DNA from: an uncultured Candidatus Binatia bacterium
GTDB lineage: Bacteria > Desulfobacterota > Binatia > Bin18
NCBI GenBank assembly: GCA_965214605.1
Contig: OZ243961.1
Coordinates: forward strand, 2,048,001 to 2,112,000
Length of the DNA stretch: 64,000 nucleotides
Direction of reading: 5' to 3'
The notes below the pieces were generated by a model. That model had not been told where the DNA came from. It did no database searches and was given only the letters and a program-made list of their open reading frames with translations. Both the position numbers and the translations under genes were made by a program. Below, one piece after another: positions 1 to 64,000 of this stretch. Positions within the stretch are counted from its first letter, which is position 1; each line of letters begins with the position of its first letter.

Positions 1-555
1 GAGTTGGAGTTCTTGCAGGTGCAGCCCTGAGGGAGAAGCGGCCACTCCGCTAGACGGACCGTTGCTCGGCGGGAAGAGCCGCTGGGTATAATCGCGGTCG
101 CTCTCAGAGGTTTGCAGCACCGCGCTCAAACGTGCACCGTCGTGCTCAATGACATAGACGGGCACCCTCTCGGTCTTGAAGTCAAGCACAAAACGCAGGC
201 GTTGGGGATGCGCGCCCTGGCGGATGCGCCACAGAGTCTCGTCCTGTGTTGCGTAGCTGGCCGACCGAGCCTCTGTGGCCGGGCCGGTGACGTCGATGAC
301 TAAACGCGCTGGGTCGGACAGGGCAAAGGACTTTACCGCCGTTGGGGTGGTCGAGAACTGCCAGCGCACGCTCTTCTGGCCGGCGGCGACGTCGAGCCGG
401 AGTTCTTGGAGCTGGAGATCAGTCACAGTAGACGCCCAGACCTGAGACGTTTGAGAGCCGAGTCCGGCGATAACCCCAACCGACAACAGGGCGACAAGCG
501 CCACCCGACAGGGTTTCCCAGGCTGGTCCCTCAGGTGATGTGGGCCGGATTTCAC
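1..555 (-). CDS. Secreted AMIN-domain protein (partial, runs off window start)
   Basis: Manual translation from GTG at 555 gives a hydrophobic signal-like stretch (RVALVALLSVGVIAGLG) followed by KSFALSDPARLVIDV, a typical AMIN motif. Absent from the ORF track, presumably because its stop is outside the window. Confidence 0.6.
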   Translation of the reverse strand, partial: MKSGPHHLRDQPGKPCRVALVALLSVGVIAGLGSQTSQVWASTVTDLQLQELRLDVAAGQKSVRWQFSTTPTAVKSFALSDPARLVIDVTGPATEARSASYATQDETLWRIRQGAHPQRLRFVLDFKTERVPVYVIEHDGARLSAVLQTSESDRDYTQRLFPPSNGPSSGVAASPSGLHLQELQL

Positions 556-585
556 TGTGTATCGTCCGCCATGCGTGGGCGAGTC

Positions 586-1383
586 TTACGGCGCCCCTTT
601 ACGCAAAGACCGCTCGGTGAACAGACTGTCTCTCAGGTTCTGATTAAACTGCACATTCGTGATATCCAGCTCGGTCTTGTGACCGGTGAGTTGATTTTCG
701 ACAACCGTCTTCCTCCAGTTCCAGATGCCGTCGATCTGCACCCAATCTGAGTACATGATCTTGAGCAGCCTGCCTTTGCGGTCGTAGTATTCAGTCTTCG
801 GCGTCGTCCACGTCTCGGCATTCACCCAAGTCAGTTTCTTGCTGTATATGTAGTTCGGCTTTTTGGCCACTGCCTCGACAACATACATCTTAGTGCCATT
901 GTCGTTTTCGACTCGGACCAGCGTGTGGGTATCTTCCTCGACCTCCCGATCACCCATATCATCGTAGATCATGTCGCTGCCCATAAAGGAGTTCTCCTTG
1001 TCACCCGACGCAATTCGACGGACCTTGCGCAGGGCCGGCAGGTAGATCCACTGGTCGTCATCAGCCTCGGCATCTTCCTGGGACCAGTTCAAAAACGTCG
1101 TGTCTTTCACATCCGGCGGCGAGTCAAAATAGATAAACGACTTGCTCGACAGCCCATCCCGTCCTTCATAATCTTTCCAATACCGCAGGGTGTGACGCCT
1201 GCGTTGTTTGCCGGCCTTGTTGGTCAGCGTCCAGGTCGCCTCAGAGATCTGATCGTCGCCGTCTTCGCGCTCATCGACATTGATAGCAATCTGAAGGCCG
1301 CTCGGCTCGCCTGGAATCTCTTCCGCCCAAGCCGGCGCGTGGGCCAGCAACAGGGCTCCCGTCACGATCAGCACAGTGCGCAT
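586..1383 (-). CDS. Outer-membrane lipoprotein-sorting (LolA-like) protein
   Basis: Signal peptide; motifs DDQWIYLPALRKVRRI, SFMGSD and YYDRKGRLLK typical of LolA-like proteins found beside MMPL genes. Confidence 0.85.
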   Translation of the reverse strand: MRTVLIVTGALLLAHAPAWAEEIPGEPSGLQIAINVDEREDGDDQISEATWTLTNKAGKQRRRHTLRYWKDYEGRDGLSSKSFIYFDSPPDVKDTTFLNWSQEDAEADDDQWIYLPALRKVRRIASGDKENSFMGSDMIYDDMGDREVEEDTHTLVRVENDNGTKMYVVEAVAKKPNYIYSKKLTWVNAETWTTPKTEYYDRKGRLLKIMYSDWVQIDGIWNWRKTVVENQLTGHKTELDITNVQFNQNLRDSLFTERSLRKGAP

Positions 1384-1405
1384 TGTTCTTCTCCTTATCT
1401 CCGTT

Positions 1406-3913
1406 TTATGTCCTGTGTTCAGGACGAGTTGTCAGAGTCGAGGTTGCTGCTGGGCCATACACGAAGCGAGGCTTAACAGTATTCAAGAGTGCCGGCAGAA
1501 CGGTCATTGACACCAGCAGACACGCGCTCATATTCAGCACCAGCATTGCCCCGAGATAAAAGTTGGGCAGAAAGTTGGAACTCAGAAACACGGCAAAGCC
1601 GCCAATTACCACTACCGCGTTAAAAAAGATCGCCTTGCCCGAGGTCGCCATCGTCGCCACGGTGAGCGCGGCTGGCTGCCTCAGCCCGCTGCGAACCTTG
1701 AGGCGATATTTACTCAGGAAGTGGATCGTGTAGTCGATGCCAATGCCGATCACCATTGAAGAGGTCAGAGCCTTGCCCACTTCAAGGTCGAGATTAAACA
1801 GACCCATCACGCCAAAGCTGAAGATAATGACAATACCGATCGGGATGACGTTGACCAGACCCGCGGCCAGGGAGCGGAACATGAGCGCGGTCAACAGAAA
1901 GACCGCGACGAGCGAGGTCAGGAGGCTCGACACCTGGCCACTGATCACCAGTTCACTCAGATGGTACGTAAAATACGCCCCACCGGCAAAGCCTATCCGG
2001 AAGCCGCTGTCTGTGTCCCAGCCGGTATGAATGGGATCCAGATCGAGCAGCCAGCGGCCAACCCGTAGCGACAGCGGCTCATCGCTGACGGCGTTCTCCT
2101 GCTCTGCCCGTCCAAACTCGGCCAGGGCGTAGTCCTGAATCTGTCGTACGACCCGAACGATTTCATGAGTGCTGTCCTCACGCAGGTAAAACGCCACATT
2201 GGCGTGCTGATAGTCATAGTCCACCACCTCCTCGAAGTCGTCCGGCTCGCCAGAGAACGAGTACAACAGCAGATATTGGGCAACCAGATCACGGCTCGTC
2301 GGGATAACCTCCATATCGGACCGGTCTTCGTTCATCACCCGATTCATGCGTTTGATAAATTCGGCGATTGACACCGAGCCGCCCACAACCGGATCTTGCT
2401 CAATCTGTGCCTGCATCCGGTCTATCTGCCGTAACAGGCCGGGATCTTTCAGTCGGTCCGCCTCCTCCCCCTCGATCGCAATATACAGCGGGACAGTGCC
2501 CTGAAACTTCCTGCGTAGCACCCCTTCCGCAGTGCGGACCGAGCTGCCGTCCGGGAAAATACGAATGGCTGAAGTATTGACCACCAGACGCTGTGTACCG
2601 ACCAGACAGACGAGGACAGCGACCAGCGTCGGCCCCCACACCAGGCCGGGACGGCGGGCCACGCCCCGGCCCAGCGAGGCTAGGGTCCGGGCCGCCCAAC
2701 CGGTAGCCGCCAAGTCACCGCTGCGACGCATTTGGCGGACCAGACCGCGACTGACCTTGAGGGGCAGCATGGCCAGCACGGCCGGCAGCAAGGTCAGCGA
2801 TAAGGCCATCGCCACCAGCACCCCAACCGCCGCAAACAGACCAAAGTCGCGCTGCGGCGGCATCGGCGCGGTCAAAAACGACAAGAAACCGGCGGCGGTG
2901 GTCAGCGAGGTGAGTACAACCGGCAACCACATCTCGTTCATGGTCGCCATCACAGCTTCCGGGCCGTTTTTGTCTGGATGCTCAAGAATTTCGTCATAGT
3001 AGCGGCTCAGAATGTGAATCCCGTCCGCTACTCCGACCGCCATTACTACCACCGGCATCATGGTTGAGATGAAATAGAGCGGAACGCCGAGCCCGCCCAT
3101 CAGGCCCAGGGTCCAGGTCACGGCCCCAACCACAACGGCAAAAGGCAGCAGCACCCCGCGCACACTCCGATACGTCAAATACAGCACCACCACCACAACC
3201 CCTAAGACGAGCGGCAGGAACCTGGCCATATCCTGGCGGCCGTAGCGACCAACTGTGACCTCCATCGCCCCCCGACCGGCCACATACAGTCGCTCGGGCG
3301 TCCCGGCGTCTCTTTTGGCCTGGACCATTGCCTCAATCGCATCATACGCCTTCGCTCGCTCCGCCAGGCCGTCAGTGTTACCCACCGCGGACTCCAGCTT
3401 GGCCATAATCAGCAGTCCGGTCCCGTCCCGCGACACCAGCCAATCGACATACATCTCGTTCCGAAACAGATTCCCTTTGAGCGCGTCCAAAGCTTCCGCT
3501 GTACGCGGCACGTCTTCCATGAACGGATCGACCACCAAACCGTCGACCGTGCCGGTGATGTTATCCATCGTCGCCACGCTTGACACGTCTTCGTCACGGA
3601 TGGCCTTGATACCGGGCAGCAGAGCGATTTTTTCGGACAGATCTTTAACGATCTCCAGCGTGCGCGGGTTAAAGACGCCGTTTTCGTCAGGATTGTCGTT
3701 GAGCACCCCAATCACAATATTATCCCGCATACCAAAGCGCTCTTCGACCTGTTCTTTATACACATTAACCGGGTCATCAGCCGGTACCATCGCATCCAGA
3801 TCACTCTCAAAGCGAAGGTTGCGTATCTGCATACAGGCAAGCCCGGATACGCCCAGGAGAAAGGCGATGACCAGCCAGCGGAAACGGATGACAGCCCGAA
3901 AGAAGAACTCCAT
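1406..3913 (-). CDS. MMPL/RND family exporter
   Basis: 835 aa with two repeats of TM plus periplasmic domain; GVADGIH and GIGIDYTIH motifs. Confidence 0.9.
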   Translation of the reverse strand: MEFFFRAVIRFRWLVIAFLLGVSGLACMQIRNLRFESDLDAMVPADDPVNVYKEQVEERFGMRDNIVIGVLNDNPDENGVFNPRTLEIVKDLSEKIALLPGIKAIRDEDVSSVATMDNITGTVDGLVVDPFMEDVPRTAEALDALKGNLFRNEMYVDWLVSRDGTGLLIMAKLESAVGNTDGLAERAKAYDAIEAMVQAKRDAGTPERLYVAGRGAMEVTVGRYGRQDMARFLPLVLGVVVVVLYLTYRSVRGVLLPFAVVVGAVTWTLGLMGGLGVPLYFISTMMPVVVMAVGVADGIHILSRYYDEILEHPDKNGPEAVMATMNEMWLPVVLTSLTTAAGFLSFLTAPMPPQRDFGLFAAVGVLVAMALSLTLLPAVLAMLPLKVSRGLVRQMRRSGDLAATGWAARTLASLGRGVARRPGLVWGPTLVAVLVCLVGTQRLVVNTSAIRIFPDGSSVRTAEGVLRRKFQGTVPLYIAIEGEEADRLKDPGLLRQIDRMQAQIEQDPVVGGSVSIAEFIKRMNRVMNEDRSDMEVIPTSRDLVAQYLLLYSFSGEPDDFEEVVDYDYQHANVAFYLREDSTHEIVRVVRQIQDYALAEFGRAEQENAVSDEPLSLRVGRWLLDLDPIHTGWDTDSGFRIGFAGGAYFTYHLSELVISGQVSSLLTSLVAVFLLTALMFRSLAAGLVNVIPIGIVIIFSFGVMGLFNLDLEVGKALTSSMVIGIGIDYTIHFLSKYRLKVRSGLRQPAALTVATMATSGKAIFFNAVVVIGGFAVFLSSNFLPNFYLGAMLVLNMSACLLVSMTVLPALLNTVKPRFVYGPAATSTLTTRPEHRT

Positions 3914-3924
3914 AACGAGGCGCC

Positions 3925-6417
3925 TCAGGAACCAAGCATCCTTGCTTTCCCGTAGACAAAGCGGGGCTTACAGATATTCAGGATCGCCGGCAGGATGGTC
4001 ATCGACACGAGCAAACAGGCGCTCATGTTGAGCACCAGCATTGATCCCAGGTAAAAATTGGGCGTAAAATTCGAGGTTAGAAACACGGCGAAGCCGCCGA
4101 TGACCACCACCGCGTTAAAAAAGATGGCTTTGCCCGAGGTCGCCATGGTGGTTGCCGTTATCTGCTCTGAATCGCGTAATCCAGTCTGAACTTTGAGCCT
4201 GTACTTGTTGAGAAAGTGGATCGTATAGTCGATGCCAATGCCGATGACCATAGAGGCGGTCATGGAGTTGCCAATCTCTAGCTTGATGCCCAACAGTCCC
4301 ATCACGCCAAAGCTAAAGACAATAACCAGACTGATCGGAATGATATTAATCAGCCCGGCGACAAATGAGCGGAACATGAACGCGGTGAGCAGAAACACGC
4401 CGACCAGAGAGGTCGCCAGGCTCGACAGCTGACCGGCCACCACCAGCTCATTAAATCGGACGGTCAGATAGGCGGCCCCGGCAAAGCCAAGCCGAAAGCC
4501 GCTGTTGGTTTCCCAACCGGTGATAGTCGGCTCGATATTGCCCAACCAACGCCCAAAACGCAGAAACAGCATATCGCGCCAGCCAGCGTCGGCACCGTTG
4601 GCCTGCTCACTGCGGCCAAATTCCCGGACGGCAAAGTCCTGCAGTCGGTCAACCACCCGTAAAATATCCCGCGTCCCATCAGAACGCAGATAAAAGGCCA
4701 CGTTCGCGTGCTGATAGTCGTAATCGACGACCTCATCAAAATCGTCCGGATCGCCGGAAAAGGAGTACAACAACAGATACTGGGCAATCAGATCGCGCGA
4801 AGTCGGCACGATCTCCATCTCCGGACGGTCTTCGTTCATGACCCGGTTCATACGTTTAATGAACTCGGCCAGGGACAGCGAACCGCCAACTACCGGATCT
4901 TTTTCGCCTTCGGCCTGCATTTGGTCGAGTTGGCGAAGCAAGTGCGGATCTTTCAGCACCTCGGGCTCATGGCCCTCAATCGCAACATAAATCGGCAGCG
5001 TGCCCTGAAAGCGCTCGCGCAAAACCTCGTCGGCGATCCGAACCGGACTCTGGGGATGAAAGACCTGGATCCAGGAGCTGTCGACCACAATTTGACGGAT
5101 GCCCATCACACATAGACTCGTCACCACAACCGCCAGAACGCACACTAAGAGTGGTTGGCGGGCAACGCCGCGGCCCAACCTCGACAGTGTCCGGGCCGCC
5201 CAGCCGGTGGCCGCCAGATCGCCGCCGCGCTCTATTTGACTGCGCAGGCCAGCGCTGACTTTGGGCGGCAGCATACTCAGCACGGCTGGAAAAAAGGTCA
5301 GGGAAAACACCATAGCGGCCAACACACCAATGGCTGTAAACAGCCCAAAGTAACGAATCGGCACCATGGCTGCGGTCAGAAACGACAAGAACCCAACCGC
5401 AGTAGTCAGCGAGGTAAAGACCACGGGCTGCCACATTTCGCTCATCGCAACCACAACCGCTTGGGGAGAAGATACCTCGGGATGTTCCAGGACCTCGTCG
5501 TAATAGCGACTCAGAATATGAATGCCAGCAGCGACGCCAATCGCCATCAATACAACCGGCATCATGGTCGAGATGAAGTACATCGGGATGCCAAGTGAGG
5601 CCATGATGCCCAGTGTCCAGATGATCGACACCACCACGACCGCTAGCGGCAGCAGGACGCCGCGCAGACTGCGATAAGTGAGATACAGGGTTCCTACTAC
5701 AATCAGCAAAACCAGGGGCATGAACCGCCCCATGTCTTCGCGCGCCTGCTCAGAGAAGGTCACCTCCATGGCTCCGCGTCCGGCCACGTAGAATTGCTCG
5801 GGCGTCCCTGCCTCTTCTTTGGCCTGAATCATCTCACGGATGCTGCGGTAGAGGACTGACCGCCGGCGTACCCCCTCCAGGGTGCCCGCCGACGACTCCA
5901 TCTTGGCCATAATGAGCAGACCGGTACTGTCCCGCGACACGATCCAGTCGAGATACATGGTGTTGCCAAACAGGCTGTCTTTGAGAGCCCGCAACTCGAT
6001 CGCAGTCCGGGGCACTGCTTCCATAAATGGATCAACCGCCATACCGTCTGTGGTACCGACGATGTTATCCATGGTCGCCACACTCGCCACGTCTTCGTCA
6101 CGTACGGCTTTGATGCCGGGCAGCAGGGCGATTTTTTCAGAGAACTCTTTGACAATGGCCAGGGTGCGCGGATTGAAGACACCATTTTCGGTCGGGTTGT
6201 CGTTCAGCACCCCGACAATGATCAAATCCCGAATGCCAAAACGGTTTTCGACCATATCGTTATAGTGTTGAACTGGATCATCGGGCGGAACCATCGCTTC
6301 GGCGTCACTCTCAAAGCGGAGCTGGCGTATCTGGACGAAGGCCAGCGCGGTGCAGGCCGCAATCAGCACGATGACTAGCCAACGAAAACGGATAATCCCT
6401 CGAAAAACAGCGTCCAC
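3925..6417 (-). CDS. MMPL/RND family exporter (tandem paralog)
   Basis: 830 aa, colinear and highly similar to 1406-3913; GIGIDYTIH motif. Confidence 0.9.
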   Translation of the reverse strand: MDAVFRGIIRFRWLVIVLIAACTALAFVQIRQLRFESDAEAMVPPDDPVQHYNDMVENRFGIRDLIIVGVLNDNPTENGVFNPRTLAIVKEFSEKIALLPGIKAVRDEDVASVATMDNIVGTTDGMAVDPFMEAVPRTAIELRALKDSLFGNTMYLDWIVSRDSTGLLIMAKMESSAGTLEGVRRRSVLYRSIREMIQAKEEAGTPEQFYVAGRGAMEVTFSEQAREDMGRFMPLVLLIVVGTLYLTYRSLRGVLLPLAVVVVSIIWTLGIMASLGIPMYFISTMMPVVLMAIGVAAGIHILSRYYDEVLEHPEVSSPQAVVVAMSEMWQPVVFTSLTTAVGFLSFLTAAMVPIRYFGLFTAIGVLAAMVFSLTFFPAVLSMLPPKVSAGLRSQIERGGDLAATGWAARTLSRLGRGVARQPLLVCVLAVVVTSLCVMGIRQIVVDSSWIQVFHPQSPVRIADEVLRERFQGTLPIYVAIEGHEPEVLKDPHLLRQLDQMQAEGEKDPVVGGSLSLAEFIKRMNRVMNEDRPEMEIVPTSRDLIAQYLLLYSFSGDPDDFDEVVDYDYQHANVAFYLRSDGTRDILRVVDRLQDFAVREFGRSEQANGADAGWRDMLFLRFGRWLGNIEPTITGWETNSGFRLGFAGAAYLTVRFNELVVAGQLSSLATSLVGVFLLTAFMFRSFVAGLINIIPISLVIVFSFGVMGLLGIKLEIGNSMTASMVIGIGIDYTIHFLNKYRLKVQTGLRDSEQITATTMATSGKAIFFNAVVVIGGFAVFLTSNFTPNFYLGSMLVLNMSACLLVSMTILPAILNICKPRFVYGKARMLGS

Positions 6418-6436
6418 CGTAAGATGACTCCTCTGG

Positions 6437-7099
6437 CTAAGCGTGCTGAGCTGTCTTGGACTGTTTCTTTTTCGTGATGGGGGCCGGTAGGTGATCGGTC
6501 CGCAACAGACTCAGCACGAGGTCGGCTAACTGAGCCAAGACTTCCGGGCCGGAAAAACCCGGCGTAATCCGCTCCATCAACTGATTGGCACGCAGGGCAT
6601 GGATGATGATTCCGACGATCACAAACGACGTAGCAGCGAGTGGCAGGGGTTTAAAGATGCCGCTTTCAACCCCCTCGGTGGTAATCGTTTGCATCGCCAG
6701 ATGGGCGCGCGAAAACCAACGCTCGGCCAGGGTGTGGACGGCCGGGCTGTGGTCGTCTATTGCCCGCTGCACCATGCGAAAACCCTGCGGATTGATCCGG
6801 TATTGTTCCAAAAAGACCTGGACGATAGCCCGAATCTTTTGCTCGGGGGTGCCCGCACCGGCCGCCACCGCCTCAAGCCGGGTCACCACCGTAGCGGCCT
6901 CTTTTTCGAGCAGGGACAGGTAGAGAGCTTCTTTACTCTGGTAGTAGTGGTAAATAAGGGCCTTGGTCGCCCCGGTCCGCTCGGCAATTTCGCGTATTGG
7001 TGTGCCGTCAAAGCCGCGCTCAGCGAATAAGGTTTCGGCGACTTGGTCGATCTTGGTCCGATAATCGGGCGAGTCAACGGTTTTGACCGGACGTGCCAT
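6437..7099 (-). CDS. TetR/AcrR family transcriptional regulator
   Basis: LFAERGFDGTPIREIAERTGATKALIYHYYQSKEALY HTH. Start moved to the ATG at 7099 (MARP...). Confidence 0.9.
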   Translation of the reverse strand: MARPVKTVDSPDYRTKIDQVAETLFAERGFDGTPIREIAERTGATKALIYHYYQSKEALYLSLLEKEAATVVTRLEAVAAGAGTPEQKIRAIVQVFLEQYRINPQGFRMVQRAIDDHSPAVHTLAERWFSRAHLAMQTITTEGVESGIFKPLPLAATSFVIVGIIIHALRANQLMERITPGFSGPEVLAQLADLVLSLLRTDHLPAPITKKKQSKTAQHA

Positions 7100-7112
7100 A
7101 ACAGAGACATAA

Positions 7113-7132
7113 TTAACCGGTCGTTCAGTTAA
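7113..7132. promoter_or_regulatory. Probable TetR operator overlapping the tetR promoter
   Basis: Imperfect palindrome TTAACCGGTCGTTCAGTTAA just upstream of the tetR start and adjacent to a minus-strand TTGACT -35-like box. Confidence 0.5.
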
Positions 7133-7190
7133 GTCAAGGGAGGTGTAGCAAAATTTTCGCTTTTGACCTTTGCTTTCTCCCTTCACGAGG

Positions 7191-8720
7191 TCAGGGTGTC
7201 CAGCTCGGCTGTCCGGACAGGGAAATATCAAAGACCGGCACGCCGATCAGATACAACAGAATGGGCAGGACCAGGATGCCGATCAGGTTCAGCCCCAGAC
7301 CAACGCGGAACATTTGCGGGAGGCTGACCCGCTGACTGGCAAACACAATCGCGTTGGGCGCCGTCGCGGTTGGCAGCATAAAGGCAAACGAGGCCGCAAA
7401 GGTGGCCGGGATCATGAGCAGCAGTGGATCGATGTTCATGCCGGTCGCAGTCGCGGCCAAGATCGGCATCATCAGGGTGGTGGTAGCCGTATTGCTGGTC
7501 ACCTCGGTCAGACCGACCAGCAGAGAACACACGGCAAAAATCGCTCCAAATGGGGACAGCTCTTGCAGAAAGCTCAGTTGGTTGCCAACCCACAGGGCTA
7601 GACCAGACGACCCCACCCCTCGGGCCAGTGCTAAGCTTCCACCGAGCAGGACCAAAATCCCCCACGGCATGCGATCAAACACGCTCCGGTCGAGCAGGCA
7701 GCGGCCATTGCCCTGGCCGGCCGGCATCACAAACAGCAGGGTGGCCATGAACATTGCTACAGTAGAATCTTTGATATTGTCCGGAACCGGAAACAGCTGG
7801 TTCCAACCCGGAATGGTCAGCGGCCCCAGCGGCAAATCTTCACGCAACATCCACAGCAGCGCGGTGAGGGAAAAGAGGATCAGGACCCGCCGTTCGGGGC
7901 GGCTCATCGGTCCGACGGCGCGGAGCTGTTCGATCAGGAAGCCTCGGTCTGCCTGCCAGCCGCTCGTCGGGACGCGGAAAACGATATAGACCAGATAGAA
8001 CCAGGCACACACTAGCATGACCGCAGCGGTCGGCAGGCCGAACAGCATCCAGTATAGGAAGCCGATGCTGGGCGCGGCTGGAAACAAGCTTTCAAAGGCG
8101 CCCAGAAACACCGCGTTGGGTGGCGTGCCGACCGGGGTACCGACACCGCCTATCGAAGCGCTATAAGCTAGGCCCAGGATCAGAGCCGTTCCAAAACCCC
8201 TGGTCGTGTCATAGCCCTGAGCATCGACATGGTTGAGAATAGCCAAGGCGATCGGCAACATGACTACGGTCGCAGCGGTGTTCGACATCCACATCGACAA
8301 CAAGGCAGTGGTGCCGAAGAAGCCCAGGATCAGCAAACGTGGTGAGCCGCCGATACGCGACAAAATCCACAGCGCGACCCGCCGATGCAGGCCCCACTGC
8401 TCCGTCGCCAGCGCCAGAAAAAACGCGCCAAAAAAAAGAAAAACAATCTGGCCAGCATAGGCCCTGGACACCTCACTGGCAGGCAGGATATCGAGGACGG
8501 GAAACAAGAAGAGGGGCACGAAGGCAGTGACGGTCAAGTCGACCGCTTCGCTAATCCACCACACCGCCATCAGCGCCGCAACAGCTGCCGTCCGCCAGGC
8601 TGCGGGATTCATCCCGTCGGGCGGTGGCAGCAGGAGCAGCACGACGCACAGCCCTATCCCCCCCAGCAGGCCCAGCCGGCGACGTCTTAGCTTGGAAGAT
8701 TCGGCATCCGTCATAGTCAC
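7191..8720 (-). CDS. DASS/SLC13 sodium:anion symporter
   Basis: SMWMSNTA, GTPVGTPPN, TEVTSNTA and FMLPTATAPNAIV motifs. Confidence 0.92.
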   Translation of the reverse strand: MTMTDAESSKLRRRRLGLLGGIGLCVVLLLLPPPDGMNPAAWRTAAVAALMAVWWISEAVDLTVTAFVPLFLFPVLDILPASEVSRAYAGQIVFLFFGAFFLALATEQWGLHRRVALWILSRIGGSPRLLILGFFGTTALLSMWMSNTAATVVMLPIALAILNHVDAQGYDTTRGFGTALILGLAYSASIGGVGTPVGTPPNAVFLGAFESLFPAAPSIGFLYWMLFGLPTAAVMLVCAWFYLVYIVFRVPTSGWQADRGFLIEQLRAVGPMSRPERRVLILFSLTALLWMLREDLPLGPLTIPGWNQLFPVPDNIKDSTVAMFMATLLFVMPAGQGNGRCLLDRSVFDRMPWGILVLLGGSLALARGVGSSGLALWVGNQLSFLQELSPFGAIFAVCSLLVGLTEVTSNTATTTLMMPILAATATGMNIDPLLLMIPATFAASFAFMLPTATAPNAIVFASQRVSLPQMFRVGLGLNLIGILVLPILLYLIGVPVFDISLSGQPSWTP

Positions 8721-8901
8721 ACTCCCGCCTCCTCACGGGAGAGAAACGCGGGCTGGTCATCCATTGCGAGGATGTTCCTCGCTCTCCTTGCACCGAAGGA
8801 AAGTAGTCTAGCAGCCCTGCCCCGGCTGGAAACAGGGGGGACGTCGGCAAAAATATACGCTATGCTATACAGCGCTGAACAGCACAGAGGAGGAATAGAC
8901 G

Positions 8902-9786
8902 ATGCGATGTGGCTTACATCTGGCTGGTGGAGCGTCTGTCAGTGATCGGGCAGTGCTGCGTGAGGTGGCGATTGCGGCCGAAGAGGAGGGCTACGATTGT
9001 ATTCTGATCGGCGATCATATCGTACTGCCAAAAACAATTACCACACCCTGGCCGTATGAAGAATATAACGACGGCAAGCCCAACTACGACATTTACACCC
9101 AGATGGAGTGGCTCGACCCGTTTGATACGGTCGCCTTTATGGCTGGCGTCACGGAGAAAGTGCGGCTGGGTTTGGGGGTGTTGATTGTGCCCTACCGCCA
9201 TCCGTTCGATGTGGCTCGGCGGGTGGCAACCATTGACATCCTAAGTGGTGGTCGCTTTGTACTCGGAACCGGAGTTGGCTGGCTGGCAGAGGAGTTCAAA
9301 CTGCTGGGGGTCCCGTTTGAGCGGCGGGGAAAACGAACGCGCGAATATATTGGGGTGATGAAGGCGTTGTGGACCGAGGATAAGCCGCGCTTCTCGGGAG
9401 AGTTCGTGCAGTTGAACGAGGACGTCAACGTGTTACCACGTCCCCTGCAGAAACCTCATCCCCCGATTTGGGTCGGAGGAGAGTCGGTGTACGCCCTGAA
9501 ACGAGTGGTCGCGTTTGGCGATGGTTGGCATATTGCGCTCCTCACATTTGAACAGATTACGAGCATGCTCGAGCAGCTCAAACGTCTGACCGAGCAAGCC
9601 GGCAGAGACTATGCGTCTCTGGAACTCACCGCACTGAGCGATCCAACTCGCACGACCCAAGGCACGATAGAGCGCTATCGTGCCTTGGGCGTGAAGACCT
9701 TGTTCACGATACCGCTGAGTCGAGACTCAGACGGCATTGTCAACGAAGTCCGAGAGTTTGCTAAAAAGGTGCGGGACGTAGGTTGA
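8902..9786 (+). CDS. LLM-class (probably F420-dependent) oxidoreductase
   Basis: DHIVLP, DPF, LSGGRFVLGTGVGWLAEEF and PxQKPHPPIWVGG motifs; RBS GAGGA. Confidence 0.88.
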   Translation: MRCGLHLAGGASVSDRAVLREVAIAAEEEGYDCILIGDHIVLPKTITTPWPYEEYNDGKPNYDIYTQMEWLDPFDTVAFMAGVTEKVRLGLGVLIVPYRHPFDVARRVATIDILSGGRFVLGTGVGWLAEEFKLLGVPFERRGKRTREYIGVMKALWTEDKPRFSGEFVQLNEDVNVLPRPLQKPHPPIWVGGESVYALKRVVAFGDGWHIALLTFEQITSMLEQLKRLTEQAGRDYASLELTALSDPTRTTQGTIERYRALGVKTLFTIPLSRDSDGIVNEVREFAKKVRDVG

Positions 9787-10378
9787 TGCGCCTGGTCTCC
9801 TCCAGCGCTGCTGCAGTCTTGATTCCAGACCGGGGTCTGGTCTTCACGTAAGGAGAGGATGAACCATCATCGAAGGGAAGCAGGCCTGAGATAAGCCCTC
9901 GCAGGACTGAGCGTTAATCCACTTGCCACGGCCACGAGGTGAGACTGGACTCACCAGTAGTGGGAGCGCGATTCACCATCTCCTCAATGCTTGGGACACC
10001 TCCAAGGAAGGTGACAAGGGAGATCTTCCAGTTCTTGGAGTTCGTCTTCCAGCCCGCCTAGGAATCCGCCCTCCCCGCCCCCCTCCCTCTACTCGGGATC
10101 TCCCCCGTCCAAATTTTCAGCATGTGGAAAACGGGCCGGGGGCATTTCCTAAGCTTCAAACTCGGCTAGGGAACGTTCCAACACCCCCCGGACCTTAATA
10201 CGGATCAAGAGCCTAGACATCCGCCTGAGCGCTTTCTTGGCCCCGGAGTACAATGACAATGACCATCTAGACGCTTATACGTCTTCCCCTTGCCCCAGAG
10301 AAGACGCCGGAAAGCAACCGCAGAGGGCTGCTGCCGGCTCCACTATCGCCTGATGGTCGTCATCTGCCCCGTTCATCG

Positions 10379-11260
10379 CTACACACTCGCCGACGGAACG
10401 ACGAGCTTCTCGGCCAACCTTTCAATCTCAGCTCGAATTTTGCTCGGATCGTCGGCAAAGCCACCTACAATTACCTGATCGACACCAAGATCGCTGTAGC
10501 GCTTGATCTGATCTATCTCCACCGGTGAGCCGAGTCCCGGAGAAACGGCAAAGCTCAGTTTGTCAGGATCACGACCAGCGGCTTTGGCGTACTCTTTCAT
10601 GCGCGGGATCTTTTCCTGAGCGTCCTCAGGGGTCACATTTACCCCAAACCACCCATCCCCGACCTCACCGACCCGCTTGAGAGCTGGGGTACTCTCTCCG
10701 CCAAAAATAATCGGTGGGTGGGGTTTTTGGATCGGCTTGGGCAACATGACCGACTTGGGAAAGCTACAGAACTCCCCCCTAAACTCGGGCTCATCCTCAG
10801 TCCACAGCAACTTCATGGCCTGCAGATACTCGCGGGTCCGCTGGGCACGGCGTGGCCACGGCACCCCAACCGCGTCAAATTCCTCGGCCAGCCAGCCAAT
10901 GCCAACGCCAAAATCAAACCGTCCACCCGACAGTTTGTCGAGGCTGGCGACTTCCTTGGCCGTGACAACTGGGTTGCGCTCCGGTACCAGACAAATCCCG
11001 GTCCCCAGACGAATGTCCTTGGTTGTAGCGGCGGCAAAAGTCAGGGTCGTAAACGGATCAAGAATATCGACCTGGGTCGACATTGGGAGCCGTCCATCCT
11101 GGGAATAGGGATACCTGGAGGCGTACTGGTTGAGCAGCACCACATGCTCAGGTGCCCATAATGAGTAGAACCCGGCCTGGTCAGCCGTCTGAGCGGTGAC
11201 CGTGACATTCTCAGGCTCAGCCGCGATACCAATCCCGATTGCAAAATAGCCAATCTTCAT
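10379..11260 (-). CDS. LLM-class (probably F420-dependent) oxidoreductase
   Basis: PEHVV, LSGGRFDFGVGIGWLAEEF and PKPIQKPHPPIIFGG motifs. Confidence 0.88.
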   Translation of the reverse strand: MKIGYFAIGIGIAAEPENVTVTAQTADQAGFYSLWAPEHVVLLNQYASRYPYSQDGRLPMSTQVDILDPFTTLTFAAATTKDIRLGTGICLVPERNPVVTAKEVASLDKLSGGRFDFGVGIGWLAEEFDAVGVPWPRRAQRTREYLQAMKLLWTEDEPEFRGEFCSFPKSVMLPKPIQKPHPPIIFGGESTPALKRVGEVGDGWFGVNVTPEDAQEKIPRMKEYAKAAGRDPDKLSFAVSPGLGSPVEIDQIKRYSDLGVDQVIVGGFADDPSKIRAEIERLAEKLVVPSASV

Positions 11261-11282
11261 TGCTTTCCCCTTTCTTTACGTC

Positions 11283-11681
11283 CTACGTATGCTCAAGCTT
11301 GGCCCGTGCCTCACGCCCCTTGTCTGGAGTCGGATCTTTGACCACCCCGTAAATCTGGCGACCCTCATGATCTTCCGGTAGATGCTCGGTAATCGGCACG
11401 CCTTCGGGGGTCACAAACAGCAAACAGTGACAGTACTTCCACTGTTTCATCTCGTCGCAGGCGCACACCCATTCACGGCTCCGCTCGACCTCGGTCTTTT
11501 TATCCGGATAAAAATTGCACGGGCACAGCGGCCGGCCAACCTGGTCGATATTGCTGGCCAATCCCATAATAACCGACTCGGTAACCTCCTTATCTGGATG
11601 GGCAGAGGTGCCTGTTTTTTGGAGATACTTCTCAACGTAAATCCGCATCCTTCTGATGCTTTTTTCCGACGGCTGTTCCAT
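11283..11681 (-). CDS. Ferredoxin-thioredoxin reductase catalytic-subunit-like protein
   Basis: CPC...CAC...CHCLLF cysteine pattern of the FTR beta chain. Start moved to the ATG at 11681. Confidence 0.85.
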   Translation of the reverse strand: MEQPSEKSIRRMRIYVEKYLQKTGTSAHPDKEVTESVIMGLASNIDQVGRPLCPCNFYPDKKTEVERSREWVCACDEMKQWKYCHCLLFVTPEGVPITEHLPEDHEGRQIYGVVKDPTPDKGREARAKLEHT

Positions 11682-11832
11682 CGCGGTGCTCCCTTTCATG
11701 GGTTGGCTGCACAGTCTAGTATGGTCTTGTGGTCTTAAAAAGCTGTCGCTGATCTCGTCCATGGAATCGGTCCATCAATGATAGCTTCTATGCCACCCTC
11801 GGCAAAAGATAAAGGGCTTGAGAGTTATCAGC

Positions 11833-12810
11833 ATGTCAGAATCGAAGATTTACGTCACTCGAACCATTCCAGACCAGGCGCTGTCTGTACTCAGGCCGCG
11901 TGGACAGGTGCGGCTGTGGGAGGCGGATGAGACGGTGCCTCGGGACACCCTGCTGCAAGAGGTCCGGGACACGACCGCCCTGCTCAGCATGGTGACCGAG
12001 CGGATTGATGACGAGTTGATCGACCACGCCCCCCAGCTTACCATCGTCGCCAATATGGCGGTTGGTTACGATAATGTGGACGTCCCGGCTTTAAGCCGTC
12101 GTGGCGTACTGCTGACCAATACGCCGGGCGTCCTGACAGAGACAACTGCCGATCTCAGCTTTGGACTGATTTTAGGCATTGCACGCCGTATTGCCGAGGC
12201 CGACCAGTTTGTGCGAGATGGGGGCTGGCGATCGTGGGGACCCCTCTTTTTTGTAGGCCATGACGTTCACCATGCCACCCTAGGAATTATTGGTCTGGGC
12301 CGTATTGGCACCCAGGTTGCCCAGCGGGCTAAGGGTTTTGATATGCGGGTGGTCTACACAAATCGGGGCCGCAACCGAGAGGCAGAAGAGCGCTTAGGCT
12401 GCGTCCGGGTTGATTTGTCGACCCTCTTACGTGAATCAGACTTTGTGAGCATCCACGCTCCGCTTAGTCCACGCACTCGCCACCTGCTGTCAGGTCCAGA
12501 GTTTCGGCTGATGAAGAAGACCGCCTTTCTGATCAATGTGGCACGAGGACCCCTAGTCGATCAGCCTGCTCTGTATGAGGCGCTGCGGGATGGAGAGATC
12601 GCCGGCGCCGCCCTCGACGTAACCGACCCGGAACCGATTGCCACAGACGATCCGCTCTTGTCGCTCAAAAACTGCTTGATCGTTCCCCATATTGGCAGCG
12701 CGAGTCTTGACACCCGGATCCGCATGGCAACTCTGGCGGCCGAGAATATTGCGGCCTTTTTGGCCGGCGGACCACCGCCCACACCGGTTAATCCTGAGGT
12801 ATTAGCTTGA
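11833..12810 (+). CDS. D-2-hydroxyacid dehydrogenase (glyoxylate reductase/D-glycerate dehydrogenase)
   Basis: AVGYDNVD, GIIGLGRIG, INVARG, LDVTDPEP and PHIGSA motifs. Confidence 0.92.
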   Translation: MSESKIYVTRTIPDQALSVLRPRGQVRLWEADETVPRDTLLQEVRDTTALLSMVTERIDDELIDHAPQLTIVANMAVGYDNVDVPALSRRGVLLTNTPGVLTETTADLSFGLILGIARRIAEADQFVRDGGWRSWGPLFFVGHDVHHATLGIIGLGRIGTQVAQRAKGFDMRVVYTNRGRNREAEERLGCVRVDLSTLLRESDFVSIHAPLSPRTRHLLSGPEFRLMKKTAFLINVARGPLVDQPALYEALRDGEIAGAALDVTDPEPIATDDPLLSLKNCLIVPHIGSASLDTRIRMATLAAENIAAFLAGGPPPTPVNPEVLA

Positions 12811-12859
12811 CGAGGGCCGACGCACGCGTCAGCCCTATCAAGAAAGAAATGGTAGTCGC

Positions 12860-13408
12860 TTACAGAGCCGCGGCGCGTGCGTCTTCTTTCAGCAGCTGGG
12901 CAACGATCGTATCCACGATCGCGTCGGCCCGACCCCAGACTTCTTCTTTTGTCAATGGCACAATTGGATGTGGAACCGTCACGACTTCATAGGTCGGAAT
13001 GCCTAGGTTTGTACACTGGACCCGGGCGGCAGCCACAAATTCAGTGGTGGAAATATTGACGGTCGGAATCCCCTGCTCTTCAAAATAGGCGACGTCGTGC
13101 GAACTGCACGAAATGCATGAGCCTCAAGAGCTGACCGCTTCGATGAGCCCATGGCAACGAGACACAATATCCTGGCGAGCCTCGGGATTCACCACCCGGG
13201 TGGGAGCCGGTTTGGCATGCCGGACCACCTCAGCCACCCCATAGCGGTCCTTGAGGAGCGTCTCAACACGGTCCAGAAAGATGTTGCTATTGGGGAAGCC
13301 AATGTCTACTAACGCCAGCGTTGTGCCCTGCAAGCTAGAGAGACGCGGGGCAAGTGTTTTCTCGACCTTGCCGCTATAGCCAATCGGATCAAGCATTTCG
13401 TCTGCCAT
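12860..13408 (-). CDS. UGSC-family selenoprotein (in-frame UGA at 13124-13126)
   Basis: The frame continues through TGA as ...EAVSS-U-GSCISCSSHD...GIPTV...HPI to TAA at 12860 (182 aa). A SECIS-like hairpin follows the UGA. Confidence 0.85.
13095..13111 (-). promoter_or_regulatory. Bacterial SECIS-like hairpin
   Basis: mRNA UCGUGC-AGUUC-GCACGA: a 6-bp stem with a GU-containing loop starting 12 nt after the UGA. Confidence 0.7.
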
Positions 13409-13437
13409 GTCCTTCCTCCTTAATGACAATGAAAGAG

Positions 13438-14523
13438 CTAGATGACTATTTTTTTGGTCACCGGCGTACTGCCCAAGTCGTCGGCAACCCAACCCGGAAT
13501 AGTGACGGAGAAACGGCCCGCCGTACCGCCCGCGACGACCACTAAAATTGAGTCCAGCGAGCGGAATTTACGGACATGATCATCGACCACAAAGCCCTTG
13601 TTCTCGGCCGCCTGCAATAGACTCACCCCAAACCCCTCACCACCTTTATCACCCGGTTTGAGATCTGCTACAGCCCTCTTGACATTATCGTACAGAAACT
13701 GCCGAACGTCTTTGCGTGACCAGCCTTCGGCCGCAATGGTCTGGGCATGCTCCGGACTCAAGACCAGAATTGTATCGCCGAACAGCGGATAGTTTTTGTG
13801 ATTCCACAGCCCACCCCCCATTGTCAGGCCGATTGAGTACATCAGCTGTTCGGCACTCCGGCTCTGAAAGTCACTGATCTGTTGCGGCCCACCACCGGCA
13901 AACAGGGTGATGGCAGAATCATCCTGGTGCAAACCTCGCTCGGTATGAAACGGCGGCCAGGGACACTCTTCCTCATTCTCGCCAATAATCGCGCTGTACT
14001 GACCGGGCTGACCCATGGTAGCTTTAGTGAGTTCATGGGGGCGTGCCCCACCAATGTTCATAATGGTCAGCCGCAGAGCACGTCCAATTGTAGCATTCGG
14101 TCGAAAACCATGCCCCAGCGCGTTATGCCCACAGTTGAGGCCGATGCGCGGCCGAACCGGACCGTTAATAATCGCCCACGGTGCTGCGGAAAAAAGTGTG
14201 ACATTCATGCCGTGGGCACACAGCCGTTCGTCACACAGAGCCTCGACTCCGGCCAACACCACCGGAAAATACGGAGGCGCACAGCCAGCCATCACCGCAT
14301 TGACCGCAACCCGCTCGACAGTAGCCTCGCCATAACACGGCCCCAGCGTACCGATGAGTTCCTCTCTGGCCCGGCCCGGCGCGCCAGCTAACATACGTTC
14401 CACCCGTTCACGGGTCGGCGGCACGGCCGGTAGTCCATCCGTTACCCCCCGTTCGAATAACTGCTCAATGGGATCATCGGGGAGAGCCGATGCCGTTGGT
14501 GTTTCAGTCGGAGCTGTTGCCAT
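13438..14523 (-). CDS. Conserved hypothetical protein, UGSC-associated
   Basis: GVTDGLPAVPPTRERV, AVNAVMAGC and NATIGRALRL; in my recollection this family usually lies next to UGSC genes. Co-oriented 29 bp upstream of the UGSC gene. Confidence 0.7.
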   Translation of the reverse strand: MATAPTETPTASALPDDPIEQLFERGVTDGLPAVPPTRERVERMLAGAPGRAREELIGTLGPCYGEATVERVAVNAVMAGCAPPYFPVVLAGVEALCDERLCAHGMNVTLFSAAPWAIINGPVRPRIGLNCGHNALGHGFRPNATIGRALRLTIMNIGGARPHELTKATMGQPGQYSAIIGENEEECPWPPFHTERGLHQDDSAITLFAGGGPQQISDFQSRSAEQLMYSIGLTMGGGLWNHKNYPLFGDTILVLSPEHAQTIAAEGWSRKDVRQFLYDNVKRAVADLKPGDKGGEGFGVSLLQAAENKGFVVDDHVRKFRSLDSILVVVAGGTAGRFSVTIPGWVADDLGSTPVTKKIVI

Positions 14524-14946
14524 ACCACCCCCTCCATTGGCGCTTTACTCTAAAAGTATCAACAGGGGATTGCAAGACGGAGAACCAGCGGGTGATGATG
14601 GGTTGGCTGGGATTATCTATACCTTCACTTGACGAATAAGGAATCGATGAAAACCACGGCCGTCCGAAGGCCGGTCCCCAAGAGAACCGAGAACTCGCCG
14701 CCTTGACGACCGGGTCCGCACAGCGGAATTACCGCGTTTTCAACGATCTCACAATAGATCACTTGAGCGGTATCAACCTCAATTTCCGGTGAGAACAATG
14801 CCAGGCTAGGCGGCAGGGTTGCTCTCGTCCCATCTGGGCCGGGGGGTGCTGCCGTGCCCCAGCGCCTTGCGCCCGGCGGGCCGGGCCCGCGACGGCGCGG
14901 GTGCTAGCTGGCTTTCGCCGCCAGGGCGCAGATCAAGGCCGGGGTT

Positions 14947-15437
14947 ATGGTGAGGGGGGTCCGCTGGGAGCAGGCCGATGCGGTGGCCGCGGTTGCGGCT
15001 AACGGGAGGAAATGGCTGGCGGGGCTGCGGGCTGCGGCGCTGATTGCGGTGAGGTCAGATACGCTGTTGCGGGTGTCAGAGGTGGAAGCCCTGGACGTAG
15101 CGGACGTGGATATGGAAGCGCGGACGGTGACGATCCGGCGCGGGAAGACGGATCAGGAGGACCGGGCGGGATGTACCTGGCGACGCTGGGCCGTGTACAG
15201 GCCTGGCTGGACGCGACGGGTAGGAGGGCCGGGGCGCTGTTGCGGGCGGTGACGACAAGCGGGCCGGGGCGGAGGCGGCGGGGCCGGGCGGGATCTGCGC
15301 CGGCGGATTACGGCCCGGGTGCCGGCAGGCGGAAGTGGGCGGCGCTGGCGTCTGCCGGCACCTCGGTGGCGGCGAGGCCGACGGCAGGCCGCTGGTCCGC
15401 CCCGCAGATGCCCAGGCTGGACGCCCGCCATCAGTGA
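14947..15437 (+). pseudogene. Cre-like tyrosine recombinase remnant
   Basis: ALIAVRSDTLLRVSEVEALDVADV...TIRRGKTDQ, then after frameshifts GRWSAPQMP. Confidence 0.7.
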
Positions 15438-15467
15438 GCCAAGCGGAGGGCGGCGGGATCTGCGGTC

Positions 15468-16640
15468 TCAGGAATAGCTGGAGCGAACGCTTGTCAGGGA
15501 GGCAAGCGTCTCAACAACGAGGGTCGCCGCGCGCTCGATTTCTGCGTCGGTCGTGAAGCGGCCGAAGCTGAAGCGAGTGGAAGCCTCGATTGCTGCTGCC
15601 CCGAGACCGAGGGCGCGGAGGACATGGGACGGCTCAGGGATGCCCGAGGTGCAGGCCGCGCCGGTAGACGCGGCGAGGCGGGGTTGGAGAGAGCCGAGCA
15701 GGTCCTGGGCACTGAACCCGGCAAAGCGCAGATTGGCATTGCCGGGGTGGCGGTGGCCCCTGGGAGGCCCGTTGACGGCGACGGAAAATCGACTGCTGTG
15801 CAGCAGCCGTATGAAGGCATCGCGCTGCCGTGCCAGCCGTTTGCGCTCTGCGGCGCCTTCCGGCGTGCGAATGATCTCGGTCGCGGCCGCCATGCCGACA
15901 CAAAGCGCTAACGGGACGGTGCCGGAACGCAGTCCATTCTGCTGCCCACCGCCGTAGATCAAGGGTTCGATGCGCTCTTGCACGTCACGGCGAATGTAGA
16001 GTGCGCCGATCCCCTGCGGCCCATACACCTTGTGACCGGACAGACAGATCAGGTCGGCATGGACAGCAAGCTCGCTCACGTCTATGGCGCACGGTGCCTG
16101 GGCTGCGTCACAATGGAACACGGCACCGTGCGGAGCGAGCAGTGCGGCAATACGGGGAATGTCTTGAATGGTGCCGACCTCGTTGTTAACGGCCATGACT
16201 GACACGACAAGCACTGTATCGTCGAGTCGTTCTGCAAGCGCATCCAAGTTGATAAAACCTTGGCCGTCCACCGGGATGCGCTCTACTCTGAAGCCTTCGC
16301 GCTCTGCGAGCGACCGGGCGGCAGTCAGAACGCATTTGTGCTCGATAGCGCTGACCAGAATGCGCCGTCGCCCTGTGGGTGCCCGTCGCGCCAGGCCGAG
16401 CAGTGCCAGGTTATTCGCTTCGGTAGCGCCGGAGGTAAAAATCATCTCGTCGGTGTCGGCACCAATCAGCGCCGCCACGCATGACGCCGCCTCACGGACC
16501 GCCTCAGCCGCACGCCAGCCTATGATGTGATCGCTCGAATGGGGGTTGCCGAACGCTTCGCGCCAGTATGGCGCCATCTTTTCCACAACACGCGGATCGA
16601 CGGGCGTCGTCGCCTGGTAGTCGGAGTAGATGGTGTTCAT
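15468..16640 (-). CDS. sspA: Cysteine desulfurase (SspA/DndA/IscS-like)
   Basis: YSDYQATTP, GNPHS, SGATEANN, SGHKVYGPQG (PLP lysine) and STGAACTSG (catalytic Cys). Divergent from the ssp operon. Confidence 0.85.
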   Translation of the reverse strand: MNTIYSDYQATTPVDPRVVEKMAPYWREAFGNPHSSDHIIGWRAAEAVREAASCVAALIGADTDEMIFTSGATEANNLALLGLARRAPTGRRRILVSAIEHKCVLTAARSLAEREGFRVERIPVDGQGFINLDALAERLDDTVLVVSVMAVNNEVGTIQDIPRIAALLAPHGAVFHCDAAQAPCAIDVSELAVHADLICLSGHKVYGPQGIGALYIRRDVQERIEPLIYGGGQQNGLRSGTVPLALCVGMAAATEIIRTPEGAAERKRLARQRDAFIRLLHSSRFSVAVNGPPRGHRHPGNANLRFAGFSAQDLLGSLQPRLAASTGAACTSGIPEPSHVLRALGLGAAAIEASTRFSFGRFTTDAEIERAATLVVETLASLTSVRSSYS

Positions 16641-16731
16641 AATAGTCCTTTCGGCCCGAACTCGTACCTAGTAGACAGTACCCCACTCTCTTGGATATTG
16701 TCCATGGAACCGTTCCTTCGGATAAAAAGCC

Positions 16732-17685
16732 ATGTCCCGAGGCCCCTTATACCAAAACGCCTATCGCCCGCAGCTGTCGGGACATGAGACGTTTCCGCTC
16801 CGCTATGGCTGGCTGAAAAAGGCTTTTGAGGCGGTTCAGGCGAGCAAAGACCAGGGGCACAACAAGTCTATTTTCTCGGGCGAAGACGCCATCGCCCGGT
16901 TCGGCCTCGGCAAGAACATGGTTTCCTCCATGCGTCATTGGGCCGCGGCGGCGGGTGTCATTGAGGACAGTAGGGTGGACCGTCCCACCACTCTTGGACG
17001 GTCCCTGTTTGGTGCAGACGGACTCGACCCCTATATGGAAGACCCAGCTACGTCGTGGCTGGTCCATTGGCAGCTGTGCGGCCGTCCGAACAAGACTACC
17101 TACTTTTGGGCCTTCAGCCATTACCCAGCCCTGTCCTTCGAGCGCGAAACTTTGGTCAAAGCCCTTAACAAGCTCGCCAAGGAGCGCGATTGGAGTCGGG
17201 CGGCCGAGGCCACCATCAGAAGAGACGTCATCTGTTTCGTGCGTACTTATGTTGCGCAGCGTTCATCAAGACAAGCCAGCCAGGAAGACGCCCTAGAGTC
17301 CCCTTTGACCGAGCTTGGTCTGATTAAACGGGTGGGCAGGAGCGAGAGGTTCAGATTTGTCCGAGGGCAGAAGCCGTCTCTCGGTCCCGGCGTGTTCTGC
17401 TATGCGGTGACGGACTTCTGGGCTCGGTTTTCCAAAACCGCCGAGACGCTCTCCTTCGAGACCCTGGCTCACGAGCCCGGGTCGCCCGGTCGGGTCTTTC
17501 TGCTGGACGAAAACGATGTGGTAGATATGCTTGCAGGCCTGGAAGAGGTGAGTGAAGGTATCTACACATGGTCGGAGACGGCTGGTCTGAGACAGCTCAT
17601 CCGCAAGTGCGCATTGTCCGTCGAGGGTGCGCTTGACTTCATCAAGCTGGACTACGCTGCAAATGGCACGAGGAACGCCGCGTAA
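16732..17685 (+). CDS. sspB: DUF4007 family protein (SspB-like)
   Basis: SGHETFPLRYGWLKK, GLGKNMVSSMRHW and DPYMEDPATSWLVHW signature of DUF4007. Confidence 0.85.
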   Translation: MSRGPLYQNAYRPQLSGHETFPLRYGWLKKAFEAVQASKDQGHNKSIFSGEDAIARFGLGKNMVSSMRHWAAAAGVIEDSRVDRPTTLGRSLFGADGLDPYMEDPATSWLVHWQLCGRPNKTTYFWAFSHYPALSFERETLVKALNKLAKERDWSRAAEATIRRDVICFVRTYVAQRSSRQASQEDALESPLTELGLIKRVGRSERFRFVRGQKPSLGPGVFCYAVTDFWARFSKTAETLSFETLAHEPGSPGRVFLLDENDVVDMLAGLEEVSEGIYTWSETAGLRQLIRKCALSVEGALDFIKLDYAANGTRNAA

Positions 17686-20600
17686 TGGCCTTGGTTGATC
17701 GTGTCCATATCGCCCGACGCTTCCAGCGTGCGATCCGTATCGACACAGACCTTGCCGACTCAGCAGCTCTGCAGGGGTTCATCTGCCCGCCATCCTCCGC
17801 CAATATCCTCAAGACCATGGCGCGCCACGTTGCCGAGAATGGTCAAGGTGCCTTTACCTGGACTGGCCCTTATGGCAGCGGCAAATCAAGCTTGGCCGTG
17901 GCTTTCAGTGCCCTCCTCAACGGGGACGACGCTCTGAGGGACTATGCGGCCTCGGTTCTCGGCGAAAGGACGGCTGCTGCTGTCTGGGACGCGCTGCCGA
18001 CCCGCAACAAGGGCTGGCGCGTTCTGCCCGTTGTCGGTCGGCGCGACCGCCCAGCCCAGGTGCTTGGCGAAGCCATAGCGGCAGCCGGACTTTTGGCCGG
18101 TAAGGCTCCCCCCCCCCCCCCCAATTCTGGGAGCGAACAGCACACGCTGGAATGCCTCCAAAATCTCGCAGCACGGTATCCACGTGCCAGCGGTGGATTG
18201 TTGGTATTCATCGACGAGATGGGCAAGTTTCTGGAGGCAGCCGCTTACGACGGGACCGATATCTACTTCTTTCAGCAGCTTGCCGAGCTAGCTTCGCGCA
18301 GCAACAAGCGGCTCATCGTCGTCGGTATTCTCCATCAGGCGTTTGAAGAGTACGCCCATCGCTTGGCGCACGAGATGCGTGACGAGTGGGCGAAGATTCA
18401 GGGCCGGTTTGTGGACCTCGCTGTCAACATTAGCGGGGACGAACAGATTGCTCTTCTGAGCCGTGCTATCAAGAGCGACCGTGGGCCGGAGAAGCCGAGC
18501 CCCCTGGCCGAAGGCGTAGCCGCGCTGCGCAGACAGACGTCTCCACCCCTGGCGCAAATACTGGAAGACTGTTGGCCACTTCATCCCATAGTGGCCTGTC
18601 TGCTGGGCCCTCTGTCGCGGCGCCGATTTGGCCAGAACCAACGCAGCATCTTCGGGTTTCTCAATTCCACCGAACCGCAGGGCTTTCGAGACTTTCTGCG
18701 CTCCGCAGGTGACAGCGATCTCTATGCCCCCGACCGCCTGTGGGACTATTTGCGCATCAATCTGGAATCTTCCATCCTGTCCTCACCCGACGGCCACCGC
18801 TGGGCCTTGGCAGCGGATGTCCTGGAACGGTGTGAAGCCGTGGGTGGTGAGGAATTGCATCTGAGGCTGCTCAAGGCCATCGCGTTGGTGGATTTGCTGA
18901 AAGACCGCTCCGGCTTAGTCGCAAACCTTGATCTCCTGAAACATGCGTTGCCCGACTGTGGCTCGGAAGAGATCGGACAGGCCCTGGCAAAGCTGCAAGA
19001 CCAGGCGCTGATTATCTTTCGCAAGTTTAACAACGCCTATGCCGTCTTTGAGGGCAGTGACTTCGACATTGAGCACGCGGTAGAGCAGGCTTTGACGACC
19101 ATCAGCGAGGTAGACTTTGCCAGGCTCAACGCCCTTGCCGATCTGCAACCCATTGTGGCCAAGCGCCATTACCATGCCACAGGCACGCTACGGTGGTTTG
19201 ACGTAGCTCTTCTGCCATTAGTCGCAGTCGAACAGGCTGCGGCCAACTACACTCCTCAGCACGGCGCCGTCGGGGTCTTCTTCCTCGCGATTCCGACCCA
19301 GGGCGAAGGAGACCAGAAGATTGAACATATATGCCGCCGTGCGCTAGAGGGGTCTCAGGACTGGGACATTGTGGTTGGCTTGCCGCAGGACGCTTGGGAC
19401 ATCACGTCTCTTGCGCGGGAGCTGCTGGCCCTGGAGCAGGTCAGCGACGAGACACCTGAATTGCAAGGCGACCAAGTTGCGCGGCGCGAGGTTGAAGCCC
19501 GCATCGTGTTGCTCCAAGGGCGGCTGGAAAGCGAACTGACCCGCGCGTCCAACAACGCGCTCTGGTATCGGAGACACCACCGTGCCGAGCCGCTTACACG
19601 GGCTGAGCTTAACAGCCTGGCATCTGAATTGGCAGACGCGCGCTTTAAGAAATCGCCGCGCTTACATAACGAGCTTTTGAACCGCAGCAAACCGTCGAGG
19701 AATGGGGCGGCCGCGCGGAATACGTTGCTGCGGAGAATGGTCCTCAACGAAGGCGAAGCGCGCCTTGGTATTGAGGGCTTTCCCGCTGAGGGCGGGCTGT
19801 TCGCATCGCTGCTAGAGGCGACCGGGCTGTACCGAAGAACGGTTCAGGGCTGGACCTTTGTCGCGCCCACGGCCAATGACGAAGATACGCGCAACCTTGG
19901 GCCGGCTTGGCAAGCGGCAACGAAGCTTCTGGAAAACAATGCGGACCGCACGGTATCAGCCGCCGAGGTATACGATACCTGGCGTCGGGCGCCGTTCGGT
20001 ATCAAAGACGGGCTGTTACCGGTACTGATGGTAGCATTCATCCTGTCGCACCGTCGCGATCTGGCCTTCTATCGTCAGGGCATCTTTCAGGCGCGTATGT
20101 CTGATCTGGACATGGATTACCTCGTCAAAGACCCGGCCGACATTCAGCTACGCTGGATGGACCTTTCGGATGCGTCGCGTCGGCTTCTTTCCGACATGGC
20201 AGCCATCGTTCGCGAGCTGGACGAGGAAAATGCGTTGACTAACCTGGAGCCCATTGATGTGGCCAGAGGGTTGGTGGCGATCTATGACCGGCTGCCACCG
20301 TGGGTGTCCCGCACGCAGCAGCTTTCCGCTAATGCGAAACAGGTCCGGCAGTTATTCAAGCAGGCCAACGACCCGAACAAGCTGATTTTTGACGACATCC
20401 CCAACCTGCTGGGCGGCGGGACCGCTATCCACGAAGGCGACGCCCTGTGTCGAATCGTAGAGCAGGTGCGCGAGGGACTGAGAGAACTGCGCGACGCCTA
20501 CCCCTCAAGGCTATACCGTCTGCGGGAAACGCTGCTGGCCGAGCTGGAAGTACCAAATGCCTCGCCCCCAATGCTGGCTGAACTACACGACCGTGCTGAG

Positions 20601-21083
20601 AACGTCCGTCAACTAGGCGGCGATCACCGCTTGGAAGCCTTCATCGTCCGACTTGGGCAGTTTCAGGGCAGCAATGAAGAGATGGAGAGCCTAGCCAGTA
20701 TGGCGACCAATAAGCCGGCCCGAAACTGGGTGGACGCTGATATTGACCGGGCAGCGGTTGAGTTGGCGCAAATGGCGCAGCAATTCATTCGCGCGGAAGT
20801 CTTCGCCCATGTCAAGGGACGGCCGGACAAACGACACGCCATGGCCGTAGTGGTGAGTATGGACGGCCGACCGACACCGGTCCATGACGAGTTTGACATC
20901 ACCGACCTGGAACGGGGAAAGGTAGACACACTGATCGACCAGGTAGATGCCGCTCTCAATCACAGCGGCGAAAAACGGCGGAACATCATCCTGGCCGCTC
21001 TGGCCGAGCTGAGCGCCCGGTATCTCAGGGCTGCAGCGGATACCCCGGCCAAGAGCCTGGGCAAGAAGTGGGAGGCGTCGTGA
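17685..21083 (+). CDS. sspC: Large ATPase (SspC-like)
   Basis: Walker A GPYGSGKS, Walker B VFIDEMGKFLE, WPLHP and GQNQRSIFGFL; lies between the DUF4007 and PAPS reductase genes. Confidence 0.8.
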   Translation: MALVDRVHIARRFQRAIRIDTDLADSAALQGFICPPSSANILKTMARHVAENGQGAFTWTGPYGSGKSSLAVAFSALLNGDDALRDYAASVLGERTAAAVWDALPTRNKGWRVLPVVGRRDRPAQVLGEAIAAAGLLAGKAPPPPPNSGSEQHTLECLQNLAARYPRASGGLLVFIDEMGKFLEAAAYDGTDIYFFQQLAELASRSNKRLIVVGILHQAFEEYAHRLAHEMRDEWAKIQGRFVDLAVNISGDEQIALLSRAIKSDRGPEKPSPLAEGVAALRRQTSPPLAQILEDCWPLHPIVACLLGPLSRRRFGQNQRSIFGFLNSTEPQGFRDFLRSAGDSDLYAPDRLWDYLRINLESSILSSPDGHRWALAADVLERCEAVGGEELHLRLLKAIALVDLLKDRSGLVANLDLLKHALPDCGSEEIGQALAKLQDQALIIFRKFNNAYAVFEGSDFDIEHAVEQALTTISEVDFARLNALADLQPIVAKRHYHATGTLRWFDVALLPLVAVEQAAANYTPQHGAVGVFFLAIPTQGEGDQKIEHICRRALEGSQDWDIVVGLPQDAWDITSLARELLALEQVSDETPELQGDQVARREVEARIVLLQGRLESELTRASNNALWYRRHHRAEPLTRAELNSLASELADARFKKSPRLHNELLNRSKPSRNGAAARNTLLRRMVLNEGEARLGIEGFPAEGGLFASLLEATGLYRRTVQGWTFVAPTANDEDTRNLGPAWQAATKLLENNADRTVSAAEVYDTWRRAPFGIKDGLLPVLMVAFILSHRRDLAFYRQGIFQARMSDLDMDYLVKDPADIQLRWMDLSDASRRLLSDMAAIVRELDEENALTNLEPIDVARGLVAIYDRLPPWVSRTQQLSANAKQVRQLFKQANDPNKLIFDDIPNLLGGGTAIHEGDALCRIVEQVREGLRELRDAYPSRLYRLRETLLAELEVPNASPPMLAELHDRAENVRQLGGDHRLEAFIVRLGQFQGSNEEMESLASMATNKPARNWVDADIDRAAVELAQMAQQFIRAEVFAHVKGRPDKRHAMAVVVSMDGRPTPVHDEFDITDLERGKVDTLIDQVDAALNHSGEKRRNIILAALAELSARYLRAAADTPAKSLGKKWEAS
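18108..18122 (+). repeat. C15 homopolymer inside sspC
   Basis: GGCT-CCCCCCCCCCCCCCC-AATT, currently in frame (PPPPP). Confidence 0.9.
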
Positions 21084-21094
21084 GGAGGGCGGAG

Positions 21095-21922
21095 ATGGAA
21101 CGGCATGTGCTCGGACTGTCCGGCGGGCGCGACAGCGCAGCGCTCGCGGTCTACATGCGGGAGAATCATCCTGAGCTGGCTATTGACTACTTTTTTACCG
21201 ATACTGGCAAGGAGCTGCCGGAGGTATACGAGTTCCTGGTCAAGCTCGAAGGCTTCCTGGGCAAACCCATCCTACGCTTGAACCCGGATCGGGATTTCGA
21301 CTTCTGGCTCAAGCAGTACAACAACTTTCTGCCCTCACCGCAGACACGCTGGTGTACGCGCCAACTCAAACTTCGGCCGTTCGAGCAGTGGATTCGGCCC
21401 TTCTTGGACGACGGAGATCGCGTCTACAGCTATGTGGCTATCCGCGCGGACGAGGAATACCGCGAGGGCTATGCCTCAAAGCACGCTCACCTTACGGTGC
21501 GGCTACCCTTCAAGGAGGCTGGTATCGACAAATCGGGTGTCCTGGAGATTTTGGAGGGTACGGGCCTCGGCTTGCCCGAGTACTACGAATGGCGGACCCG
21601 TAGCGGCTGCACGTTTTGCTTCTTCCAACAAAAGATTGAGTGGGTGCGGCTGAGAGAGCGCCATCCGGACTACTTTGAGGAAGCCAAGGCGTATGAGAAA
21701 GACGCGGTCGAGCACGGCTCGCCTTTCACCTGGAGCCAAGGTGAATCGTTGGAGGAGCTTTCCAAACCCGAGCGTATGAGGCAGATCAGAGCGGACCACG
21801 AACGGCGGGTTGCTCGTATGCGGTCCAAGGTTCGGCCTAATCCGCTCAGGCCGGATAGTGAGCCTTTGGATATTGATGATCTTTACGGTCAGGCAAAGGT
21901 TTGTCTTGCATGCCACAAATGA
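21095..21922 (+). CDS. sspD: PAPS-reductase family protein (SspD-like)
   Basis: PP-loop LSGGRDS, RWCT, RSGCTFCFFQ and C-terminal CLACHK. Confidence 0.85.
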   Translation: MERHVLGLSGGRDSAALAVYMRENHPELAIDYFFTDTGKELPEVYEFLVKLEGFLGKPILRLNPDRDFDFWLKQYNNFLPSPQTRWCTRQLKLRPFEQWIRPFLDDGDRVYSYVAIRADEEYREGYASKHAHLTVRLPFKEAGIDKSGVLEILEGTGLGLPEYYEWRTRSGCTFCFFQQKIEWVRLRERHPDYFEEAKAYEKDAVEHGSPFTWSQGESLEELSKPERMRQIRADHERRVARMRSKVRPNPLRPDSEPLDIDDLYGQAKVCLACHK

Positions 21923-24051
21923 CAAGATTGACCCCATCTTCAGCAACCGAAAAATCCTCGAACGCTGCACAATTGGCTCCCTGGGGCCGCTCCCCAACGC
22001 CTCTCCTGCCGTGTTGGTATCGTGAGATGCTCTCCGAGTTCCGGCTCCCTAAAGCAGTGAGGAGGGCCAATTCAGCGGTTGCGACAGTCGGCGAGCTCAA
22101 TACGTTCTGGAAGGAAGCACGGTCACCGCTTGACCATAAGGGCCTCCTTTCTCTGGTGGAGCTTGTTGGCCGCCATCGTCCTCCGCAGGACTATGTCGTC
22201 ATTCCTGCAGAGATTGATCACCGTGAGATCGCCCAGTATCCGCTGCGGACACGAACGGCCAATATCCTCCGCCGAGAGGGCTTGCTTGAGGGGCATAGCG
22301 TCCTCTCGGTGGGTGAATTGCTGTCACTTAGGGGCTTCGGTATTCTCTCTCTCCTGGATATCATGTGCGTTGCTGAACTCGCGCTGACAGGACGAGTCTC
22401 ACCGTTTGCCGCCCCTAGAGCTGAGAGCATCGACGGTGAAGAACCAAGCCCGCAGTTTGCCACCCCTAGAGCTGAGAGCATCGACGGCGAAGAACCAAAG
22501 CCGGAGACGAGTGCTTGGAGCAGTGCAGTCGAATTATTTAAGCCGCTGCTCGCCGCTGCCCGCGAGTTCTACGGAGCTGGAACCGTGGGCGATGCATTGC
22601 GCTTGGACCTCTCTGGGCTCGCCGCAACGATCGGAGTTGCGCCGGCTCTCGAGTCCCTCCCAATCCAGGATCTGACAACTCGCCGCATATCCAACACTGT
22701 GACCGAACGGCTTGCATCGCTGCTGGCATCAATGTCGGCAACGCGGAAGCTGATTCTCGAACAGCGAATCTTCGTGCCCAGTCCCCGTACGCTCCAGGAG
22801 CTGGCAGAACAGATCGGAGTCACAAGAGAACGTGTAAGGCAGCTCGAGGTACGAGTGTTGGACACCGTCGAGGACGCTGTTGGATCCGAGATCAGCATTC
22901 TCGCAACCCTCCTTATCGAGCAGCTAGATCCTCTCATCACATCTGCCGAATTCGAACGTTTGGTCGCCGATGTGTTCGCCGATGGCTCGCCGATGGAACC
23001 AGCGAGCCATCTAGCCTGTCGGATGCTCAAATCCCGGCTCAATTACTCGTGTGCCGCTGGTATCTGTTTCAACGAGGCTGCAACTGCCGTCGTTGCGGCA
23101 CTACGGGAGAGGGCTGGCGAGGTTGCCGACGATGTGGGCCTGATTGACGAGGAAGCCTTGTGTGATCCTTTCCTAGAAGAGTGGAACGGCTACATTTCGC
23201 AACTTATTGAGCTATGTGAGCTTCATAGGATCGGGGGTCGTCTCGCGCTAAGAGACACCAGTAAAGCACGAGTCAAAGCTGCGCTTCTCAATATTGGACA
23301 AGCAGCTACAAAAGAGGAGATAGCGGCAGTCTGCGGGCTTGATCCTCCCCGGGTCGGCGGCCACCTTTCCGTGATCCCTACAGTGGTCAGGGTGGACAAG
23401 ACCCGTTGGGGGCTCGCCGAATGGACCGACGACGCATACCAAGGCATCCCGGCCGAGATCATTCAGCGGATCAACGAAGACGGAGGGACCACCCCTCTTC
23501 AGAGGCTCCTTGATGAGCTGCCGAGACTATTCCAAGTGAAGGAATCCAGCGTCCGAGCTTATGTCGGTGCGCCACAGTTCACACTCTCCGACGGTTACGT
23601 CAGTTTAGCCAACGAGTCGTCAATCACCCTCCGCGATCTCGACGATGTCATCGATGGTCGTGACGCGTCCGGTAACCCATATTGGACGTTTCTCGTTGAG
23701 AACCGTTACCTTGATGGACATAGTCTTGTGGGCTTCCCGCCGGAGCTGGCCCGGGAACTTGGCTGTGAGCCCAACGATAAGACACAGGCACTCGTGACCT
23801 ATCCGGAAGGCAGCAGCGCACTGTCTGTTGTCTGGCGGCTCGCTTCGCTTACGGGTGCCAGCCTGGGACATCTCGCTGATCCGCTCCGACGACTCGGGGT
23901 GAGCGGTGGAGATCGCGTTTGCCTGGTCATCAAAGGTCCTGGTGTCATCGACCTGCGCCGGGAGAGCATAACGGTGTCGGTGGAGGAAAGCTCCGACACG
24001 GCGGCGGATTCTTTGCTTGCACGCATGAAGAACCGCCGGAGGGTGATATAA
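21919..24051 (+). CDS. RNA polymerase alpha-CTD-like and sigma70 region-4-like multidomain protein
   Basis: PLRTRTANILRREG...VGELLSLRGFGILSLLDI (alpha-CTD-type HhH) and RTLQELAEQIGVTRERVRQLE (sigma-4 HTH). ATGA overlap with the sspD stop. Confidence 0.7.
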   Translation: MTRLTPSSATEKSSNAAQLAPWGRSPTPLLPCWYREMLSEFRLPKAVRRANSAVATVGELNTFWKEARSPLDHKGLLSLVELVGRHRPPQDYVVIPAEIDHREIAQYPLRTRTANILRREGLLEGHSVLSVGELLSLRGFGILSLLDIMCVAELALTGRVSPFAAPRAESIDGEEPSPQFATPRAESIDGEEPKPETSAWSSAVELFKPLLAAAREFYGAGTVGDALRLDLSGLAATIGVAPALESLPIQDLTTRRISNTVTERLASLLASMSATRKLILEQRIFVPSPRTLQELAEQIGVTRERVRQLEVRVLDTVEDAVGSEISILATLLIEQLDPLITSAEFERLVADVFADGSPMEPASHLACRMLKSRLNYSCAAGICFNEAATAVVAALRERAGEVADDVGLIDEEALCDPFLEEWNGYISQLIELCELHRIGGRLALRDTSKARVKAALLNIGQAATKEEIAAVCGLDPPRVGGHLSVIPTVVRVDKTRWGLAEWTDDAYQGIPAEIIQRINEDGGTTPLQRLLDELPRLFQVKESSVRAYVGAPQFTLSDGYVSLANESSITLRDLDDVIDGRDASGNPYWTFLVENRYLDGHSLVGFPPELARELGCEPNDKTQALVTYPEGSSALSVVWRLASLTGASLGHLADPLRRLGVSGGDRVCLVIKGPGVIDLRRESITVSVEESSDTAADSLLARMKNRRRVI
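22404..22498 (+). repeat. 51-bp tandem duplication
   Basis: FA(A/T)PRAESIDGEEP is encoded twice, with units starting at 22404 and 22455. Confidence 0.9.
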
Positions 24052-24052
24052 C

Positions 24053-26302
24053 GTGCTCGCCGACGAACCTACACTTCGCCCAGGGCTTTATCGGTTACCT
24101 GACCATCCAGTCGGACCGAGCGTTTTCATCCCTGCGTTTCGATCCGCCACATCCATCCGGGGTGCGTTTGGCTGGTTCACGTCCGGCTGGATAGCAAGAC
24201 TAGCTCCTGGGCTTGCCGAGTACCTCAATCGCCACGATACAACGCCAATTGACTTCACCGTTGCACCGGCTCTCTTCGCCGCAGAGCGAGCAGTCATCGA
24301 ACAGGCTTATAGCATGTCGGAAGAAGAGGCAGCACGACGGGTCGCTGACGTGTTCGTTGACGGCCGAGTTAAGGCCTCAGCACTTGGTCGCCACGCTTTG
24401 GATTGCCTGGCCTGGATGGTTGCCACTAGACGGCTGCATCTTCGCATCGCCGTCCCAAAGGCAGCAGCAAACTACCATCCCAAGATTTGGCTATTTGACG
24501 ATGGCACCCACCAAGTCCTTGCTCGCGGCTCCGGCAATGCTACCGGGCGTGGGGTCGCCTCCGGTGTCGAACACCTCGATGTTGATGTCACATGGTTCGA
24601 CTACAGTCGCGCTCGTGTTCGAGACGGCGTTGAAATCCTCAACGATTGGGCACAAGGACGTAGCGACGGAATTGAGCGCGTAGTCGAACTCCCTGAAGCC
24701 CTGGAACAGAACATCGTTTACACCGCTCCAGAGATCGCACCGAGTCAAGCCGATTACATCAGGGCAGCGAGCGAGGACGGGAACCCGGCGTGGGCGGTCG
24801 ATCGGACCGAATCGTTACGGAAACGGTTTGCGCCAATGCGCTCTGCAGAACTCCCTCGCCTAACGATTCCCAGGGGATTAGAGTGGCAACAGGGTCCCTA
24901 CGCCCATCAAAACGAGGCGGTTACGGCCTGGGAATCAGATCCAAATCCCGAACAGGGTACGATCTCCATGGCAACTGGAGCAGGCAAGACGCTCACGGCA
25001 CTGATATGCGCTACTCGTGTACAAGATCGCCTCTCTGATAAGCCCCTACTCATTATTATCTCGGCACCATCCATCCCGCTCGTCGTTCAGTGGCGAGAGG
25101 AGGTTAAGAGATTCGGAATTCATGCCACTGTCCCGAGCCTCGAACCTAACACCGACTTCGCTATAACCAACCTGTTTCGAGGTCTCGTCTCAGGCGGAAC
25201 CCATATAGCAATCGTAACCAATAACCTCCTCTGCTCGCCGGCATTTCAATCCACCGTGGCGCTCAAGATCAGACGCGCCAACTCTTCGGTCCAGACAATG
25301 TTCATCGCTGACGAGGCCCACACACTCGGCGCAGACGGATTCATCTCGAACAAGCCGGACTTCTTCGAGCGACGACTTGCCCTTTCAGCTACCCCCGAAC
25401 GTCAGCACGATCCTGACGGTACCGAAGAGATATTCGATTTCTTCGGGCCACCAGTCTACGAGTTTGGACTCGAACGAGCCATTGGATTCTGCCTAGCTCC
25501 ATATAACTACTACGTCCACGCCGCCACTCTCGATGGCGACGAGCTGGACGAGTTCGAGGCCCTCACTGGCCGGATTGGAGCAGCTTTTGGTCGAGACCTC
25601 GACGATGACGACGATACCCTAACTAGCTTGCTGATCGCGAGGAGAAGGATCATCGAAACTGCCCAAGCCAAGCTGTTACTCCTCCGGACAGTGCTCGAAC
25701 AACGCGGCCCACGTTCGCTGGAACAGACGCTGATCTACGCCTCCGCCAAGAATCCTGAGCAATTCGATAACATTGCCGCGACGCTTACCGATCTCGACAT
25801 TAGGTGGGCTCCCGTCACCCAAGATACAACTGCCAACCGACCATTACTCGCTCAGACCCTTGAGACATTTAGTGAGGGTGGCTACCAGGTCCTGTTAGCC
25901 AAGAAAGTCCTTGATGAGGGCATCGATATCCCTAGCATCAGGGAAGCATTCATTGTTGCTTCATCCACAGTTAAACGAGAATGGGTCCAGCGACGAGGCC
26001 GCGTGCTCCGACGCCATCCCGAAAAGCCCTGGGCGATCATTCACGACTTCCTCGCGCTACCACCGACACAAATGCTCCAACCTGAGGAAGAGACAAACAT
26101 GAAGAAGATCATCCGGGTCGAGTTGGACCGCGCCTACTCCTTCGCTGCACATGCGAGGAACGCTGTTGGTGATGAAGGAGTGCTCTCCGATCTCCAGAGG
26201 ATTAGAACCGCCTACTGGCCCGAGGAAGAACGTTCGCCGATCCTGCGGCAAGCCGGTGACAGCATCATCGCTGCTGCAACGCCACGAGGAAAACCATGGT
26301 AA
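24053..26302 (+). CDS. PLD-nuclease/SF2 helicase fusion (PbeA-like)
   Basis: N-terminal YHPKIWLFDD...GSGNAT (HxK/GSxN); helicase motifs ATGAGKT, DEAH, SAT, DEGIDIP and QRRGRVLR. Confidence 0.8.
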   Translation: MLADEPTLRPGLYRLPDHPVGPSVFIPAFRSATSIRGAFGWFTSGWIARLAPGLAEYLNRHDTTPIDFTVAPALFAAERAVIEQAYSMSEEEAARRVADVFVDGRVKASALGRHALDCLAWMVATRRLHLRIAVPKAAANYHPKIWLFDDGTHQVLARGSGNATGRGVASGVEHLDVDVTWFDYSRARVRDGVEILNDWAQGRSDGIERVVELPEALEQNIVYTAPEIAPSQADYIRAASEDGNPAWAVDRTESLRKRFAPMRSAELPRLTIPRGLEWQQGPYAHQNEAVTAWESDPNPEQGTISMATGAGKTLTALICATRVQDRLSDKPLLIIISAPSIPLVVQWREEVKRFGIHATVPSLEPNTDFAITNLFRGLVSGGTHIAIVTNNLLCSPAFQSTVALKIRRANSSVQTMFIADEAHTLGADGFISNKPDFFERRLALSATPERQHDPDGTEEIFDFFGPPVYEFGLERAIGFCLAPYNYYVHAATLDGDELDEFEALTGRIGAAFGRDLDDDDDTLTSLLIARRRIIETAQAKLLLLRTVLEQRGPRSLEQTLIYASAKNPEQFDNIAATLTDLDIRWAPVTQDTTANRPLLAQTLETFSEGGYQVLLAKKVLDEGIDIPSIREAFIVASSTVKREWVQRRGRVLRRHPEKPWAIIHDFLALPPTQMLQPEEETNMKKIIRVELDRAYSFAAHARNAVGDEGVLSDLQRIRTAYWPEEERSPILRQAGDSIIAAATPRGKPW

Positions 26303-26517
26303 ACAATTACGATCGTATCTACGCCGAAATTGAGAAGGAAGCACTGCGTTCTTCTCAGGAGCAGAACATTGACTCGGATGTGCTTGTTCGCTTAGTCATG
26401 GAAATCGTGAACCTTGAGGACCAGCACCACACCAAGAATGTTTCGCGCATCAAACAACGCATCGAACAGATGATCCTCACCACAGCGAGGGACCAAATGA
26501 TGCGCGAGGGATTGTAG
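26296..26517 (+). CDS. Small helical protein associated with the CxC ATPase (PbeB-like)
   Basis: 73 aa; overlaps the helicase stop and sits 2 bp before the ATPase. Confidence 0.65.
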   Translation: MVNNYDRIYAEIEKEALRSSQEQNIDSDVLVRLVMEIVNLEDQHHTKNVSRIKQRIEQMILTTARDQMMREGL

Positions 26518-26519
26518 CG

Positions 26520-28754
26520 ATGTTGAGATTCTGTCGAATTGAGATCAACAACTTCGTCTGCTTCAAAGACATCGTGATCGAACCCTCCATCGATCCAGAG
26601 AGACGACTCACTGTACTAAGAGCGGAAAACGGTTCGGGAAAAACTACTCTTCTCCGCGCGCTCCGATGGGGTATGTATGGCGAAAAGGGCCTACCCGGAG
26701 ATTCGACTCGGTTCTCACTCCACCCTTCCTGGTGGCACCCCAACGGCGACGGTATCAAGACAGAGGTTAAGATTGAGTTCGAGACCGACGGCTCCACCCG
26801 GTACTCCACAGAGGGCAGCCCCATCACCACCGTCTATCATCTCGTACGGTCTGTCACTACGATTGGCAGGCCGACAGCCAAGGATGATGAACCCGACTTC
26901 CGCCGTCTCAACGAACATACACAACTAATGGTCAAGGAGAGTGGTGGGACATGGACTCGACATACTGTGGGAGTTGACATCGTCGTCGAACAGCTTCTCC
27001 CGTGGAATCTCCGCGATTTCTTCGTGATGGATGCTGACGAAGCGACTGACTTCGTCGGCGGCGGCGAGAACAAGGTCATGAACCGTCAGGACGTTATCGA
27101 CAAGACAACCGCAGCCGTGCACAGCCTTCTAGGTCTCGATGTCTTCAAGAAGGCATCGGAGCGGGTGACGGCTCTCGCCCGATCATTCGGTTCGCAGGCC
27201 ACAAAAGCTATTGGCGACACAGACCTTGACGCGCTCTGGGCGGAGCTTGAGCAGCTCAGGGCGGAGGAGGCTGACCTCACGAAGAAGATCGTGGAACAGC
27301 AAACCCAGAAGAGAGAGCTAGAAGACCAGCTGCGACGGCGGCAGGACGCCCTCGAAACCGAACTCAAAGGCATTGGTGCCGCCGAGGAGCTGAGGAGCCG
27401 CCTCACAGCGAACCGAGATCGGTCTGCGCAAGCCACTAAGGCACGGAAAGCTACGCTCAGCCACCTGGCCGGCACCCTCGAATCGACCGATCTTCTCGCC
27501 TCGCTCGCGCGTAGCGAGCTCGCCACGGCCTACCGCCTCCTGCGGCCGCTCTATGAACAAGGCCACATTCCCCTCACACATCTCAACTTCGTACGAGACC
27601 TCCTCGAATCCGGCACTTGCGTTTGCGGTCAAGACCTCTCCAACGATGACGTGCCTCGCCGACATGTGGAAGAGCGGATTGCTGAATCCGCAACACAGGA
27701 GGACCGCGCCAACTACCTCGGTCAGCTCCACGATGCGGCGAAGTCTCTTAGGGACCAAGCGGTGGCCCCACAATGGGAAACGCGGAGCCGACGACTCGCG
27801 GCGGACCTCGCTGAGATCGATAAGGAGATCGCCAATCTCGCGCTTGAAAAGCGAGATATCGACAACAAACTCGACGCCCTTGATGCAGATAAAATAGAGA
27901 TCATCCGCGACGAAATCGAGGCGCTAAAGACCCAAGTGGGGAGCCTGCAAAGCACCATCGCCATCAACCAGAGTCGGCATCCAGCCCTCCTCAGCACCAT
28001 CGATTCCCACCAGAAGCAGATCGACCAGCGGCACCGTAACGAACGAGCTGCTGCTGACAAACGGGCGGCGGAGGGCATGGCGCATCTCGTCGTCACAATC
28101 CTTGAACAGGCCTACGGTACTATCCAGGCAGAACAGGTCGGCGATCTCTCTCAGCGAATGAATCGCCTCTTCACTCAGATGGCAGCAAACGTCTCGGACG
28201 AAGACTACGAAGAGATACCACGCGACAAGGCGACGCTCAAAATGATCGCCGAAGTCGGCCTTCGGCCTGTCGACGACAAGTCCGACAACTACGAGATCTA
28301 CGCGTTCAACCGCCGAGGCCGTTCCATGCCTCCAACCGAGATCAATGGTGCTTCCCGCCGAGTGCTCGCATTGTCATTCGTGCTCGCGCTGTGCGCTGAG
28401 TCTCGGACTCATGCCCCCTTGATTGCAGACTCGCTACTCAACTTCATGTCAGGCACGGTACGACGCAACACGCTCCGTATCACCGCAGAGAATTCCAACC
28501 AACCGATCCTTCTGCTGACCGGAGCTGACCTCCAAGCGCCGTCAGAAGCTGAGCTTGTGTCTCGGTACGCCGGCGCTACCTACACTCTCACCGGCCAGTG
28601 GGATGCAATCGCTGCTGGTTCAGGAGGAGACGTCGTGCACTGGACCGAACAACGTCCGGTGTCACTCGTTTGCCCATGCGGACCCCGTCAATATTGCGAT
28701 ATCTGCGAACGGACCGGACAAGCTGAGTTACCGGGATGGAGCAGGAGGACCTAG
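26520..28754 (+). CDS. SMC/Rad50-like ABC ATPase with CxC zinc hook (PbeC/DndD-like)
   Basis: Walker A AENGSGKTT, long coiled coils, central CVCG hook, Walker B LIADS and a C-terminal CPC...CDIC. Confidence 0.8.
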   Translation: MLRFCRIEINNFVCFKDIVIEPSIDPERRLTVLRAENGSGKTTLLRALRWGMYGEKGLPGDSTRFSLHPSWWHPNGDGIKTEVKIEFETDGSTRYSTEGSPITTVYHLVRSVTTIGRPTAKDDEPDFRRLNEHTQLMVKESGGTWTRHTVGVDIVVEQLLPWNLRDFFVMDADEATDFVGGGENKVMNRQDVIDKTTAAVHSLLGLDVFKKASERVTALARSFGSQATKAIGDTDLDALWAELEQLRAEEADLTKKIVEQQTQKRELEDQLRRRQDALETELKGIGAAEELRSRLTANRDRSAQATKARKATLSHLAGTLESTDLLASLARSELATAYRLLRPLYEQGHIPLTHLNFVRDLLESGTCVCGQDLSNDDVPRRHVEERIAESATQEDRANYLGQLHDAAKSLRDQAVAPQWETRSRRLAADLAEIDKEIANLALEKRDIDNKLDALDADKIEIIRDEIEALKTQVGSLQSTIAINQSRHPALLSTIDSHQKQIDQRHRNERAAADKRAAEGMAHLVVTILEQAYGTIQAEQVGDLSQRMNRLFTQMAANVSDEDYEEIPRDKATLKMIAEVGLRPVDDKSDNYEIYAFNRRGRSMPPTEINGASRRVLALSFVLALCAESRTHAPLIADSLLNFMSGTVRRNTLRITAENSNQPILLLTGADLQAPSEAELVSRYAGATYTLTGQWDAIAAGSGGDVVHWTEQRPVSLVCPCGPRQYCDICERTGQAELPGWSRRT

Positions 28755-28766
28755 AGGCAAGAGTCC

Positions 28767-29252
28767 ATGAACTACTTCACCACTTTATTGTCTTCTCAAA
28801 CCCACACCCTTCGCTTTCCGAGCCAGGATAAGGACGCCATCGAACGGTACGTGCTCCAGCATCAGAAAGGGACTGTTAGCCAGGAGCACGCTCCCTTCCG
28901 GCGCCAGGTGGACTTCTGGGCTTTCGCTATTGCCACCGCTCTCGCGCGTAGAGTACCGCCGCTCAAAAAACCCTCTAGTCGCTGGGGACGGAAGTTCGCC
29001 GACACCAGATCCGTACAGATGCCGGATGGGCTGTGCGAAATGCTCGCCGTCATCGCTCTGACCACGCTGGGCCACGATCATGAAGGTATAGACGACCCCT
29101 CGCAGATCATTGAGCTGGGCAACCGGCTCGCAGGGGCTGGATGTCCAGCACTCCTCAAGCAGCTTAGCAACCCGGATCTGCGTACCACCGTTCTCGACAA
29201 AGCCCTGGAGTTCGCAAGGCTTCTACAATCCGAAGCAAACACCGCGGCCTAA
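28767..29252 (+). CDS. Small protein ending the operon (PbeD/DndE-like)
   Basis: 161 aa with PFRRQVDFWAFA; position matches the last gene of CxC-ATPase modules. Confidence 0.55.
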   Translation: MNYFTTLLSSQTHTLRFPSQDKDAIERYVLQHQKGTVSQEHAPFRRQVDFWAFAIATALARRVPPLKKPSSRWGRKFADTRSVQMPDGLCEMLAVIALTTLGHDHEGIDDPSQIIELGNRLAGAGCPALLKQLSNPDLRTTVLDKALEFARLLQSEANTAA

Positions 29253-29564
29253 CAACAGCGTCAGTGAGCCGCCTGATCCAAGTCCGCCGGCGGGCATGGC
29301 GTAAATGCCTGTTTTTCGGTGAGGGGCTCAGTATGGACCAGCGCGATTACGGCCGCCTACGGCCCTGTAGAGCAGGCGGTTTTCGTCGGCATAGTCGAAA
29401 ACGGCCGGTTGAGACCCGTTCTGGGCCAGGCTGCCCCCCTTCCGCCTCCCTCCAGGACCAGCGTTCCTCTTCGCGCTGACTGCACCCGGCCGCGCCCGGC
29501 TGTCCACTGCGTTCTGACTTCGCATTGGCTCCACGATCTCTCTGCTGACCGCGACGCGGCGCTC

Positions 29565-30295
29565 TATCCGAGAGCGCCAGTTGGGATTTCACGAAATTCA
29601 AGCGAACCATCCGACACTCGATAGAACACGGCAGAGAGAACCCCAACAACAAAACACGTTCGCTCCCGAAAACTCCTCATACCTTCTTCCAGCTATGATC
29701 CGGCATTGTAGATGAAAACAGGGCTGCCGCTGCTTCCCGGCAACACCGCTGCGTCGATGAGGAAGACCGGCTTGCCGTCATAGGCAACTCCCAGTGGTGT
29801 CGCCGTTATCCCCCTTCTGACAATCGGGAGATTATTGGCGCGATCAAACACATCATTGTCCTCTCTGGCATTCAGTCTCGCCAGAGCGTCACTGTCAGGA
29901 AGAATGGTTGCTGAGAGGCACGAAAAGAAGGGGAGCGTGCCATTCTCCGAGCCCCGCGAAGATCGGGTTCAGCGGAAGCAGCGCGATATCTACATTTTTG
30001 TCAGGATGCCCCGTCCACCATTGCCACTCCATCGTGCCTACGCTCACCCGCATGGGGCTTCCCAACTCTGGCGCGTGACCATCTTTTGGGGCGCTTCTCG
30101 TCCTGTGGAAGTCCCCGTGGGTTGCGTTCGCTATGACGTGCTTATTCGTGACCAAGAACATACCGGTCAGTTCATCCGTTGTCTTTCGAGCTCTTCCACG
30201 TATGCTCTCAAGATGAACCCTGTCCTGATAGACGGCGCGGTCTGAATACGAACCGTCACGAAGACAAGCTGATCTGCTCCCGTTTCTCCTCTCAT
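29565..30295 (-). pseudogene. Trypsin-like serine protease, disrupted
   Basis: Triad motifs FLVTNKHVI, DIALLPL and IDAAVLPGSSGSPVF lie in different frames, with internal stops. Confidence 0.7.
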
Positions 30296-30398
30296 GAACT
30301 CTCTATGCTGGCGAGAGGGACGAGAGCGAATAAGCATAGATCATCCATCGGGCAACCTCTTTGCCGAGCTTTACCCCGCCCAGCCGGGGGCCGGGCGG

Positions 30399-30746
30399 CT
30401 AGGCGGTGCGCCGCAGCAACTCGGCCAACACCAGGCCCTGGCGTTCCAGCGCCTGGCCTTGTTGGGTCAAGGCTTGGGTCATGGCCGCGCCCTGGCGTTC
30501 CAGCGCCTGGCCTTGTTGGGTCAAGGCTTGGGTCATGGCCGCGCCCTGGCGTTCCAGCGCCTGAGCGATGACGCGGGTACTCTCCTGCATGTTCTTGGCC
30601 ATCACGTCAATTTCCTTGTCGCGGCGCGCCCCGGCTTCCTTCATCCGCACCAAGCCCACAACAATCGCAATCATCCCCACAATTCCGACGACAAGCTGCA
30701 ACGTCATGACCACCAAGCGTCCCCACTCGAAGAAACTCGATTCCAT
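30399..30746 (-). CDS. Small single-TM coiled-coil protein with internal repeat
   Basis: RBS AGGAGG, one TM segment, then QALERQGAAMTQALTQQG repeats. Paralog at 34449-34682. Confidence 0.65.
   Translation of the reverse strand: MESSFFEWGRLVVMTLQLVVGIVGMIAIVVGLVRMKEAGARRDKEIDVMAKNMQESTRVIAQALERQGAAMTQALTQQGQALERQGAAMTQALTQQGQALERQGLVLAELLRRTA
30435..30563. repeat. 54-bp tandem repeat (about 2.4 copies)
   Basis: Units start at 30435, 30489 and 30543. Confidence 0.92.
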
Positions 30747-30801
30747 ACCGTCCTCCTTCCGGACACGATGTGCTCCCCAGCTCAGCACGGAGACTCCGAA
30801 G

Positions 30802-31098
30802 TCAAGGGCAGCGGTGTTGCGAGCGCCGCGGAGTTGCCGCTTGACTGCCGAAGGCCAATCCTAGCGGCCAGACGGTCGCTAGGGTCAGCCCGCGGGGCTC
30901 GCACCAGTCGGCGAAGCGGTACGCGGCCGTGGCGTAGGCCAGGCGCGTATTCGTGTTCTGGATCGCGCCGCCAAAGAACTCCCAAAACCGCTCCTGCTCC
31001 GCGGCCGTCTCCGCAAAGAGCGCGGGCGTCCGCCGGGCGGCGATGCGGGCCCGGATGGCCCTGCGCGGCGGGAGCGGCGCGCCGGCCTGGACTGCCAT
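30802..31098 (-). pseudogene. Tyrosine recombinase N-terminal fragment
   Basis: ERFWEFFGGAIQNTNTRLAYATAAYRFADWC; the catalytic domain is missing. Confidence 0.75.
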
Positions 31099-31116
31099 AC
31101 GTTCCCCCTACCTCTT

Positions 31117-31144
31117 ATCTCACATAACTGTTTTTATGGGGGAG
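31117..31144. other. dif/Xer-like recombination site
   Basis: ATCTCACATAA-CTGTTT-TTATGGGGGAG (11-6-11 layout with CATAA/TTATG cores) immediately upstream of the recombinase start. Confidence 0.55.
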
Positions 31145-31160
31145 GAGAAGGGGCCGCCGC

Positions 31161-31202
31161 GTTACTAAGCACCCGTTGCGGGTTCGAGTCCCACCGCCCC
31201 CG
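31161..31202 (+). other. tRNA/tmRNA-like 3' remnant (att-like)
   Basis: GCGGG-TTCGAGT-CCCAC-CGCCCCCG resembles a T-arm plus acceptor strand; no convincing D-arm or anticodon stem. Confidence 0.45.
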
Positions 31203-31228
31203 CTGGTCTGTCTAGTAAGGTATGTAAT

Positions 31229-31795
31229 CCCCCCCCCCCCCGAGGATGAGCCGGTTGGTCCACGGTCCCTTGTGCTCATAGGCTAAGAGCTTGTCGGCGA
31301 TGTCGAGTTCAAGATCGCCGAAGAGGTCGAGTGTCGTTCCTCGCGTCCTATGTTCTTTCAGTGCCTCAGGATTGCCTGGGTCGAATGCCGCTCATGCATG
31401 AAGAGCGGTAAAGTTGGCACGCTGATCTGATAGCGCTCAGCCTTGCCAGACCAATTCAGGAATGATTGGGTGAGGCTCTTGAGTCGAGCCGCGCACTGTG
31501 AGAGGGAGGTGAAGCGCTCGTCCGTTCCCCGCCAAACTTGCGGCTCGGCGAAGACAGACGCATCTCCTTTCTCTGCCGCCTCTGTGACCAAGTTCAAAAG
31601 CCACTCAGCAAAGGCGCGTTCGTCGCATTCATCCCACGAAAGCTCCGGAGCGAGGCTAGAATCGTAACGGAATGTCTTCGGCGGCTTCCGATGGGAGAAC
31701 TGAGCTTCTCCGCCAACGTCGGGCCGCTGTACGGCCTCATCCGCATGCTGATAGGCCGAAGCGCCTTTGCCGCTTCTGACCGCCTTCTGTGCCAA
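31229..31795 (-). pseudogene. N-terminal remnant of a type III Mod-like adenine methyltransferase
   Basis: KPPKTFRYDSSLAPELSWD...LNWSGKAE, then frameshifted DLFGD...AYEHKGPWTNRLILG ending in a G13 run. Confidence 0.65.
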
Positions 31796-31848
31796 AGTTT
31801 TCTCTTCCTCACGCTGAACATGTCGGCCCGTACCGTTTCATCCACGAT

Positions 31849-32562
31849 TTACGGCTGATGAGGGCCCAAAGAGGAGACCGCACAGCATAGAAAATTCTCC
31901 GCCGAAAAGTCGTCTTGTCCATCTCCGGATAGAAGTCGGCGATGGTAATAAGTGTTGCCTCCCGAATCTTCCACTCTTTGGGACAGAGCTGTAGCAGTTG
32001 TGTCAAGTCTGGCCCATGTATGTATTTTGTTTACATACATACGTCGAGGGTTGGTCCTGAGTGCTTGGGACCGACCGTTGGGGGTAAGTCCTAAGCGCTT
32101 GACAATGCCGCGCGCCTCATTCAGCGTTCCTTTTCGGACCGGAATTGCCGTCTCAAGCTGAACCCGGAAGCCCTGAACAGCGGCGGTTCTCACGGCCGTT
32201 TTTGGAGAATGCCGACCTGCTTGAGGATGCGAATTGCCTTTTTGACCCCTTCGATAGAGGCTGCGACCTGGTTGGCGATTTGTCGGACCGAGATAATCGC
32301 TTGGCGCACGGCAACGCCCTCAAGGACTTGCCGGACCTCCCATTGCAGGGGGGCAAGGAGGACTTCTCCCTGTTGCGGAGAGACTTGGGACTGACGGTCA
32401 GTCCCAAGTCTATTTTCAGCAACGGAAGGACCGACCGTTGGTCCTAAGGACTTGACGGACTCCGACGAGGGATAAAAGCCGTTCCGGGCGGCGGGGAGCC
32501 GGGCGGCCGAATTTGTCTTTCCAGCGCTCCTGATCGGACTGTTTTTTACGCAGCGCTGTCAT
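31849..32562 (-). pseudogene. Plasmid replication/partition protein remnant (wHTH)
   Basis: Frameshifted; contains ISVRQIANQVAASIEGVKKAIRILKQVGIL and follows a ParA C-terminus. Confidence 0.4.
32381..32411. repeat. Perfect 15-bp inverted repeat (parS/iteron-like)
   Basis: AGACTTGGGACTGAC-G-GTCAGTCCCAAGTCT; related GGACCGACCGTTGG copies at 32068 and 32428. Confidence 0.85.
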
Positions 32563-32760
32563 GCGTCCGTCCCCATCCTCGGCCTTCTGGATGATCGGTT
32601 CCAGACCCAGGCGGCTCAACACTTCTCTGCCCAGCGTCATGAAATCCCGGGCGCCCGTGCTCTTTCTGTCATGCTGGAAGATCGACTTGCCCTCCGTGCT
32701 GGTCTCTTCAAGCTTGACCGAGGGGCTGATGGTCGTATTAAAGGCTGGTTTCTTCAGACC
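32560..32760 (-). pseudogene. ParA C-terminal remnant
   Basis: FNTTISPSVKLEETSTEGKSIFQHDRKSTGARDFMTLGREVL. Confidence 0.65.
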
Positions 32761-32830
32761 CCGGCTGCGCCGCCCACCTAAAGGTGGTATTTGCCCGCCT
32801 TCTCCCCCCGCGAGAGCGGGGGGCGGGTAA

Positions 32831-33727
32831 TCAAGACGCCTCTTCCGCGGCCTGGCTGTCCAGGCCGAGCATATAATCGGCGGCCCGCTGGGCCTGGGAA
32901 GCGGCCTGCACCAGTAGCCGCGGGTCATTGCTCAACTTGTCCCGCCACCCTTGCACATAGCCCGCGCTGGTGGCCGGCGTGCGGTTTTCAATCCCCGCTA
33001 CCCCACACAGAAAGGCGGCCCCCATCTCGACTACCAGCTCCTCCTTGCTATAGTGGGTATCCCCGAAGCGGACCGCGTCAACCAGCGTCGCGCGATTCAA
33101 CCGCCCGGCGTGGCCGGTGGCGTGTGTCAGCTCATGAAAAAGGGTCGAATAGTACCGCTCCGGGGCCTCGAAGCTGCCCGCCGCCGGCATCGTCACCTGG
33201 TCAACGCGCTGTCGATAAAAAGCAGCATCCCCCCCGTGCGTGATAGCCGGCCGCCCCGGCATATCCGCCACAATCTTTTCACACGCGGCGATTTTTTGGG
33301 CGGGGGCCATGTCCGGCACACCCACCTGCGTCCGCTCTGCCCACGCCTCGGGTAATACGCAGTGCGCGGCGTTGAACACAGTATACGCGCGGGCCAGGGC
33401 GTAGCCGCCCCGCTCTGTGCGGTCCTGCTCTCCGTCCTGCGCGCGCCCCGTGCGGGCCATGAATTTCCAGAATATGACGGTCTGGCCTTTCGCCCCTTTT
33501 TTGACGTGGCCGCCTCTCTGTGAGGCTTGCCGATAGGTCAACCAAAACGGCGACCCCTCGTGCTGATGGGACAAGAGAAACACATTCAGCCCCCGGTACG
33601 GCTTCCCACTGATGAGAGTGCGCGGCGCGCCCTCGGCCGCGGTCCACGGGCGATGCCACGGCACCACCCCGGCTTTGAGGGCGGAAACGATCCGGTCAGT
33701 AATTGTCGTGTACACGTCCGGGCTCAT
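32831..33727 (-). CDS. ardC: ArdC-family anti-restriction protein
   Basis: GVVPWHRPW, YRGLN, WLTYRQA...VKKGAKG, zincin HELTH and EELVVEMGAAFLC. Confidence 0.9.
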   Translation of the reverse strand: MSPDVYTTITDRIVSALKAGVVPWHRPWTAAEGAPRTLISGKPYRGLNVFLLSHQHEGSPFWLTYRQASQRGGHVKKGAKGQTVIFWKFMARTGRAQDGEQDRTERGGYALARAYTVFNAAHCVLPEAWAERTQVGVPDMAPAQKIAACEKIVADMPGRPAITHGGDAAFYRQRVDQVTMPAAGSFEAPERYYSTLFHELTHATGHAGRLNRATLVDAVRFGDTHYSKEELVVEMGAAFLCGVAGIENRTPATSAGYVQGWRDKLSNDPRLLVQAASQAQRAADYMLGLDSQAAEEAS

Positions 33728-33761
33728 TTGGGCCTCCTGCTCTCCTTCACAACACAGATGC

Positions 33762-33799
33762 TTGTTTTCGGTTCTCACCACTGCCCGGACCGAAAACAA
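33762..33799 (-). promoter_or_regulatory. Conserved leader hairpin upstream of ardC
   Basis: 11-bp perfect stem with loop CCGGGCAGTGGTGAGA. A second copy lies at 48564-48603. Confidence 0.6.
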
Positions 33800-34448
33800 T
33801 CGGAGAGCAGCCCGTAGGGCGCACGAAACCGAGTCCGCCGCCGGCCGGCGCATCCGTGCCAGGTTCGCGGAGCGGGGCCGGCGTGCGATGCGGCCGGCCG
33901 GCGCGCCATACTGGAGCCGAGGCCATCAGCTAGGTGTGCTAGGTTCGCGGAGCGGGGCTGGCGCCGCTTGGCGGCCGGGAGGCGGCGCGCTGTCTTGGGC
34001 GTGGCAAGGGGCGACCAGAGCCTGCTGTGGTCGCCCCTTGCTCGGTCTTCGGGGGGGGGGTGCTCGGTGTGGCCCTCTACACGGAGCGGCGGGCAGCGCG
34101 GGCGGGCGGGCCGCGGACCTGGGCACCAGCGCGCCCGCCCGCGCGGCAGGTCCTGGGGGGGGCCCCGGCGCTTCTCCTGGCTTGGGCGGGCTCTGTGGGT
34201 TCGTCCCACTGAGCTGGGGGCGCTGGCCCGCGTGGTCGGTGATGCGGACCTGGGCACGCCGGCGACGTGGGCCAGCGCAATCCTGGGAGGGAGGGAAAGA
34301 GTGACCGCCTTGAACGCGCCCTCAAGGGAGGTGTGGAGGGGAAAAGAATCGCCCTGGGCGACCTTGCGAAGCGCCCCGCTCGGTTGCGCGCGGGGCCATC
34401 AGGACACGGCTGTACCAGGCCTGACCCCGCCCGGCTGGGGGACAGGGC

Positions 34449-34682
34449 CTAGGCGGTGCGCCGTAACAGCTCGGCGAACACTTCCCCCTGGCGTTCGAGC
34501 GCCTTGCCCAGCACGTCAATTTCCTTGTTGCGACGTTCGCCCGCGGCCTGCATCTGGAAGAGCCCCCAGACAATGCAGCCCAAGCCTACGCCGCTGACGA
34601 GAAGCTGGGCGATCTCTACCCCGCGCGGCCCCTGCAGCGCGGCGGCCGCCGCCCGCGCCAACGGTAAAAATTCAGTTTCCAT
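34449..34682 (-). CDS. Small single-TM coiled-coil protein (paralog of 30399-30746)
   Basis: Shares the RBS context AGGAGGACGGTATGGAA, RRxKEIDV and the C-terminal ALERQG...AELLRRTA. Confidence 0.6.
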   Translation of the reverse strand: METEFLPLARAAAAALQGPRGVEIAQLLVSGVGLGCIVWGLFQMQAAGERRNKEIDVLGKALERQGEVFAELLRRTA

Positions 34683-34724
34683 ACCGTCCTCCTGCCGGAC
34701 ACACAAAGGCAGGAAGCATCTGCC

Positions 34725-35411
34725 CTAAAGAATAGCGCCCAAAGGGCGAACCTTACAGGCCGGTTTTCCGGCCGCGCCTTTTCTGTGCTTCATAGAGCCC
34801 CTGCGCCGCCACCTCCGCTCCCCACTCATCTGCCGGGCTCTTGATCCCCAACTCCTTGTTTTCCACCGTGGGCTCTCCCAGCGCTTGCCCCTGGCGTAGC
34901 GAGTGAGCGCCGGCGCCACTTCCCCCTCGTATTGCGGGTGCTCACGCACGAGGTTCCGCAAGGCGTGGATTCCGCCGACGCGAACCGCAAGAAAATCGTG
35001 CCCCAGCATTGCCACGGCGCGCTGGTAGCGGGCATCCAGCACCCCCTTTTCCGCGACCGTGACTTACCGCTGGGCAACGAGGCTCCGCCACAGCGCCCAG
35101 CCCAGCGCCAGCAGCCCGCCCCCCATCAGGACAAGGTTTCTGATCGGCTCTGCTTCCCGTTTGAAAAATTCCCATGACCAGACCGCAACAACGACCGCCA
35201 ATACGAGGAAGCCCACAGGACAAACCAGGGCGATTTGTCCGCCCCTCCCCGTCTCCGCTTCATCAAGGTGGGCGGTGTGCTGATGCGCTTCCGCCCACTC
35301 CGCCGCTTCCGCCCCGTTTTTCCCCTCCCGTGCTATCCGCATACGCCCGGCTTTGCCCGCCGCCGCCCATACCTCCTCAAAGCGTCCTTCCCTTCTGCGC
35401 CTCACTCCCAC
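34725..35411 (-). pseudogene. Membrane protein resembling the N-terminal part of pentapeptide-repeat proteins, interrupted
   Basis: In-frame TAA at 35064 separates ALWRSLVAQR from ...RYQRAVAMLG...VRVGGIHALRNL. Confidence 0.55.
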
Positions 35412-35441
35412 TCATACGCCCTTCCGCCTCCCGCCCCGGCC

Positions 35442-36110
35442 TTAAATATGTCTCCGCACAATCTCATCCAACGAGACCTCCTCCGGCAGGCGGTTGTAGA
35501 GTTGCGTCGTGCGGGTCGAGGCATGCCCGGCAATGCGCGCCGCCGTCTCCAGCGGGCCCCCGGCCCGCAGATATTCCGTAATACCGGTGCCCCGGAAGCT
35601 ATGCGCGCAGACCTCACCCGGCAAGCCCGCGCGCTTCGCCCGCCGCTTAATCATCTTCAAGGCAGCCGCGCGACCGAGCGGCTGCCGGCTCAGCCGGTCG
35701 ATCCCCCGTTGTCTGCCCGCCGACAGAAACAACGGGCCTTGCGGATTGGCCGCCAGGCCGGCCCGGGCGATGTCGTCATCCGTCCAGGCTTGCGCCCTAT
35801 GGTGCGCGGGAAGGACCAGATACTTGCCGCCCTTCTCGTGCAGCCGAAAAAAGGACCGCTTGCCCTGGGTGTAATAGTCCGCCACCCGCATCGCCAGCGC
35901 CGCGCTGATGCGCACGAAGCCGTACACCATCAGACCCAGCAACGCCCGGTCCCGCAGCCCGATGAGCGAGCCGGTCGAGCAAGCGCCGGGCCTCTTCCGC
36001 CGTCAATACGGGGGTCTTGCCCGTGGTGATGAGCTGCTTCGGCCCGCGGCCCGCCCCCGCCGGATTGCTGGGGATCACCTGGCCCCCGACGAGCCAGGCA
36101 AAGATAAACG
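35442..36110 (-). pseudogene. Tyrosine recombinase catalytic-domain fragment
   Basis: WLVGGQVIPSNPA...GKTPVL, a frameshift, then RISA...HEKGGK...HSFRGT...AGHASTRTTQLY; the N-terminus is missing. Confidence 0.8.
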
Positions 36111-36920
36111 GCTGCTGGGATACCATGATATTCGCATAGGTAATCAGCCTGATAATCGTCTCACCAAATTCATTACGATTAACCTACCACAACGGTTGCC
36201 AAAATCCCGGAAGCAGTTTGATCAAAACAAAGACCTATTAGAAGCCTTTGCAACCAAAAAATAAAGTTTGCGGAATTGACCACCCAGGTGCGACGACGCA
36301 CTAAAAACACCTAGACCGTTCCCCCCCTCTCCACCGCACCAAAAAGAGCGGCCCGTATACGTCCGCCCTACAGGTCAGCTCAAACAGGGAAAAAGGGAGC
36401 GGCAAGCCGAGTCATTTCATGCGCTCGTCAGGCTTTCGATTCAAGAGTCCGGCTACACGCGGCCGGAGTCCCTGTAGGGTTTCCGGGTGGATCGCGTCCA
36501 GCCGCTGCACGGCCATACGCCCGGTGTTCAACGTGACGTGCAGAATCCGCTGGTTCATTGCCTCCTCCTGGTCGGTTCTCGCCCGCCCGGCCCGCTGTGT
36601 GGTACGCTAGGCGCTCAATCTGCTTGAGCGTCCTCCGCTCGGATTCATACTCAATAGGAGCACCGACATAGATTTCCATGGCGGATGCCTCGTCGCCTAT
36701 ACCGTTGATTCCCGTCTCCTTGGTCGGGAGCTCGCCAATTACGTAGCCGCCCTTCCCATAGTCATGGAGCCTTGCTTCCTAAATCTCGTTTGCTCAGAGA
36801 AAGGTAGCTGAGATCATCCTTGGCACTGTCTCGACGTGTCACGGCCTCATGGCGTACGGACGCAGGAGGCTACGCATCCTTCACCACGTTTGGCGTGATC
36901 CTGGGGGCTCCCAGCCATGT

Positions 36921-37934
36921 TCAAGCCGACCCGGCCGTCTTGATAATCCGCTTAGCCAGTTGTCTGAAATCACAGTGCGCGTCCCGGACCGCAGCAGCAT
37001 GGCTCCCGATAGCCCCGTCGGCTGGGGTGAGAGAGAAGATAGGCTTCCGGCTCTCCTGTGCCATCGGGACCAGACTGCGGTAATGCTTGACGGTGGCCAG
37101 GCAATGTTGGTCTTCGGCTGGCGAAGCAGGAAACTGCCCGTTTGTCTGATCAAGCAGATTTCTGGCGTACTCTTCCGGCATCCGGTTGATCCATCGGTCA
37201 TACGCTTTGACCGGGCGGCTGAGGCGGACACTGTGCTGTTGCACGATATACCCAAGGGGTTCCATGCGGCCCACAGGCAAAGGGAATGCTGGCGACGACC
37301 AGTTTACTCGTCTCTTCTCCCACTCTTGACGCCAGCGCCTGAGCGTTGGACCGAGGTTGCGCAGGCCCTGCAGGGAAAACAGATCAGCGCCCAGGGGAAC
37401 GATGACATGATTGGTGGCGATGAGGGCGGAGCGATTGATGGCGCCAAGATTGGGGCCAACATCAGCCAGAATGACCGTCGCGTCCATCTCTTTCGCGCCC
37501 AACTGCATCACGGTCCAGAACGAGGTCAGAATCCGAAACGGCCGATACAGATTGGCAGAGCCCAAGGCGTCTGGCCATTCACCAGATAACGTGTCCTCAA
37601 ACCCGGACAGCGCCAGGGCGCCGGGGAGCAGGTTGAGAGACGAGGTGATTTTTTGGAGTGCGGGAGGCAACAAATCCCCGACCTCTAACAGAGGCTTGAC
37701 GCATTCGAAAATGGTTCTGCCAGTGCTTTTACCACACGCCCCCACCCCTCCGTCCCAAAGCGTTTCCAGCTGTTCTTCGTCCAGAAACGCGGCAGACAGA
37801 TTGGCTTGCGGATCCAGGTCGCAGGCGAGCACCCGATGGCCGGTCTGCGACAGCATCCAGGCCAGATTGTAGGCCAGGGAAGTTTTGCCGACGCCACCCT
37901 TGTTGTTGAAGAAGGTCAGTACGGGGATAGTCAT
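36921..37934 (-). CDS. ParA/Soj-family ATPase
   Basis: FFNNKGGVGKTS, DLDPQANLS and DVGPNLGAINR. Confidence 0.88.
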   Translation of the reverse strand: MTIPVLTFFNNKGGVGKTSLAYNLAWMLSQTGHRVLACDLDPQANLSAAFLDEEQLETLWDGGVGACGKSTGRTIFECVKPLLEVGDLLPPALQKITSSLNLLPGALALSGFEDTLSGEWPDALGSANLYRPFRILTSFWTVMQLGAKEMDATVILADVGPNLGAINRSALIATNHVIVPLGADLFSLQGLRNLGPTLRRWRQEWEKRRVNWSSPAFPLPVGRMEPLGYIVQQHSVRLSRPVKAYDRWINRMPEEYARNLLDQTNGQFPASPAEDQHCLATVKHYRSLVPMAQESRKPIFSLTPADGAIGSHAAAVRDAHCDFRQLAKRIIKTAGSA

Positions 37935-39139
37935 GATGAGCGCCCCCGGATGGTCACCTGGACGAAGGTATCCTCAACGATGAATTCCGGCTCGGGATGG
38001 CCATAGTCCTTCAACGCCTTTTTTGCGGCGGGAATGCCGACCCCGAAACGCTGCACATAGCCGAACACTTTCAGAGCCTCCGCCACATTCGGATTCCGAT
38101 AGTCGGTCACACCGGGCTGGCCAAAATTCTCCCGAGTCACGATACCAAAGGCGCCACCCGGGTTCTGGACTTCAATCCGGTCGTTGAACCAGGAGACCCG
38201 TACCGGCGCGTTGGTGGCCTCATAGGCGCGGTGCATCACCGCATTGCGCGTGATCTGCTGAAGCGCCACCAGGGGGTAGGTCGGCTCGCGCCGCTCCCAG
38301 TCCGCCCCGGTCAGGTCGATGCTTGTGCTGATATGGGCCTTCATCTTCTCATCAATGCGCCGCACGATCTCTGAAAGCGTTCCGTCTATGGTTTCCTCGT
38401 CGACGATGGGATCTGACCACGCGGTTCCGTCGATACGCAGGAACTGGATATAGGAATTGGTGATAAAGTCTCGGGGACGTTTGCCGAGCACTAGGAGGCC
38501 CAGCACGGTAGCTGTAGGATTGGCGATGGAAGCGATCATCTTGGTCGTCGCAAGGCGCTGGTTCGTGCTACGCTCGTTCGCTTCGAGGATCTCGGCACTG
38601 AACGCCCGCGGCAGATATTCCTCATCGAACTGACGCAGGCTGAGGTCGGAGACGGCGGTGCCGGGTACGGACTGAATATCGAACGGGATGGCGCCCGACC
38701 GCCGCTTCTCGGTGAGAATGCGTTCCTCATGTTCGGTCGCGATCGCCCGTTGGGGGCCGCCCCGCACGTGAATGGCACCTTTGTAGCGAACAGGCGGGGA
38801 GTCCGATGGCAACACGGTTACCACGGCGACCTCCTTGCCCCGCAGGGTCCGTTTTTCGACCAGCAGGGACGGCGGAGGAACAATGTTGCCATCGGTCTTA
38901 ATATTGCCCAGCTGCGTGAGCAGTTCATCGTCAATGTCAAGGCCACTGGGCTCCCCGTTATCTCTCAGGCCAACGAAGACCACCCCAGCTTGCCCGGAGC
39001 CGGGCAAGTCATTGGCAAATGCACAGACGGCCTCTCGGATCCTGGTTGGCGCTTTACCCTTCAACGTTTCCTTGTACTCAACACGGAAGCTCTCGCCCTG
39101 ATCCATTACCTCTACCAGTTCTCTATCGGTCAGTCGCAT
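37931..39139 (-). CDS. Schlafen/AlbA_2 plus HATPase-like (RecG C-terminal-like) protein
   Basis: ESFRVEYKE, CAFAND, GLRDNG, NAVMHRAY, DRIEVQNPGG and YRNP; overlaps the parA start. Confidence 0.8.
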   Translation of the reverse strand: MRLTDRELVEVMDQGESFRVEYKETLKGKAPTRIREAVCAFANDLPGSGQAGVVFVGLRDNGEPSGLDIDDELLTQLGNIKTDGNIVPPPSLLVEKRTLRGKEVAVVTVLPSDSPPVRYKGAIHVRGGPQRAIATEHEERILTEKRRSGAIPFDIQSVPGTAVSDLSLRQFDEEYLPRAFSAEILEANERSTNQRLATTKMIASIANPTATVLGLLVLGKRPRDFITNSYIQFLRIDGTAWSDPIVDEETIDGTLSEIVRRIDEKMKAHISTSIDLTGADWERREPTYPLVALQQITRNAVMHRAYEATNAPVRVSWFNDRIEVQNPGGAFGIVTRENFGQPGVTDYRNPNVAEALKVFGYVQRFGVGIPAAKKALKDYGHPEPEFIVEDTFVQVTIRGRSS

Positions 39140-39268
39140 CACCTTAGCTCTTGGTCTTAGGATATGGGGAAAGGGTGGATATTTCCAGCCGTCCACTGGG
39201 CGTCCTACCCTACTCACTGGGCCTCAGTAGGTGAGCCGCCCCCCGGTTTTCCACCTTGGCGCTACCAG

Positions 39269-39874
39269 CTACCCATCCGGCAGCGCCAGATAGCGGTACA
39301 GCGTAGACCGTGAGATATGGAGCGTCTGGCAAATATCCTGCACCTCATGCGTGCGGTCCTGATAGAGTGCCTTGGCCATCTGCACCCGGGGATCGTGCGG
39401 GTCCAGCGACGGCCGCCCGCCTAGGCGTCCGCGCGCCCGCGCCGCGGCCAGCCCGGCCCGCGTCCGTTCCTGAATCAGCCGCCGTTCAAACTGCGCCAGC
39501 GCCGAAAAAATATTAAACACCAGCTCGCCCGACGCCGTCGTCGTATCAATGGCGCCGTCACAGATCGACCGAAAGCCGATGCCCTGCTCCTGCAGCTCCT
39601 CCACCAGCGTCACCAAGTGCGCCATCGACCGCCCCAAACGATCCAGGCGCCAGACCAGCAGCAGGTCGCCGGCCTCCAAGGTCTCCAGACATTTGGTCAA
39701 ACCCGGCCGGTCCGCCTTCGCCCCCGATGCCTTATCCACAAAGATCAGTTCCTCTCGACACCCCTGAGCCTTCAGTGCATCCACCTGCATGCGCAGCTCC
39801 TGCTCCGTTGTACTGACCCGAGCATAGCCAATCGTCCTCCCCGCCTCCCGAGCCCCATTTTTCTTCCGTGTCAT
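39269..39874 (-). CDS. Serine recombinase (resolvase/invertase)
   Basis: [29 protein letters not shown] and a C-terminal [11 protein letters not shown]. Confidence 0.92.
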
Positions 39875-39877
39875 CGC

Positions 39878-39990
39878 GTATATGATACACAGATTTTTGA
39901 GACGGGTAATATAGAATACATTTCTCCGTCTCGGCTCCCCTACCCGACCCGTCGTGTCGCTGTCTCGCAAAACCTCGTTTGCCAAGACAC
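39878..39990. other. Probable res site
   Basis: Inverted GAGACGG/CCGTCTC pair and TGTCT...AGACA palindrome directly upstream of the resolvase. Confidence 0.55.
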
Positions 39991-40202
39991 GGGACAGCAG
40001 TCGCGTACTGTGGCGTGCCGCCGTGCATCAAACACACGGCAGCTGCTCGACGCCGCCACGGCCGCCCGGCTCGGCGAGATCGAGCGCGGGGTGACTTGGG
40101 CTGTGGTCAAGATGATGGGCGAGAAGGGAAGGGACCATGAATAGCCCTATCATCGCTGCCGTTGAGGAGCATCTTGTCACCTAGAAGGGATTGAATGTTT
40201 AC

Positions 40203-40294
40203 CAGCTCACTGTATTTTTATTAGAGCTGTATATTTTTTAATAATCAGCTCTTGACATTAATTTTTTTGAGCTGATTTTTTTGCAAAACAGCTC
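40203..40294. promoter_or_regulatory. Array of five alternating CAGCTC/GAGCTG boxes with a TTGACA -35
   Basis: Boxes at 40203, 40224, 40246, 40269 and 40289 are separated by A/T tracts; TTGACA at 40252. Confidence 0.65.
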
Positions 40295-40311
40295 TCATTG
40301 GAGGTTGAGAC

Positions 40312-41420
40312 ATGCAAGTGACCTTTCCAGCCATGCGCTCACAAATGGGGGGGCGCAATTACTACGCCACTACGATGGTACTCTCGGAGATACCTCGCCT
40401 CTTCAAGTTCAATGACTGGGAGCGATTCAGCTGCGAGCCCAGCGAGTTCTGAACGAGTCGCGGGTTCCTGTGATCGCAAAGTACATCGTGGACAATGAGG
40501 ACTCCTATTTGTTCTCGTCGATCACGGCGTCTTACTCATCAGACACCATCAAATTCAAGCCGACATCGAAGAACCAGCCCGATATCGGCTACATCGAACT
40601 TGCACTTGAGGAGATGGAATTTGTGATCAACGACGGCCAGTACCGATGTGCGGCTATCGCACAGGCATTAAAGGAAAATCCTACCCTCGCCAAAGATCGC
40701 ATCTCTGTTTTGCTCTTCCCCATGGAGAACATCGACTGGATGCAACAGATGTTCTCAGACCTAAACCGGTTCGCTCAGCGGTCGTCAAAGTCGCTCAACA
40801 TCTTGTACGACCACCGTGACAACCTTGCGGCGCTCACCAATGTCGTTGTGGAAAAAGTCGACGTCTTTCGCGGTCTTGTAGATATGGAGCGTGTGTCTAT
40901 TCCCATCCGCTCGGAGAAACTGTTTGCGCTTTCCACGCTCTACGATGCGAACAAAGAGCTACTGGGCAATAAGATCGATCCGGCTGGCTCAGGTCCGTAC
41001 GAGAAGACATGTGATCGCGCGGTGAACTACTGGAATGCCTTGGCAGAGATCATGACAGACTGGAAGAAGGTTTCTGAGGGTCTTGTTCCCGCCGCTGCGG
41101 TCCGCCAAGAGAAAATCAGTACGCACGCCACCGTGCTCCGTGCGCTCGGTGGAGTTGGTCGTATTCTGAACGAGTACCATCCAGATCAGTGGCGTAAACA
41201 TCTCAAGTACCTTTCTCAGGTAGACTGGCGAAAGAGCGTAGGCGGCAAAGTCAATCCAATGTGGGATGGTGTCTGCATCTCCGCTGGCTCCGTTATTGCA
41301 AACCGCTAGGCTCGCCTTGCCACACTCGAAACCCTGTGTCGCGCAACGCACGTCGCCCAAGACAGCATCCCGGGTATGCGCAAACGCGGCCGGCCTCGTA
41401 AGGCAAACAAGAAGGATTAA
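40312..41420 (+). pseudogene. dndB: DndB-like (DGQHR-domain) regulator, disrupted
   Basis: RAQRVLN, LFSSITAS, INDGQYR and QQMFSDLNR. Frameshift near 40430 and in-frame TAG at 41307. Confidence 0.8.
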
Positions 41421-41559
41421 ATCATGAACAACAACACTCTTTTCGAGACCTTACTTCATGCGGAACATGAGAACGCTGTGATCGACGTACTGGATAAGGT
41501 CGGCTACTCCCTGCGAGGCCGAGATCTTTCTCTCGGGTGCTCTTGAATTTACTCGCCAC

Positions 41560-42282
41560 ATGCTCTTACGCCGCAGCAACTTCGCTCGCGCGGTGTTGTT
41601 GCGACTCGGACAGGTAACCCTAGACTGCCGTGACTTCGTGCCCGACCGGAGCGAGCTTGCGGAGAGGCTGCCGGCGCTCGTCGAGGAGATGCTCTCCGGT
41701 CTTGACGAACTGGTAGAAAGTTGTCGGGAATCGGGCATTCCAAAAAATGCTATCACTGGCCGAAAGCTTCTGCTCCATCGAAGCGCAGTTGGGTTGGAAG
41801 AGGATCGGCGGGTAAGCCATACGATCCGGCTCCCTCGGTTAGTATTTACGTCGCCACCGTATCCAGGGGGCCATGTTCTTTACAATCGCTGGCAATGCCG
41901 AGGAAGGCGTGAGACTCCTGCTCCTTACTAGATTGCTAACGTCAGCGATGGATACGGCCCCGCTTACTACTGCGGCGGAAGTCGAACGCCGACTGGTCTG
42001 CATAAATACTTCCAGATGATCATACATGCTTTTACATCCGTAAAACGGGTCATGCATCCAGACGGACGGGTCGTCCAGATCGTGGGTTTCTCTGACGTAC
42101 AGTCTCAATTACCCACCTACCTCGAAGCGATGGAGCATGCGGGGTTTCGGGAGGTTCGCTCCTCTGAGTTCGGCGGTGAGTTTTTACAACGTAGGGTGGC
42201 AAACCGCAGATGGTACGCAAAGGTTAAGGGTGATATCGATGCCTCCACCGAATTTCTGCTCGTGCACCGCGTTCGGCAGTAG
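41560..42282 (+). pseudogene. N4-cytosine-type DNA methyltransferase remnant
   Basis: VFTSPPYPG motif; in-frame TAG at 41929; N-terminus missing. Confidence 0.7.
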
Positions 42283-42444
42283 GCAATGGCCCTTATCCGC
42301 AAGAGCGGTCCACCATTCGGTGTGTGGCGCAACAGCTCCTCTGAAGCTCGGCAAACACATCGAATTCTCGATTCCGCTGCTGGCGCTTCAATTGTCGCCA
42401 GCAGCGTCTGCCGGAAAGTGGGCTTGATCCGAAGCTGCTCGTGC

Positions 42445-42472
42445 AGGCCCCATAACAGCTGTTATGGGCGAC
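42445..42472. other. dif/Xer-like recombination site
   Basis: AGGCCCCATAA-CAGCTG-TTATGGGCGAC (11-6-11) with a perfect 20-bp core palindrome. Confidence 0.5.
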
Positions 42473-42637
42473 GGCGGCGGCCCCTTGAGCAGGTTGGATA
42501 AAAAGAGTTAAGACGCATACGCAAGGCGCCAGCCGAAGAGGGAGGAAGCGAGCGACCGGGAGCAACCGTCCGACGGGCGTAGGGCGTGACGCCCCTGACT
42601 GTCGGCAGCTAGGGTTAGAAGATTTTTCAGCAACCTG

Positions 42638-43255
42638 CTACGCTTGAGCTAGGACAGTCGCGACAAAACGATTCCCATATACACGCCCAGCCTGTGAAGC
42701 CGACAAGTACTGGACCACCAATATTCCGATATAGATGGAAGCGTCTCTCAGCGGCACAAGCCACAATACCAAAAAAGGTATAGCGGCCAACAGAAAAAGA
42801 GCACTGAATGCAGTGTAGTCGCGTGCGAGAAGAAATAGACGGTGCACATCCGCCACCTTCGGCACCTCTTGCACGGTCTTATAGAACTGATACCACTGCC
42901 GGTTTTGTTCTCCTGGATCAACCGGCAGTGGACCCAAACGCTCTACGACCATTTTTGGTTGCACTCGCGAATCCGAATGGAGGATCTCGGAAAAGGCACG
43001 TGTACCCGGTAGCGGATGTCTCCACCGCCAGAACACCAAACGCGCTTTGTTGTCCGCACTCACTAATCCGTTGATGATGTGGACGAGGAATGGCAATGCA
43101 GCTCCACCAACGATCTGTTCCAGATCTGCCCAAAGACTAGTCCAGCCTTGGGCGAGAATATCCTGGACTTTGAGCACGCCAATAAGTGCTACCGCGTTGA
43201 TGCTTAGAAAAATGGTATGGCCGAGCACGTTTTTTTCTTTAAGTGTCTTCGCCAT
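42638..43255 (-). CDS. Multi-TM membrane protein, putative effector of the MBL/E2-E1-JAB operon
   Basis: About four hydrophobic segments; last gene of the operon. Confidence 0.7.
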   Translation of the reverse strand: MAKTLKEKNVLGHTIFLSINAVALIGVLKVQDILAQGWTSLWADLEQIVGGAALPFLVHIINGLVSADNKARLVFWRWRHPLPGTRAFSEILHSDSRVQPKMVVERLGPLPVDPGEQNRQWYQFYKTVQEVPKVADVHRLFLLARDYTAFSALFLLAAIPFLVLWLVPLRDASIYIGILVVQYLSASQAGRVYGNRFVATVLAQA

Positions 43256-43269
43256 GACAAAAGAACCTT

Positions 43270-45579
43270 CTAGTCTCCCTCTGGACGGGCATCTGCACTA
43301 TCAGCAAGAATCGCGTGGAAATCAGCCGGCGCCCATATCAGAAGAACCGATGGTGTGAGACGTGCCAAGGAGACTGCTCTCGCGGTCGCCTGATCTGTCC
43401 CAGAAGGGCCGCTTGCGGAAAGATGGCTGTGCCAGGTTCCCAAGCAGTAGAGTGACCATCCTACGGCCTCCGAGTATGTCTTCATCTGTTGGCGCAATCC
43501 CTTTGTCCCAAGGATAAATCCGCTCGCTGAGCGCTTGCTATCCTCCGGCGCGTCCAACACGTCGACGATATGAGCGACTTGGGATGCCTCCGAAACCCTG
43601 CCCATCAGCACGCCCCCGGTCTCAACCTTTGCCCAGCGCGTGGCCGCCTTCCGAATCTTTGCCACAGCACGTGCATGAACGTGAATACGCCATGATGCAC
43701 TGTTCGTCGTCGGAACAACAGTCACAGGTGGAATCTTATGGGGGCGCCATGTCAGTCCACAACCATCTTCAGACAGCCGGCCGATAAGTACCTCCCCTCC
43801 ATCGGGCGACAACCCTTCACGCTGCCGGGTCAACAAATATTGAGCCATAGCGGCTGCGAACAGGGACAGCTGTCCGTCCGACATCACCATGGTCAGAGAG
43901 CCACAGCCTTGGCCGATGCTTTGCCGTGATACCGTCTCAGCGCCGTCGAAGACGATGGGAGCCACAGCTGAATCCTCTCGCAGGAGCGCATAATATTCAG
44001 CGATAAGATCGGCGGTGTTCGGATTCCGGCCTGGCCCTTCGGTGGTGATCATCCCGACACGGCCACCGGCAAAGAGCGATGTTTCAACGACTCGCGTGGG
44101 CATGAGACGAGTGGCAGCAAGAGCTTCACGAACGGCCAGGGATGCCGTGGCATTCACAACCGCCCAGGAACGCTTTGACCAGGCGCGTTTTGCTAGGGCT
44201 TTGGACGTGAGAACCTTTACAGCATTCTTCATGATCGGCGTCGCCTTCTGGTTCAGTCCTCGTAGTGACTCGCACAGACCCCGAGCCTTTGCATCTGCCC
44301 AGAGAAGTTGCATATCGCCCGGCGCCGGGATAAGCGCATGGCGCGCAGCGTTGTGTGGCATCATTGTCGATTTATCAAGAACGACTTCCGGACCTTGTCC
44401 AGCCCGCGCGAGATGAAGCGCCAGCTTCGAGCCCAGGCTACCGGCCCCGATAAGCGTCCAGCGTGGCCGTTTCGAGGTCGCCGCGCCCCCGCTCATTTGA
44501 GCAAGAAGGGGGCGTGTTATGGCATGACGATGTCCAGCTGGTCGAACCGCCGTTGCACTGCTATTGGGGAACAGATCAGGGAAACAAATGTTCATGATAT
44601 ACGGGCACAACTCGACGGGGCTCTGACTGCCAATAACGTTGAACGGCCGGCGGGCGAGGAGGATTATCGCCAGCGGAAACGGCCCCGCCTGTCGGTACTT
44701 TGACAGGCATTGCTTCAGCCAGTTGAGGCCGGCATTGAGTCCGTTTGCGCAGCCATACTGCGCCGCGCGTTCCTTCAAGTCATCGACACTGCTGACCGTT
44801 TCCGGGAGATAGATGTCACAGATAGCCTGTTCGCCTTTATCCGGCCGTACGACGAGCGCCAACGATTTACCGTGAGAGAGGCACGAGGTTCTGTCTCCCT
44901 GGCCTTCTCCAAAAAGATTTGCTACAGCAGCGCGATTGACCTTGAGCGTATTGACTGAAATCTGGCCGTGGATAAATTCTGAATGGCCGTTACCACCCAT
45001 CTTTAGGTAACGCAGTTCATGGAAACTGTGTCCACCTCTGCGGTTCACCAGCTGACGAAGGCCATCGGCGTCAGCGACGAGATAATCTTTGAGGGAATCG
45101 CGCCGGACAGGTTCCCACCCCTGTTCTGGATCAATGAGCGTGTCGGAAGCGGCACGCTCAAGCCAGACGGCAGTCTGGTCTAGGATGGCGGCCAGTCCTC
45201 CTTCGTGGAGCAATTCGTCCAGGCTTCCATCATAGATACAAGGAACGGGCCGGCCTTCCGTTAAGTATGGCTGTATGTGCGGCAGATTCCGGGGGAAGTC
45301 GGTGCGCAGCGAGAGGCCGGGCGGATACAGGGGGAAGTTGCTTGGGAAGTCAAAACGCACGACCTCTTTTTGCCTGACACCTAAAGGACTTTCCCCGCAT
45401 GGCTTCCACTCGCTCGGTAGATTGACGTTGAAGACCACATCAACGGTGGTAGTCCCATTTGCTTCATGAAGAGAAAGGTCTTCCACATCGGACACGGCGG
45501 GATGCTTGCACATCAAAGCTCGCGCGCGCAGGAGTGCTTTCCTGTGTCCGCGGTCAGAGGCCATCGTTATTTGTCTCAC
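43270..45579 (-). CDS. E2-E1(ThiF)-JAB fusion (Cap2-Cap3-like)
   Basis: E2 PHIQP...PCIY, ThiF GAGSLGS/RH/GQGCGS and JAB ETGG...WHSH...SGTD. Confidence 0.88.
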   Translation of the reverse strand: MRQITMASDRGHRKALLRARALMCKHPAVSDVEDLSLHEANGTTTVDVVFNVNLPSEWKPCGESPLGVRQKEVVRFDFPSNFPLYPPGLSLRTDFPRNLPHIQPYLTEGRPVPCIYDGSLDELLHEGGLAAILDQTAVWLERAASDTLIDPEQGWEPVRRDSLKDYLVADADGLRQLVNRRGGHSFHELRYLKMGGNGHSEFIHGQISVNTLKVNRAAVANLFGEGQGDRTSCLSHGKSLALVVRPDKGEQAICDIYLPETVSSVDDLKERAAQYGCANGLNAGLNWLKQCLSKYRQAGPFPLAIILLARRPFNVIGSQSPVELCPYIMNICFPDLFPNSSATAVRPAGHRHAITRPLLAQMSGGAATSKRPRWTLIGAGSLGSKLALHLARAGQGPEVVLDKSTMMPHNAARHALIPAPGDMQLLWADAKARGLCESLRGLNQKATPIMKNAVKVLTSKALAKRAWSKRSWAVVNATASLAVREALAATRLMPTRVVETSLFAGGRVGMITTEGPGRNPNTADLIAEYYALLREDSAVAPIVFDGAETVSRQSIGQGCGSLTMVMSDGQLSLFAAAMAQYLLTRQREGLSPDGGEVLIGRLSEDGCGLTWRPHKIPPVTVVPTTNSASWRIHVHARAVAKIRKAATRWAKVETGGVLMGRVSEASQVAHIVDVLDAPEDSKRSASGFILGTKGLRQQMKTYSEAVGWSLYCLGTWHSHLSASGPSGTDQATARAVSLARLTPSVLLIWAPADFHAILADSADARPEGD

Positions 45580-46742
45580 CCGTGGGAAAGAGGCTGGCTG
45601 CTTATGATCCCTGGGCCGGAGGCAGCGCTCTTTCTCATAAGTGTCGTCCGTAGGCGTGGTCCATGCCCAGTGACCTCAAACTCCATGGCATCGGGCGACT
45701 CCTCCGACGGGTATTCACCGACACATTTGAACTCCCCGTGCACGCCGTCCACAATTTCTTCATACTCGCGCTTTGCGCCGATGCAAGGCGGATCGTTGTC
45801 GTCATCTTTGATGGGATTGCTGCTGGAGACGATTGTCGCTCCGTCTCGTGCTTGCGAGAGAGCAGCGCGTGCGTCCTCAGACACCTCGGCCTCTCCGTCC
45901 GATTCGCTCCAACTTTCATACGACAGACTGTGCCATGAGCAGTGGTGGGGTGCCTGGAGAATGTCATAGGACAGTCTCTTCGGGTACTCGCGATGACGCT
46001 GCCAGAGCCTCTCCCAGATGGCGACTTCGGTATCCCCTGCGGTAAAAAATATACACTTAGCGGCGATTCCATCCCCGGCTAGGGAAAACCGAAGGATCGT
46101 GCTCGAATTATTTTTCGATAACGTCTCTTCTTCATCGTCGTTATCTGTCTTGGGGAGTGGGCCAAGGAGTCGAGCCGTCATCGACGTATCCTTCTGACCG
46201 TTGATACGCGAGAACTCCTCATCCACACGGATCAGAATCTCTTCGAGATCGTCGGTCTTTCCATCCTCATCTTCGCCAAGAATAAGGATGCGGTCACCGT
46301 CTTCCACGGCTCCATTCATGTCGCGGAATTTCTTGACCCGGCGACGCGCTTCGCTATTGAACGCCTTGGCGTCTTTAGAGAGGGTATGGTGTCGTGAGGC
46401 ACGTCGAAACACCATCGGCGATGACCATAGCTCCCGAATGAAGATTTTATCCGCGTCCGCAGACCATTCGCCTAGTGGCCCGAGGTGAAAATGCTTTTGG
46501 AGCCCGGCGCAGTGGTCTTTATCAGGATGACTGAGAAGCAGGGCATCTACATACAGCCGTCCGTCGTCATCGCGGTCGAGGCGGTCTCGGAGCATTTCAG
46601 CGACATCCGGCGTATCATCGTCCAGATTGTCCGCATCGGCTCGAATGTTGAGGTCTAGCAGGAGCTTGCGGCCGGATTCCGTCTTAATGAGGGTCATATC
46701 GCCGTTGCCCACCGGAAGAAACGCCAGGGTTGCTTTAGCCAT
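45576..46742 (-). CDS. Metallo-beta-lactamase-fold hydrolase ending in a C-terminal Gly
   Basis: VGNGDMTLI, SHPDKDHC, AGD and APHHCS; ends GIISSQPLSHG. Confidence 0.85.
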   Translation of the reverse strand: MAKATLAFLPVGNGDMTLIKTESGRKLLLDLNIRADADNLDDDTPDVAEMLRDRLDRDDDGRLYVDALLLSHPDKDHCAGLQKHFHLGPLGEWSADADKIFIRELWSSPMVFRRASRHHTLSKDAKAFNSEARRRVKKFRDMNGAVEDGDRILILGEDEDGKTDDLEEILIRVDEEFSRINGQKDTSMTARLLGPLPKTDNDDEEETLSKNNSSTILRFSLAGDGIAAKCIFFTAGDTEVAIWERLWQRHREYPKRLSYDILQAPHHCSWHSLSYESWSESDGEAEVSEDARAALSQARDGATIVSSSNPIKDDDNDPPCIGAKREYEEIVDGVHGEFKCVGEYPSEESPDAMEFEVTGHGPRLRTTLMRKSAASGPGIISSQPLSHG

Positions 46743-46868
46743 GATCTCTCCTCTCCACTTTGGTTTATGACGGTCCGACCCTTGGCATTGCCGGACTCGC
46801 CATGCTAAGCATGACGGCATGATAGACCATCGTAAATATACCGTCAAGGTTAAAATGGCGATATCGAC

Positions 46869-47225
46869 ATGAAAAAGAACCCATCTACGGCTTTCAAAGA
46901 CCGTCTTCGGACGGCGCGCGATGAATTACGCGGCATGAGCCAAGTCGCACTCGCGAAAGCGACAGGCTTACCGCCAAGTTCGATTGCTCACTTCGAAGGA
47001 GGCACCCGCAAGCCTTCTTTCGACAACCTGCGCAAACTTGCCACCGTCTTGAATGTGACGACGGACTACTTGCTGGGTCGGATCGACGAGCCGGAGGTCG
47101 CCGCCACGGCCGATCCGCTCTACCGCTATGGGGCAAGGCTGACTGACAAAGACCGCTTACTCGCAGCGGAATTCATGCAGATGTTAGAAAAACTTGATCG
47201 CAAAGATCGAGAGACCAGCGAATGA
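46869..47225 (+). CDS. XRE-family HTH regulator (CapH-like)
   Basis: SQVALAKATGLPPSSIAHFEGGTRKPSFDNL...DYLLGR. Confidence 0.9.
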   Translation: MKKNPSTAFKDRLRTARDELRGMSQVALAKATGLPPSSIAHFEGGTRKPSFDNLRKLATVLNVTTDYLLGRIDEPEVAATADPLYRYGARLTDKDRLLAAEFMQMLEKLDRKDRETSE

Positions 47226-48118
47226 GCCAGAAGACCGAGCCGCGTGGATTTCTCCTGATGCGGCAGGCCAAGCGCCTTCTGAGGGATGAGGAGTTATTGC
47301 GTCTTCCCGTTGACCTCGAAAGCCTTGCCAGGACCCGCGATATTGTCATTGGACGGATGCCCGGCCCTAACACCGGTGTATCAGGGATGCTCGTTCGCCA
47401 CGGCAATACCTTCGGTATTCTGTATGCCACGGCCATTCCTAACGAAGGCTTCCAGCGTTTCAGTATTGCTCATGAGCTTGGCCACTTCTTTATTGACGGG
47501 CATATCGACCATATCCCGTTCGACGGGGCTCTGCACGAATCATACGCGGATTTCGTCTCCAACGATCCATACGAGCGTGAAGCAGACTATTTTGCTGCCG
47601 GCTTGCTCATGCCGGAAACTCCCGTATGCGGCATCATACGGGAGCAACCGGACGGGCTTTGCACCATTGAAGCCATCCAGCACGCAGCCCGGGCCTCTCT
47701 GACTGCCTCGGCCATCCGATACGTTGGACTGACAGAGAGTGCGACAGCCGTGATCGTTAGCCAGGGCGACAAGATTGACTACTGCTTCATGTCGAACACC
47801 CTGATGAAATCGTTCAGGGACCTCACCTGGCCTCGGAAGGGGGATCCAATCCCATCTGGAACGGTTACAGCGTCGATAGCACGGAAGCCGGATCAGTTGC
47901 GGCGCGACGCTCGGGACTCGGATGAAATCGACGCTATGGAATGGTTCGCCTGTGAACGATCCGTGCAAGCGCTTGAGGAGGTCGTAGGGCTCGGCAGCTA
48001 CGGTCGAGTTCTCACGGTTCTCACCTGTCCTAACCTTTTAGACGATGCCTTTATGGAAGAAGAGGAGGACTCGGACGAAGCCTTGGAAGAAAGCTGGACT
48101 CCTCACTTTCGGCGTTAG
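47222..48118 (+). CDS. ImmA/IrrE-family metallopeptidase (CapP-like)
   Basis: RFSIAHELGH, EREADYFAAGLLMP; overlaps the HTH gene stop. Confidence 0.9.
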   Translation: MSQKTEPRGFLLMRQAKRLLRDEELLRLPVDLESLARTRDIVIGRMPGPNTGVSGMLVRHGNTFGILYATAIPNEGFQRFSIAHELGHFFIDGHIDHIPFDGALHESYADFVSNDPYEREADYFAAGLLMPETPVCGIIREQPDGLCTIEAIQHAARASLTASAIRYVGLTESATAVIVSQGDKIDYCFMSNTLMKSFRDLTWPRKGDPIPSGTVTASIARKPDQLRRDARDSDEIDAMEWFACERSVQALEEVVGLGSYGRVLTVLTCPNLLDDAFMEEEEDSDEALEESWTPHFRR

Positions 48119-48563
48119 ATGCGTCCACGCTGGGGTTGCATAGCTCTGACGACCGTCTCCTCCTTCATCGGACGTAGCATATGCACGAAATAGATACCTA
48201 TAGTCCGTGGACGTAAGGTCATCATCTCTGATCTGCTAGAATCATGAACAAGAGTGTCGATGACGATATCAGAGTCGTCCCCTCCGCCTGCCTCCTGCAC
48301 TTGGTGTGGCCCTCCGTCGCTCCACGCCCCGCTCTGTCGGCGCGGGTCGGGGTCCGTCGGGGGATCGCGGCAGTCTGTCGGTGCGGGTCTGGCTCTGGCG
48401 GTACGGGTCGGCCAGTCAAAGCCCTGACCGCTTCCGCCCTCTGTCCCTGACTCCGCCCTCTGTCCCTCCTCCCGCAAGACTGCGCCGCCCTGGCAACCCG
48501 CGCCAAGCAGAGCTTGTCACGGGCCGCGCGGCAGGAGGCTTTCCACGTCGGGTGTCCCTTCGC

Positions 48564-48603
48564 TTTTTTTCCGGTCCGAGCCTGGGTGAGAACCGGGAAA
48601 AAA
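48564..48603 (+). promoter_or_regulatory. Conserved leader hairpin upstream of the HNH gene
   Basis: Stem TTTTTTTCCGGT/ACCGGGAAAAAA with loop CCGAGCCTGGGTGAGA; same position relative to the start codon as the ardC copy. Confidence 0.6.
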
Positions 48604-48637
48604 CGTCTTTCTTTTTTGCGCAGGAAAGGACCACGCC

Positions 48638-49066
48638 ATGAATCGCCACGGAATGAACTGGATACGCCGAGAAAAGCGGCTGGCGCTGCACCTGCGGGAT
48701 GGGCTGGTGTGTGTGTACTGCGGCGCGGCCGGCGAGGACGGCGGGCAGCTCACCCTGGACCATCTGCGGCCTGTCAGCAAGGGCGGAACTAACGACGCGA
48801 GCAACCTGGTCACGGCGTGCTAGCAGTGCAACAGCAGCCGGGGCACTCGCAGCGTCCGGGGCTTCTGCAGGGAGGTGTCAGGCTACCTGGAGCATGGCAT
48901 CAGCGCCGGTGAGATCGAGCAGCACGTTCGGCGCTGTGCCGCCCGGCAGACCGACGCCCAAGCCGCAAAGGCGCTGATCGGCGGAGCGGGGCGACTGGAC
49001 CCAATGCCTCACAATGTAAAAGCTAAATTGTATTGCATTGCGCTACACGATATAATACAAAATTAA
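48638..49066 (+). pseudogene. HNH endonuclease with an internal stop
   Basis: RDGLVCVYCG...LDHLRPVSKGG...NLVTAC*QCN; TAG at 48821. Confidence 0.8.
49012..49056 (+). promoter_or_regulatory. Sigma70 promoter overlapped by an inverted repeat
   Basis: TTGTAT (49028)-17 bp-TATAAT (49051), overlapped by CAATGTAA...TTGCATTG. Confidence 0.6.
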
Positions 49067-49085
49067 GAAGGAAAGGAGCAAGATT

Positions 49086-52000
49086 GTGTCTAAAGAATCA
49101 GAAAACCCCGCACATCCCGGCATTTTCATCAAGGAGTATGTCATCCCAGCAGGTATGTCGGTGACGGACGCGGCAAAGAGGTTAGGCGTGGGCAGACCCG
49201 CCTTGTCGAACCTGCTGAACGGCAATTCGTCGCTGTCCCCCAAGATGGCCGTCAGATTAGAAAAATCGTTTGGGACCGACCGCCAGAACCTGCTTGATCG
49301 GCAGGCGGCGTTCGACCTCCATCAGCGGCGCGGGAAAGAGAAGACCGTTGCGGCTCATGCCTACGTTCCGGCTTTTCTGACTATCAAGGCCCGGCAGATA
49401 GAAGAGTGGGCGGAGAGGAACCTTGACGCTCGCCATACGCTGGCGGTGCTGCTGCGCAAGCTGGTTCATTCGACTGGCCACGACCTGCGTCAGGTTGATT
49501 TCCCGGGCTACGACAACGCAGAGCGTCAGGGTTGGGATGGCTGGATCAAGGCTGAGGCGGCCACGCCGTGGATTCCCGAAGGCAAATCCGGCTGGGAGTT
49601 TGGTACGAATAAGAATCCGAAAGGCAAGGCCGAGAGTGATTATGCGGCCCGCCTCACTTCCATTTCTCCGTCCGAGCGAGCCGCATGCACTTTCGTCTTT
49701 GTCACCCCACGCAAGTGGCTGGGCAAGACCGACTGGGCCAGAAGCAAAAACGCAGAAGGCGACTGGAAAGCGGTGAGGGCGTTCGACGCGAGCGACCTTG
49801 AGCAGTGGCTGGAAGAGGCGATTCCCGCGCAGATGTGGCTTGCCGAACAACTCACCATGCCAGTCAGTGGATTCGAGACGCTAGATCGGTCCTGGCGACG
49901 CTGGGAAGAGGCGAGCGAGCCGAAGATGACGCCCACAATATTCGAGCCTTCAATCAGTGCGTACCGCAAGCCTTTCAAAGACTGGCTCGAAAAATCGAGC
50001 GAAAAGCCATTCGTGGTCGCAGCCGATTCCACAGATGAGGCGCTCGCGTTTCTCGCATGTCTGTTCCAGGACTTCGCCACGCGTTCGGAAGACCTTGCTA
50101 CAGTGTTCAAGTCGGCTGAGACGTTGCGGAGCCTGGCAGATTCGTCGTCACCGTTCATTCCAATCGTCTACACCGAAGAAGCCGAACGCGAACTGGCAGT
50201 CCTCTATCGCCGTCTGCACTCCATCATCGTTTGTCCCCGCAATGCTGTTGATTCAAAGCCGGATATTGCTCTTGACCTGTTGAATCACGAGACCTTTGAG
50301 AAGGCCCTTGCCGAGATGGGCATCAAAGATGACGAGGCTGAACGACTTGCGAGAGAGTCGGGCCGCTCTCCGACCATTCTGCGGCGGCGACTCTCGAAGA
50401 TCGACGCTATCAGGAAGCCCCAATGGTCCGGGGATGCGCAGGTCGCCAAGAGCCTGATCCCGATGACCTTGATCGGTGCATGGCACGTCCCGTCCAAGGC
50501 TGATTGCGAGGTTATATCCTGCCTTGCGGCGGGCAGGCCCTATCAGGATACTGAAGAGTGCATTGCCCGTTTGCTCCAATTCGACGACTGTCCTATCTGG
50601 TCCGTCGGAGAGTATCGTGGCGTTGCCTCGAAAATCGACGCCCTCTTCGCGATCCACAAGGACGTGACTGGAGACAATCTCAAGGATTTCTTCTTTCTCG
50701 CTGAATATGTGCTTTCCGAGAGCGACCCGGCGCTTGATTTGCCGGAGGACCAGAGATGGGCCGCAGGACTATATGGGAAGGTGCGTGATTACTCGACCGC
50801 GCTACGTGAGGGCATCTGTGAAACCCTCGTCATCCTCTCTGTCCACGGCAACAATCTGTTCCAAGAGCGCCTCGGGATAGACGTCGAGGTCCGGGTCTCC
50901 TCACTCATCCGGGGGCTCCTGACACCGCTCACCCTCGACAAACTGCTCTCGCATGACAGAGACCTGCCACACTACGCAGAAGCAGCGCCGGACGTGTTCC
51001 TGAGATTGCTTGAGGAAGACCTGCGACAACCTCAGCCAGTCGTACTCGGTCTTTTAAAGCCCGTTGAAAGCAGCTTGTTCATGTCACTGCCACGAACAGG
51101 GCTCTTGTGGGGGCTGGAATGCCTTGCCTGGCAACACCTTGGGCGCGTGAGCTTGATACTCGCGAAGTTGTCGGAAACCGGTATCAACGACAACTGGGCC
51201 AACAAGCCGGTCTCGAGCCTTCATGCGACTTATTGGGCGCGGTTACCGCAAACCGCCGCTTCGCTCGAAGAGCGGATGCAGGCCCTTGAGATGCTGACCA
51301 AGCGGTTTCCGGATATCGGCTGGCGGATTTGTATTGATCAGTTCAAGGTTATTCCAGGGGTAGGACATTATAGCTACCGGCCGCGTTGGCGTAGTGACGC
51401 TTCGGGCGCCGGCCGGTCGATGCCGCCGCAGAAAGAACGCTACGACTTCATACGGAACGCGCTTAATCTAGCACTCGCATGGCCAGAGCACGACCAGAAG
51501 ACGCTTGGCGATCTTGTTGAGCGCCTCCCGGTAACCGAGGAAGGCCGACCTTCGGTTTGGGACTTGATCGATACATGGGCAGCTTCGGAAACCGATGAAA
51601 ATGCCAAAGCCAGCCTTCGTGAGCGGATTCGTCACATCTCGTTCACGCGGCGAGGGCGGCGACTGGAGGACACAACAAAAGCCCGGGCGCGCATGGCGTA
51701 CGAAAAGCTGCAACCGCGCGATCTCAGTGTCCGGCACGCTTGGCTCTTCGCCCAGCACCGGATTGAGCCTTCCGCCGACGAGCTTCAGGATGAGAACTTC
51801 GACTACTCCAAACACGAGGAGAGGATAGGCAAGCTTCGCGGCGCGGCGATGAAAGAGATATGGGCAAAACATGGGTTTAAAGGCGTGGCTGCGCTCCTGT
51901 CTCGCAGCGATGCACCTGATACCGCCGGATATGCTCTGGGGATGAGCATGACAGGTGCGAAGGCACAGGCTGATTTTTTGCGGCAATGCCTCTCCTCTGC

Positions 52001-53150
52001 TCGTGATCTTGAGAGGAAAGGTGATGCCTGCATGCAGGGTTTCCTGATGGCGGTGAGCGACGAAGAGCGGGGTGCGGTGCTCTTAACCTGTGCCGAGGAT
52101 CTCGACACTGATCGGCTCGTGCGGTTGCTCCGGAGTGCTCCGTTTAAACAGGATACGTGGCGTTTGCTCGACCGATACGACACAACAATTCAGGATCGCT
52201 ATTGGCGGGAAGTCCTACCACAATGGAACCGCTACAGTGAAGCGGAATTGATCGAGATCATTGATCGCCTGCTTGAAGCACGGCGCCCCCGCGCCGCTTT
52301 CCATGCCGTCCATTTAGACTGGAGCAGGGTCGAGACCTCACGACTGAAACGGCTCCTTCTCGCCGTTGCCACCGTGGATGCCGAGCCGGCGGATTGGTAT
52401 AGACTGGACGCTTACCGCCTTTCGGAGGCGCTGGATTCGCTCACCGGCCGCTCTGGCGTCAGCCCGGACGAGATGGCGCGGCTTGAGTTCCTGTTCCTAA
52501 CAGCCCTTGAGGACAGCGACCATGGTATCCCCAATCTGGAACAGCAGATTGCCGAGTCTCCGACCCTCTTCGTTCAAGCGCTGGCTTTTGCGTTCAAACG
52601 TGAGGACGACGGGCAGGACCCGCCCGAATGGCGGATCGAAACCCCCGAGCGCCGGACCGAACTGACCTTCGCAGCCGATAGCCTTCTTCGTCGGATCAGA
52701 CGTATCCCGGGTACTGGGCAGGACGGCAAGGTCAATGCTGAAGCGCTGCTGAACTGGATAACAGAGGTGCGGCAGCTCTGCGCTGAACACGGCCGTGTCG
52801 AGGTCGGTGATGAGATGATCGGTGAACTGCTGTCCAAGACTCCTGTCGAAGAAGGCGGCGGCTGGCCGTGCCTTCCGGTCTGCGAGGCGATGGAAAAGAT
52901 TGGTTCCCAGCGGATTGGCGAAGGCTTCAACATCGGTGTTTTTAATGGGCGCGGTGTATATTCGCGCGGAAGGGACGAGGGGGGCGTCCAGGAACGCGAG
53001 CTCGCCACACAGTACCGGGGCTGGGCAAAGCTCCGCGCCTTCGACTTTCCCTATGTCAGCAGTGTCCTTGAAAGTATCGCAGCCAGCTATGACCGCGATG
53101 CGAAGAGGGAAGACACAGAAGAGAGAATCAGAAAGAGGCTGGGACATTGA
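49086..53150 (+). CDS. HigA-type HTH fused to a restriction-endonuclease-like domain and a long helical region
   Basis: N-terminal HPG...SVTDAAKRLGVGRPALSNLLNG...MAVRLEK, then GWDG...WEFGT...KAESDY; 1354 aa and intact. Confidence 0.75.
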   Translation: MSKESENPAHPGIFIKEYVIPAGMSVTDAAKRLGVGRPALSNLLNGNSSLSPKMAVRLEKSFGTDRQNLLDRQAAFDLHQRRGKEKTVAAHAYVPAFLTIKARQIEEWAERNLDARHTLAVLLRKLVHSTGHDLRQVDFPGYDNAERQGWDGWIKAEAATPWIPEGKSGWEFGTNKNPKGKAESDYAARLTSISPSERAACTFVFVTPRKWLGKTDWARSKNAEGDWKAVRAFDASDLEQWLEEAIPAQMWLAEQLTMPVSGFETLDRSWRRWEEASEPKMTPTIFEPSISAYRKPFKDWLEKSSEKPFVVAADSTDEALAFLACLFQDFATRSEDLATVFKSAETLRSLADSSSPFIPIVYTEEAERELAVLYRRLHSIIVCPRNAVDSKPDIALDLLNHETFEKALAEMGIKDDEAERLARESGRSPTILRRRLSKIDAIRKPQWSGDAQVAKSLIPMTLIGAWHVPSKADCEVISCLAAGRPYQDTEECIARLLQFDDCPIWSVGEYRGVASKIDALFAIHKDVTGDNLKDFFFLAEYVLSESDPALDLPEDQRWAAGLYGKVRDYSTALREGICETLVILSVHGNNLFQERLGIDVEVRVSSLIRGLLTPLTLDKLLSHDRDLPHYAEAAPDVFLRLLEEDLRQPQPVVLGLLKPVESSLFMSLPRTGLLWGLECLAWQHLGRVSLILAKLSETGINDNWANKPVSSLHATYWARLPQTAASLEERMQALEMLTKRFPDIGWRICIDQFKVIPGVGHYSYRPRWRSDASGAGRSMPPQKERYDFIRNALNLALAWPEHDQKTLGDLVERLPVTEEGRPSVWDLIDTWAASETDENAKASLRERIRHISFTRRGRRLEDTTKARARMAYEKLQPRDLSVRHAWLFAQHRIEPSADELQDENFDYSKHEERIGKLRGAAMKEIWAKHGFKGVAALLSRSDAPDTAGYALGMSMTGAKAQADFLRQCLSSARDLERKGDACMQGFLMAVSDEERGAVLLTCAEDLDTDRLVRLLRSAPFKQDTWRLLDRYDTTIQDRYWREVLPQWNRYSEAELIEIIDRLLEARRPRAAFHAVHLDWSRVETSRLKRLLLAVATVDAEPADWYRLDAYRLSEALDSLTGRSGVSPDEMARLEFLFLTALEDSDHGIPNLEQQIAESPTLFVQALAFAFKREDDGQDPPEWRIETPERRTELTFAADSLLRRIRRIPGTGQDGKVNAEALLNWITEVRQLCAEHGRVEVGDEMIGELLSKTPVEEGGGWPCLPVCEAMEKIGSQRIGEGFNIGVFNGRGVYSRGRDEGGVQERELATQYRGWAKLRAFDFPYVSSVLESIAASYDRDAKREDTEERIRKRLGH

Positions 53151-53488
53151 ACAACACCGAAGGAGAGGCGTGTAAAATGTAATCTCGTTTAGAGTTTGGG
53201 GTAGCTTCTTGTCAGCCCACCGATTCCCGCTGGCCAGCGGCGAGATTGAGCGCGGGATGATATGGGTCGTGGCACACATGGCGTGCGGAAAGGGCGGTCA
53301 GTGAGCCAGCCGCTGTCAGTGGCCGGGAGGAGTACGTCGATGAGTGAAATAGAGAAGGCGGAAGACATGGAACAACACACGGCTGCACGCTTTCCCCAGC
53401 CCTCGGAGAAAACGCAGCGGACGAAACGAGTCGTGCGAAACGGGGCAGAGCAACGCCAGATTGAGACAAGCTGGGGGAAAGGTGAGTC

Positions 53489-54280
53489 ATGCAAGCAAAA
53501 CATCGTAGCATGGAACAGGTAAACATCCCCACAGTTGGGGCTCACGATGATAAGAGTCTCAAACGCTGCAAGACAACGCGAAAAGACGCGGTTAAAATAT
53601 TGCCGGCGACCGATGTTCTGGATACCCTCTCACATGCTCCGAAGACTGTGAAAGCCGTTATCCTTGATCCATGGTATAACAGGGGTGTCGGTGGGCAGAG
53701 AGAAGACTACAACGAATGGCTCACGACAGTTATTCAGGCAGCGTGCCGGGTTGCCGGGCATGTTTTTGTATGGGGATTTCCTGAGATACTGGCCTATCAG
53801 ATTGCCTCTATCCCCACCCATTGCAAGCTTGTGGCGTGGCTGACGTGGTATTATAAGAATTGTCCCTCCGTCATCCGTGGGTGGCGCTCCGCCCAAAACG
53901 CGTGTCTCCATATTGCGACAGATGAGGCACCGACCTATCCCGAGCATTTTTTGAGTCTAGCTCAGTTCCAGAAATGGAAAGAGGGGAAGATGCGTTTCAT
54001 CCCAGGTCCGCCCTCTGTCCTTGAGGCTCCCTTAAACATAGGATTTGTCGGAAAAGACGAGCAAACCGAACATCCAGCGCAGAAACCGCTCTCGGTCATA
54101 GAGCCACTGATTTTGATGTCTACACAAGAGAACGATGTCGTGCTTGATCCTATGTGCGGTTCAGGAACAACAGGAGAAGCTTGTCTCCGATTGAATAGGC
54201 GGGCGGTCTTGTGTGACCATGATCTCAAATGGGTGGCGCTTACACGGAACCGTATAAAAGAGTGCCATCATCCCGCGTAG
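53489..54280 (+). CDS. Orphan beta-class amino-methyltransferase (start uncertain)
   Basis: ILDPWY (motif IV variant), HPAQKP and VLDPMCGSGTT. Confidence 0.8.
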   Translation: MQAKHRSMEQVNIPTVGAHDDKSLKRCKTTRKDAVKILPATDVLDTLSHAPKTVKAVILDPWYNRGVGGQREDYNEWLTTVIQAACRVAGHVFVWGFPEILAYQIASIPTHCKLVAWLTWYYKNCPSVIRGWRSAQNACLHIATDEAPTYPEHFLSLAQFQKWKEGKMRFIPGPPSVLEAPLNIGFVGKDEQTEHPAQKPLSVIEPLILMSTQENDVVLDPMCGSGTTGEACLRLNRRAVLCDHDLKWVALTRNRIKECHHPA

Positions 54281-54318
54281 TGTGGTGGTAATGTCATGGA
54301 AACCCGAAACGCCGTCAT

Positions 54319-54546
54319 CTAGTGAGATTTGCAGGCTTCCTGCCAGTTGCCGACAGAAGGGCGAAGGGTCGGTCCACCATCTGTCTCCTCAACCGACCAC
54401 TCAGTTGGACCGAGCGGCGTCCTGATCTTTGAGCCGCAGCCACAGGCGCACAGGTGTGCTACGGCGCCGAATTGTTCCGAAACGTAGAGTACGCCAGGTT
54501 CCAGGTCCTTCGGCATGTAGTGGACCCGCTGCAATCTAATCTTCAC
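54319..54546 (-). pseudogene. DUF6527-like protein, probably truncated
   Basis: HLCACGCG...PTLRPSVGNW...CKSH then TAG. Confidence 0.65.
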
Positions 54547-55729
54547 TAAGCTCGAAGTCCCCTACAGTCTTAAGGTCGCTCACTTCCAAGAGGAGATGGC
54601 AGTAGGGAACCTCCTCAAAATAGAAGCCGCGGAGCGGCTTGAACCTGATAACTGCCAAGCATGTGTTGAGAGCGTTGAGTTCACTGATTTGGATGTTCGT
54701 CCGATATTCATCGTCCGGGCTGTCCACCAGTGGGGCCAATTTTTTGTCCCGAATTACCTGTCCATGTTCGGCAGAATGATACGTCGTGCGCAACATGCCA
54801 TTGAGTGGACCTCTCTTGCGGTTTAAGTCCATGCCTGCATCAATGAACGGAATACCCTTTGAGATGAGCAAATCAAAGATGCCTGCTCGGGCCACACCTT
54901 TATCAACACAGACAAATGCAAAGGTCACACCGTCCAAATCGTTAAGGCATGAAGCATCGAGAAAAGTGCGACTCGTGGAAAGGCCCGTGCGGAAGTTCTC
55001 ATAGCGGCCGCGATAGACTTGCGCCTTAGGCTGGCCGAGTTCAGTTTTCTCTAGCCGGCCCGGGGAGCGAAAGGCGTTGCGGACGCAGAACAAATCTCGG
55101 TCGAATGCCCGGATTTCACGGACAGGGGTCTTTACAATGAAGTCTAGGACATATGCCCCTGTGCCGCCTAAGCCTGTCACAGCGATCACATCGTCTTTGA
55201 GCTTTGAAGCAAGATCAGTGATCTCTGCCCCACTCGTTAGTGTGTCGTGAAACTTGAAAACTGAATCAGACGGAATGTCCCCCACGAGGCGAAATGTGTA
55301 GGGGCTGACGCCATGCAATTCTGTCGCTGGCCCCGAGATTATCGCGACATAGCTTTCGATTTTATCGAAAAAATCCGAGAACTTTCCAGCGGGCTCTGGT
55401 TTGTTAGCAAATGAGCGCTCTCCGATTACGTCTTTACTAGCCTCACTCAGCGCAATCTGAGCAGGCCCGCCACCCAGATTTGGGATCGGCTTCCGATCCA
55501 ACCCGTGCGGCACAGACCCGGCGAAGAAGACTTGGGGGGCCGTCTGCCTGACGTGCTCCTGGTCTCTGAATTCAACCTTCGCAACGATTGCGCCGAACCG
55601 CAGCTGGTTTTCACTGTCCAGATACGGAATGTCCCGGACAACCAGGTGATTGCTGTCGAAGGCAACTGCGTAACCCCTTTTGACTCAACGCTGGAGGTCG
55701 TCGTTATGATTGACCAGTTTTTGTAACAC
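54536..55729 (-). pseudogene. DUF6791-like/ThiF (E1-like) protein with a premature stop
   Basis: GTG at 55729 gives LVNHNDDLQR*VKRGYAV (TGA at 55685), in frame with GLGGTG...RNAFRSPG...FVCVD...NIQISELNALN. Confidence 0.75.
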
Positions 55730-55757
55730 TGAAGATCATCTCCTCTCTAATCTGTAT

Positions 55758-55976
55758 GGAGACGCCCGCCGCTCGACCCCCGGGATCCCCGGGTACAGAT
55801 GGCCAAGGCGCTCTACCAGGCCCGGACGCATGAGGTGCGGGATATTTGCCAAACCCTCCATATCGCCCGCTCGACGCTCTATCACTATCTGGGGGATACA
55901 GGGTGAGAACGCTGCACGGCGGTTTAGCCTCCATATCGCCCGCTCGACGCTCTATCACTATCTGGCCCTCCCGGAT
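55758..55976 (+). pseudogene. Resolvase C-terminal remnant with a 38-bp direct repeat
   Basis: [36 protein letters not shown] is nearly identical to the end of the 39269 resolvase. Repeat copies at 55855-55892 and 55928-55965. Confidence 0.8.
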
Positions 55977-56247
55977 GCAGAGCCTGCAGGGCCAGGAGGG
56001 AAGCGGAAGGATGGAGGACGGCGGTAGAAAAGTTGCGTCCAGGGATGCTGCCGGGCCGTCGGTATCGGCCGGCTTCATCGTCCGGCTCTGCCCGGCGAGC
56101 ATGTTGGTGCTGGAAACAAAGGACTAGCACAACGGATCAGACCAAACGCCGACTTCTGGGACTTCTGGATGAATAGGTCCAGGCGGTCACTGTTCACCTC
56201 GGCTTTGGTCGCTGGTCCTGGGACGTGTCTGCAGCCCTTTGCGACAT

Positions 56248-57651
56248 CTAAGGTTTGTCATTCTTCATCACGGCAAAGACGAGCCTTGCTGCCGCTGGGA
56301 CGGCCAGCCCATACTTCTCAATTTTGCGATACAAACGCTGCCGATCAATACCTAACAGACGGGCTGCCTCATTCTTATTGCCCTGACTCCTTCCCAACGC
56401 CGCGTCGATAAGGCTCTTTTCCATCTCTTCCAGAGTGGGAAGCCGGGCCTCAGTCTGAAGCATAGTTGGCGCACCACTTCGGCTGGCGATCGGCTCCGGC
56501 AAGTCGCTCAGGCCAATCTCATGCCCCGGACACAGCGCAAACAAACGCTCAATCACATTTTGCAACTCACGGATGTTGCCCGGCCACGCATAGGCTTGCA
56601 GCTTGGCCAGAGCCTCGGGAGCGAGCGCTTTTGGCTCGACCTTGTAAGCCGCGCTAAAAGCCGCAATAAAGTGGTCGATTAAGAGCGGGATATCATCCCT
56701 CCGCTGGCGCAGCGGTGGCAGATGGATCGGAATCACGTTCAGCCGATAGAACAAGTCTTCTCGGAACGCGCCTTTTTCCACCTCTTGGGAAAGATTGCGG
56801 TTACTGGCAGCAATAATCCGCACATCAACGGTGACCGGTTTGTTGGCGCCGAGCGGGGAGACTTCGCGTTCTTGGATAGCGCGCAAAAACTTGACCTGGA
56901 GAGCAAGGGGAATCTCGGTGACCTCATCCAGGAATAAGGTTCCACCGTGGGCGGCCTGGAAAACTCCGTTGTGATCGGCAATCGCTCCGGTAAAAGCGCC
57001 CCGTCGGTGTCCAAAGAGCTGGCTGTCAAGCAAGGTCTCTGACATAGCTCCACAATTCAGGGCCACAAACGGACGGGCAGCCAAAGGCCCCTTTTGGTGA
57101 ATTGTGCGCGCCACCAGCTCCTTACCGGTGCCGCTCTCACCGGTAACAACGACCGTACTTTTGTTGGTACTGACCGCCTGAATGATCGCATAGATCTCCC
57201 GCATTGCCGGACTCTTGCCGATCAGTTCGCCAAACTTCTTATACGCCCAGACCTCACGCCGCAGTTGACGGACCTCTTGCTGTAAGCGTTTGGTTTCGAG
57301 CAGTTTCTCAACCTTGATGAGCAGCGCATCCGGACTGCACGGTTTAGTCAAATAATCCGTCGCCCCGCACTGCATGGCCTCGACGGCACTCTCAATGGTC
57401 CCGTACCCGGTGAGGACGATAACGGCACAGCCCCGCTCCTCGATATTCATACGGTGCAGCAACTGCATACCGCCCATGACCGGCATTTTTAGATCGGTGA
57501 TGACGATGTCAAACGGAGCGGCATCAAGCTGACGGAGCGCCTCTTTGCCATTGCCTGCCGTGCTGACGACATAACCCCGGCGTTGAAGGATCTTGGCCTG
57601 CGTTTTGGCCATATTGACTTCGTCTTCGACCAACAGAACTCGAGCAGGCAT
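56248..57651 (-). CDS. Sigma-54-dependent response regulator (NtrC family)
   Basis: REC domain, GESGTGKE, GAFTGA, LFLDE, WPGNIREL and a Fis HTH. Confidence 0.95.
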   Translation of the reverse strand: MPARVLLVEDEVNMAKTQAKILQRRGYVVSTAGNGKEALRQLDAAPFDIVITDLKMPVMGGMQLLHRMNIEERGCAVIVLTGYGTIESAVEAMQCGATDYLTKPCSPDALLIKVEKLLETKRLQQEVRQLRREVWAYKKFGELIGKSPAMREIYAIIQAVSTNKSTVVVTGESGTGKELVARTIHQKGPLAARPFVALNCGAMSETLLDSQLFGHRRGAFTGAIADHNGVFQAAHGGTLFLDEVTEIPLALQVKFLRAIQEREVSPLGANKPVTVDVRIIAASNRNLSQEVEKGAFREDLFYRLNVIPIHLPPLRQRRDDIPLLIDHFIAAFSAAYKVEPKALAPEALAKLQAYAWPGNIRELQNVIERLFALCPGHEIGLSDLPEPIASRSGAPTMLQTEARLPTLEEMEKSLIDAALGRSQGNKNEAARLLGIDRQRLYRKIEKYGLAVPAAARLVFAVMKNDKP

Positions 57652-57691
57652 GGCGGTCTTTGCCCCTCTGCTCCCCGCCTCTGATAGTATG

Positions 57692-58990
57692 TCACACGGA
57701 CGGGGGCCGATTTTGGTTGGTGGAGTTATTGGAATGGCTTGACGCGGGAGAATCTTCATCACATGGACACGGCAGATCGATCAGAAAGGTGGTGCCCCGA
57801 TCCGGCTCACTCTGGACGGTGATATTCCCCCGATAGCGTTTGATCACCGAATGTACGACAGACAAGCCTAGCCCCGTACCCTGGCCTGGATCCTTGGTGG
57901 TGAAAAACGGGTTGAAGATGTTGCTGAGGTGCTCCTGAGCAATGCCACCGCCGGTGTCACCAAATTCGATCCGCACTTGCAGTGGGTCGTGTCGCTGGGT
58001 GCGGACCCGCAGTTCTCCGCCCTGCGGCATGGCCTGAACGGCGTTGGTAACCAGATTCAAAAACACCTGCCGCAGAGCGTTTTGATTCGCTAAACAGGTC
58101 CCAACCTCACCCCACGAGGTGGAGGCTTTGACGTTATGATTTTCCAGGTATTTATGCATGAGCTGGAGCGTCTTGCGTAACAGCTCATTGAGATTGACCG
58201 GCTCCAGCTCGGTACCGCTGTCGCGCGAAAACTCCAGCAGGTTGGTAATGATTTCCTGGGCACGGGCGATCTCTTCCTTGGCAATCTGGAGGTCTTCAGC
58301 GATTTCGGGATTATCCGTATTGGCAATCTGGCTCAGATCATAGATCGTGTTCAGAATAATGCCCAGCGGATTGCGAATCTCGTGTGCAATGCCGGCCGCC
58401 AGTTGGCCGATCGCTGCCATCTTTTCCGACTGGATAAGCTGGCTCTCCAGCCGTTTATGCGTTTCCTGCTCGTTGCGCAGCGCTTCCTCGTGCGCCTCGA
58501 CAAAAAAATCGGTAATGTGCAAAATCCGCTCGGAGAATTCTTGGTCCAACAGGCCCACCAGCTCGGCCAGGCGTTGGCGGTCCTCGGCATAGGCCACCTG
58601 GAGTCGGTCAACCAGAAACAAGCGAAGCTTCATCTGGCAGGATAAAAACCGTGATGCTGGCGAGTGCGAGATAAACCCGTGACGAGCGTGCTGCTGGAGA
58701 TAGGCGTAGGTCTCGATATCGGACGGGTCTTCAATATGATTGGCCCAGCGCACCAGGGCGTCGTACATACTGCGCGAGATTTCCGGGATCAACGTGCTAG
58801 GCAGATGAAAGGCAGGCACAATGAGCGGCGTCCATTCTGAGATGACCTCTGCGGCCTGGGTGCGGATAAAGCTCGCCAACTCGGTCCGTAGCGGGCTAGG
58901 CTGACGCGGCCAGGGAGTCAGCACACAGCCGCGCATATAGTCTTCAATTCGCTGGAGATGGCCTTCGAGAGGCTGTTCAAAGATTGGCAC
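57692..58990 (-). CDS. Cytoplasmic sensor histidine kinase
   Basis: AHEIRNPL, NLVTNA, DTGGGI, FNPFFTTK and GTGLGL; no TM segment. Confidence 0.92.
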   Translation of the reverse strand: MPIFEQPLEGHLQRIEDYMRGCVLTPWPRQPSPLRTELASFIRTQAAEVISEWTPLIVPAFHLPSTLIPEISRSMYDALVRWANHIEDPSDIETYAYLQQHARHGFISHSPASRFLSCQMKLRLFLVDRLQVAYAEDRQRLAELVGLLDQEFSERILHITDFFVEAHEEALRNEQETHKRLESQLIQSEKMAAIGQLAAGIAHEIRNPLGIILNTIYDLSQIANTDNPEIAEDLQIAKEEIARAQEIITNLLEFSRDSGTELEPVNLNELLRKTLQLMHKYLENHNVKASTSWGEVGTCLANQNALRQVFLNLVTNAVQAMPQGGELRVRTQRHDPLQVRIEFGDTGGGIAQEHLSNIFNPFFTTKDPGQGTGLGLSVVHSVIKRYRGNITVQSEPDRGTTFLIDLPCPCDEDSPASSHSNNSTNQNRPPSV

Positions 58991-59147
58991 GGCGAACTCC
59001 CCTTTTTCCTCTCCCCTAGCGTCTCTAGGTGGGTGAAACAAGCCCCCGGCAGCTCTTCATTTTATGGTCTGTCCTCGCTATGCTAGACAGTCTTGGGTTA
59101 CAGACAAGACATGAACGAGCGTAACCTCGCGTGCGCATAGATGTTTG

Positions 59148-59750
59148 ATGAAGCAGAAAGAGCGTCGTCCTATCCGGGAGGACCCCGATGTGCAGCTCAT
59201 GCTGCGCTTTCAAGATGGAGACACAGAAGCGTTTAATGAACTCTTCCAGAGATATTCTCCAGCGGTCGTCAACTTTGTCGCCCAGTTCCTCGGCAATCGG
59301 GCTCGGGCTGAGGAAATCGCCCAGGACGTGCTGCTCAAAGTCTATGGTCAGCAGCGCCAGTATGAACCCACCGCCAAGTTTTCGACCTGGCTGTTTAAGA
59401 TTGCGCACAACCATTGTCTCAATGAAGTGCGCAAGCGAGAGTACACGGTTAGGCTGGAACCGGTCGAGCCGCAAGGAGAGGAGGGTGAGCCGAACCTGCC
59501 AAGCCCACAGGCAGGGCCAGACAAGGTCTTGGAGGGAGAAGAGGTAGCAGCTAAAATACGCGATATACTGCTCAATATCCCGGATAATCAACGCACGGCA
59601 ATTTTGCTCAGCCGTCAAGAAGGGATGTCGTATCAAGAGGTCGCAGCGGTGATTGGATGTACTGAGAAAGCCGTCAAAAGCCTAGTCTTTCGTGCCACCC
59701 AACGCCTCAGAGCAGGGCTTCAGGATATGGTAGACGGGGATGAAACCTAA
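59148..59750 (+). CDS. ECF RNA polymerase sigma factor
   Basis: AEEIAQDV, FSTWLFKIAHN and MSYQEVA...VKSLVFRA. Confidence 0.93.
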   Translation: MKQKERRPIREDPDVQLMLRFQDGDTEAFNELFQRYSPAVVNFVAQFLGNRARAEEIAQDVLLKVYGQQRQYEPTAKFSTWLFKIAHNHCLNEVRKREYTVRLEPVEPQGEEGEPNLPSPQAGPDKVLEGEEVAAKIRDILLNIPDNQRTAILLSRQEGMSYQEVAAVIGCTEKAVKSLVFRATQRLRAGLQDMVDGDET

Positions 59751-60495
59751 GTCAGAAACACAAATCATGCCTGACCTAGTCGCCTATCTTGACGGTGAAC
59801 TCTCAGAGCGGGACCACGGCCGCGTTGCCGCCACCGTAGGGAACTCCTCGCACCTGCAGAGGGAGGCCGTCCGTTTTGAGCGGGTTGGCTCTTTGGTCGC
59901 CGAGTTGGCTCGCGTCGCCCCGTCGTCAGATTTTGCCGATACCTTTTGGCGGCGTCTTGAGCGTGAAGGCCAGATTGAGCACGAGTCTCAGTTCGCCCGC
60001 TGGCACCGGAAATGGTCTGAAGGGCCCGCCTGGTTCATTGCCGGAGAAGGCTGGAAAGAATGGCTGAGCGGTGGGCCCTGGACGCCAAGCGTGGTTCCGG
60101 TTGCCAGCCTATGCCTTATTCTGGCGGCCCTGTTCTCAGGGATGTCCTCGCTCTCGCCGCCCGGTCAACGAACTCAGTCGGAACAGCTTCTCGTTCAAGA
60201 ACCGCCCCGGCGGCCGACTTGGTTAGAGCAGATTCCGCCTCAGGTGATGGAGAATGCGACCTTTTTCCGTGACTACTGGCTGGCTGCGCGTTTAAAGTGC
60301 TGGACGCATTTTGATGAAATCATGCGGACCCAGGTTCCGCGCCGCCCCAGCACCCTGACCCAGGAGCAGGTCCCTCCCACGCTTATTGAGAACCCCAACT
60401 TTTTTATGCATTATCAGATTCTCCGCCGGATGGATCAGTTTCAGTATTTTGAATCCGTCCAGAGTGTTTCGTTTGACCAGGCAGACCAAGGGTAA
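59740..60495 (+). CDS. Anti-sigma factor (single TM)
   Basis: LVAYLDGEL N-terminus and one TM segment; overlaps the sigma gene. Confidence 0.75.
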   Translation: MKPKSETQIMPDLVAYLDGELSERDHGRVAATVGNSSHLQREAVRFERVGSLVAELARVAPSSDFADTFWRRLEREGQIEHESQFARWHRKWSEGPAWFIAGEGWKEWLSGGPWTPSVVPVASLCLILAALFSGMSSLSPPGQRTQSEQLLVQEPPRRPTWLEQIPPQVMENATFFRDYWLAARLKCWTHFDEIMRTQVPRRPSTLTQEQVPPTLIENPNFFMHYQILRRMDQFQYFESVQSVSFDQADQG

Positions 60496-60522
60496 GGCTG
60501 ACAGCACGAGCGAGGAACAGGT

Positions 60523-60894
60523 ATGGCGGTTCGGTCCCAACAGATCATCCGAGGCATGGTTGCCGGCGTGCTACCATTCATGCTTGGACTAGCCTGTTTC
60601 CCAGGATGGGCAGCAGCAGACGACTCCTCTTTTGGTTTCAGCCTAGTTAACCGGAGCTGGGAAGAGATGTCTCTAGCCGAGCGGCAACGAGCCCTGAGAA
60701 ACTTCCGCCGCTTCCAGCGGCTCCCAGAAGGGCGCAAACAAGACTTACAAAATGCCTATGACACGTGGCAGCAGCTCCCCGCCGCAGAGCGTGAGCGCAT
60801 TCAACACAACTATCAGCGCTACCGGGAGATGAACTCATACGAGAAAGAAGAATTTCGCCTTAAGTATAAGCACTGGCAATCGCAGCAACGCTAG
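60523..60894 (+). CDS. DUF3106-like secreted protein
   Basis: Signal peptide and W..L...ER repeats, typical downstream of ECF/anti-sigma pairs. Confidence 0.7.
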   Translation: MAVRSQQIIRGMVAGVLPFMLGLACFPGWAAADDSSFGFSLVNRSWEEMSLAERQRALRNFRRFQRLPEGRKQDLQNAYDTWQQLPAAERERIQHNYQRYREMNSYEKEEFRLKYKHWQSQQR

Positions 60895-60994
60895 CTCCTG
60901 CGTACCCCCTCCTTGCCCTTCCATCGCTCCATCAACCTCACGTCACTTCTTTGCGACCCTTTCTTCGGTCGGATTTGAACGCTAGGATACGGTC

Positions 60995-63900
60995 ATGGCC
61001 TACCCAGACTCTGCTCTCCCTCCTGTGTCTCCGCTTGCCCAAGACCTGCTCGCCCTGCTGGCCGATCGTATCCTCCTGTTCGACGGTGCTATGGGCACCT
61101 CAATACAAGACCGTCAGCCCGATGCCGCTACATTTGGCGGGGCTGACTACGAAGGCTGTAACGAATATCTCGTGCTCACGGCTCCACACCTCATCGCCGA
61201 TATCCATGCCGGGTTTCTCCAAGCCGGGTCCGACATTATTGAAACGGATACCTTTGGCGCGACACGTATTGTCTTGGCCGAATACGGGCTTGAGGACAGA
61301 ACCATGGAGATCAACCACACCGCGGCCGAAATTGCTCGGCAGGTGGCCGGCCAATACAGCACACCAGCCAAACCCCGCTTTGTAGCCGGCTCAATGGGGC
61401 CGACGACGAAGACGATCTCAGTGACCGGCGGGGTGACGTTTGCCAAGATGCGAGCCGCCTACGCTGAACAGGCTGAGGGGCTGCTGCGCGGCCACGTCCA
61501 TCTGCTCATCCTAGAGACCGCCCAAGACGCCCTTAACCTGAAGGCCGGTCTGATTGGCATTGATGATGCCTTCCATACCCTTGGTCTGCGGGTGCCGGTG
61601 ATTGTGTGTGGCACGATCGAAACCATGGGGACCACGCTGGCCGGTCAAAGCATTGAAGCGTTGTACGTTTCGCTGGCCCACAAAGATTTGCTGGCTATGG
61701 GTCTGAACTGCGCAACCGGTCCGGACTTCATGACCGACCACTTGCGCACTCTGTCTGAGCTATCCCGCTTCCCGGTCATGTGTATGCCTAATGCAGGCCT
61801 ACCGGATGAAAACGGGCATTACAACGAATCCCCCGAGCTGCTGAGCGCCAAACTAGAGCGCTTTGTCAACCAGGGCTGGGTGAATATAATGGGCGGCTGT
61901 TGCGGCACCACCCCCGCCCATCTGCGGCTCTTGTCGCAGATGCTCACAGGGAAAAAGCCGCGCCAACACCAAGGACCACGACGCAGCGTTGTGTGTGGCC
62001 TTGAACCGTTGGTGATTGACGAAGACAAACGGCCAATCCTGGTTGGGGAACGGACGAATGTTATTGGGTCGCGAAAATTTAAACGCCTGATCACCGAAGG
62101 GGCGTTTGAAGAGGCGGCAGAGATTGGACGGCGCCAAGTGCGGGGTGGTGCCCAGGTGGTTGATGTGTGTCTGGCCGACCCAGACCGTGAAGAAGGCGAA
62201 GATATGACGACCTTTTTGGAGATCTTGGTCAAAAAGGTCAAAGTCCCGCTGATGATTGACTCGACCGATGCGCAAGTCATTGAGACAGCGCTTGAGCGCT
62301 GCCAAGGCAAGGCTCTTATTAACTCGATTAACCTCGAAGATGGTGAGGAACGATTTCAAAAAATCATCCCACTCGTCAAACGCTACGGTGCGGCCGTGGT
62401 GGTCGGCTGCATTGACGAAGACCCTGTGCAGGGCATGGCAGTCACCCGCCACCGCAAACTTGAAATCGCTCGACGCAGTTACGGGCTGCTTACCCAAAAG
62501 TATGGCTTGGACCCGGAAGATTTGATCTTCGACCCGCTGGTATTTCCGCTCGGCACAGGCGACCAAAACTATATTGGTGCTGGCCAAGAAACGATCGAAG
62601 GCGTCCGGTTGATTAAACACAACTTTCCCGCGTGTAAAACCATCCTTGGCATCAGCAATGTCTCTTTCGGTCTGCCGTTGGCCGGCCGCGAGGTGCTGAA
62701 CTCGGTCTTTTTGTACGACTGTGTCAAAGCCGGCCTAGATATGGCGATTGTCAACGCCGAAAAGCTCGAGCGCTACGCCTCGATTTCGGAAGAAGAGCGG
62801 TGTCTGTCAGAGGACTTGATCTACTGGCGTGGCGAGGACCCGATCGCCGCCTTTACTGCTCACTTCCGCCACCGACAAACGAGCAATAAACCGGAGACGG
62901 ACCGGGATCGGCCGCTGGATGAACGTCTGGCACGCTATATTATTGAGGGCTCGAAGGACGGTCTGATTGACGATCTGAACGAGGCCCTGCAAGACAGAAA
63001 GCCGCTCGATATCATTAACGGTCCGCTCATGGCCGGTATGGACGAGGTCGGCCGCCTGTTCAATAACAATGAACTCATCGTCGCTGAGGTCTTACAGAGC
63101 GCTGAGTCAATGAAAGCTGCGGTCGCCCACCTTGAGCCGCTTATGGAAAAAACCGCGGAGGCGCTCAAGGGCACGGTCATTTTGGCCACAGTCAAAGGTG
63201 ATGTCCACGATATTGGCAAAAACCTCGTTGAAGTTATCCTAGGCAATAACGGCTATCGGGTCATCAATCTAGGCATTAAGGTCCCGCCGGAAACCCTGAT
63301 TGATGCTTACCGGGAACACCAGCCCGATATGATTGGCTTGTCCGGTTTGCTGGTCAAATCTGCCCAACAGATGGTGGTGACGGCTCAAGATTTACACAAT
63401 GCTAGGGTTCAGTGTCCGATTCTGGTTGGCGGAGCCGCTCTGACCGCTCGGTTTACCGCCAACAAGATTGCTCCGGAGTATAAAAATCTGGTCTGTTATG
63501 CCAACGATGCGATGAACGGTCTTGATTTGGCCAACCAGCTAGTTAATCCCGGCAAACGGGCCCACCTCGTCCAGAAACTCGCGGCGGAACAGGAACGTTT
63601 GACTCGGCAGGCGGCAGAGCCGGTACGTGTCTCCAGGAATGGGCGGACGGCTCCCCAAACTTCCTCGGTGACCCACGAACATCCCATACCAAGTCCACCA
63701 GACCTGCGTTTGCATGTGATTGAGGATCACGACCTCGAAGAGATTTTCGCCTATGTCAACCCGACGATGCTGTATAGCAAACACTTGGGGCTCAAGGGCA
63801 ACCTCGACACCCTGCTCGAACAGCAGGATGAGAGAGCCGTGGGTCTACACGCTCAGGTTCGCGCCCTGCAGGACCGCATCCTAGAGAAAAATTTGATGCA

Positions 63901-64000
63901 CGCAAAGGGAGTCTACAAGTTCTTTCCCGCTCAGTCTGACGGCAATACTCTGCTCGTCTATAACGCGGCGGGCAGTCAGGTGGTTGCAACTTTCGCGTTT
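60995..64000 (+). CDS. metH: Cobalamin-dependent methionine synthase (partial, runs off window end)
   Basis: Manual translation gives FDGAMGT, GLNCATG, PNAGLP, GGCCGTTP, GERTNV and GDVHDIGKNLV. Confidence 0.95.
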   Translation, partial: MAYPDSALPPVSPLAQDLLALLADRILLFDGAMGTSIQDRQPDAATFGGADYEGCNEYLVLTAPHLIADIHAGFLQAGSDIIETDTFGATRIVLAEYGLEDRTMEINHTAAEIARQVAGQYSTPAKPRFVAGSMGPTTKTISVTGGVTFAKMRAAYAEQAEGLLRGHVHLLILETAQDALNLKAGLIGIDDAFHTLGLRVPVIVCGTIETMGTTLAGQSIEALYVSLAHKDLLAMGLNCATGPDFMTDHLRTLSELSRFPVMCMPNAGLPDENGHYNESPELLSAKLERFVNQGWVNIMGGCCGTTPAHLRLLSQMLTGKKPRQHQGPRRSVVCGLEPLVIDEDKRPILVGERTNVIGSRKFKRLITEGAFEEAAEIGRRQVRGGAQVVDVCLADPDREEGEDMTTFLEILVKKVKVPLMIDSTDAQVIETALERCQGKALINSINLEDGEERFQKIIPLVKRYGAAVVVGCIDEDPVQGMAVTRHRKLEIARRSYGLLTQKYGLDPEDLIFDPLVFPLGTGDQNYIGAGQETIEGVRLIKHNFPACKTILGISNVSFGLPLAGREVLNSVFLYDCVKAGLDMAIVNAEKLERYASISEEERCLSEDLIYWRGEDPIAAFTAHFRHRQTSNKPETDRDRPLDERLARYIIEGSKDGLIDDLNEALQDRKPLDIINGPLMAGMDEVGRLFNNNELIVAEVLQSAESMKAAVAHLEPLMEKTAEALKGTVILATVKGDVHDIGKNLVEVILGNNGYRVINLGIKVPPETLIDAYREHQPDMIGLSGLLVKSAQQMVVTAQDLHNARVQCPILVGGAALTARFTANKIAPEYKNLVCYANDAMNGLDLANQLVNPGKRAHLVQKLAAEQERLTRQAAEPVRVSRNGRTAPQTSSVTHEHPIPSPPDLRLHVIEDHDLEEIFAYVNPTMLYSKHLGLKGNLDTLLEQQDERAVGLHAQVRALQDRILEKNLMHAKGVYKFFPAQSDGNTLLVYNAAGSQVVATFAF

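What the first reader, a model, noticed from the sequence alone, without database searches (positions are those of the whole stretch)
15468..29252. Hybrid phosphorothioate defence locus: SspABCD writer coupled to a PbeABCD-like effector, with no SspE or SspFGH
Seen: a divergent cysteine desulfurase, then eight co-directional genes that overlap or lie at most 12 bp apart: DUF4007, ATPase, PAPS reductase, alpha-CTD/sigma-4 protein, PLD-helicase, 73-aa protein, CxC-hook ABC ATPase and 161-aa protein. Established: SspABCD makes single-strand PT marks and is described with SspE or SspFGH, while PbeABCD was described as the PT-dependent partner of DndCDEA. Inference: this is a mixed writer/effector system with one extra component, in which a Pbe-type machine reads Ssp-type marks. 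I cannot verify whether the pairing has already been reported.
Basis: partly seen in the sequence, partly recalled or inferred. Interest (0 to 1): 0.9.

Follow-up and report, generated by a model that had tools for sequence, protein, structure and literature searches.

The report
Ssp sulfur-marking operon fused to Pbe effector
A bacterial anti-phage locus joins the Ssp enzymes that put sulfur into the DNA backbone to a Pbe-type nuclease-helicase machine plus a previously unnamed DNA-binding protein, a recombination of known modules that recurs in other microbes and seems not to have been described.

Summary
At 15468-29252 lie a divergent cysteine desulfurase (SspA) and eight co-directional genes that overlap or lie up to 12 nt apart: SspB, SspC, SspD, a 716-aa unnamed protein ("X716"), PbeA (HKD nuclease + SF2 helicase), a 73-aa protein, PbeC (ABC ATPase with a CxC hook) and a 161-aa protein whose model has the DndE fold (PbeD). 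The same order recurs in one other genus and in eight distinct metagenome loci.

Two corrections. First, X716 belongs to the Pbe side. It sits directly upstream of PbeA in 16 of 16 metagenome loci, including loci where the neighbouring writer is Dnd-type or a third kind. Second, "no SspFGH" is true only of the window: the genome carries an SspFGH cassette about 0.99 Mb away, and only one SspD.

Two very different Ssp lineages (SspC 25-28% identical) are joined to one X716-Pbe lineage, and close Ssp relatives in sister genomes lack Pbe. The effector cassette is therefore swapped behind sspD.

Verdict: a real, conserved new variant of known phosphorothioate defence, with a fifth component. I found no description of it in the papers I could search. 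That Pbe reads Ssp marks remains an inference.

The parts
15468..16640 (-). sspA: cysteine desulfurase (390 aa), divergent from the operon
   Evidence: PADLOC SspA 4e-128 and DndA 1.6e-125. Pfam Aminotran_5 1.7e-76. PLP lysine in SGHK (K204) and the Cys in AACTSG (C330) are present.
16641..16731 (.). 91-bp divergent intergenic spacer, the likely promoter region for sspA and the eight-gene operon
   Evidence: One sigma-70-like match at 16672-16701. The number of such matches in the region is not above the shuffles (5 found, 4.1 expected), so this rests on position only.
16732..17685 (+). sspB: DUF4007 DNA-binding subunit (317 aa)
   Evidence: Pfam DUF4007 9.4e-88, 294.5 bits against a cutoff of 27. 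PADLOC SspB 5.4e-107.
17685..21083 (+). sspC: large P-loop ATPase (1132 aa), BrxC-like
   Evidence: PADLOC SspC 1331.8 bits over aa 4-1058. Walker A GPYGSGKS (61-68) and Walker B LLVFIDE.
21068..21922 (+). sspD: PP-loop / PAPS-reductase-family sulfur transferase (284 aa; the true start may be the ATG at 21095)
   Evidence: PADLOC SspD 3.3e-138. Pfam PAPS_reduct 8.7e-7. SGGRDS at aa 18-23 and Cys at 96, 181, 184, 279 and 282. It is the only SspD in the genome.
21901..24051 (+). X716: unnamed multi-domain DNA-binding protein (716 aa; the start may be the ATG at 21910), a conserved fifth component on the Pbe side
   Evidence: Pfam Sigma70_r4 4.9e-8. AF2 model pLDDT 86.4. Fold matches: sigma region 4 at aa 262-332 (Z 9.0), wHTH at aa 451-508 (Z 8.9), a second wHTH at aa 513-571 (Z 7.8), and a B3-like barrel at aa 584-693 (Z 8.6-8.7). 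The family has at least 145 clusters, all unnamed. It lies directly upstream of PbeA in 16 of 16 metagenome loci.
24053..26302 (+). pbeA: HKD (PLD) nuclease domain + SF2 helicase (749 aa)
   Evidence: PADLOC PbeA 1.3e-151. TIGR04095 6.3e-94, below its cutoff. Pfam ResIII, DEAD and Helicase_C. The HKD and helicase motifs are intact and invariant in 13 of 13 aligned sequences.
26296..26517 (+). pbeB-position small protein (73 aa)
   Evidence: No HMM match. It is conserved in position, and at 41-73% identity in the loci that reach it. PbeB of the type system is 66 aa.
26520..28754 (+). [quoted passage not shown]
   Evidence: PADLOC PbeC 4e-44 and DndD 2.4e-19. Pfam AAA_23 4.1e-16. NGSGKT P-loop, C367-V-C369, and a further C-terminal CPCx5CxxC at 718-729.
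28767..29252 (+). pbeD: DndE-fold protein (161 aa)
   Evidence: AF2 model pLDDT 86.4, pTM 0.83. Among 48,161 PDB representatives the two best matches are the two DndE structures: 7x4e_A (Z 8.3, rmsd 3.6, 114 of 114 aa) and 5wtu_A (Z 6.7). Rank 4 falls to Z 4.4. There is no sequence-level match.

Best explanation
This is a phosphorothioate (PT) based defence operon assembled from two exchangeable cassettes.

Cassette 1 is the writer, SspA plus SspBCD. By homology with studied Ssp systems, it takes sulfur from cysteine and installs PT at a short motif on one DNA strand of the host chromosome.

Cassette 2 is a five-gene form of the Pbe / CxC-ABC-ATPase system: X716-PbeA-PbeB-PbeC-PbeD. PbeC (a Rad50-like ATPase with a zinc hook) and PbeD (DndE fold) are proposed to load on and scan DNA. 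PbeA (a single HKD nuclease domain fused to an SF2 translocase) is the effector that blocks replication of unmarked incoming DNA. The 73-aa protein is a small regulatory or structural subunit. X716 carries a sigma-region-4 HTH, two winged helices and a B3-like DNA-binding barrel. I propose it is the DNA-recognition (site or mark reading) subunit that targets or licenses PbeA.

Shown here: the gene identities, the intact catalytic motifs, the operon structure, the conservation of the order, the attachment of X716 to PbeA, and the swapping of cassettes. Inferred: that PT is made, that Pbe activity depends on it, and the role of each subunit.

The same writer probably also serves the SspFGH cassette about 0.99 Mb away.
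For: - Family matches and motifs for all the enzymes. DndE fold for the 161-aa protein.
- One operon: eight genes with junctions of 12 nt or less.
- Conserved order. Of the 20 loci examined, 9 show the full order SspA-B-C-D-X716-PbeA-small-PbeC-PbeD and 3 more are cut by contig ends but consistent. After removing near-identical copies there are 8 distinct loci besides the window.
- Every one of the 13 distinct X716-Pbe loci with enough flank has a desulfurase / PAPS-reductase-type module beside it: 9 Ssp, 2 Dnd (L086, L087) and 2 of a third kind (L082, L084).
- G036 has the nine-gene locus but no SspH match in a 98% complete genome. There, Pbe is the only recognisable partner.
- Published experiments on the type system, read as passages: all four pbe genes are needed, protection is lost without the dnd writer, and PT-modified virus escapes.
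- 2,211 of 2,678 sspBCD lack sspE or sspFGH, and 320 of 553 PbeAC lack dndCD. Both sides therefore have unexplained partners.
Against: - No measurement of PT or of defence exists for this locus.
- The genome holds SspFGH elsewhere, which could be the writer's working partner.
- The Ssp and Pbe cassettes do not co-evolve. The window's SspC is closest (74%) to that of G006, which lacks Pbe, and L069's SspC is closest (87%) to that of G004, which also lacks Pbe.
- Rakesh et al. argue that CxC systems often act independently of PT writers.
- X716 fold matches have middling Z scores (7.5-9.0), which the tool warns can reflect common arrangements.
- Two weak X716 relatives from the first scan (L001, L002; aa 258-576 only, about 30% identity) have no Ssp or Pbe hit within 10 kb.
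Confidence: 0.6

Rival explanations
1. Two independent systems sit side by side. SspABCD is the writer for the distal SspFGH (or an orphan epigenetic mark). X716-PbeABCD is a self-contained CxC system that neither needs nor reads PT and merely shares a defence island and a promoter.
For: - An SspFGH cassette is present in the genome with only one SspD.
- Published work shows SspFGH is toxic without PT, so it needs this writer.
- CxC systems occur without PT writers in many taxa.
- The cassettes do not co-evolve.
- The locus lies in a roughly 41.5-kb island with other defence-like genes.
Against: - The genes overlap in one operon.
- The junction is conserved in 8 further distinct loci across two Ssp lineages.
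- 13 of 13 distinct X716-Pbe loci with enough flank have a sulfur-transfer module adjacent.
- G036 has the operon but no SspH match.
- No SspFGH homologue was found in any of the 20 loci held.
Confidence: 0.2
2. X716 is only a transcription regulator of the operon (a sigma-like or HTH repressor/activator, as BrxR or DndB are for their systems) and not a subunit of the effector.
For: - The only curated domain is sigma-70 region 4.
- Further winged helices are typical of regulators.
- Automatic names of look-alike clusters read 'RNA polymerase subunit sigma-70'.
Against: - It has 716 aa and at least five domains.
- It lies inside the operon, between sspD and pbeA, with a 1-nt gap to pbeA. It is not at the head of the operon and not divergent.
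- It travels with PbeA whatever the writer.
Confidence: 0.15
3. The Pbe cassette acts by abortive infection. PbeA attacks the cell's own DNA once the small protein is removed or modified by a phage factor, and PT plays no discriminating role (the alternative model of Rakesh et al.).
For: The model is proposed in print for CxC systems, on the basis of the rapidly evolving small protein. A small protein is conserved in position here.
Against: In the type system PT-modified virus escapes and the writer is required. The constant adjacency of sulfur-transfer modules here would be unexplained.
Confidence: 0.1

Closest known systems
DndCDEA-PbeABCD of Haloterrigena jeotgali A29 (Xiong et al. 2019, PMC6459918; passages read)
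   Same: [quoted passage not shown]
   Different: The writer here is Ssp-type (DUF4007 + BrxC-like ATPase + short PAPS reductase), not DndCDE. A fifth gene (X716) precedes pbeA. The host is a bacterium. No experiment has been done.
CxC ABC-ATPase-centred systems (Krishnan et al. 2020, not held; Rakesh et al. 2024, PMC10853773, passages and section 16 read)
   Same: HKD-SF2 helicase, small protein, CxC-hook ABC ATPase and DndE cognate. All four features were tested and met here. 'Mix and match' with modification modules is the described theme.
   Different: The text read describes coupling to DndD-centred PT modules, to cytosine methylases, or none. I saw no mention of coupling to SspBCD, nor of a sigma-4/wHTH/B3-like partner. 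The figures and supplements could not be seen.
SspABCD-SspE and SspABCD-SspFGH (Xiong et al. 2020, not held; Wang et al. 2021, PMC8092258, passages read)
   Same: The same writer module. One writer can serve two effectors additively (SspE + SspFGH in the paper). Here the candidates are an adjacent Pbe cassette and a distal SspFGH.
   Different: The adjacent effector is neither SspE (only partial hits of 20-41 bits to a generic GmrSD-like gene elsewhere) nor SspFGH (no hits in the window).
Restriction enzymes that pair an HKD nuclease with a B3-like DNA-binding barrel (BfiI; the architecture is recalled), and LlaJI.R1 with its B3-like N-domain (PDB 6c5d)
   Same: X716 aa 584-693 matches B3-type barrels: 6c5d_B at Z 8.7 with 96 aa aligned, VRN1 at Z 8.6, and VAL1/ARF at Z 7.5-8.0. 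BfiI chain 2c1l_A appears in the Foldseek list at E 0.054. PbeA supplies a single HKD domain.
   Different: Here the barrel and the HKD domain are on separate proteins. The Z scores are middling. No contact between the two proteins has been shown.

Membership tests
SspABCD PT-modification module | SspB: DUF4007 protein | tested here: met
   Pfam DUF4007 294.5 bits against a cutoff of 27. PADLOC SspB 5.4e-107.
SspABCD PT-modification module | SspC: large P-loop ATPase with Walker A and B | tested here: met
   PADLOC SspC 1331.8 bits over nearly the full length. GSGKS and the hhhhDE motif are present.
SspABCD PT-modification module | SspD: short PAPS-reductase-family PP-loop protein | tested here: met
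   PADLOC SspD 3.3e-138 over positions 1-277 of 277. SGGRDS motif.
SspABCD PT-modification module | SspA: linked cysteine desulfurase | tested here: met
   PADLOC SspA 4e-128. PLP Lys and active-site Cys present.
SspABCD PT-modification module | Makes single-strand PT at a short motif (5'-CpsCA-3' in Vibrio) | not testable with these tools
   Needs LC-MS/MS and PT mapping. The motif is known only from papers (abstracts, passages).
PbeABCD / CxC ABC-ATPase system | PbeA: HKD (PLD) endonuclease fused to an SF2 helicase | tested here: met
   PADLOC PbeA 1.3e-151. The HxKx4D...GSxN motif and helicase motifs I, II, III and VI are intact and invariant in 13 of 13 sequences.
PbeABCD / CxC ABC-ATPase system | PbeB: small, fast-evolving protein between PbeA and PbeC | tested here: met
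   A 73-aa ORF overlaps the pbeA stop by 7 nt. It is conserved in position and at 41-73% identity across loci. It matches no model, as expected for a fast-evolving protein, so only position and size are tested.
PbeABCD / CxC ABC-ATPase system | PbeC: ABC ATPase whose coiled coil carries a CxC zinc hook | tested here: met
   PADLOC PbeC 4e-44. AAA_23 4.1e-16. C367-V-C369 lies in the middle of the 744-aa protein.
PbeABCD / CxC ABC-ATPase system | PbeD: cognate of DndE | tested here: met
   Fold only. DndE structures are ranks 1 and 2 of 48,161 chains (Z 8.3 and 6.7) and rank 4 is Z 4.4. Sequence-level tests found nothing.
PbeABCD / CxC ABC-ATPase system | Four-gene cassette | tested here: not met
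   Five genes here. X716 lies directly upstream of pbeA in all 16 metagenome loci and in G036. This is a five-gene sub-type rather than the described cassette.
PbeABCD / CxC ABC-ATPase system | PT-dependent block of viral DNA replication | not testable with these tools
   Known from experiments on the archaeal system only.
SspE-coupled Ssp system | SspE (DUF262-DUF1524) next to sspBCD | tested here: not met
   No SspE hit among the 19 window proteins scanned. In the genome, three SspE models give only partial hits of 20-41 bits, to a 579-aa GmrSD-like gene at C1:2.39 Mb.
SspFGH-coupled Ssp system | sspFGH cassette adjacent to sspBCD | tested here: not met
   None in the window. A cassette does exist about 0.99 Mb away: SspF 128 bits, SspG 134.7 bits, SspH 1399 bits. 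A copy on contig C4 is 98.7% identical.

The most novel reading that the evidence does not exclude
X716 founds a new family of phosphorothioate or site readers, built from a sigma-4 HTH, tandem winged helices and a B3-like barrel. It licenses the PbeA nuclease-helicase and lets one Pbe machine be plugged behind chemically different writers: single-strand Ssp marks, double-strand Dnd marks, and a third desulfurase/PAPS-reductase module. The sspD 3' end would then be a recombination hot spot where effector cassettes are exchanged.
Probability: 0.25. Interest if true: 0.75.

Novelty: new variant of a known kind. Interest (0 to 1): 0.55.

Why it matters
Most sspBCD clusters (2,211 of 2,678 in Wang et al. 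2021) have no known restriction partner, and most PbeAC pairs (320 of 553 in Xiong et al. 2019) have no Dnd writer. This locus links the two open lists: at least some "orphan" Ssp writers and some "solitary" Pbe cassettes are each other's neighbours in one operon.

It also offers a natural experiment on how Pbe senses PT. Closely related Pbe cassettes sit behind Ssp, Dnd and a third writer, each time with the same unnamed DNA-binding protein.

A genome with one writer and two effector sets (Pbe adjacent, SspFGH distal) is a ready case for testing additive PT-based defence.

Tried and rejected
- **Genome-contig scan with the full-length X716 alignment.** One chosen pattern was the sigma-factor motif, so 56 of the 58 loci were ordinary sigma factors. 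Only L001 and L002 (Corynebacterium MAGs) are weak partial relatives.
- **tblastn of X716 against plasmids:** no match.
- **tRNA scan of the window:** none found, so no tRNA-linked integration site was seen.
- **Promoter and terminator scan:** counts are not above the shuffles.
- **Sequence-level tests that the 161-aa protein is DndE** all found nothing: PADLOC and Pfam at E up to 10, a profile against PDB sequences, hhalign against the DndE of L086, and a PADLOC DndE model on the genome. Foldseek gave no significant E-value either. Only the all-against-all structural search was clear.
- **Foldseek of X716 against the PDB:** no match at E <= 0.001.
- **Pfam on four pieces of X716**, including the supposed alpha-CTD part: nothing.
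- **ESM Atlas:** only unnamed or automatically sigma-named clusters.
- **Complex prediction** of X716 with PbeA residues 1-275: no verdict (score 0.00, controls not run). This counts neither for nor against binding.
- **Papers.** Seven searches and passages of 13 papers or preprints gave no text describing SspBCD joined to PbeABCD/CxC, or a sigma-HTH partner of PbeA. Krishnan et al. 2020 and Xiong et al. 2020 are not held. Figures and supplements were not visible. In particular, Supplementary Data S1 of PMC10853773 and Supplementary Data 4 of PMC6459918 may list such neighbourhoods.
- **Rejected idea: X716 is an Ssp component.** It is absent behind the close Ssp modules of G006 and G004, and it is present in Dnd-linked Pbe loci.
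- **Limits reached.** I therefore could not score DndF/G/H models against the distal cassette, nor run PADLOC on more neighbours.
I corrected the field and sent the same report again.
Full report
**1. What is there.** sspA (15468-16640) is on the minus strand. A 91-bp spacer follows, and then eight plus-strand genes run from 16732 to 29252. Their junctions are overlaps of 1, 16, 22 and 7 nt and gaps of 1, 2 and 12 nt.

PADLOC models name six of the nine without ambiguity: SspA 4e-128, SspB 5.4e-107, SspC 1331.8 bits, SspD 3.3e-138, PbeA 1.3e-151 and PbeC 4e-44. Pfam agrees: DUF4007, PAPS_reduct, ResIII/DEAD/Helicase_C and AAA_23. NCBIfam adds only sub-threshold matches, such as TIGR04095 'DNA phosphorothioation system restriction enzyme' at 6.3e-94 for PbeA.

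The catalytic motifs are intact:
- SspA has K204 and C330.
- SspC has GSGKS and a Walker B.
- SspD has SGGRDS.
- PbeA has H142-x-K144-x4-D149...G159-S160-x-N162, plus helicase motifs I, II, III and VI. The HKD residues are invariant in 13 of 13 aligned PbeA.
- PbeC has an NGSGKT P-loop and C367-V-C369 in mid-protein.

**2. The two small proteins.** Neither the 73-aa nor the 161-aa protein matches any model, even at E up to 10.

The 161-aa family has at least 229 clusters, all 'hypothetical'. An AlphaFold2 model built on 19 sequences (pLDDT 86.4, pTM 0.83) was aligned to 48,161 PDB representatives. The two best chains are the two solved DndE proteins: 7x4e_A (Z 8.3, rmsd 3.6, 114 of 114 residues) and 5wtu_A (Z 6.7). 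Third is an F-plasmid relaxosome chain (Z 6.6), and rank 4 drops to Z 4.4. This meets the published description of PbeD as a DndE cognate. The match is at fold level only, because the sequence-level tests failed.

The 73-aa protein is conserved in position and at 41-73% identity across loci. Its size is close to that of PbeB, 66 aa in the type system.

**3. The extra gene, X716 (21901-24051).** Its only curated domain is sigma-70 region 4, at aa 274-321 (Pfam 4.9e-8). Homologues number at least 145 clusters in the 90% database. For the C-terminal 317 aa, the 50% library holds 235 representatives at E <= 1e-30 and 451 at E <= 1e-10. The few that carry a name are 'hypothetical protein', from Gemmatimonadota and Candidatus Poriferisodalis.

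The AlphaFold2 model is confident except for the first 21 residues, a linker at 167-201 and residues near the C-terminus (48 sequences, pLDDT 86.4). In this copy the linker holds a short internal duplication that the homologues lack.

Structural searches give the following domains (second look, unbiased search):
- Sigma region 4 at aa 262-332 (Z 9.0; 29% identity to sigma-32).
- A winged helix at aa 451-508 (Z 8.9).
- A second winged helix at aa 513-571 (Z 7.8).
- A B3-type pseudobarrel at aa 584-693. It matches the LlaJI.R1 N-domain (6c5d_B, Z 8.7, rmsd 2.9, 96 aa), VRN1 (Z 8.6) and VAL1/ARF (Z 7.5-8.0).

These Z values are in the range the tool calls middling, so I treat the barrel as moderately supported. 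Only 2 of the 120 listed homologues carry a PF03118 hit.

**4. Which cassette does X716 belong to?** Among 61 related genomes, the full-length protein occurs only in the window's genome and in G036, which is in the same family but another genus (76% identity). A phylum-wide sample gave 0 of 400 other genomes with the C-terminal query. PbeA-like genes occur in 5 of those 400. X716-bearing Pbe cassettes are therefore a minority sub-type.

G036 has the identical nine-gene order. A metagenome scan with the C-terminal alignment returned 16 loci. I laid the window's nine proteins on these, plus L069/L070 and L001/L002, by tblastn, 20 loci in all:
- 9 loci show the full order.
- 3 are cut by contig ends but are consistent (L073, L076, L078).
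- 2 (L082, L084) have X716-PbeA-small-PbeC-PbeD behind a desulfurase, but with no SspB, SspC or SspD hit.
- 3 carry distant X716 relatives (L085-L087, 29-32% identity), again directly upstream of PbeA.
- 2 are weak partial relatives from the first scan (L001, L002) with no Ssp or Pbe gene nearby.

PADLOC scans show that L087 carries DndB, DndC (3.4e-198) and DndD just downstream. L086 carries DndD and DndE on the other strand. L082 and L084 carry a PAPS-reductase-like protein (weak SspD hits at 3e-10 and 5.5e-10) with PDC-M33A-like proteins; L084 also has DUF6339 and methyltransferase-like genes.

In all 16 metagenome loci X716 is the gene immediately before PbeA, whatever the writer. It belongs to the Pbe side.

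**5. Cassette swapping.** Several loci are near-identical copies: L075 = L077; L078, L079 and L080 at 99.6-100%; L073 and L074 at 99.9%; L081 and L083 at 92%. Including the window, 9 distinct Ssp-X716-Pbe loci remain.

The identity matrices show two Ssp lineages whose SspC proteins are only 25-28% identical. Both are joined to a single X716-Pbe lineage (PbeA 57-84%).

Within the window's lineage, the nearest SspC (74%) and SspD (87%) belong to G006, a congener whose SspABCD lies elsewhere in its chromosome. There it is followed by an 815-aa GHKL-type ATPase, not by Pbe. G036's Ssp module is nearest (SspC 87%, SspD 96%) to that of G004, which also lacks Pbe. The effector cassette behind sspD has therefore been exchanged more than once.

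This cuts both ways. It shows that the junction is repeatedly selected or re-formed, but also that writer and effector do not co-evolve. The same was reported for DndCD and PbeAC (rho 0.107).

**6. The rest of the genome.** The window's SspD is the only one in the assembly. The second hit, at 27.8 bits, is a generic PAPS reductase.

SspE models give only partial hits of 20-41 bits to one GmrSD-like gene, and five generic GmrSD_N genes lie elsewhere.

However, a three-gene cassette of 620, 508 and 1794 aa lies at C1:3059315-3068081. It matches SspF (128 bits), SspG (134.7 bits over 3-476 of 476) and SspH (1399 bits over 1-1253 of 1255). None of these models hit any of the 14 control genomes. 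A 98.7% identical copy fills most of the 14.6-kb contig C4. I cannot tell whether that is a true second copy or an assembly variant.

SspH is found in 6 of 61 related genomes, and not in G036, G004 or G006. No SspFGH homologue lies in any of the 20 loci held. In G036 the Pbe cassette is the only recognisable partner of the writer.

**7. Setting.** Synteny with five congeners runs up to about window 12.8-14.8 kb and resumes at about 56.3 kb. In G002 the two flanks are about 410 bp apart. The locus is thus the left end of an island of about 41.5 kb.

The island also carries ArdC-like and ParA-like genes, an E2-E1-JAB fusion, a Schlafen/AlbA_2 protein and a second ThiF protein. No tRNA gene was found.

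**8. Mechanism.** Shown here: gene identities, intact motifs, operon structure, conservation, the X716-PbeA linkage, and cassette exchange.

Taken from papers:
- Ssp systems make single-strand PT. SspA and SspD mobilise sulfur, SspC is an ATPase, and SspB binds or nicks DNA (passages; abstracts).
- In the archaeal type system all four pbe genes are needed. Protection needs the writer, loss of the writer is not toxic, and PT-modified virus escapes.
- PbeC-PbeD are read as a DNA-scanning pair and PbeA as the nuclease.

Inferred here: X716 is the DNA-recognition subunit. [quoted passage not shown] One of these, BfiI, couples such a barrel to an HKD nuclease; that architecture is recalled, and 2c1l_A appears weakly.

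**9. Comparison and novelty.** The locus meets every testable defining feature of the Ssp writer and of the CxC/Pbe system except 'four-gene cassette'. I file it as a five-gene Pbe sub-type joined to an Ssp writer.

In seven literature searches and passages of 13 papers or preprints I found no text describing this pairing or the X716 family. Key sources could not be seen: Krishnan 2020, Xiong 2020, and all figures and supplements. PADLOC's 'PT_other' category would flag such loci without naming them.

The finding is a new variant of a known kind. It would interest specialists because it links two lists of 'orphans' and offers a handle on PT sensing. It is not surprising in principle, since both fields already expected further partners.

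Noticed in passing
own genome G000:C1:3059315-3068081 (outside the window) and contig C4:4800-13500: A complete SspF-SspG-SspH cassette (620, 508 and 1794 aa; SspH 1399 bits) lies about 0.99 Mb from the only sspABCD. A 98.7% identical copy sits on a 14.6-kb contig and could be a real duplicate or an assembly variant.
   Followed up: partly
window ~12800/14800 to ~56300: A genomic island of about 41.5 kb is absent from five congeners; in G002 the flanks are about 410 bp apart. The Ssp-Pbe operon is its left end. The island holds ArdC-like (32831-33853) and ParA-like (36921-37934) genes, and no tRNA gene was found.
   Followed up: partly
window 43270-45579(-), 45576-46847(-), 54536-55513(-), 37931-39217(-): Other defence-like genes lie in the same island: a Prok-E2_A/ThiF/JAB fusion (769 aa) overlapping a 423-aa protein with weak LmuA/MBL-like hits, a DUF6791-ThiF protein, and a Schlafen AlbA_2 + HATPase_c_4 protein.
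   Followed up: no
L088 (G006:C1:580000-599500) 9346-11793(-); L089 (G004:C4:768000-787500) 5630-12374(+): In two congeners, close relatives of this SspABCD (SspD 82-87% identical) are followed by GHKL-type ATPase proteins instead: 815 aa in G006, next to a Panacea-domain protein, and 810/801/633-aa genes in G004. None has an SspE, SspFGH or Pbe hit. These may be further unnamed Ssp partners.
   Followed up: partly
L084 1093-8969 and L082 2657-8556: X716-PbeABCD lies behind a different putative writer: a desulfurase, a long PAPS-reductase-like protein (446 or 586 aa, weak SspD hits) and a PDC-M33A-like GHKL ATPase. L084 also has DUF6339 and methyltransferase-like genes. This may be a third kind of sulfur-modification module.
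   Followed up: partly
window ~22400-22520 (X716 aa ~170-203): The disordered linker of X716 holds a short tandem duplication (the stretch PRAESIDGEEP occurs twice). It is absent from all 15 homologues aligned.
   Followed up: no
window 28671-28706 (PbeC aa 718-729): PbeC ends in a second cysteine cluster (CPCx5CxxC), beyond the CxC hook. It may be a small zinc knuckle. I did not check whether it is conserved.
   Followed up: no
window 49086-53150(+): A 1354-aa protein has only an N-terminal HTH_3 domain and no PADLOC match. It lies inside the island.
   Followed up: no
L001, L002 (Corynebacterium MAG contigs): Weak partial relatives of X716 (aa 258-576, about 30% identity) have no Ssp or Pbe gene within 10 kb. 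The sigma-4 plus winged-helix core may also exist outside Pbe systems.
   Followed up: no

Follow-up and report, generated by a model that had tools for sequence, protein, structure and literature searches.

A 710-residue protein of DNA-binding folds between an SspABCD phosphorothioate writer and a PbeABCD-type nuclease cassette: a candidate DNA-reading adaptor

Results

A large protein gene lies between an SspABCD writer and a PbeABCD-type cassette

The window analyzed here, a 64,000-nucleotide stretch of contig OZ243961.1 from an uncultured Candidatus Binatia bacterium, carries a phosphorothioate (PT) writing module, a nuclease-helicase cassette and, between them, the gene of a 710-residue protein that we refer to as X (Table 1). 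The writing module is a complete SspABCD set, with all four genes present and adjacent by PADLOC. Downstream of X, the pbeA-like protein also matched TIGR04095 (6.3e-94, under the cut-off) and the Pfam domains ResIII and Helicase_C, and possesses an N-terminal H-x-K-x4-D motif. The pbeC-like protein matched AAA_23 (4.1e-16) and has a mid-protein C-V-C-G motif in its coiled-coil region. Between these two genes, the 73-residue ORF overlaps the pbeA stop and ends 2 nt ahead of pbeC, and 75-residue ORFs occupy the same position in two related loci (L150, L151). The 161-residue ORF is kept after pbeC in relatives wherever the contig extends that far; it had no match in Pfam (including DndE), PADLOC or the PDB (15-sequence profile, E ≤ 10). 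The genes downstream of X form a PbeABCD-type cassette, probably a complete one, in which PbeB and PbeD are putative assignments from position. An earlier note on this DNA had left this type unnamed; its "helicase gene" is the PbeA-type HKD nuclease-SF2 helicase and its "ATPase" the PbeC-type CxC ABC ATPase.

Table 1. Genes of the locus and domains of X, with window coordinates
Feature	Coordinates	Strand	Evidence
sspA, cysteine desulfurase (writer)	15468..16640	-	PADLOC SspA 4e-128; Pfam Aminotran_5 1.7e-76
sspB (DUF4007)	16732..17685	+	PADLOC SspB 5.4e-107; Pfam DUF4007 9.4e-88
sspC (BrxC-like ATPase)	17685..21083	+	PADLOC SspC, 1331.8 bits
sspD (PAPS-reductase-like)	21068..21922	+	PADLOC SspD 3.3e-138
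X, 710-aa protein, DNA-binding domains only	21919..24051	+	AF2 model, mean pLDDT 90.4
X 20-96, helical N-domain, invariant W22, G23, P28, P31	21976..22206	+	pLDDT >93
X 97-157, RNAP alpha-CTD-like HhH domain	22207..22389	+	hhalign, VIA
X 161-191, disordered linker with imperfect internal repeat	22399..22491	+	pLDDT <50; repeat from translation
X 198-256, helices preceding sigma-4	22510..22686	+	Model
X 257-335, sigma-70 region-4 HTH, recognition-helix motif TRERVRQ	22687..22923	+	Pfam, VIA, 1tty_A alignment
X 338-444, two divergent winged-helix-like units	22930..23250	+	Secondary structure in model
X 445-504, winged helix	23251..23430	+	VIA Z 8-8.9
X 505-566, winged helix	23431..23616	+	VIA Z 7.6-7.9
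X 579-688, B3/EcoRII-N-like pseudobarrel	23653..23982	+	VIA, Foldseek
X 692-709, conserved basic C-terminal helix (L-L-E-R-M-K-N-R-R-R type)	23992..24045	+	
pbeA-like HKD nuclease + SF2 helicase	24053..26302	+	PADLOC PbeA 1.3e-151, residues 16-704
73-aa ORF, pbeB position	26296..26517	+	Fills pbeA-pbeC gap
pbeC-like CxC ABC ATPase	26520..28754	+	PADLOC PbeC 4e-44, DndD 2.4e-19
161-aa ORF, pbeD (DndE-cognate) position	28767..29252	+	Conserved position

Translation of X from ATG 21919 gives 710 residues; ATG 21910 and TTG 21901 are further in-frame candidate starts. The earlier note had described an ATGA overlap with sspD and a 1-nt spacing to the helicase gene, and both were borne out: the sspD stop TGA (21920-21922) overlaps the X start codon (21919-21921), and the X stop TAA (24049-24051) is followed by GTG at 24053. 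X is translationally coupled to both sspD and pbeA. The X family comprised 279 representative clusters (E ≤ 1e-30). No description of the family was found in the literature searched, and its members stand under generic names only in databases.

X contains homologues of sigma region 4 and the RNA polymerase alpha-CTD

Analysis of X confirmed the two RNA polymerase (RNAP)-related domains that had been noticed from the sequence. The sigma-70 region-4 HTH was recovered by Pfam Sigma70_r4 (residues 268-315; E = 4.8e-8, 32.8 bits against a cut-off of 24.1), by the X-family profile, which matched sigma region-4 chains in the PDB (E = 3.4e-12 for 1tty_A), and by VIA, which aligned it with sigmaE region 4 on -35 DNA (2h27_D; Z 9.1, rmsd 2.5, 69/69 residues aligned). 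In the alignment, its sigma-4.2 recognition-helix residues are letter for letter those of Thermotoga maritima RpoD region 4, and E304, R305, R307 and Q308 are invariant across 27 sequences. A Pfam scan of 27 family members identified Sigma70_r4 in 27/27, Sigma70_r3 in 1/27 and, in agreement with the earlier observation that sigma region 2 is absent, Sigma70_r2 in 0/27 (E ≤ 0.01). NCBIfam sigma models covered residues 250-323 only, with scores of 15-37 bits against cut-offs of 43-800. The helical segment preceding the HTH (residues 198-256) is possibly sigma-3-like. Assignment of X as a sigma-70 family sigma factor was rejected, as region 4 is present but region 2 was found in none of the 27 members.

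The alpha-CTD-like HhH domain was supported by hhalign and fold comparison, though X itself did not reach Pfam PF03118; some relatives scored above the cut-off of this model (e.g. P0219, 34.4 bits). Comparison of X-family residues 90-160 with 28 RpoA CTDs by hhalign gave a probability of 97.2% (E = 3.4e-11, 50 columns), against at most 3.9% for eight other X domains used as controls. The best fold matches of residues 97-157 were all alpha-CTDs, in six entries: 1z3e_B (VIA Z 7.1, rmsd 2.7, 60 aligned), 5vi8_T (Z 6.8, rmsd 1.6, 51/53 aligned), 4mex_A, 8w9z_A, 2max and 1doq. When X is set against the CTD of the host RpoA, R112, A114, N115, G141 and S144 fall on its R-S-A-N and F-G-x-x-S motifs, which we take to be the DNA-binding (UP-element-type) determinants of the alpha-CTD; overall identity to the host domain was 32% over 50 columns. 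Alpha-CTD-like units are duplicated in some X relatives. VIA comparison of the AF2 model placed the predicted folds with alpha-CTD and sigma-4, and both RNAP-derived domains of X are real homologues of RNAP modules. Pfam analysis of the whole protein matched only Sigma70_r4 and HTH_Crp_2, with no alpha N-terminal dimerisation/core-assembly domain. X was therefore rejected as an RNA polymerase alpha subunit: the CTD-like domain is present but the alpha N-terminal domain is not.

The remainder of X is predicted to consist largely of winged helices and a B3-like barrel

The N-terminal domain (residues 19-96 alone) had no Pfam match at E ≤ 10, and the linker at residues 161-191 is poorly conserved (mean identity 11%). 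The additional HTH-like stretches of the earlier note correspond to four winged helices spanning residues 338-566, of which the last two were the best matched. The first pair (338-444) matched tandem winged-helix proteins, e.g. UFL1 and SelB, and is the most variable folded part of X (29% identity at 338-402). The third matched HmgR, TtgV, Zalpha and MarR-type wHTH domains by VIA, and the fourth is the best-conserved part of the protein, with 59% mean identity; together with the B3 barrel, residues 445-566 lead X in conservation (50-59% mean identity). An hhalign comparison of residues 338-570 with a 15-sequence SspB alignment gave a probability of 0.6%. HARE-HTH (Pfam PF05066) had no match in X's own genome (E ≤ 10) or in isolated X domains; it is borne by 12% of one related ESM-Atlas cluster.

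The barrel at residues 579-688 matched 4i1k_B (VIA Z 8.7, rmsd 3.1, 99 aligned), 4ldx_A (Z 7.5), 1yel (Z 7.2) and the EcoRII N-domain 3hqf_A (Z 7.2), and Foldseek added the LlaJI.R1 N-domain (6c5d_B) and BfiI (2c1l_A). By sequence its only match was MazE_antitoxin (E = 0.18); the likeness is at the level of the fold. This barrel and the C-terminal helix had both been missed in the earlier note. No catalytic Pfam domain was detected in X, in 27 aligned members or in 30 members of greater length or distance. The folds assigned in the model of X are nucleic-acid-binding ones only: next to the alpha-CTD-like HhH and the sigma-4 HTH, these are the four winged helices and the B3/EcoRII-N-like barrel.

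X accompanies nuclease-helicase cassettes and its two ends vary with the neighboring genes

To place X in its genomic context we surveyed 32 X loci, including the window. An ATP-dependent nuclease/helicase cassette comes immediately after X in 32/32, and no locus among them had X without such a cassette or with a writer alone. The gene that follows X is a close PbeA (at least 59% identity) in 23 loci and a divergent PbeA in four; GIY-YIG, DndB-like and SNF2 helicase genes follow in three and a C5-methylase in two (L110, L111). In one of these two, an SNF2 helicase is present as well, together with an EcoRII-N protein; L111 has the Pfam EcoRII-N protein as a separate gene of its X-containing cassette. 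A desulfurase/PAPS-reductase-like module adjoins X relatives in L095-L102. Since X relatives occur with a C5-methylase or other putative sulfur-modification genes, the core cannot be specific for reading PT throughout the family.

The C-terminal helix motif was identified in 23/23 loci with the close PbeA type versus 0/9 others, and the N-domain (20-96) in 14/20 loci with sspD directly upstream (six of these 20 lack it) versus 0/12 others, co-variation counts that are confounded by descent and include near-identical loci (L086/87, L088/90, L092/93/94, L108/109). Sigma-4 was kept in 32/32 loci and in 221/221 full-core family members. The alpha-CTD-like domain was missing from 10/32 loci, some with the same sspD-X-pbeA order, and from 49/221 full-core members. 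In L001 an X-pbeA-pbeC-o161 block lies upstream of sspA/sspB, and X therefore travels with the effector block; L001 and L100 both keep X with this block apart from the writer, and within the 10 kb upstream of X-pbeA in L104 there is no writer. In the relatives G034 and G035, SspABCD immediately adjoins a Pbe cassette that belongs to a different lineage (PbeA 36-37% identical to that of the window, SspD 80-82%). Because these two loci and, to our knowledge, haloarchaeal PbeABCD as described lack an X-like protein, X is an accessory rather than a general requirement of Ssp-Pbe coupling.

These arrangements bear on whether X serves the writer, as a site-selection or loading factor that brings SspBCD or other modification enzymes to DNA. 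The ATGA coupling to sspD, the restriction of the N-domain to sspD-adjacent loci and the modification genes beside X relatives (C5-methylase; desulfurase/PAPS-reductase-like module) would all suit such a role. We nevertheless regard it as improbable: X is parted from the writer and kept with the effector block in L001 and L100, it occurs with no nearby writer in L104, its C-terminal helix tracks effector type, and SspABCD alone is reported as sufficient for PT modification in the available text of PMC8092258.

A transcriptional role for X was also considered, in which X would be the controller of its operon, a greatly enlarged counterpart of R-M C-proteins or DndB, whose sigma-4 and alpha-CTD-like domains would act on promoter-like DNA to time or limit the nuclease cassette relative to the writer. 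This is unlikely, albeit the strongest of the alternatives. X sits inside the operon with overlapping or abutting codons on both sides rather than at a promoter, and promoter-like sites in 14500-30500 were no more common than in shuffled sequences (5 versus 4.1 +/- 1.7). Known controllers fall far short of X, which counts 700 residues, carries seven or eight DNA-binding modules and has an effector-specific helix at its C-terminus; in the 32 loci it was never found with a writer alone. Its intact -35-type recognition helix, the presumed UP-element-type contact residues of its alpha-CTD-like domain and its many wHTH units do speak for control, as do its optional presence in Ssp-Pbe systems, a common trait of regulators, and the DndB-like genes beside one alternative cassette.

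Sigma region 4 and the alpha-CTD are the RNA polymerase surfaces most often hijacked by phages. The earlier note had called X a polymerase mimic and offered, as one of two readings, a decoy sensor that triggers the nuclease-helicase. In this reading, phage takeover proteins that bind or modify sigma region 4 or the alpha-CTD would strike X and so release or activate the PbeA nuclease-helicase. In favor of this idea, both domains are real homologues, sigma-4 is universal among the loci and full-core members with a recognition helix near-identical to those of housekeeping sigma factors, alpha-CTD-like units are sometimes duplicated, and the PDB holds phage proteins on sigma region 4 (e.g. 4g6d, by its title G1 ORF67 with sigmaA domain 4). 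However, the alpha-CTD-like domain is missing from part of the loci and members and has limited identity to that of the host, NCBIfam RpoH and RpoD models scored far under their cut-offs, and about half of X is made up of parts for which RNAP has no counterpart, namely winged helices and a B3 barrel of the restriction-enzyme type. A self-marking writer also belongs to the system, and R-M logic accounts for it with no need of a decoy; in the available part of PMC12839542, BREX proteins contain these types of domain as modules that bind DNA. The mimic headline gains no support, and we consider the decoy role improbable, to the same degree as service to the writer. Less probable still is a specific form of it, a guard built from sigma region 4 and the alpha-CTD in which a phage takeover protein, on binding or modifying X, would detach the C-terminal helix from PbeA and so set off the nuclease-helicase; if true, this would add an effector-triggered layer on top of a phosphorothioate R-M system.

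Discussion

We consider it somewhat better than an even chance that X is a non-enzymatic, modular DNA-reading adaptor of a PT-based restriction system composed of SspABCD and a PbeABCD-type cassette. Most likely, X guides or licenses the nuclease-helicase rather than mimicking polymerase. The earlier note had left open a choice between a decoy sensor and a DNA-binding adaptor; of these the adaptor fits the evidence and the decoy sensor gains no support. The folds assigned in X are DNA-binding ones only, the cassette is downstream in every locus surveyed, and the two ends of X vary together with the writer and the effector. The conserved core (sigma-4, winged helices and B3 barrel) would bind DNA and read a site or its modification status, the basic C-terminal helix may dock on the cognate PbeA-type effector complex, and the N-terminal domain may communicate with the Ssp writer or its product. 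Such a protein could direct the HKD nuclease-helicase to unmodified, foreign DNA or license it there, and hold it back on self DNA that carries the PT mark.

In this locus the link between an Ssp writer and a PbeABCD-type nuclease cassette is an additional protein, which belongs to a large family. Most sspBCD clusters lack a known restriction partner; in the available text of PMC8092258, sspE or sspFGH lies beside only ~15% of 2,678 sspBCD clusters. If X reads DNA or its modification state and docks the nuclease, it would be the component that decides between self and non-self in such systems, and a handle on how partial PT marking protects the genome. X is modular at its ends, of which one follows the writer and the other the effector; this suggests plug-and-socket as a general way in which writers and effectors are recombined.

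PbeABCD, a system built around a CxC ABC ATPase, was reportedly described by Xiong in 2019. The cassette of the window resembles it in its HKD nuclease-SF2 helicase and CxC ABC ATPase, in the positions of its small ORF and small last gene, and in its linkage to PT-writing genes. It differs in its coupling to SspABCD, in the fifth, 710-residue DNA-binding protein in front and in a last gene without a DndE match; the available part of PMC10853773 re-annotates PbeABCD as four genes coupled to DndCDEA, and no X-like component appears in that part. SspE and SspFGH (Walker-A SspF, SspG and FtsK-like SspH) are effectors that follow sspBCD and use the Ssp PT mark (PMC8092258); as described in that source's available text, none is like X or the Pbe cassette in architecture.

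The best PADLOC match of X was a weak one to MzaA of the MZA system (E = 0.0035), likewise a sigma-70-like defence protein of ~700 residues with a sigma-4 HTH. Identity with MzaA was rejected: NF041931 scored 20.6 bits against a cut-off of 800 at residues 260-319 only, so that just the sigma-4 stretch matches, and in MzaA the HTH is C-terminal. X shares homologous region 4 and alpha-CTD modules with sigma-70 factors and RNAP alpha. Its residues 579-688 share their fold with the EcoRII N-domain, the BfiI C-domain and the LlaJI.R1 N-domain, but at 7-12% identity and in a barrel that is not fused to a nuclease. In modification-based defence, type-2 BREX PglW has an alpha-CTD-like helical domain with three wHTH after it and BrxL a SIGMA-HTH, both described as DNA-binding parts in the available text of PMC12839542; by that description these are segments of enzymes (a kinase/nuclease and an AAA+ protein), whereas X stands alone and combines both RNAP-derived modules. 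DndG, the triple-wHTH component of DndFGH, has been put forward as the subunit that recognizes the DNA target or discriminates modification, and SspB is termed its relative (PMC10853773, available part). X, too, is non-enzymatic, has several wHTH units and lies within a restriction module linked to PT, and differs from DndG, as described, in having four winged helices plus sigma-4, alpha-CTD-like and B3 domains. The role proposed here for X would be analogous to that proposed for DndG in DndFGH, and to that of the domains by which type IIE/IIS restriction enzymes recognize DNA.

Genes flanking X

Analysis of the genes around X, the protein encoded between sspD and a pbeA-like gene, using PADLOC and Pfam revealed a complete phosphorothioate (PT) writer, sspA, sspB, sspC and sspD, preceding it and a PbeABCD-type cassette on its 3' side (table). 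In the available text of a re-annotation (PMC10853773), PbeA is an HKD plus SF2 protein, PbeB a small protein, PbeC a CxC ABC ATPase and PbeD the DndE cognate. The 161-aa ORF occupies the pbeD position, and no match between it and DndE was detected in Pfam, PADLOC or PDB profile searches. The published Ssp effectors, as given in the available text of PMC8092258, are SspE and SspFGH; the effector proteins of the window are different, and an assignment as SspFGH was rejected on architecture. A second Cys-rich motif, C-P-C-G ... C-D-I-C, was observed at the C-terminus of the PbeC-like ATPase (28650-28754) besides its central C-x-C hook and is possibly a zinc ribbon.

X sits between writer and effector and is translationally coupled to both. 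The ATGA overlap with sspD and the 1-bp distance from the helicase gene, both described in the earlier note, were confirmed: the ATG of X overlaps the TGA of sspD, and a single base separates the TAA of X from the GTG of the helicase gene; every junction from sspB to the last cassette gene was an overlap or a spacing of 1-12 nt. A scan across the operon found promoter-like and terminator-like sites at a frequency not above that of shuffled sequences. That X acts as a controller of this operon is, in our assessment, unlikely. The adjoining region (32831-55513) looks like a mobile defence island.

Features of the window and of compared loci (L, locus; G, genome of a relative)
Feature	Position	Strand or place	Remarks
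sspA		opposite strand to X	PADLOC 4e-128
sspB		upstream of X	PADLOC 5.4e-107
sspC		upstream of X	PADLOC 1331.8 bits
sspD		directly upstream of X	PADLOC 3.3e-138
X	21919-24051	+	710 residues
PbeA-like protein		directly 3' of X	PADLOC 1.3e-151; ResIII + Helicase_C; H-x-K-x4-D motif in N-terminal part
73-aa ORF	26296-26517		exact fit to gap between pbeA-like and pbeC-like genes
PbeC-like ABC ATPase		3' of 73-aa ORF	PADLOC 4e-44; C-x-C motif
161-aa ORF		last cassette gene	without family match
ArdC-like anti-restriction protein	32831-33853
ParA-type ATPase	36921-37934
Schlafen/AlbA_2 + HATPase_c_4 protein	37931-39217
Serine resolvase	39269-39985
Stand-alone DndB-like gene	40470-41309
Prokaryotic E2 + JAB protein	43270-45579
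HTH_3 + M78 peptidase pair	46869-48118
1354-aa HTH_3 protein	49086-53150
N6/N4 DNA methylase	53489-54280
ThiF E1-like gene	54536-55513		grouped with E2 + JAB protein
SspABCD + Pbe without X	L150 (G035) 5904-17413		joined by 4-nt overlap
SspABCD + Pbe without X	L151 (G034) 3504-14983
Alternative effector	L002:12809-16334	after sspD-X
Alternative effector	L105:11013-14520	after sspD-X
Alternative effector	L106:2709-7469	after sspD-X
Distant X relative	L110:872-4141	5' of C5-cytosine DNA methylase	33-36% identity, core only
Distant X relative	L111:16-5527	5' of C5-cytosine DNA methylase	33-36% identity, core only

Domain architecture of X

An AlphaFold2 model of X was built from 77 homologues (mean pLDDT 90.4), with low confidence at residues 1-15, 161-191 and 686-692 only, and domains were assigned from VIA-align ranges, hhalign and HMMER. 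Foldseek searches with the whole model and with residues 1-340 gave no match at E<=0.001. Parsing of the model recovered the two folds that had been read from the sequence, an alpha-CTD-like HhH and a sigma70 region-4 HTH. The latter scored above the Pfam cut-off (4.8e-8), the X-family profile matched sigma region-4 chains in the PDB (3.4e-12), and the region aligned with sigmaE region 4 on -35 DNA over 69/69 residues (VIA-align Z 9.1, rmsd 2.5). Its recognition helix aligned almost letter for letter with that of T. maritima RpoD, and E304, R305, R307 and Q308 were invariant across 27 aligned members. The reported absence of sigma region 2 extended to the family, with Sigma70_r2 found in 0/27 members versus 27/27 for Sigma70_r4. 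Residues 198-256 gave a Pfam match to sigma region 3 in one of the 27 members and one low-quality VIA row (7ye1_F, rmsd 16.6), and this assignment is not claimed.

The alpha-CTD-like domain was placed at residues 97-157 by hhalign and fold matches. Comparison of family residues 90-160 with a profile of 28 RpoA CTDs (the window's genome plus 27 genomes of its phylum) gave a probability of 97.2% (E 3.4e-11), compared with at most 3.9% for eight other X domains used as controls. The best fold matches of residues 97-157 were six alpha-CTD entries, with VIA-align values of Z 7.1 for 1z3e_B and Z 6.8 for 5vi8_T (rmsd 1.6, 51/53). No match to PF03118 was reached in X itself; this model was above cut-off in some relatives and, in related ESM-Atlas clusters, was carried by 14-81% of the members.

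The further HTH-like segments noted after sigma-4 resolved into four winged helices, the last two being the best matched (residues 445-504, WH445, Z 8-8.9; residues 505-566, WH505, Z 7.9); a search of the winged helices for HARE-HTH detected none. Two parts were absent from the earlier note: a B3/EcoRII-N-like barrel at residues 579-688 (VIA-align Z 8.7 to VRN1 B3, 7.5 to ARF1 and 7.2 to the EcoRII N-domain, with LlaJI.R1 and BfiI among the Foldseek matches) and a conserved basic C-terminal helix at residues 692-709. Residues 20-96 (N-domain) formed a confidently modelled helical domain with an invariant W-G...P...P motif, with no Pfam match and no VIA-align match covering that domain alone. 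The disordered linker (residues 161-191; 22399-22491) contains an imperfect direct repeat of ~16 residues (P-R-A-E-S-I-D-G-E-E-P twice) that is missing in most homologues. No catalytic domain was identified in X, the 27 aligned members or 30 longer or distant members, in which the extra domains were more alpha-CTD, Sel1 repeats or HTH. Taken together, the model shows X as a stand-alone array of predicted DNA-binding folds with conserved DNA-contact motifs.

Genomic neighbourhoods of X

Eight window proteins were mapped by tblastn onto 31 further loci (two named MAG loci, Tepidiformaceae and Acidimicrobiales; one relative genome; 28 metagenome loci), giving 32 with the window, and neighbours without a match to them were annotated by Pfam and PADLOC. 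A first contig scan, which used the sigma-4 motif as one pattern, returned mostly ordinary sigma factors and 2/80 loci were kept (L001, L002); a C-terminal-only alignment of X as query gave the 28 specific metagenome loci. L084, which overlaps L083, was dropped. Several loci were near-identical (L086/87, L088/90, L092/93/94, L108/109), and the counts therefore overstate independence.

A close PbeA (at least 59% identity) was encoded 3' of X in 23 loci, followed by PbeC and the 161-aa ORF wherever the contig extends that far; in L001, the block X-pbeA-pbeC-161-aa ORF lies upstream of sspA/sspB. Four loci carried a divergent PbeA (31-37% identity). Three (L002, L105, L106) carried a small GIY-YIG protein, a DndB-like protein of ~473-490 aa and a SNF2-family helicase, with an HNH protein too in L106, and X in these loci is without the basic C-terminal helix. 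The remaining two had a C5-cytosine methylase in this place, and in L111 the genes after it encode a SNF2 helicase and a separate EcoRII-N-domain protein; the family thus extends beyond phosphorothioate systems.

On the 5' side, sspD was immediately adjacent to X in 20/32 loci. In L095, L097, L098, L101 and L102, a recurring set of genes took the place of sspBCD beside X-pbeABCD. It encodes a cysteine desulfurase and a protein with weak similarity to PAPS reductases (3e-10 to the SspD model), together with a GHKL-type ATPase that matches the PADLOC candidate PDC-M33A (2.1e-33), a DUF6339 protein and a protein resembling methyltransferases; the set is a candidate for a further sulfur or DNA-modification writer. 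In L100 this gene set is found 3' of the cassette, on the minus strand (16557-20276), a Dnd-like set is on the other strand in L112, and no writer was seen within 10 kb in L104. X thus always accompanies an ATP-dependent nuclease/helicase cassette, and usually, not always, a DNA-modification module.

Co-variation and conservation of X domains

The C-terminal helix motif was present in 23/23 loci with the close PbeA type versus 0/9 others. Of the 20 loci in which sspD immediately precedes X, 14 carried the N-domain, and these span three effector types; none of the other 12 did. A role of X in loading the writer is one we consider very improbable. Sigma-4, WH445 and WH505 were identified in all 32 loci, as was the B3 barrel except in L107. 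Mean identity to window X was highest for residues 505-566 (59%), 445-504 (58%) and B3 (50%), and lowest for the linker (11%) and the winged helix at 338-402 (29%).

The alpha-CTD-like domain was present in 22/32 loci and missing from L085-L088 and L090, all with the sspD-X-pbeA order of the window. These data bear on the proposal that X is an RNA polymerase mimic, a decoy or guard that triggers the nuclease-helicase. The universal sigma-4, with its close likeness to housekeeping region 4, speaks for it; it lost ground because a third of the loci dispense with the alpha-CTD, half of X is without an RNA polymerase counterpart, and BREX PglW (alpha-CTD-like plus wHTH) and BrxL (sigma-HTH) carry such modules as known DNA-binding parts (available text of PMC12839542). 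We regard it as very improbable, and its fully specified form as slightly more so.

Conservation between window positions 16732-29252 and L083 (G036) was mosaic, with lower identity for SspB (55%), SspC (60%) and SspA (64%) and higher identity for SspD (83%), X (75%), PbeA (84%), PbeC (78%) and the 161-aa ORF (78-80%); SspB and SspC may be faster-evolving or exchanged.

Distribution of the X family and Ssp-Pbe systems without X

Nearly all of the 121 proteins listed in a word-indexed search were ~600-900 aa with PF04545, and an exhaustive search at E<=1e-30 gave 279 representative clusters. HMMs for the single domains, derived from the X alignment, were run over 260 family proteins; 221 had the full core (sigma-4, WH445, WH505 and B3), and among these the alpha-CTD-like domain occurred in 172, the N-domain in 133 and the C-terminal helix in 137. 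Some members carried two alpha-CTD units, a duplicated N-domain plus alpha-CTD unit, or a second, N-terminal B3 barrel. Automatic cluster names were generic ('RNA polymerase factor sigma-32 family protein', 'alpha C-terminal domain-containing'), and one distant relative is named 'sigma factor-like helix-turn-helix DNA-binding protein'. The family is sporadic, with members in 2/61 genomes among the window's relatives (E<=1e-20).

X is not obligatory. Two relatives, G034 and G035, join SspABCD (SspD 80-82% identical to that of the window) straight to a cassette of PbeA (36-37% identical), a 75-aa ORF, PbeC and a 147-aa ORF, an arrangement not found in the literature searched. PbeA-like genes were present in 8/61 relatives (E<=1e-30) and were full length in five, and the PbeA lineages with and without X share ~34-37% identity. 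In G027, a cassette of the X-less type has neither Ssp nor X nearby; the search output for its PbeA-like gene (L144, G027:C1:3160559-3162655) contained a single in-frame TAA, which may mean that the gene is broken or that the sequence is in error there.

Proposed role of X

The conserved core of X would bind DNA and read out sites or their modification, the C-terminal helix would dock on the cognate PbeA-type complex, and the N-domain would connect X with the Ssp writer or with the mark that it makes. X could thereby direct or license the HKD nuclease-helicase against unmarked DNA. We regard this DNA-reading adaptor account, taken whole, as moderately probable; it matches the second alternative of the earlier note, an adaptor between PT sites and effector, in that X comprises DNA-binding folds only, is coupled to both sides and is invariably followed by a nuclease/helicase cassette. 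We class X among the non-enzymatic subunits that provide DNA recognition in modification-based restriction systems. No prior description of the family or of the Ssp-X-Pbe arrangement was found in the open-access full-text literature searched, including the available text of PMC8092258, PMC10853773, PMC7464106 and PMC12839542. The proposed role parallels that proposed for the triple-wHTH protein DndG in the available text of PMC10853773, and that of the B3 domains with which EcoRII, BfiI and LlaJI recognise DNA.
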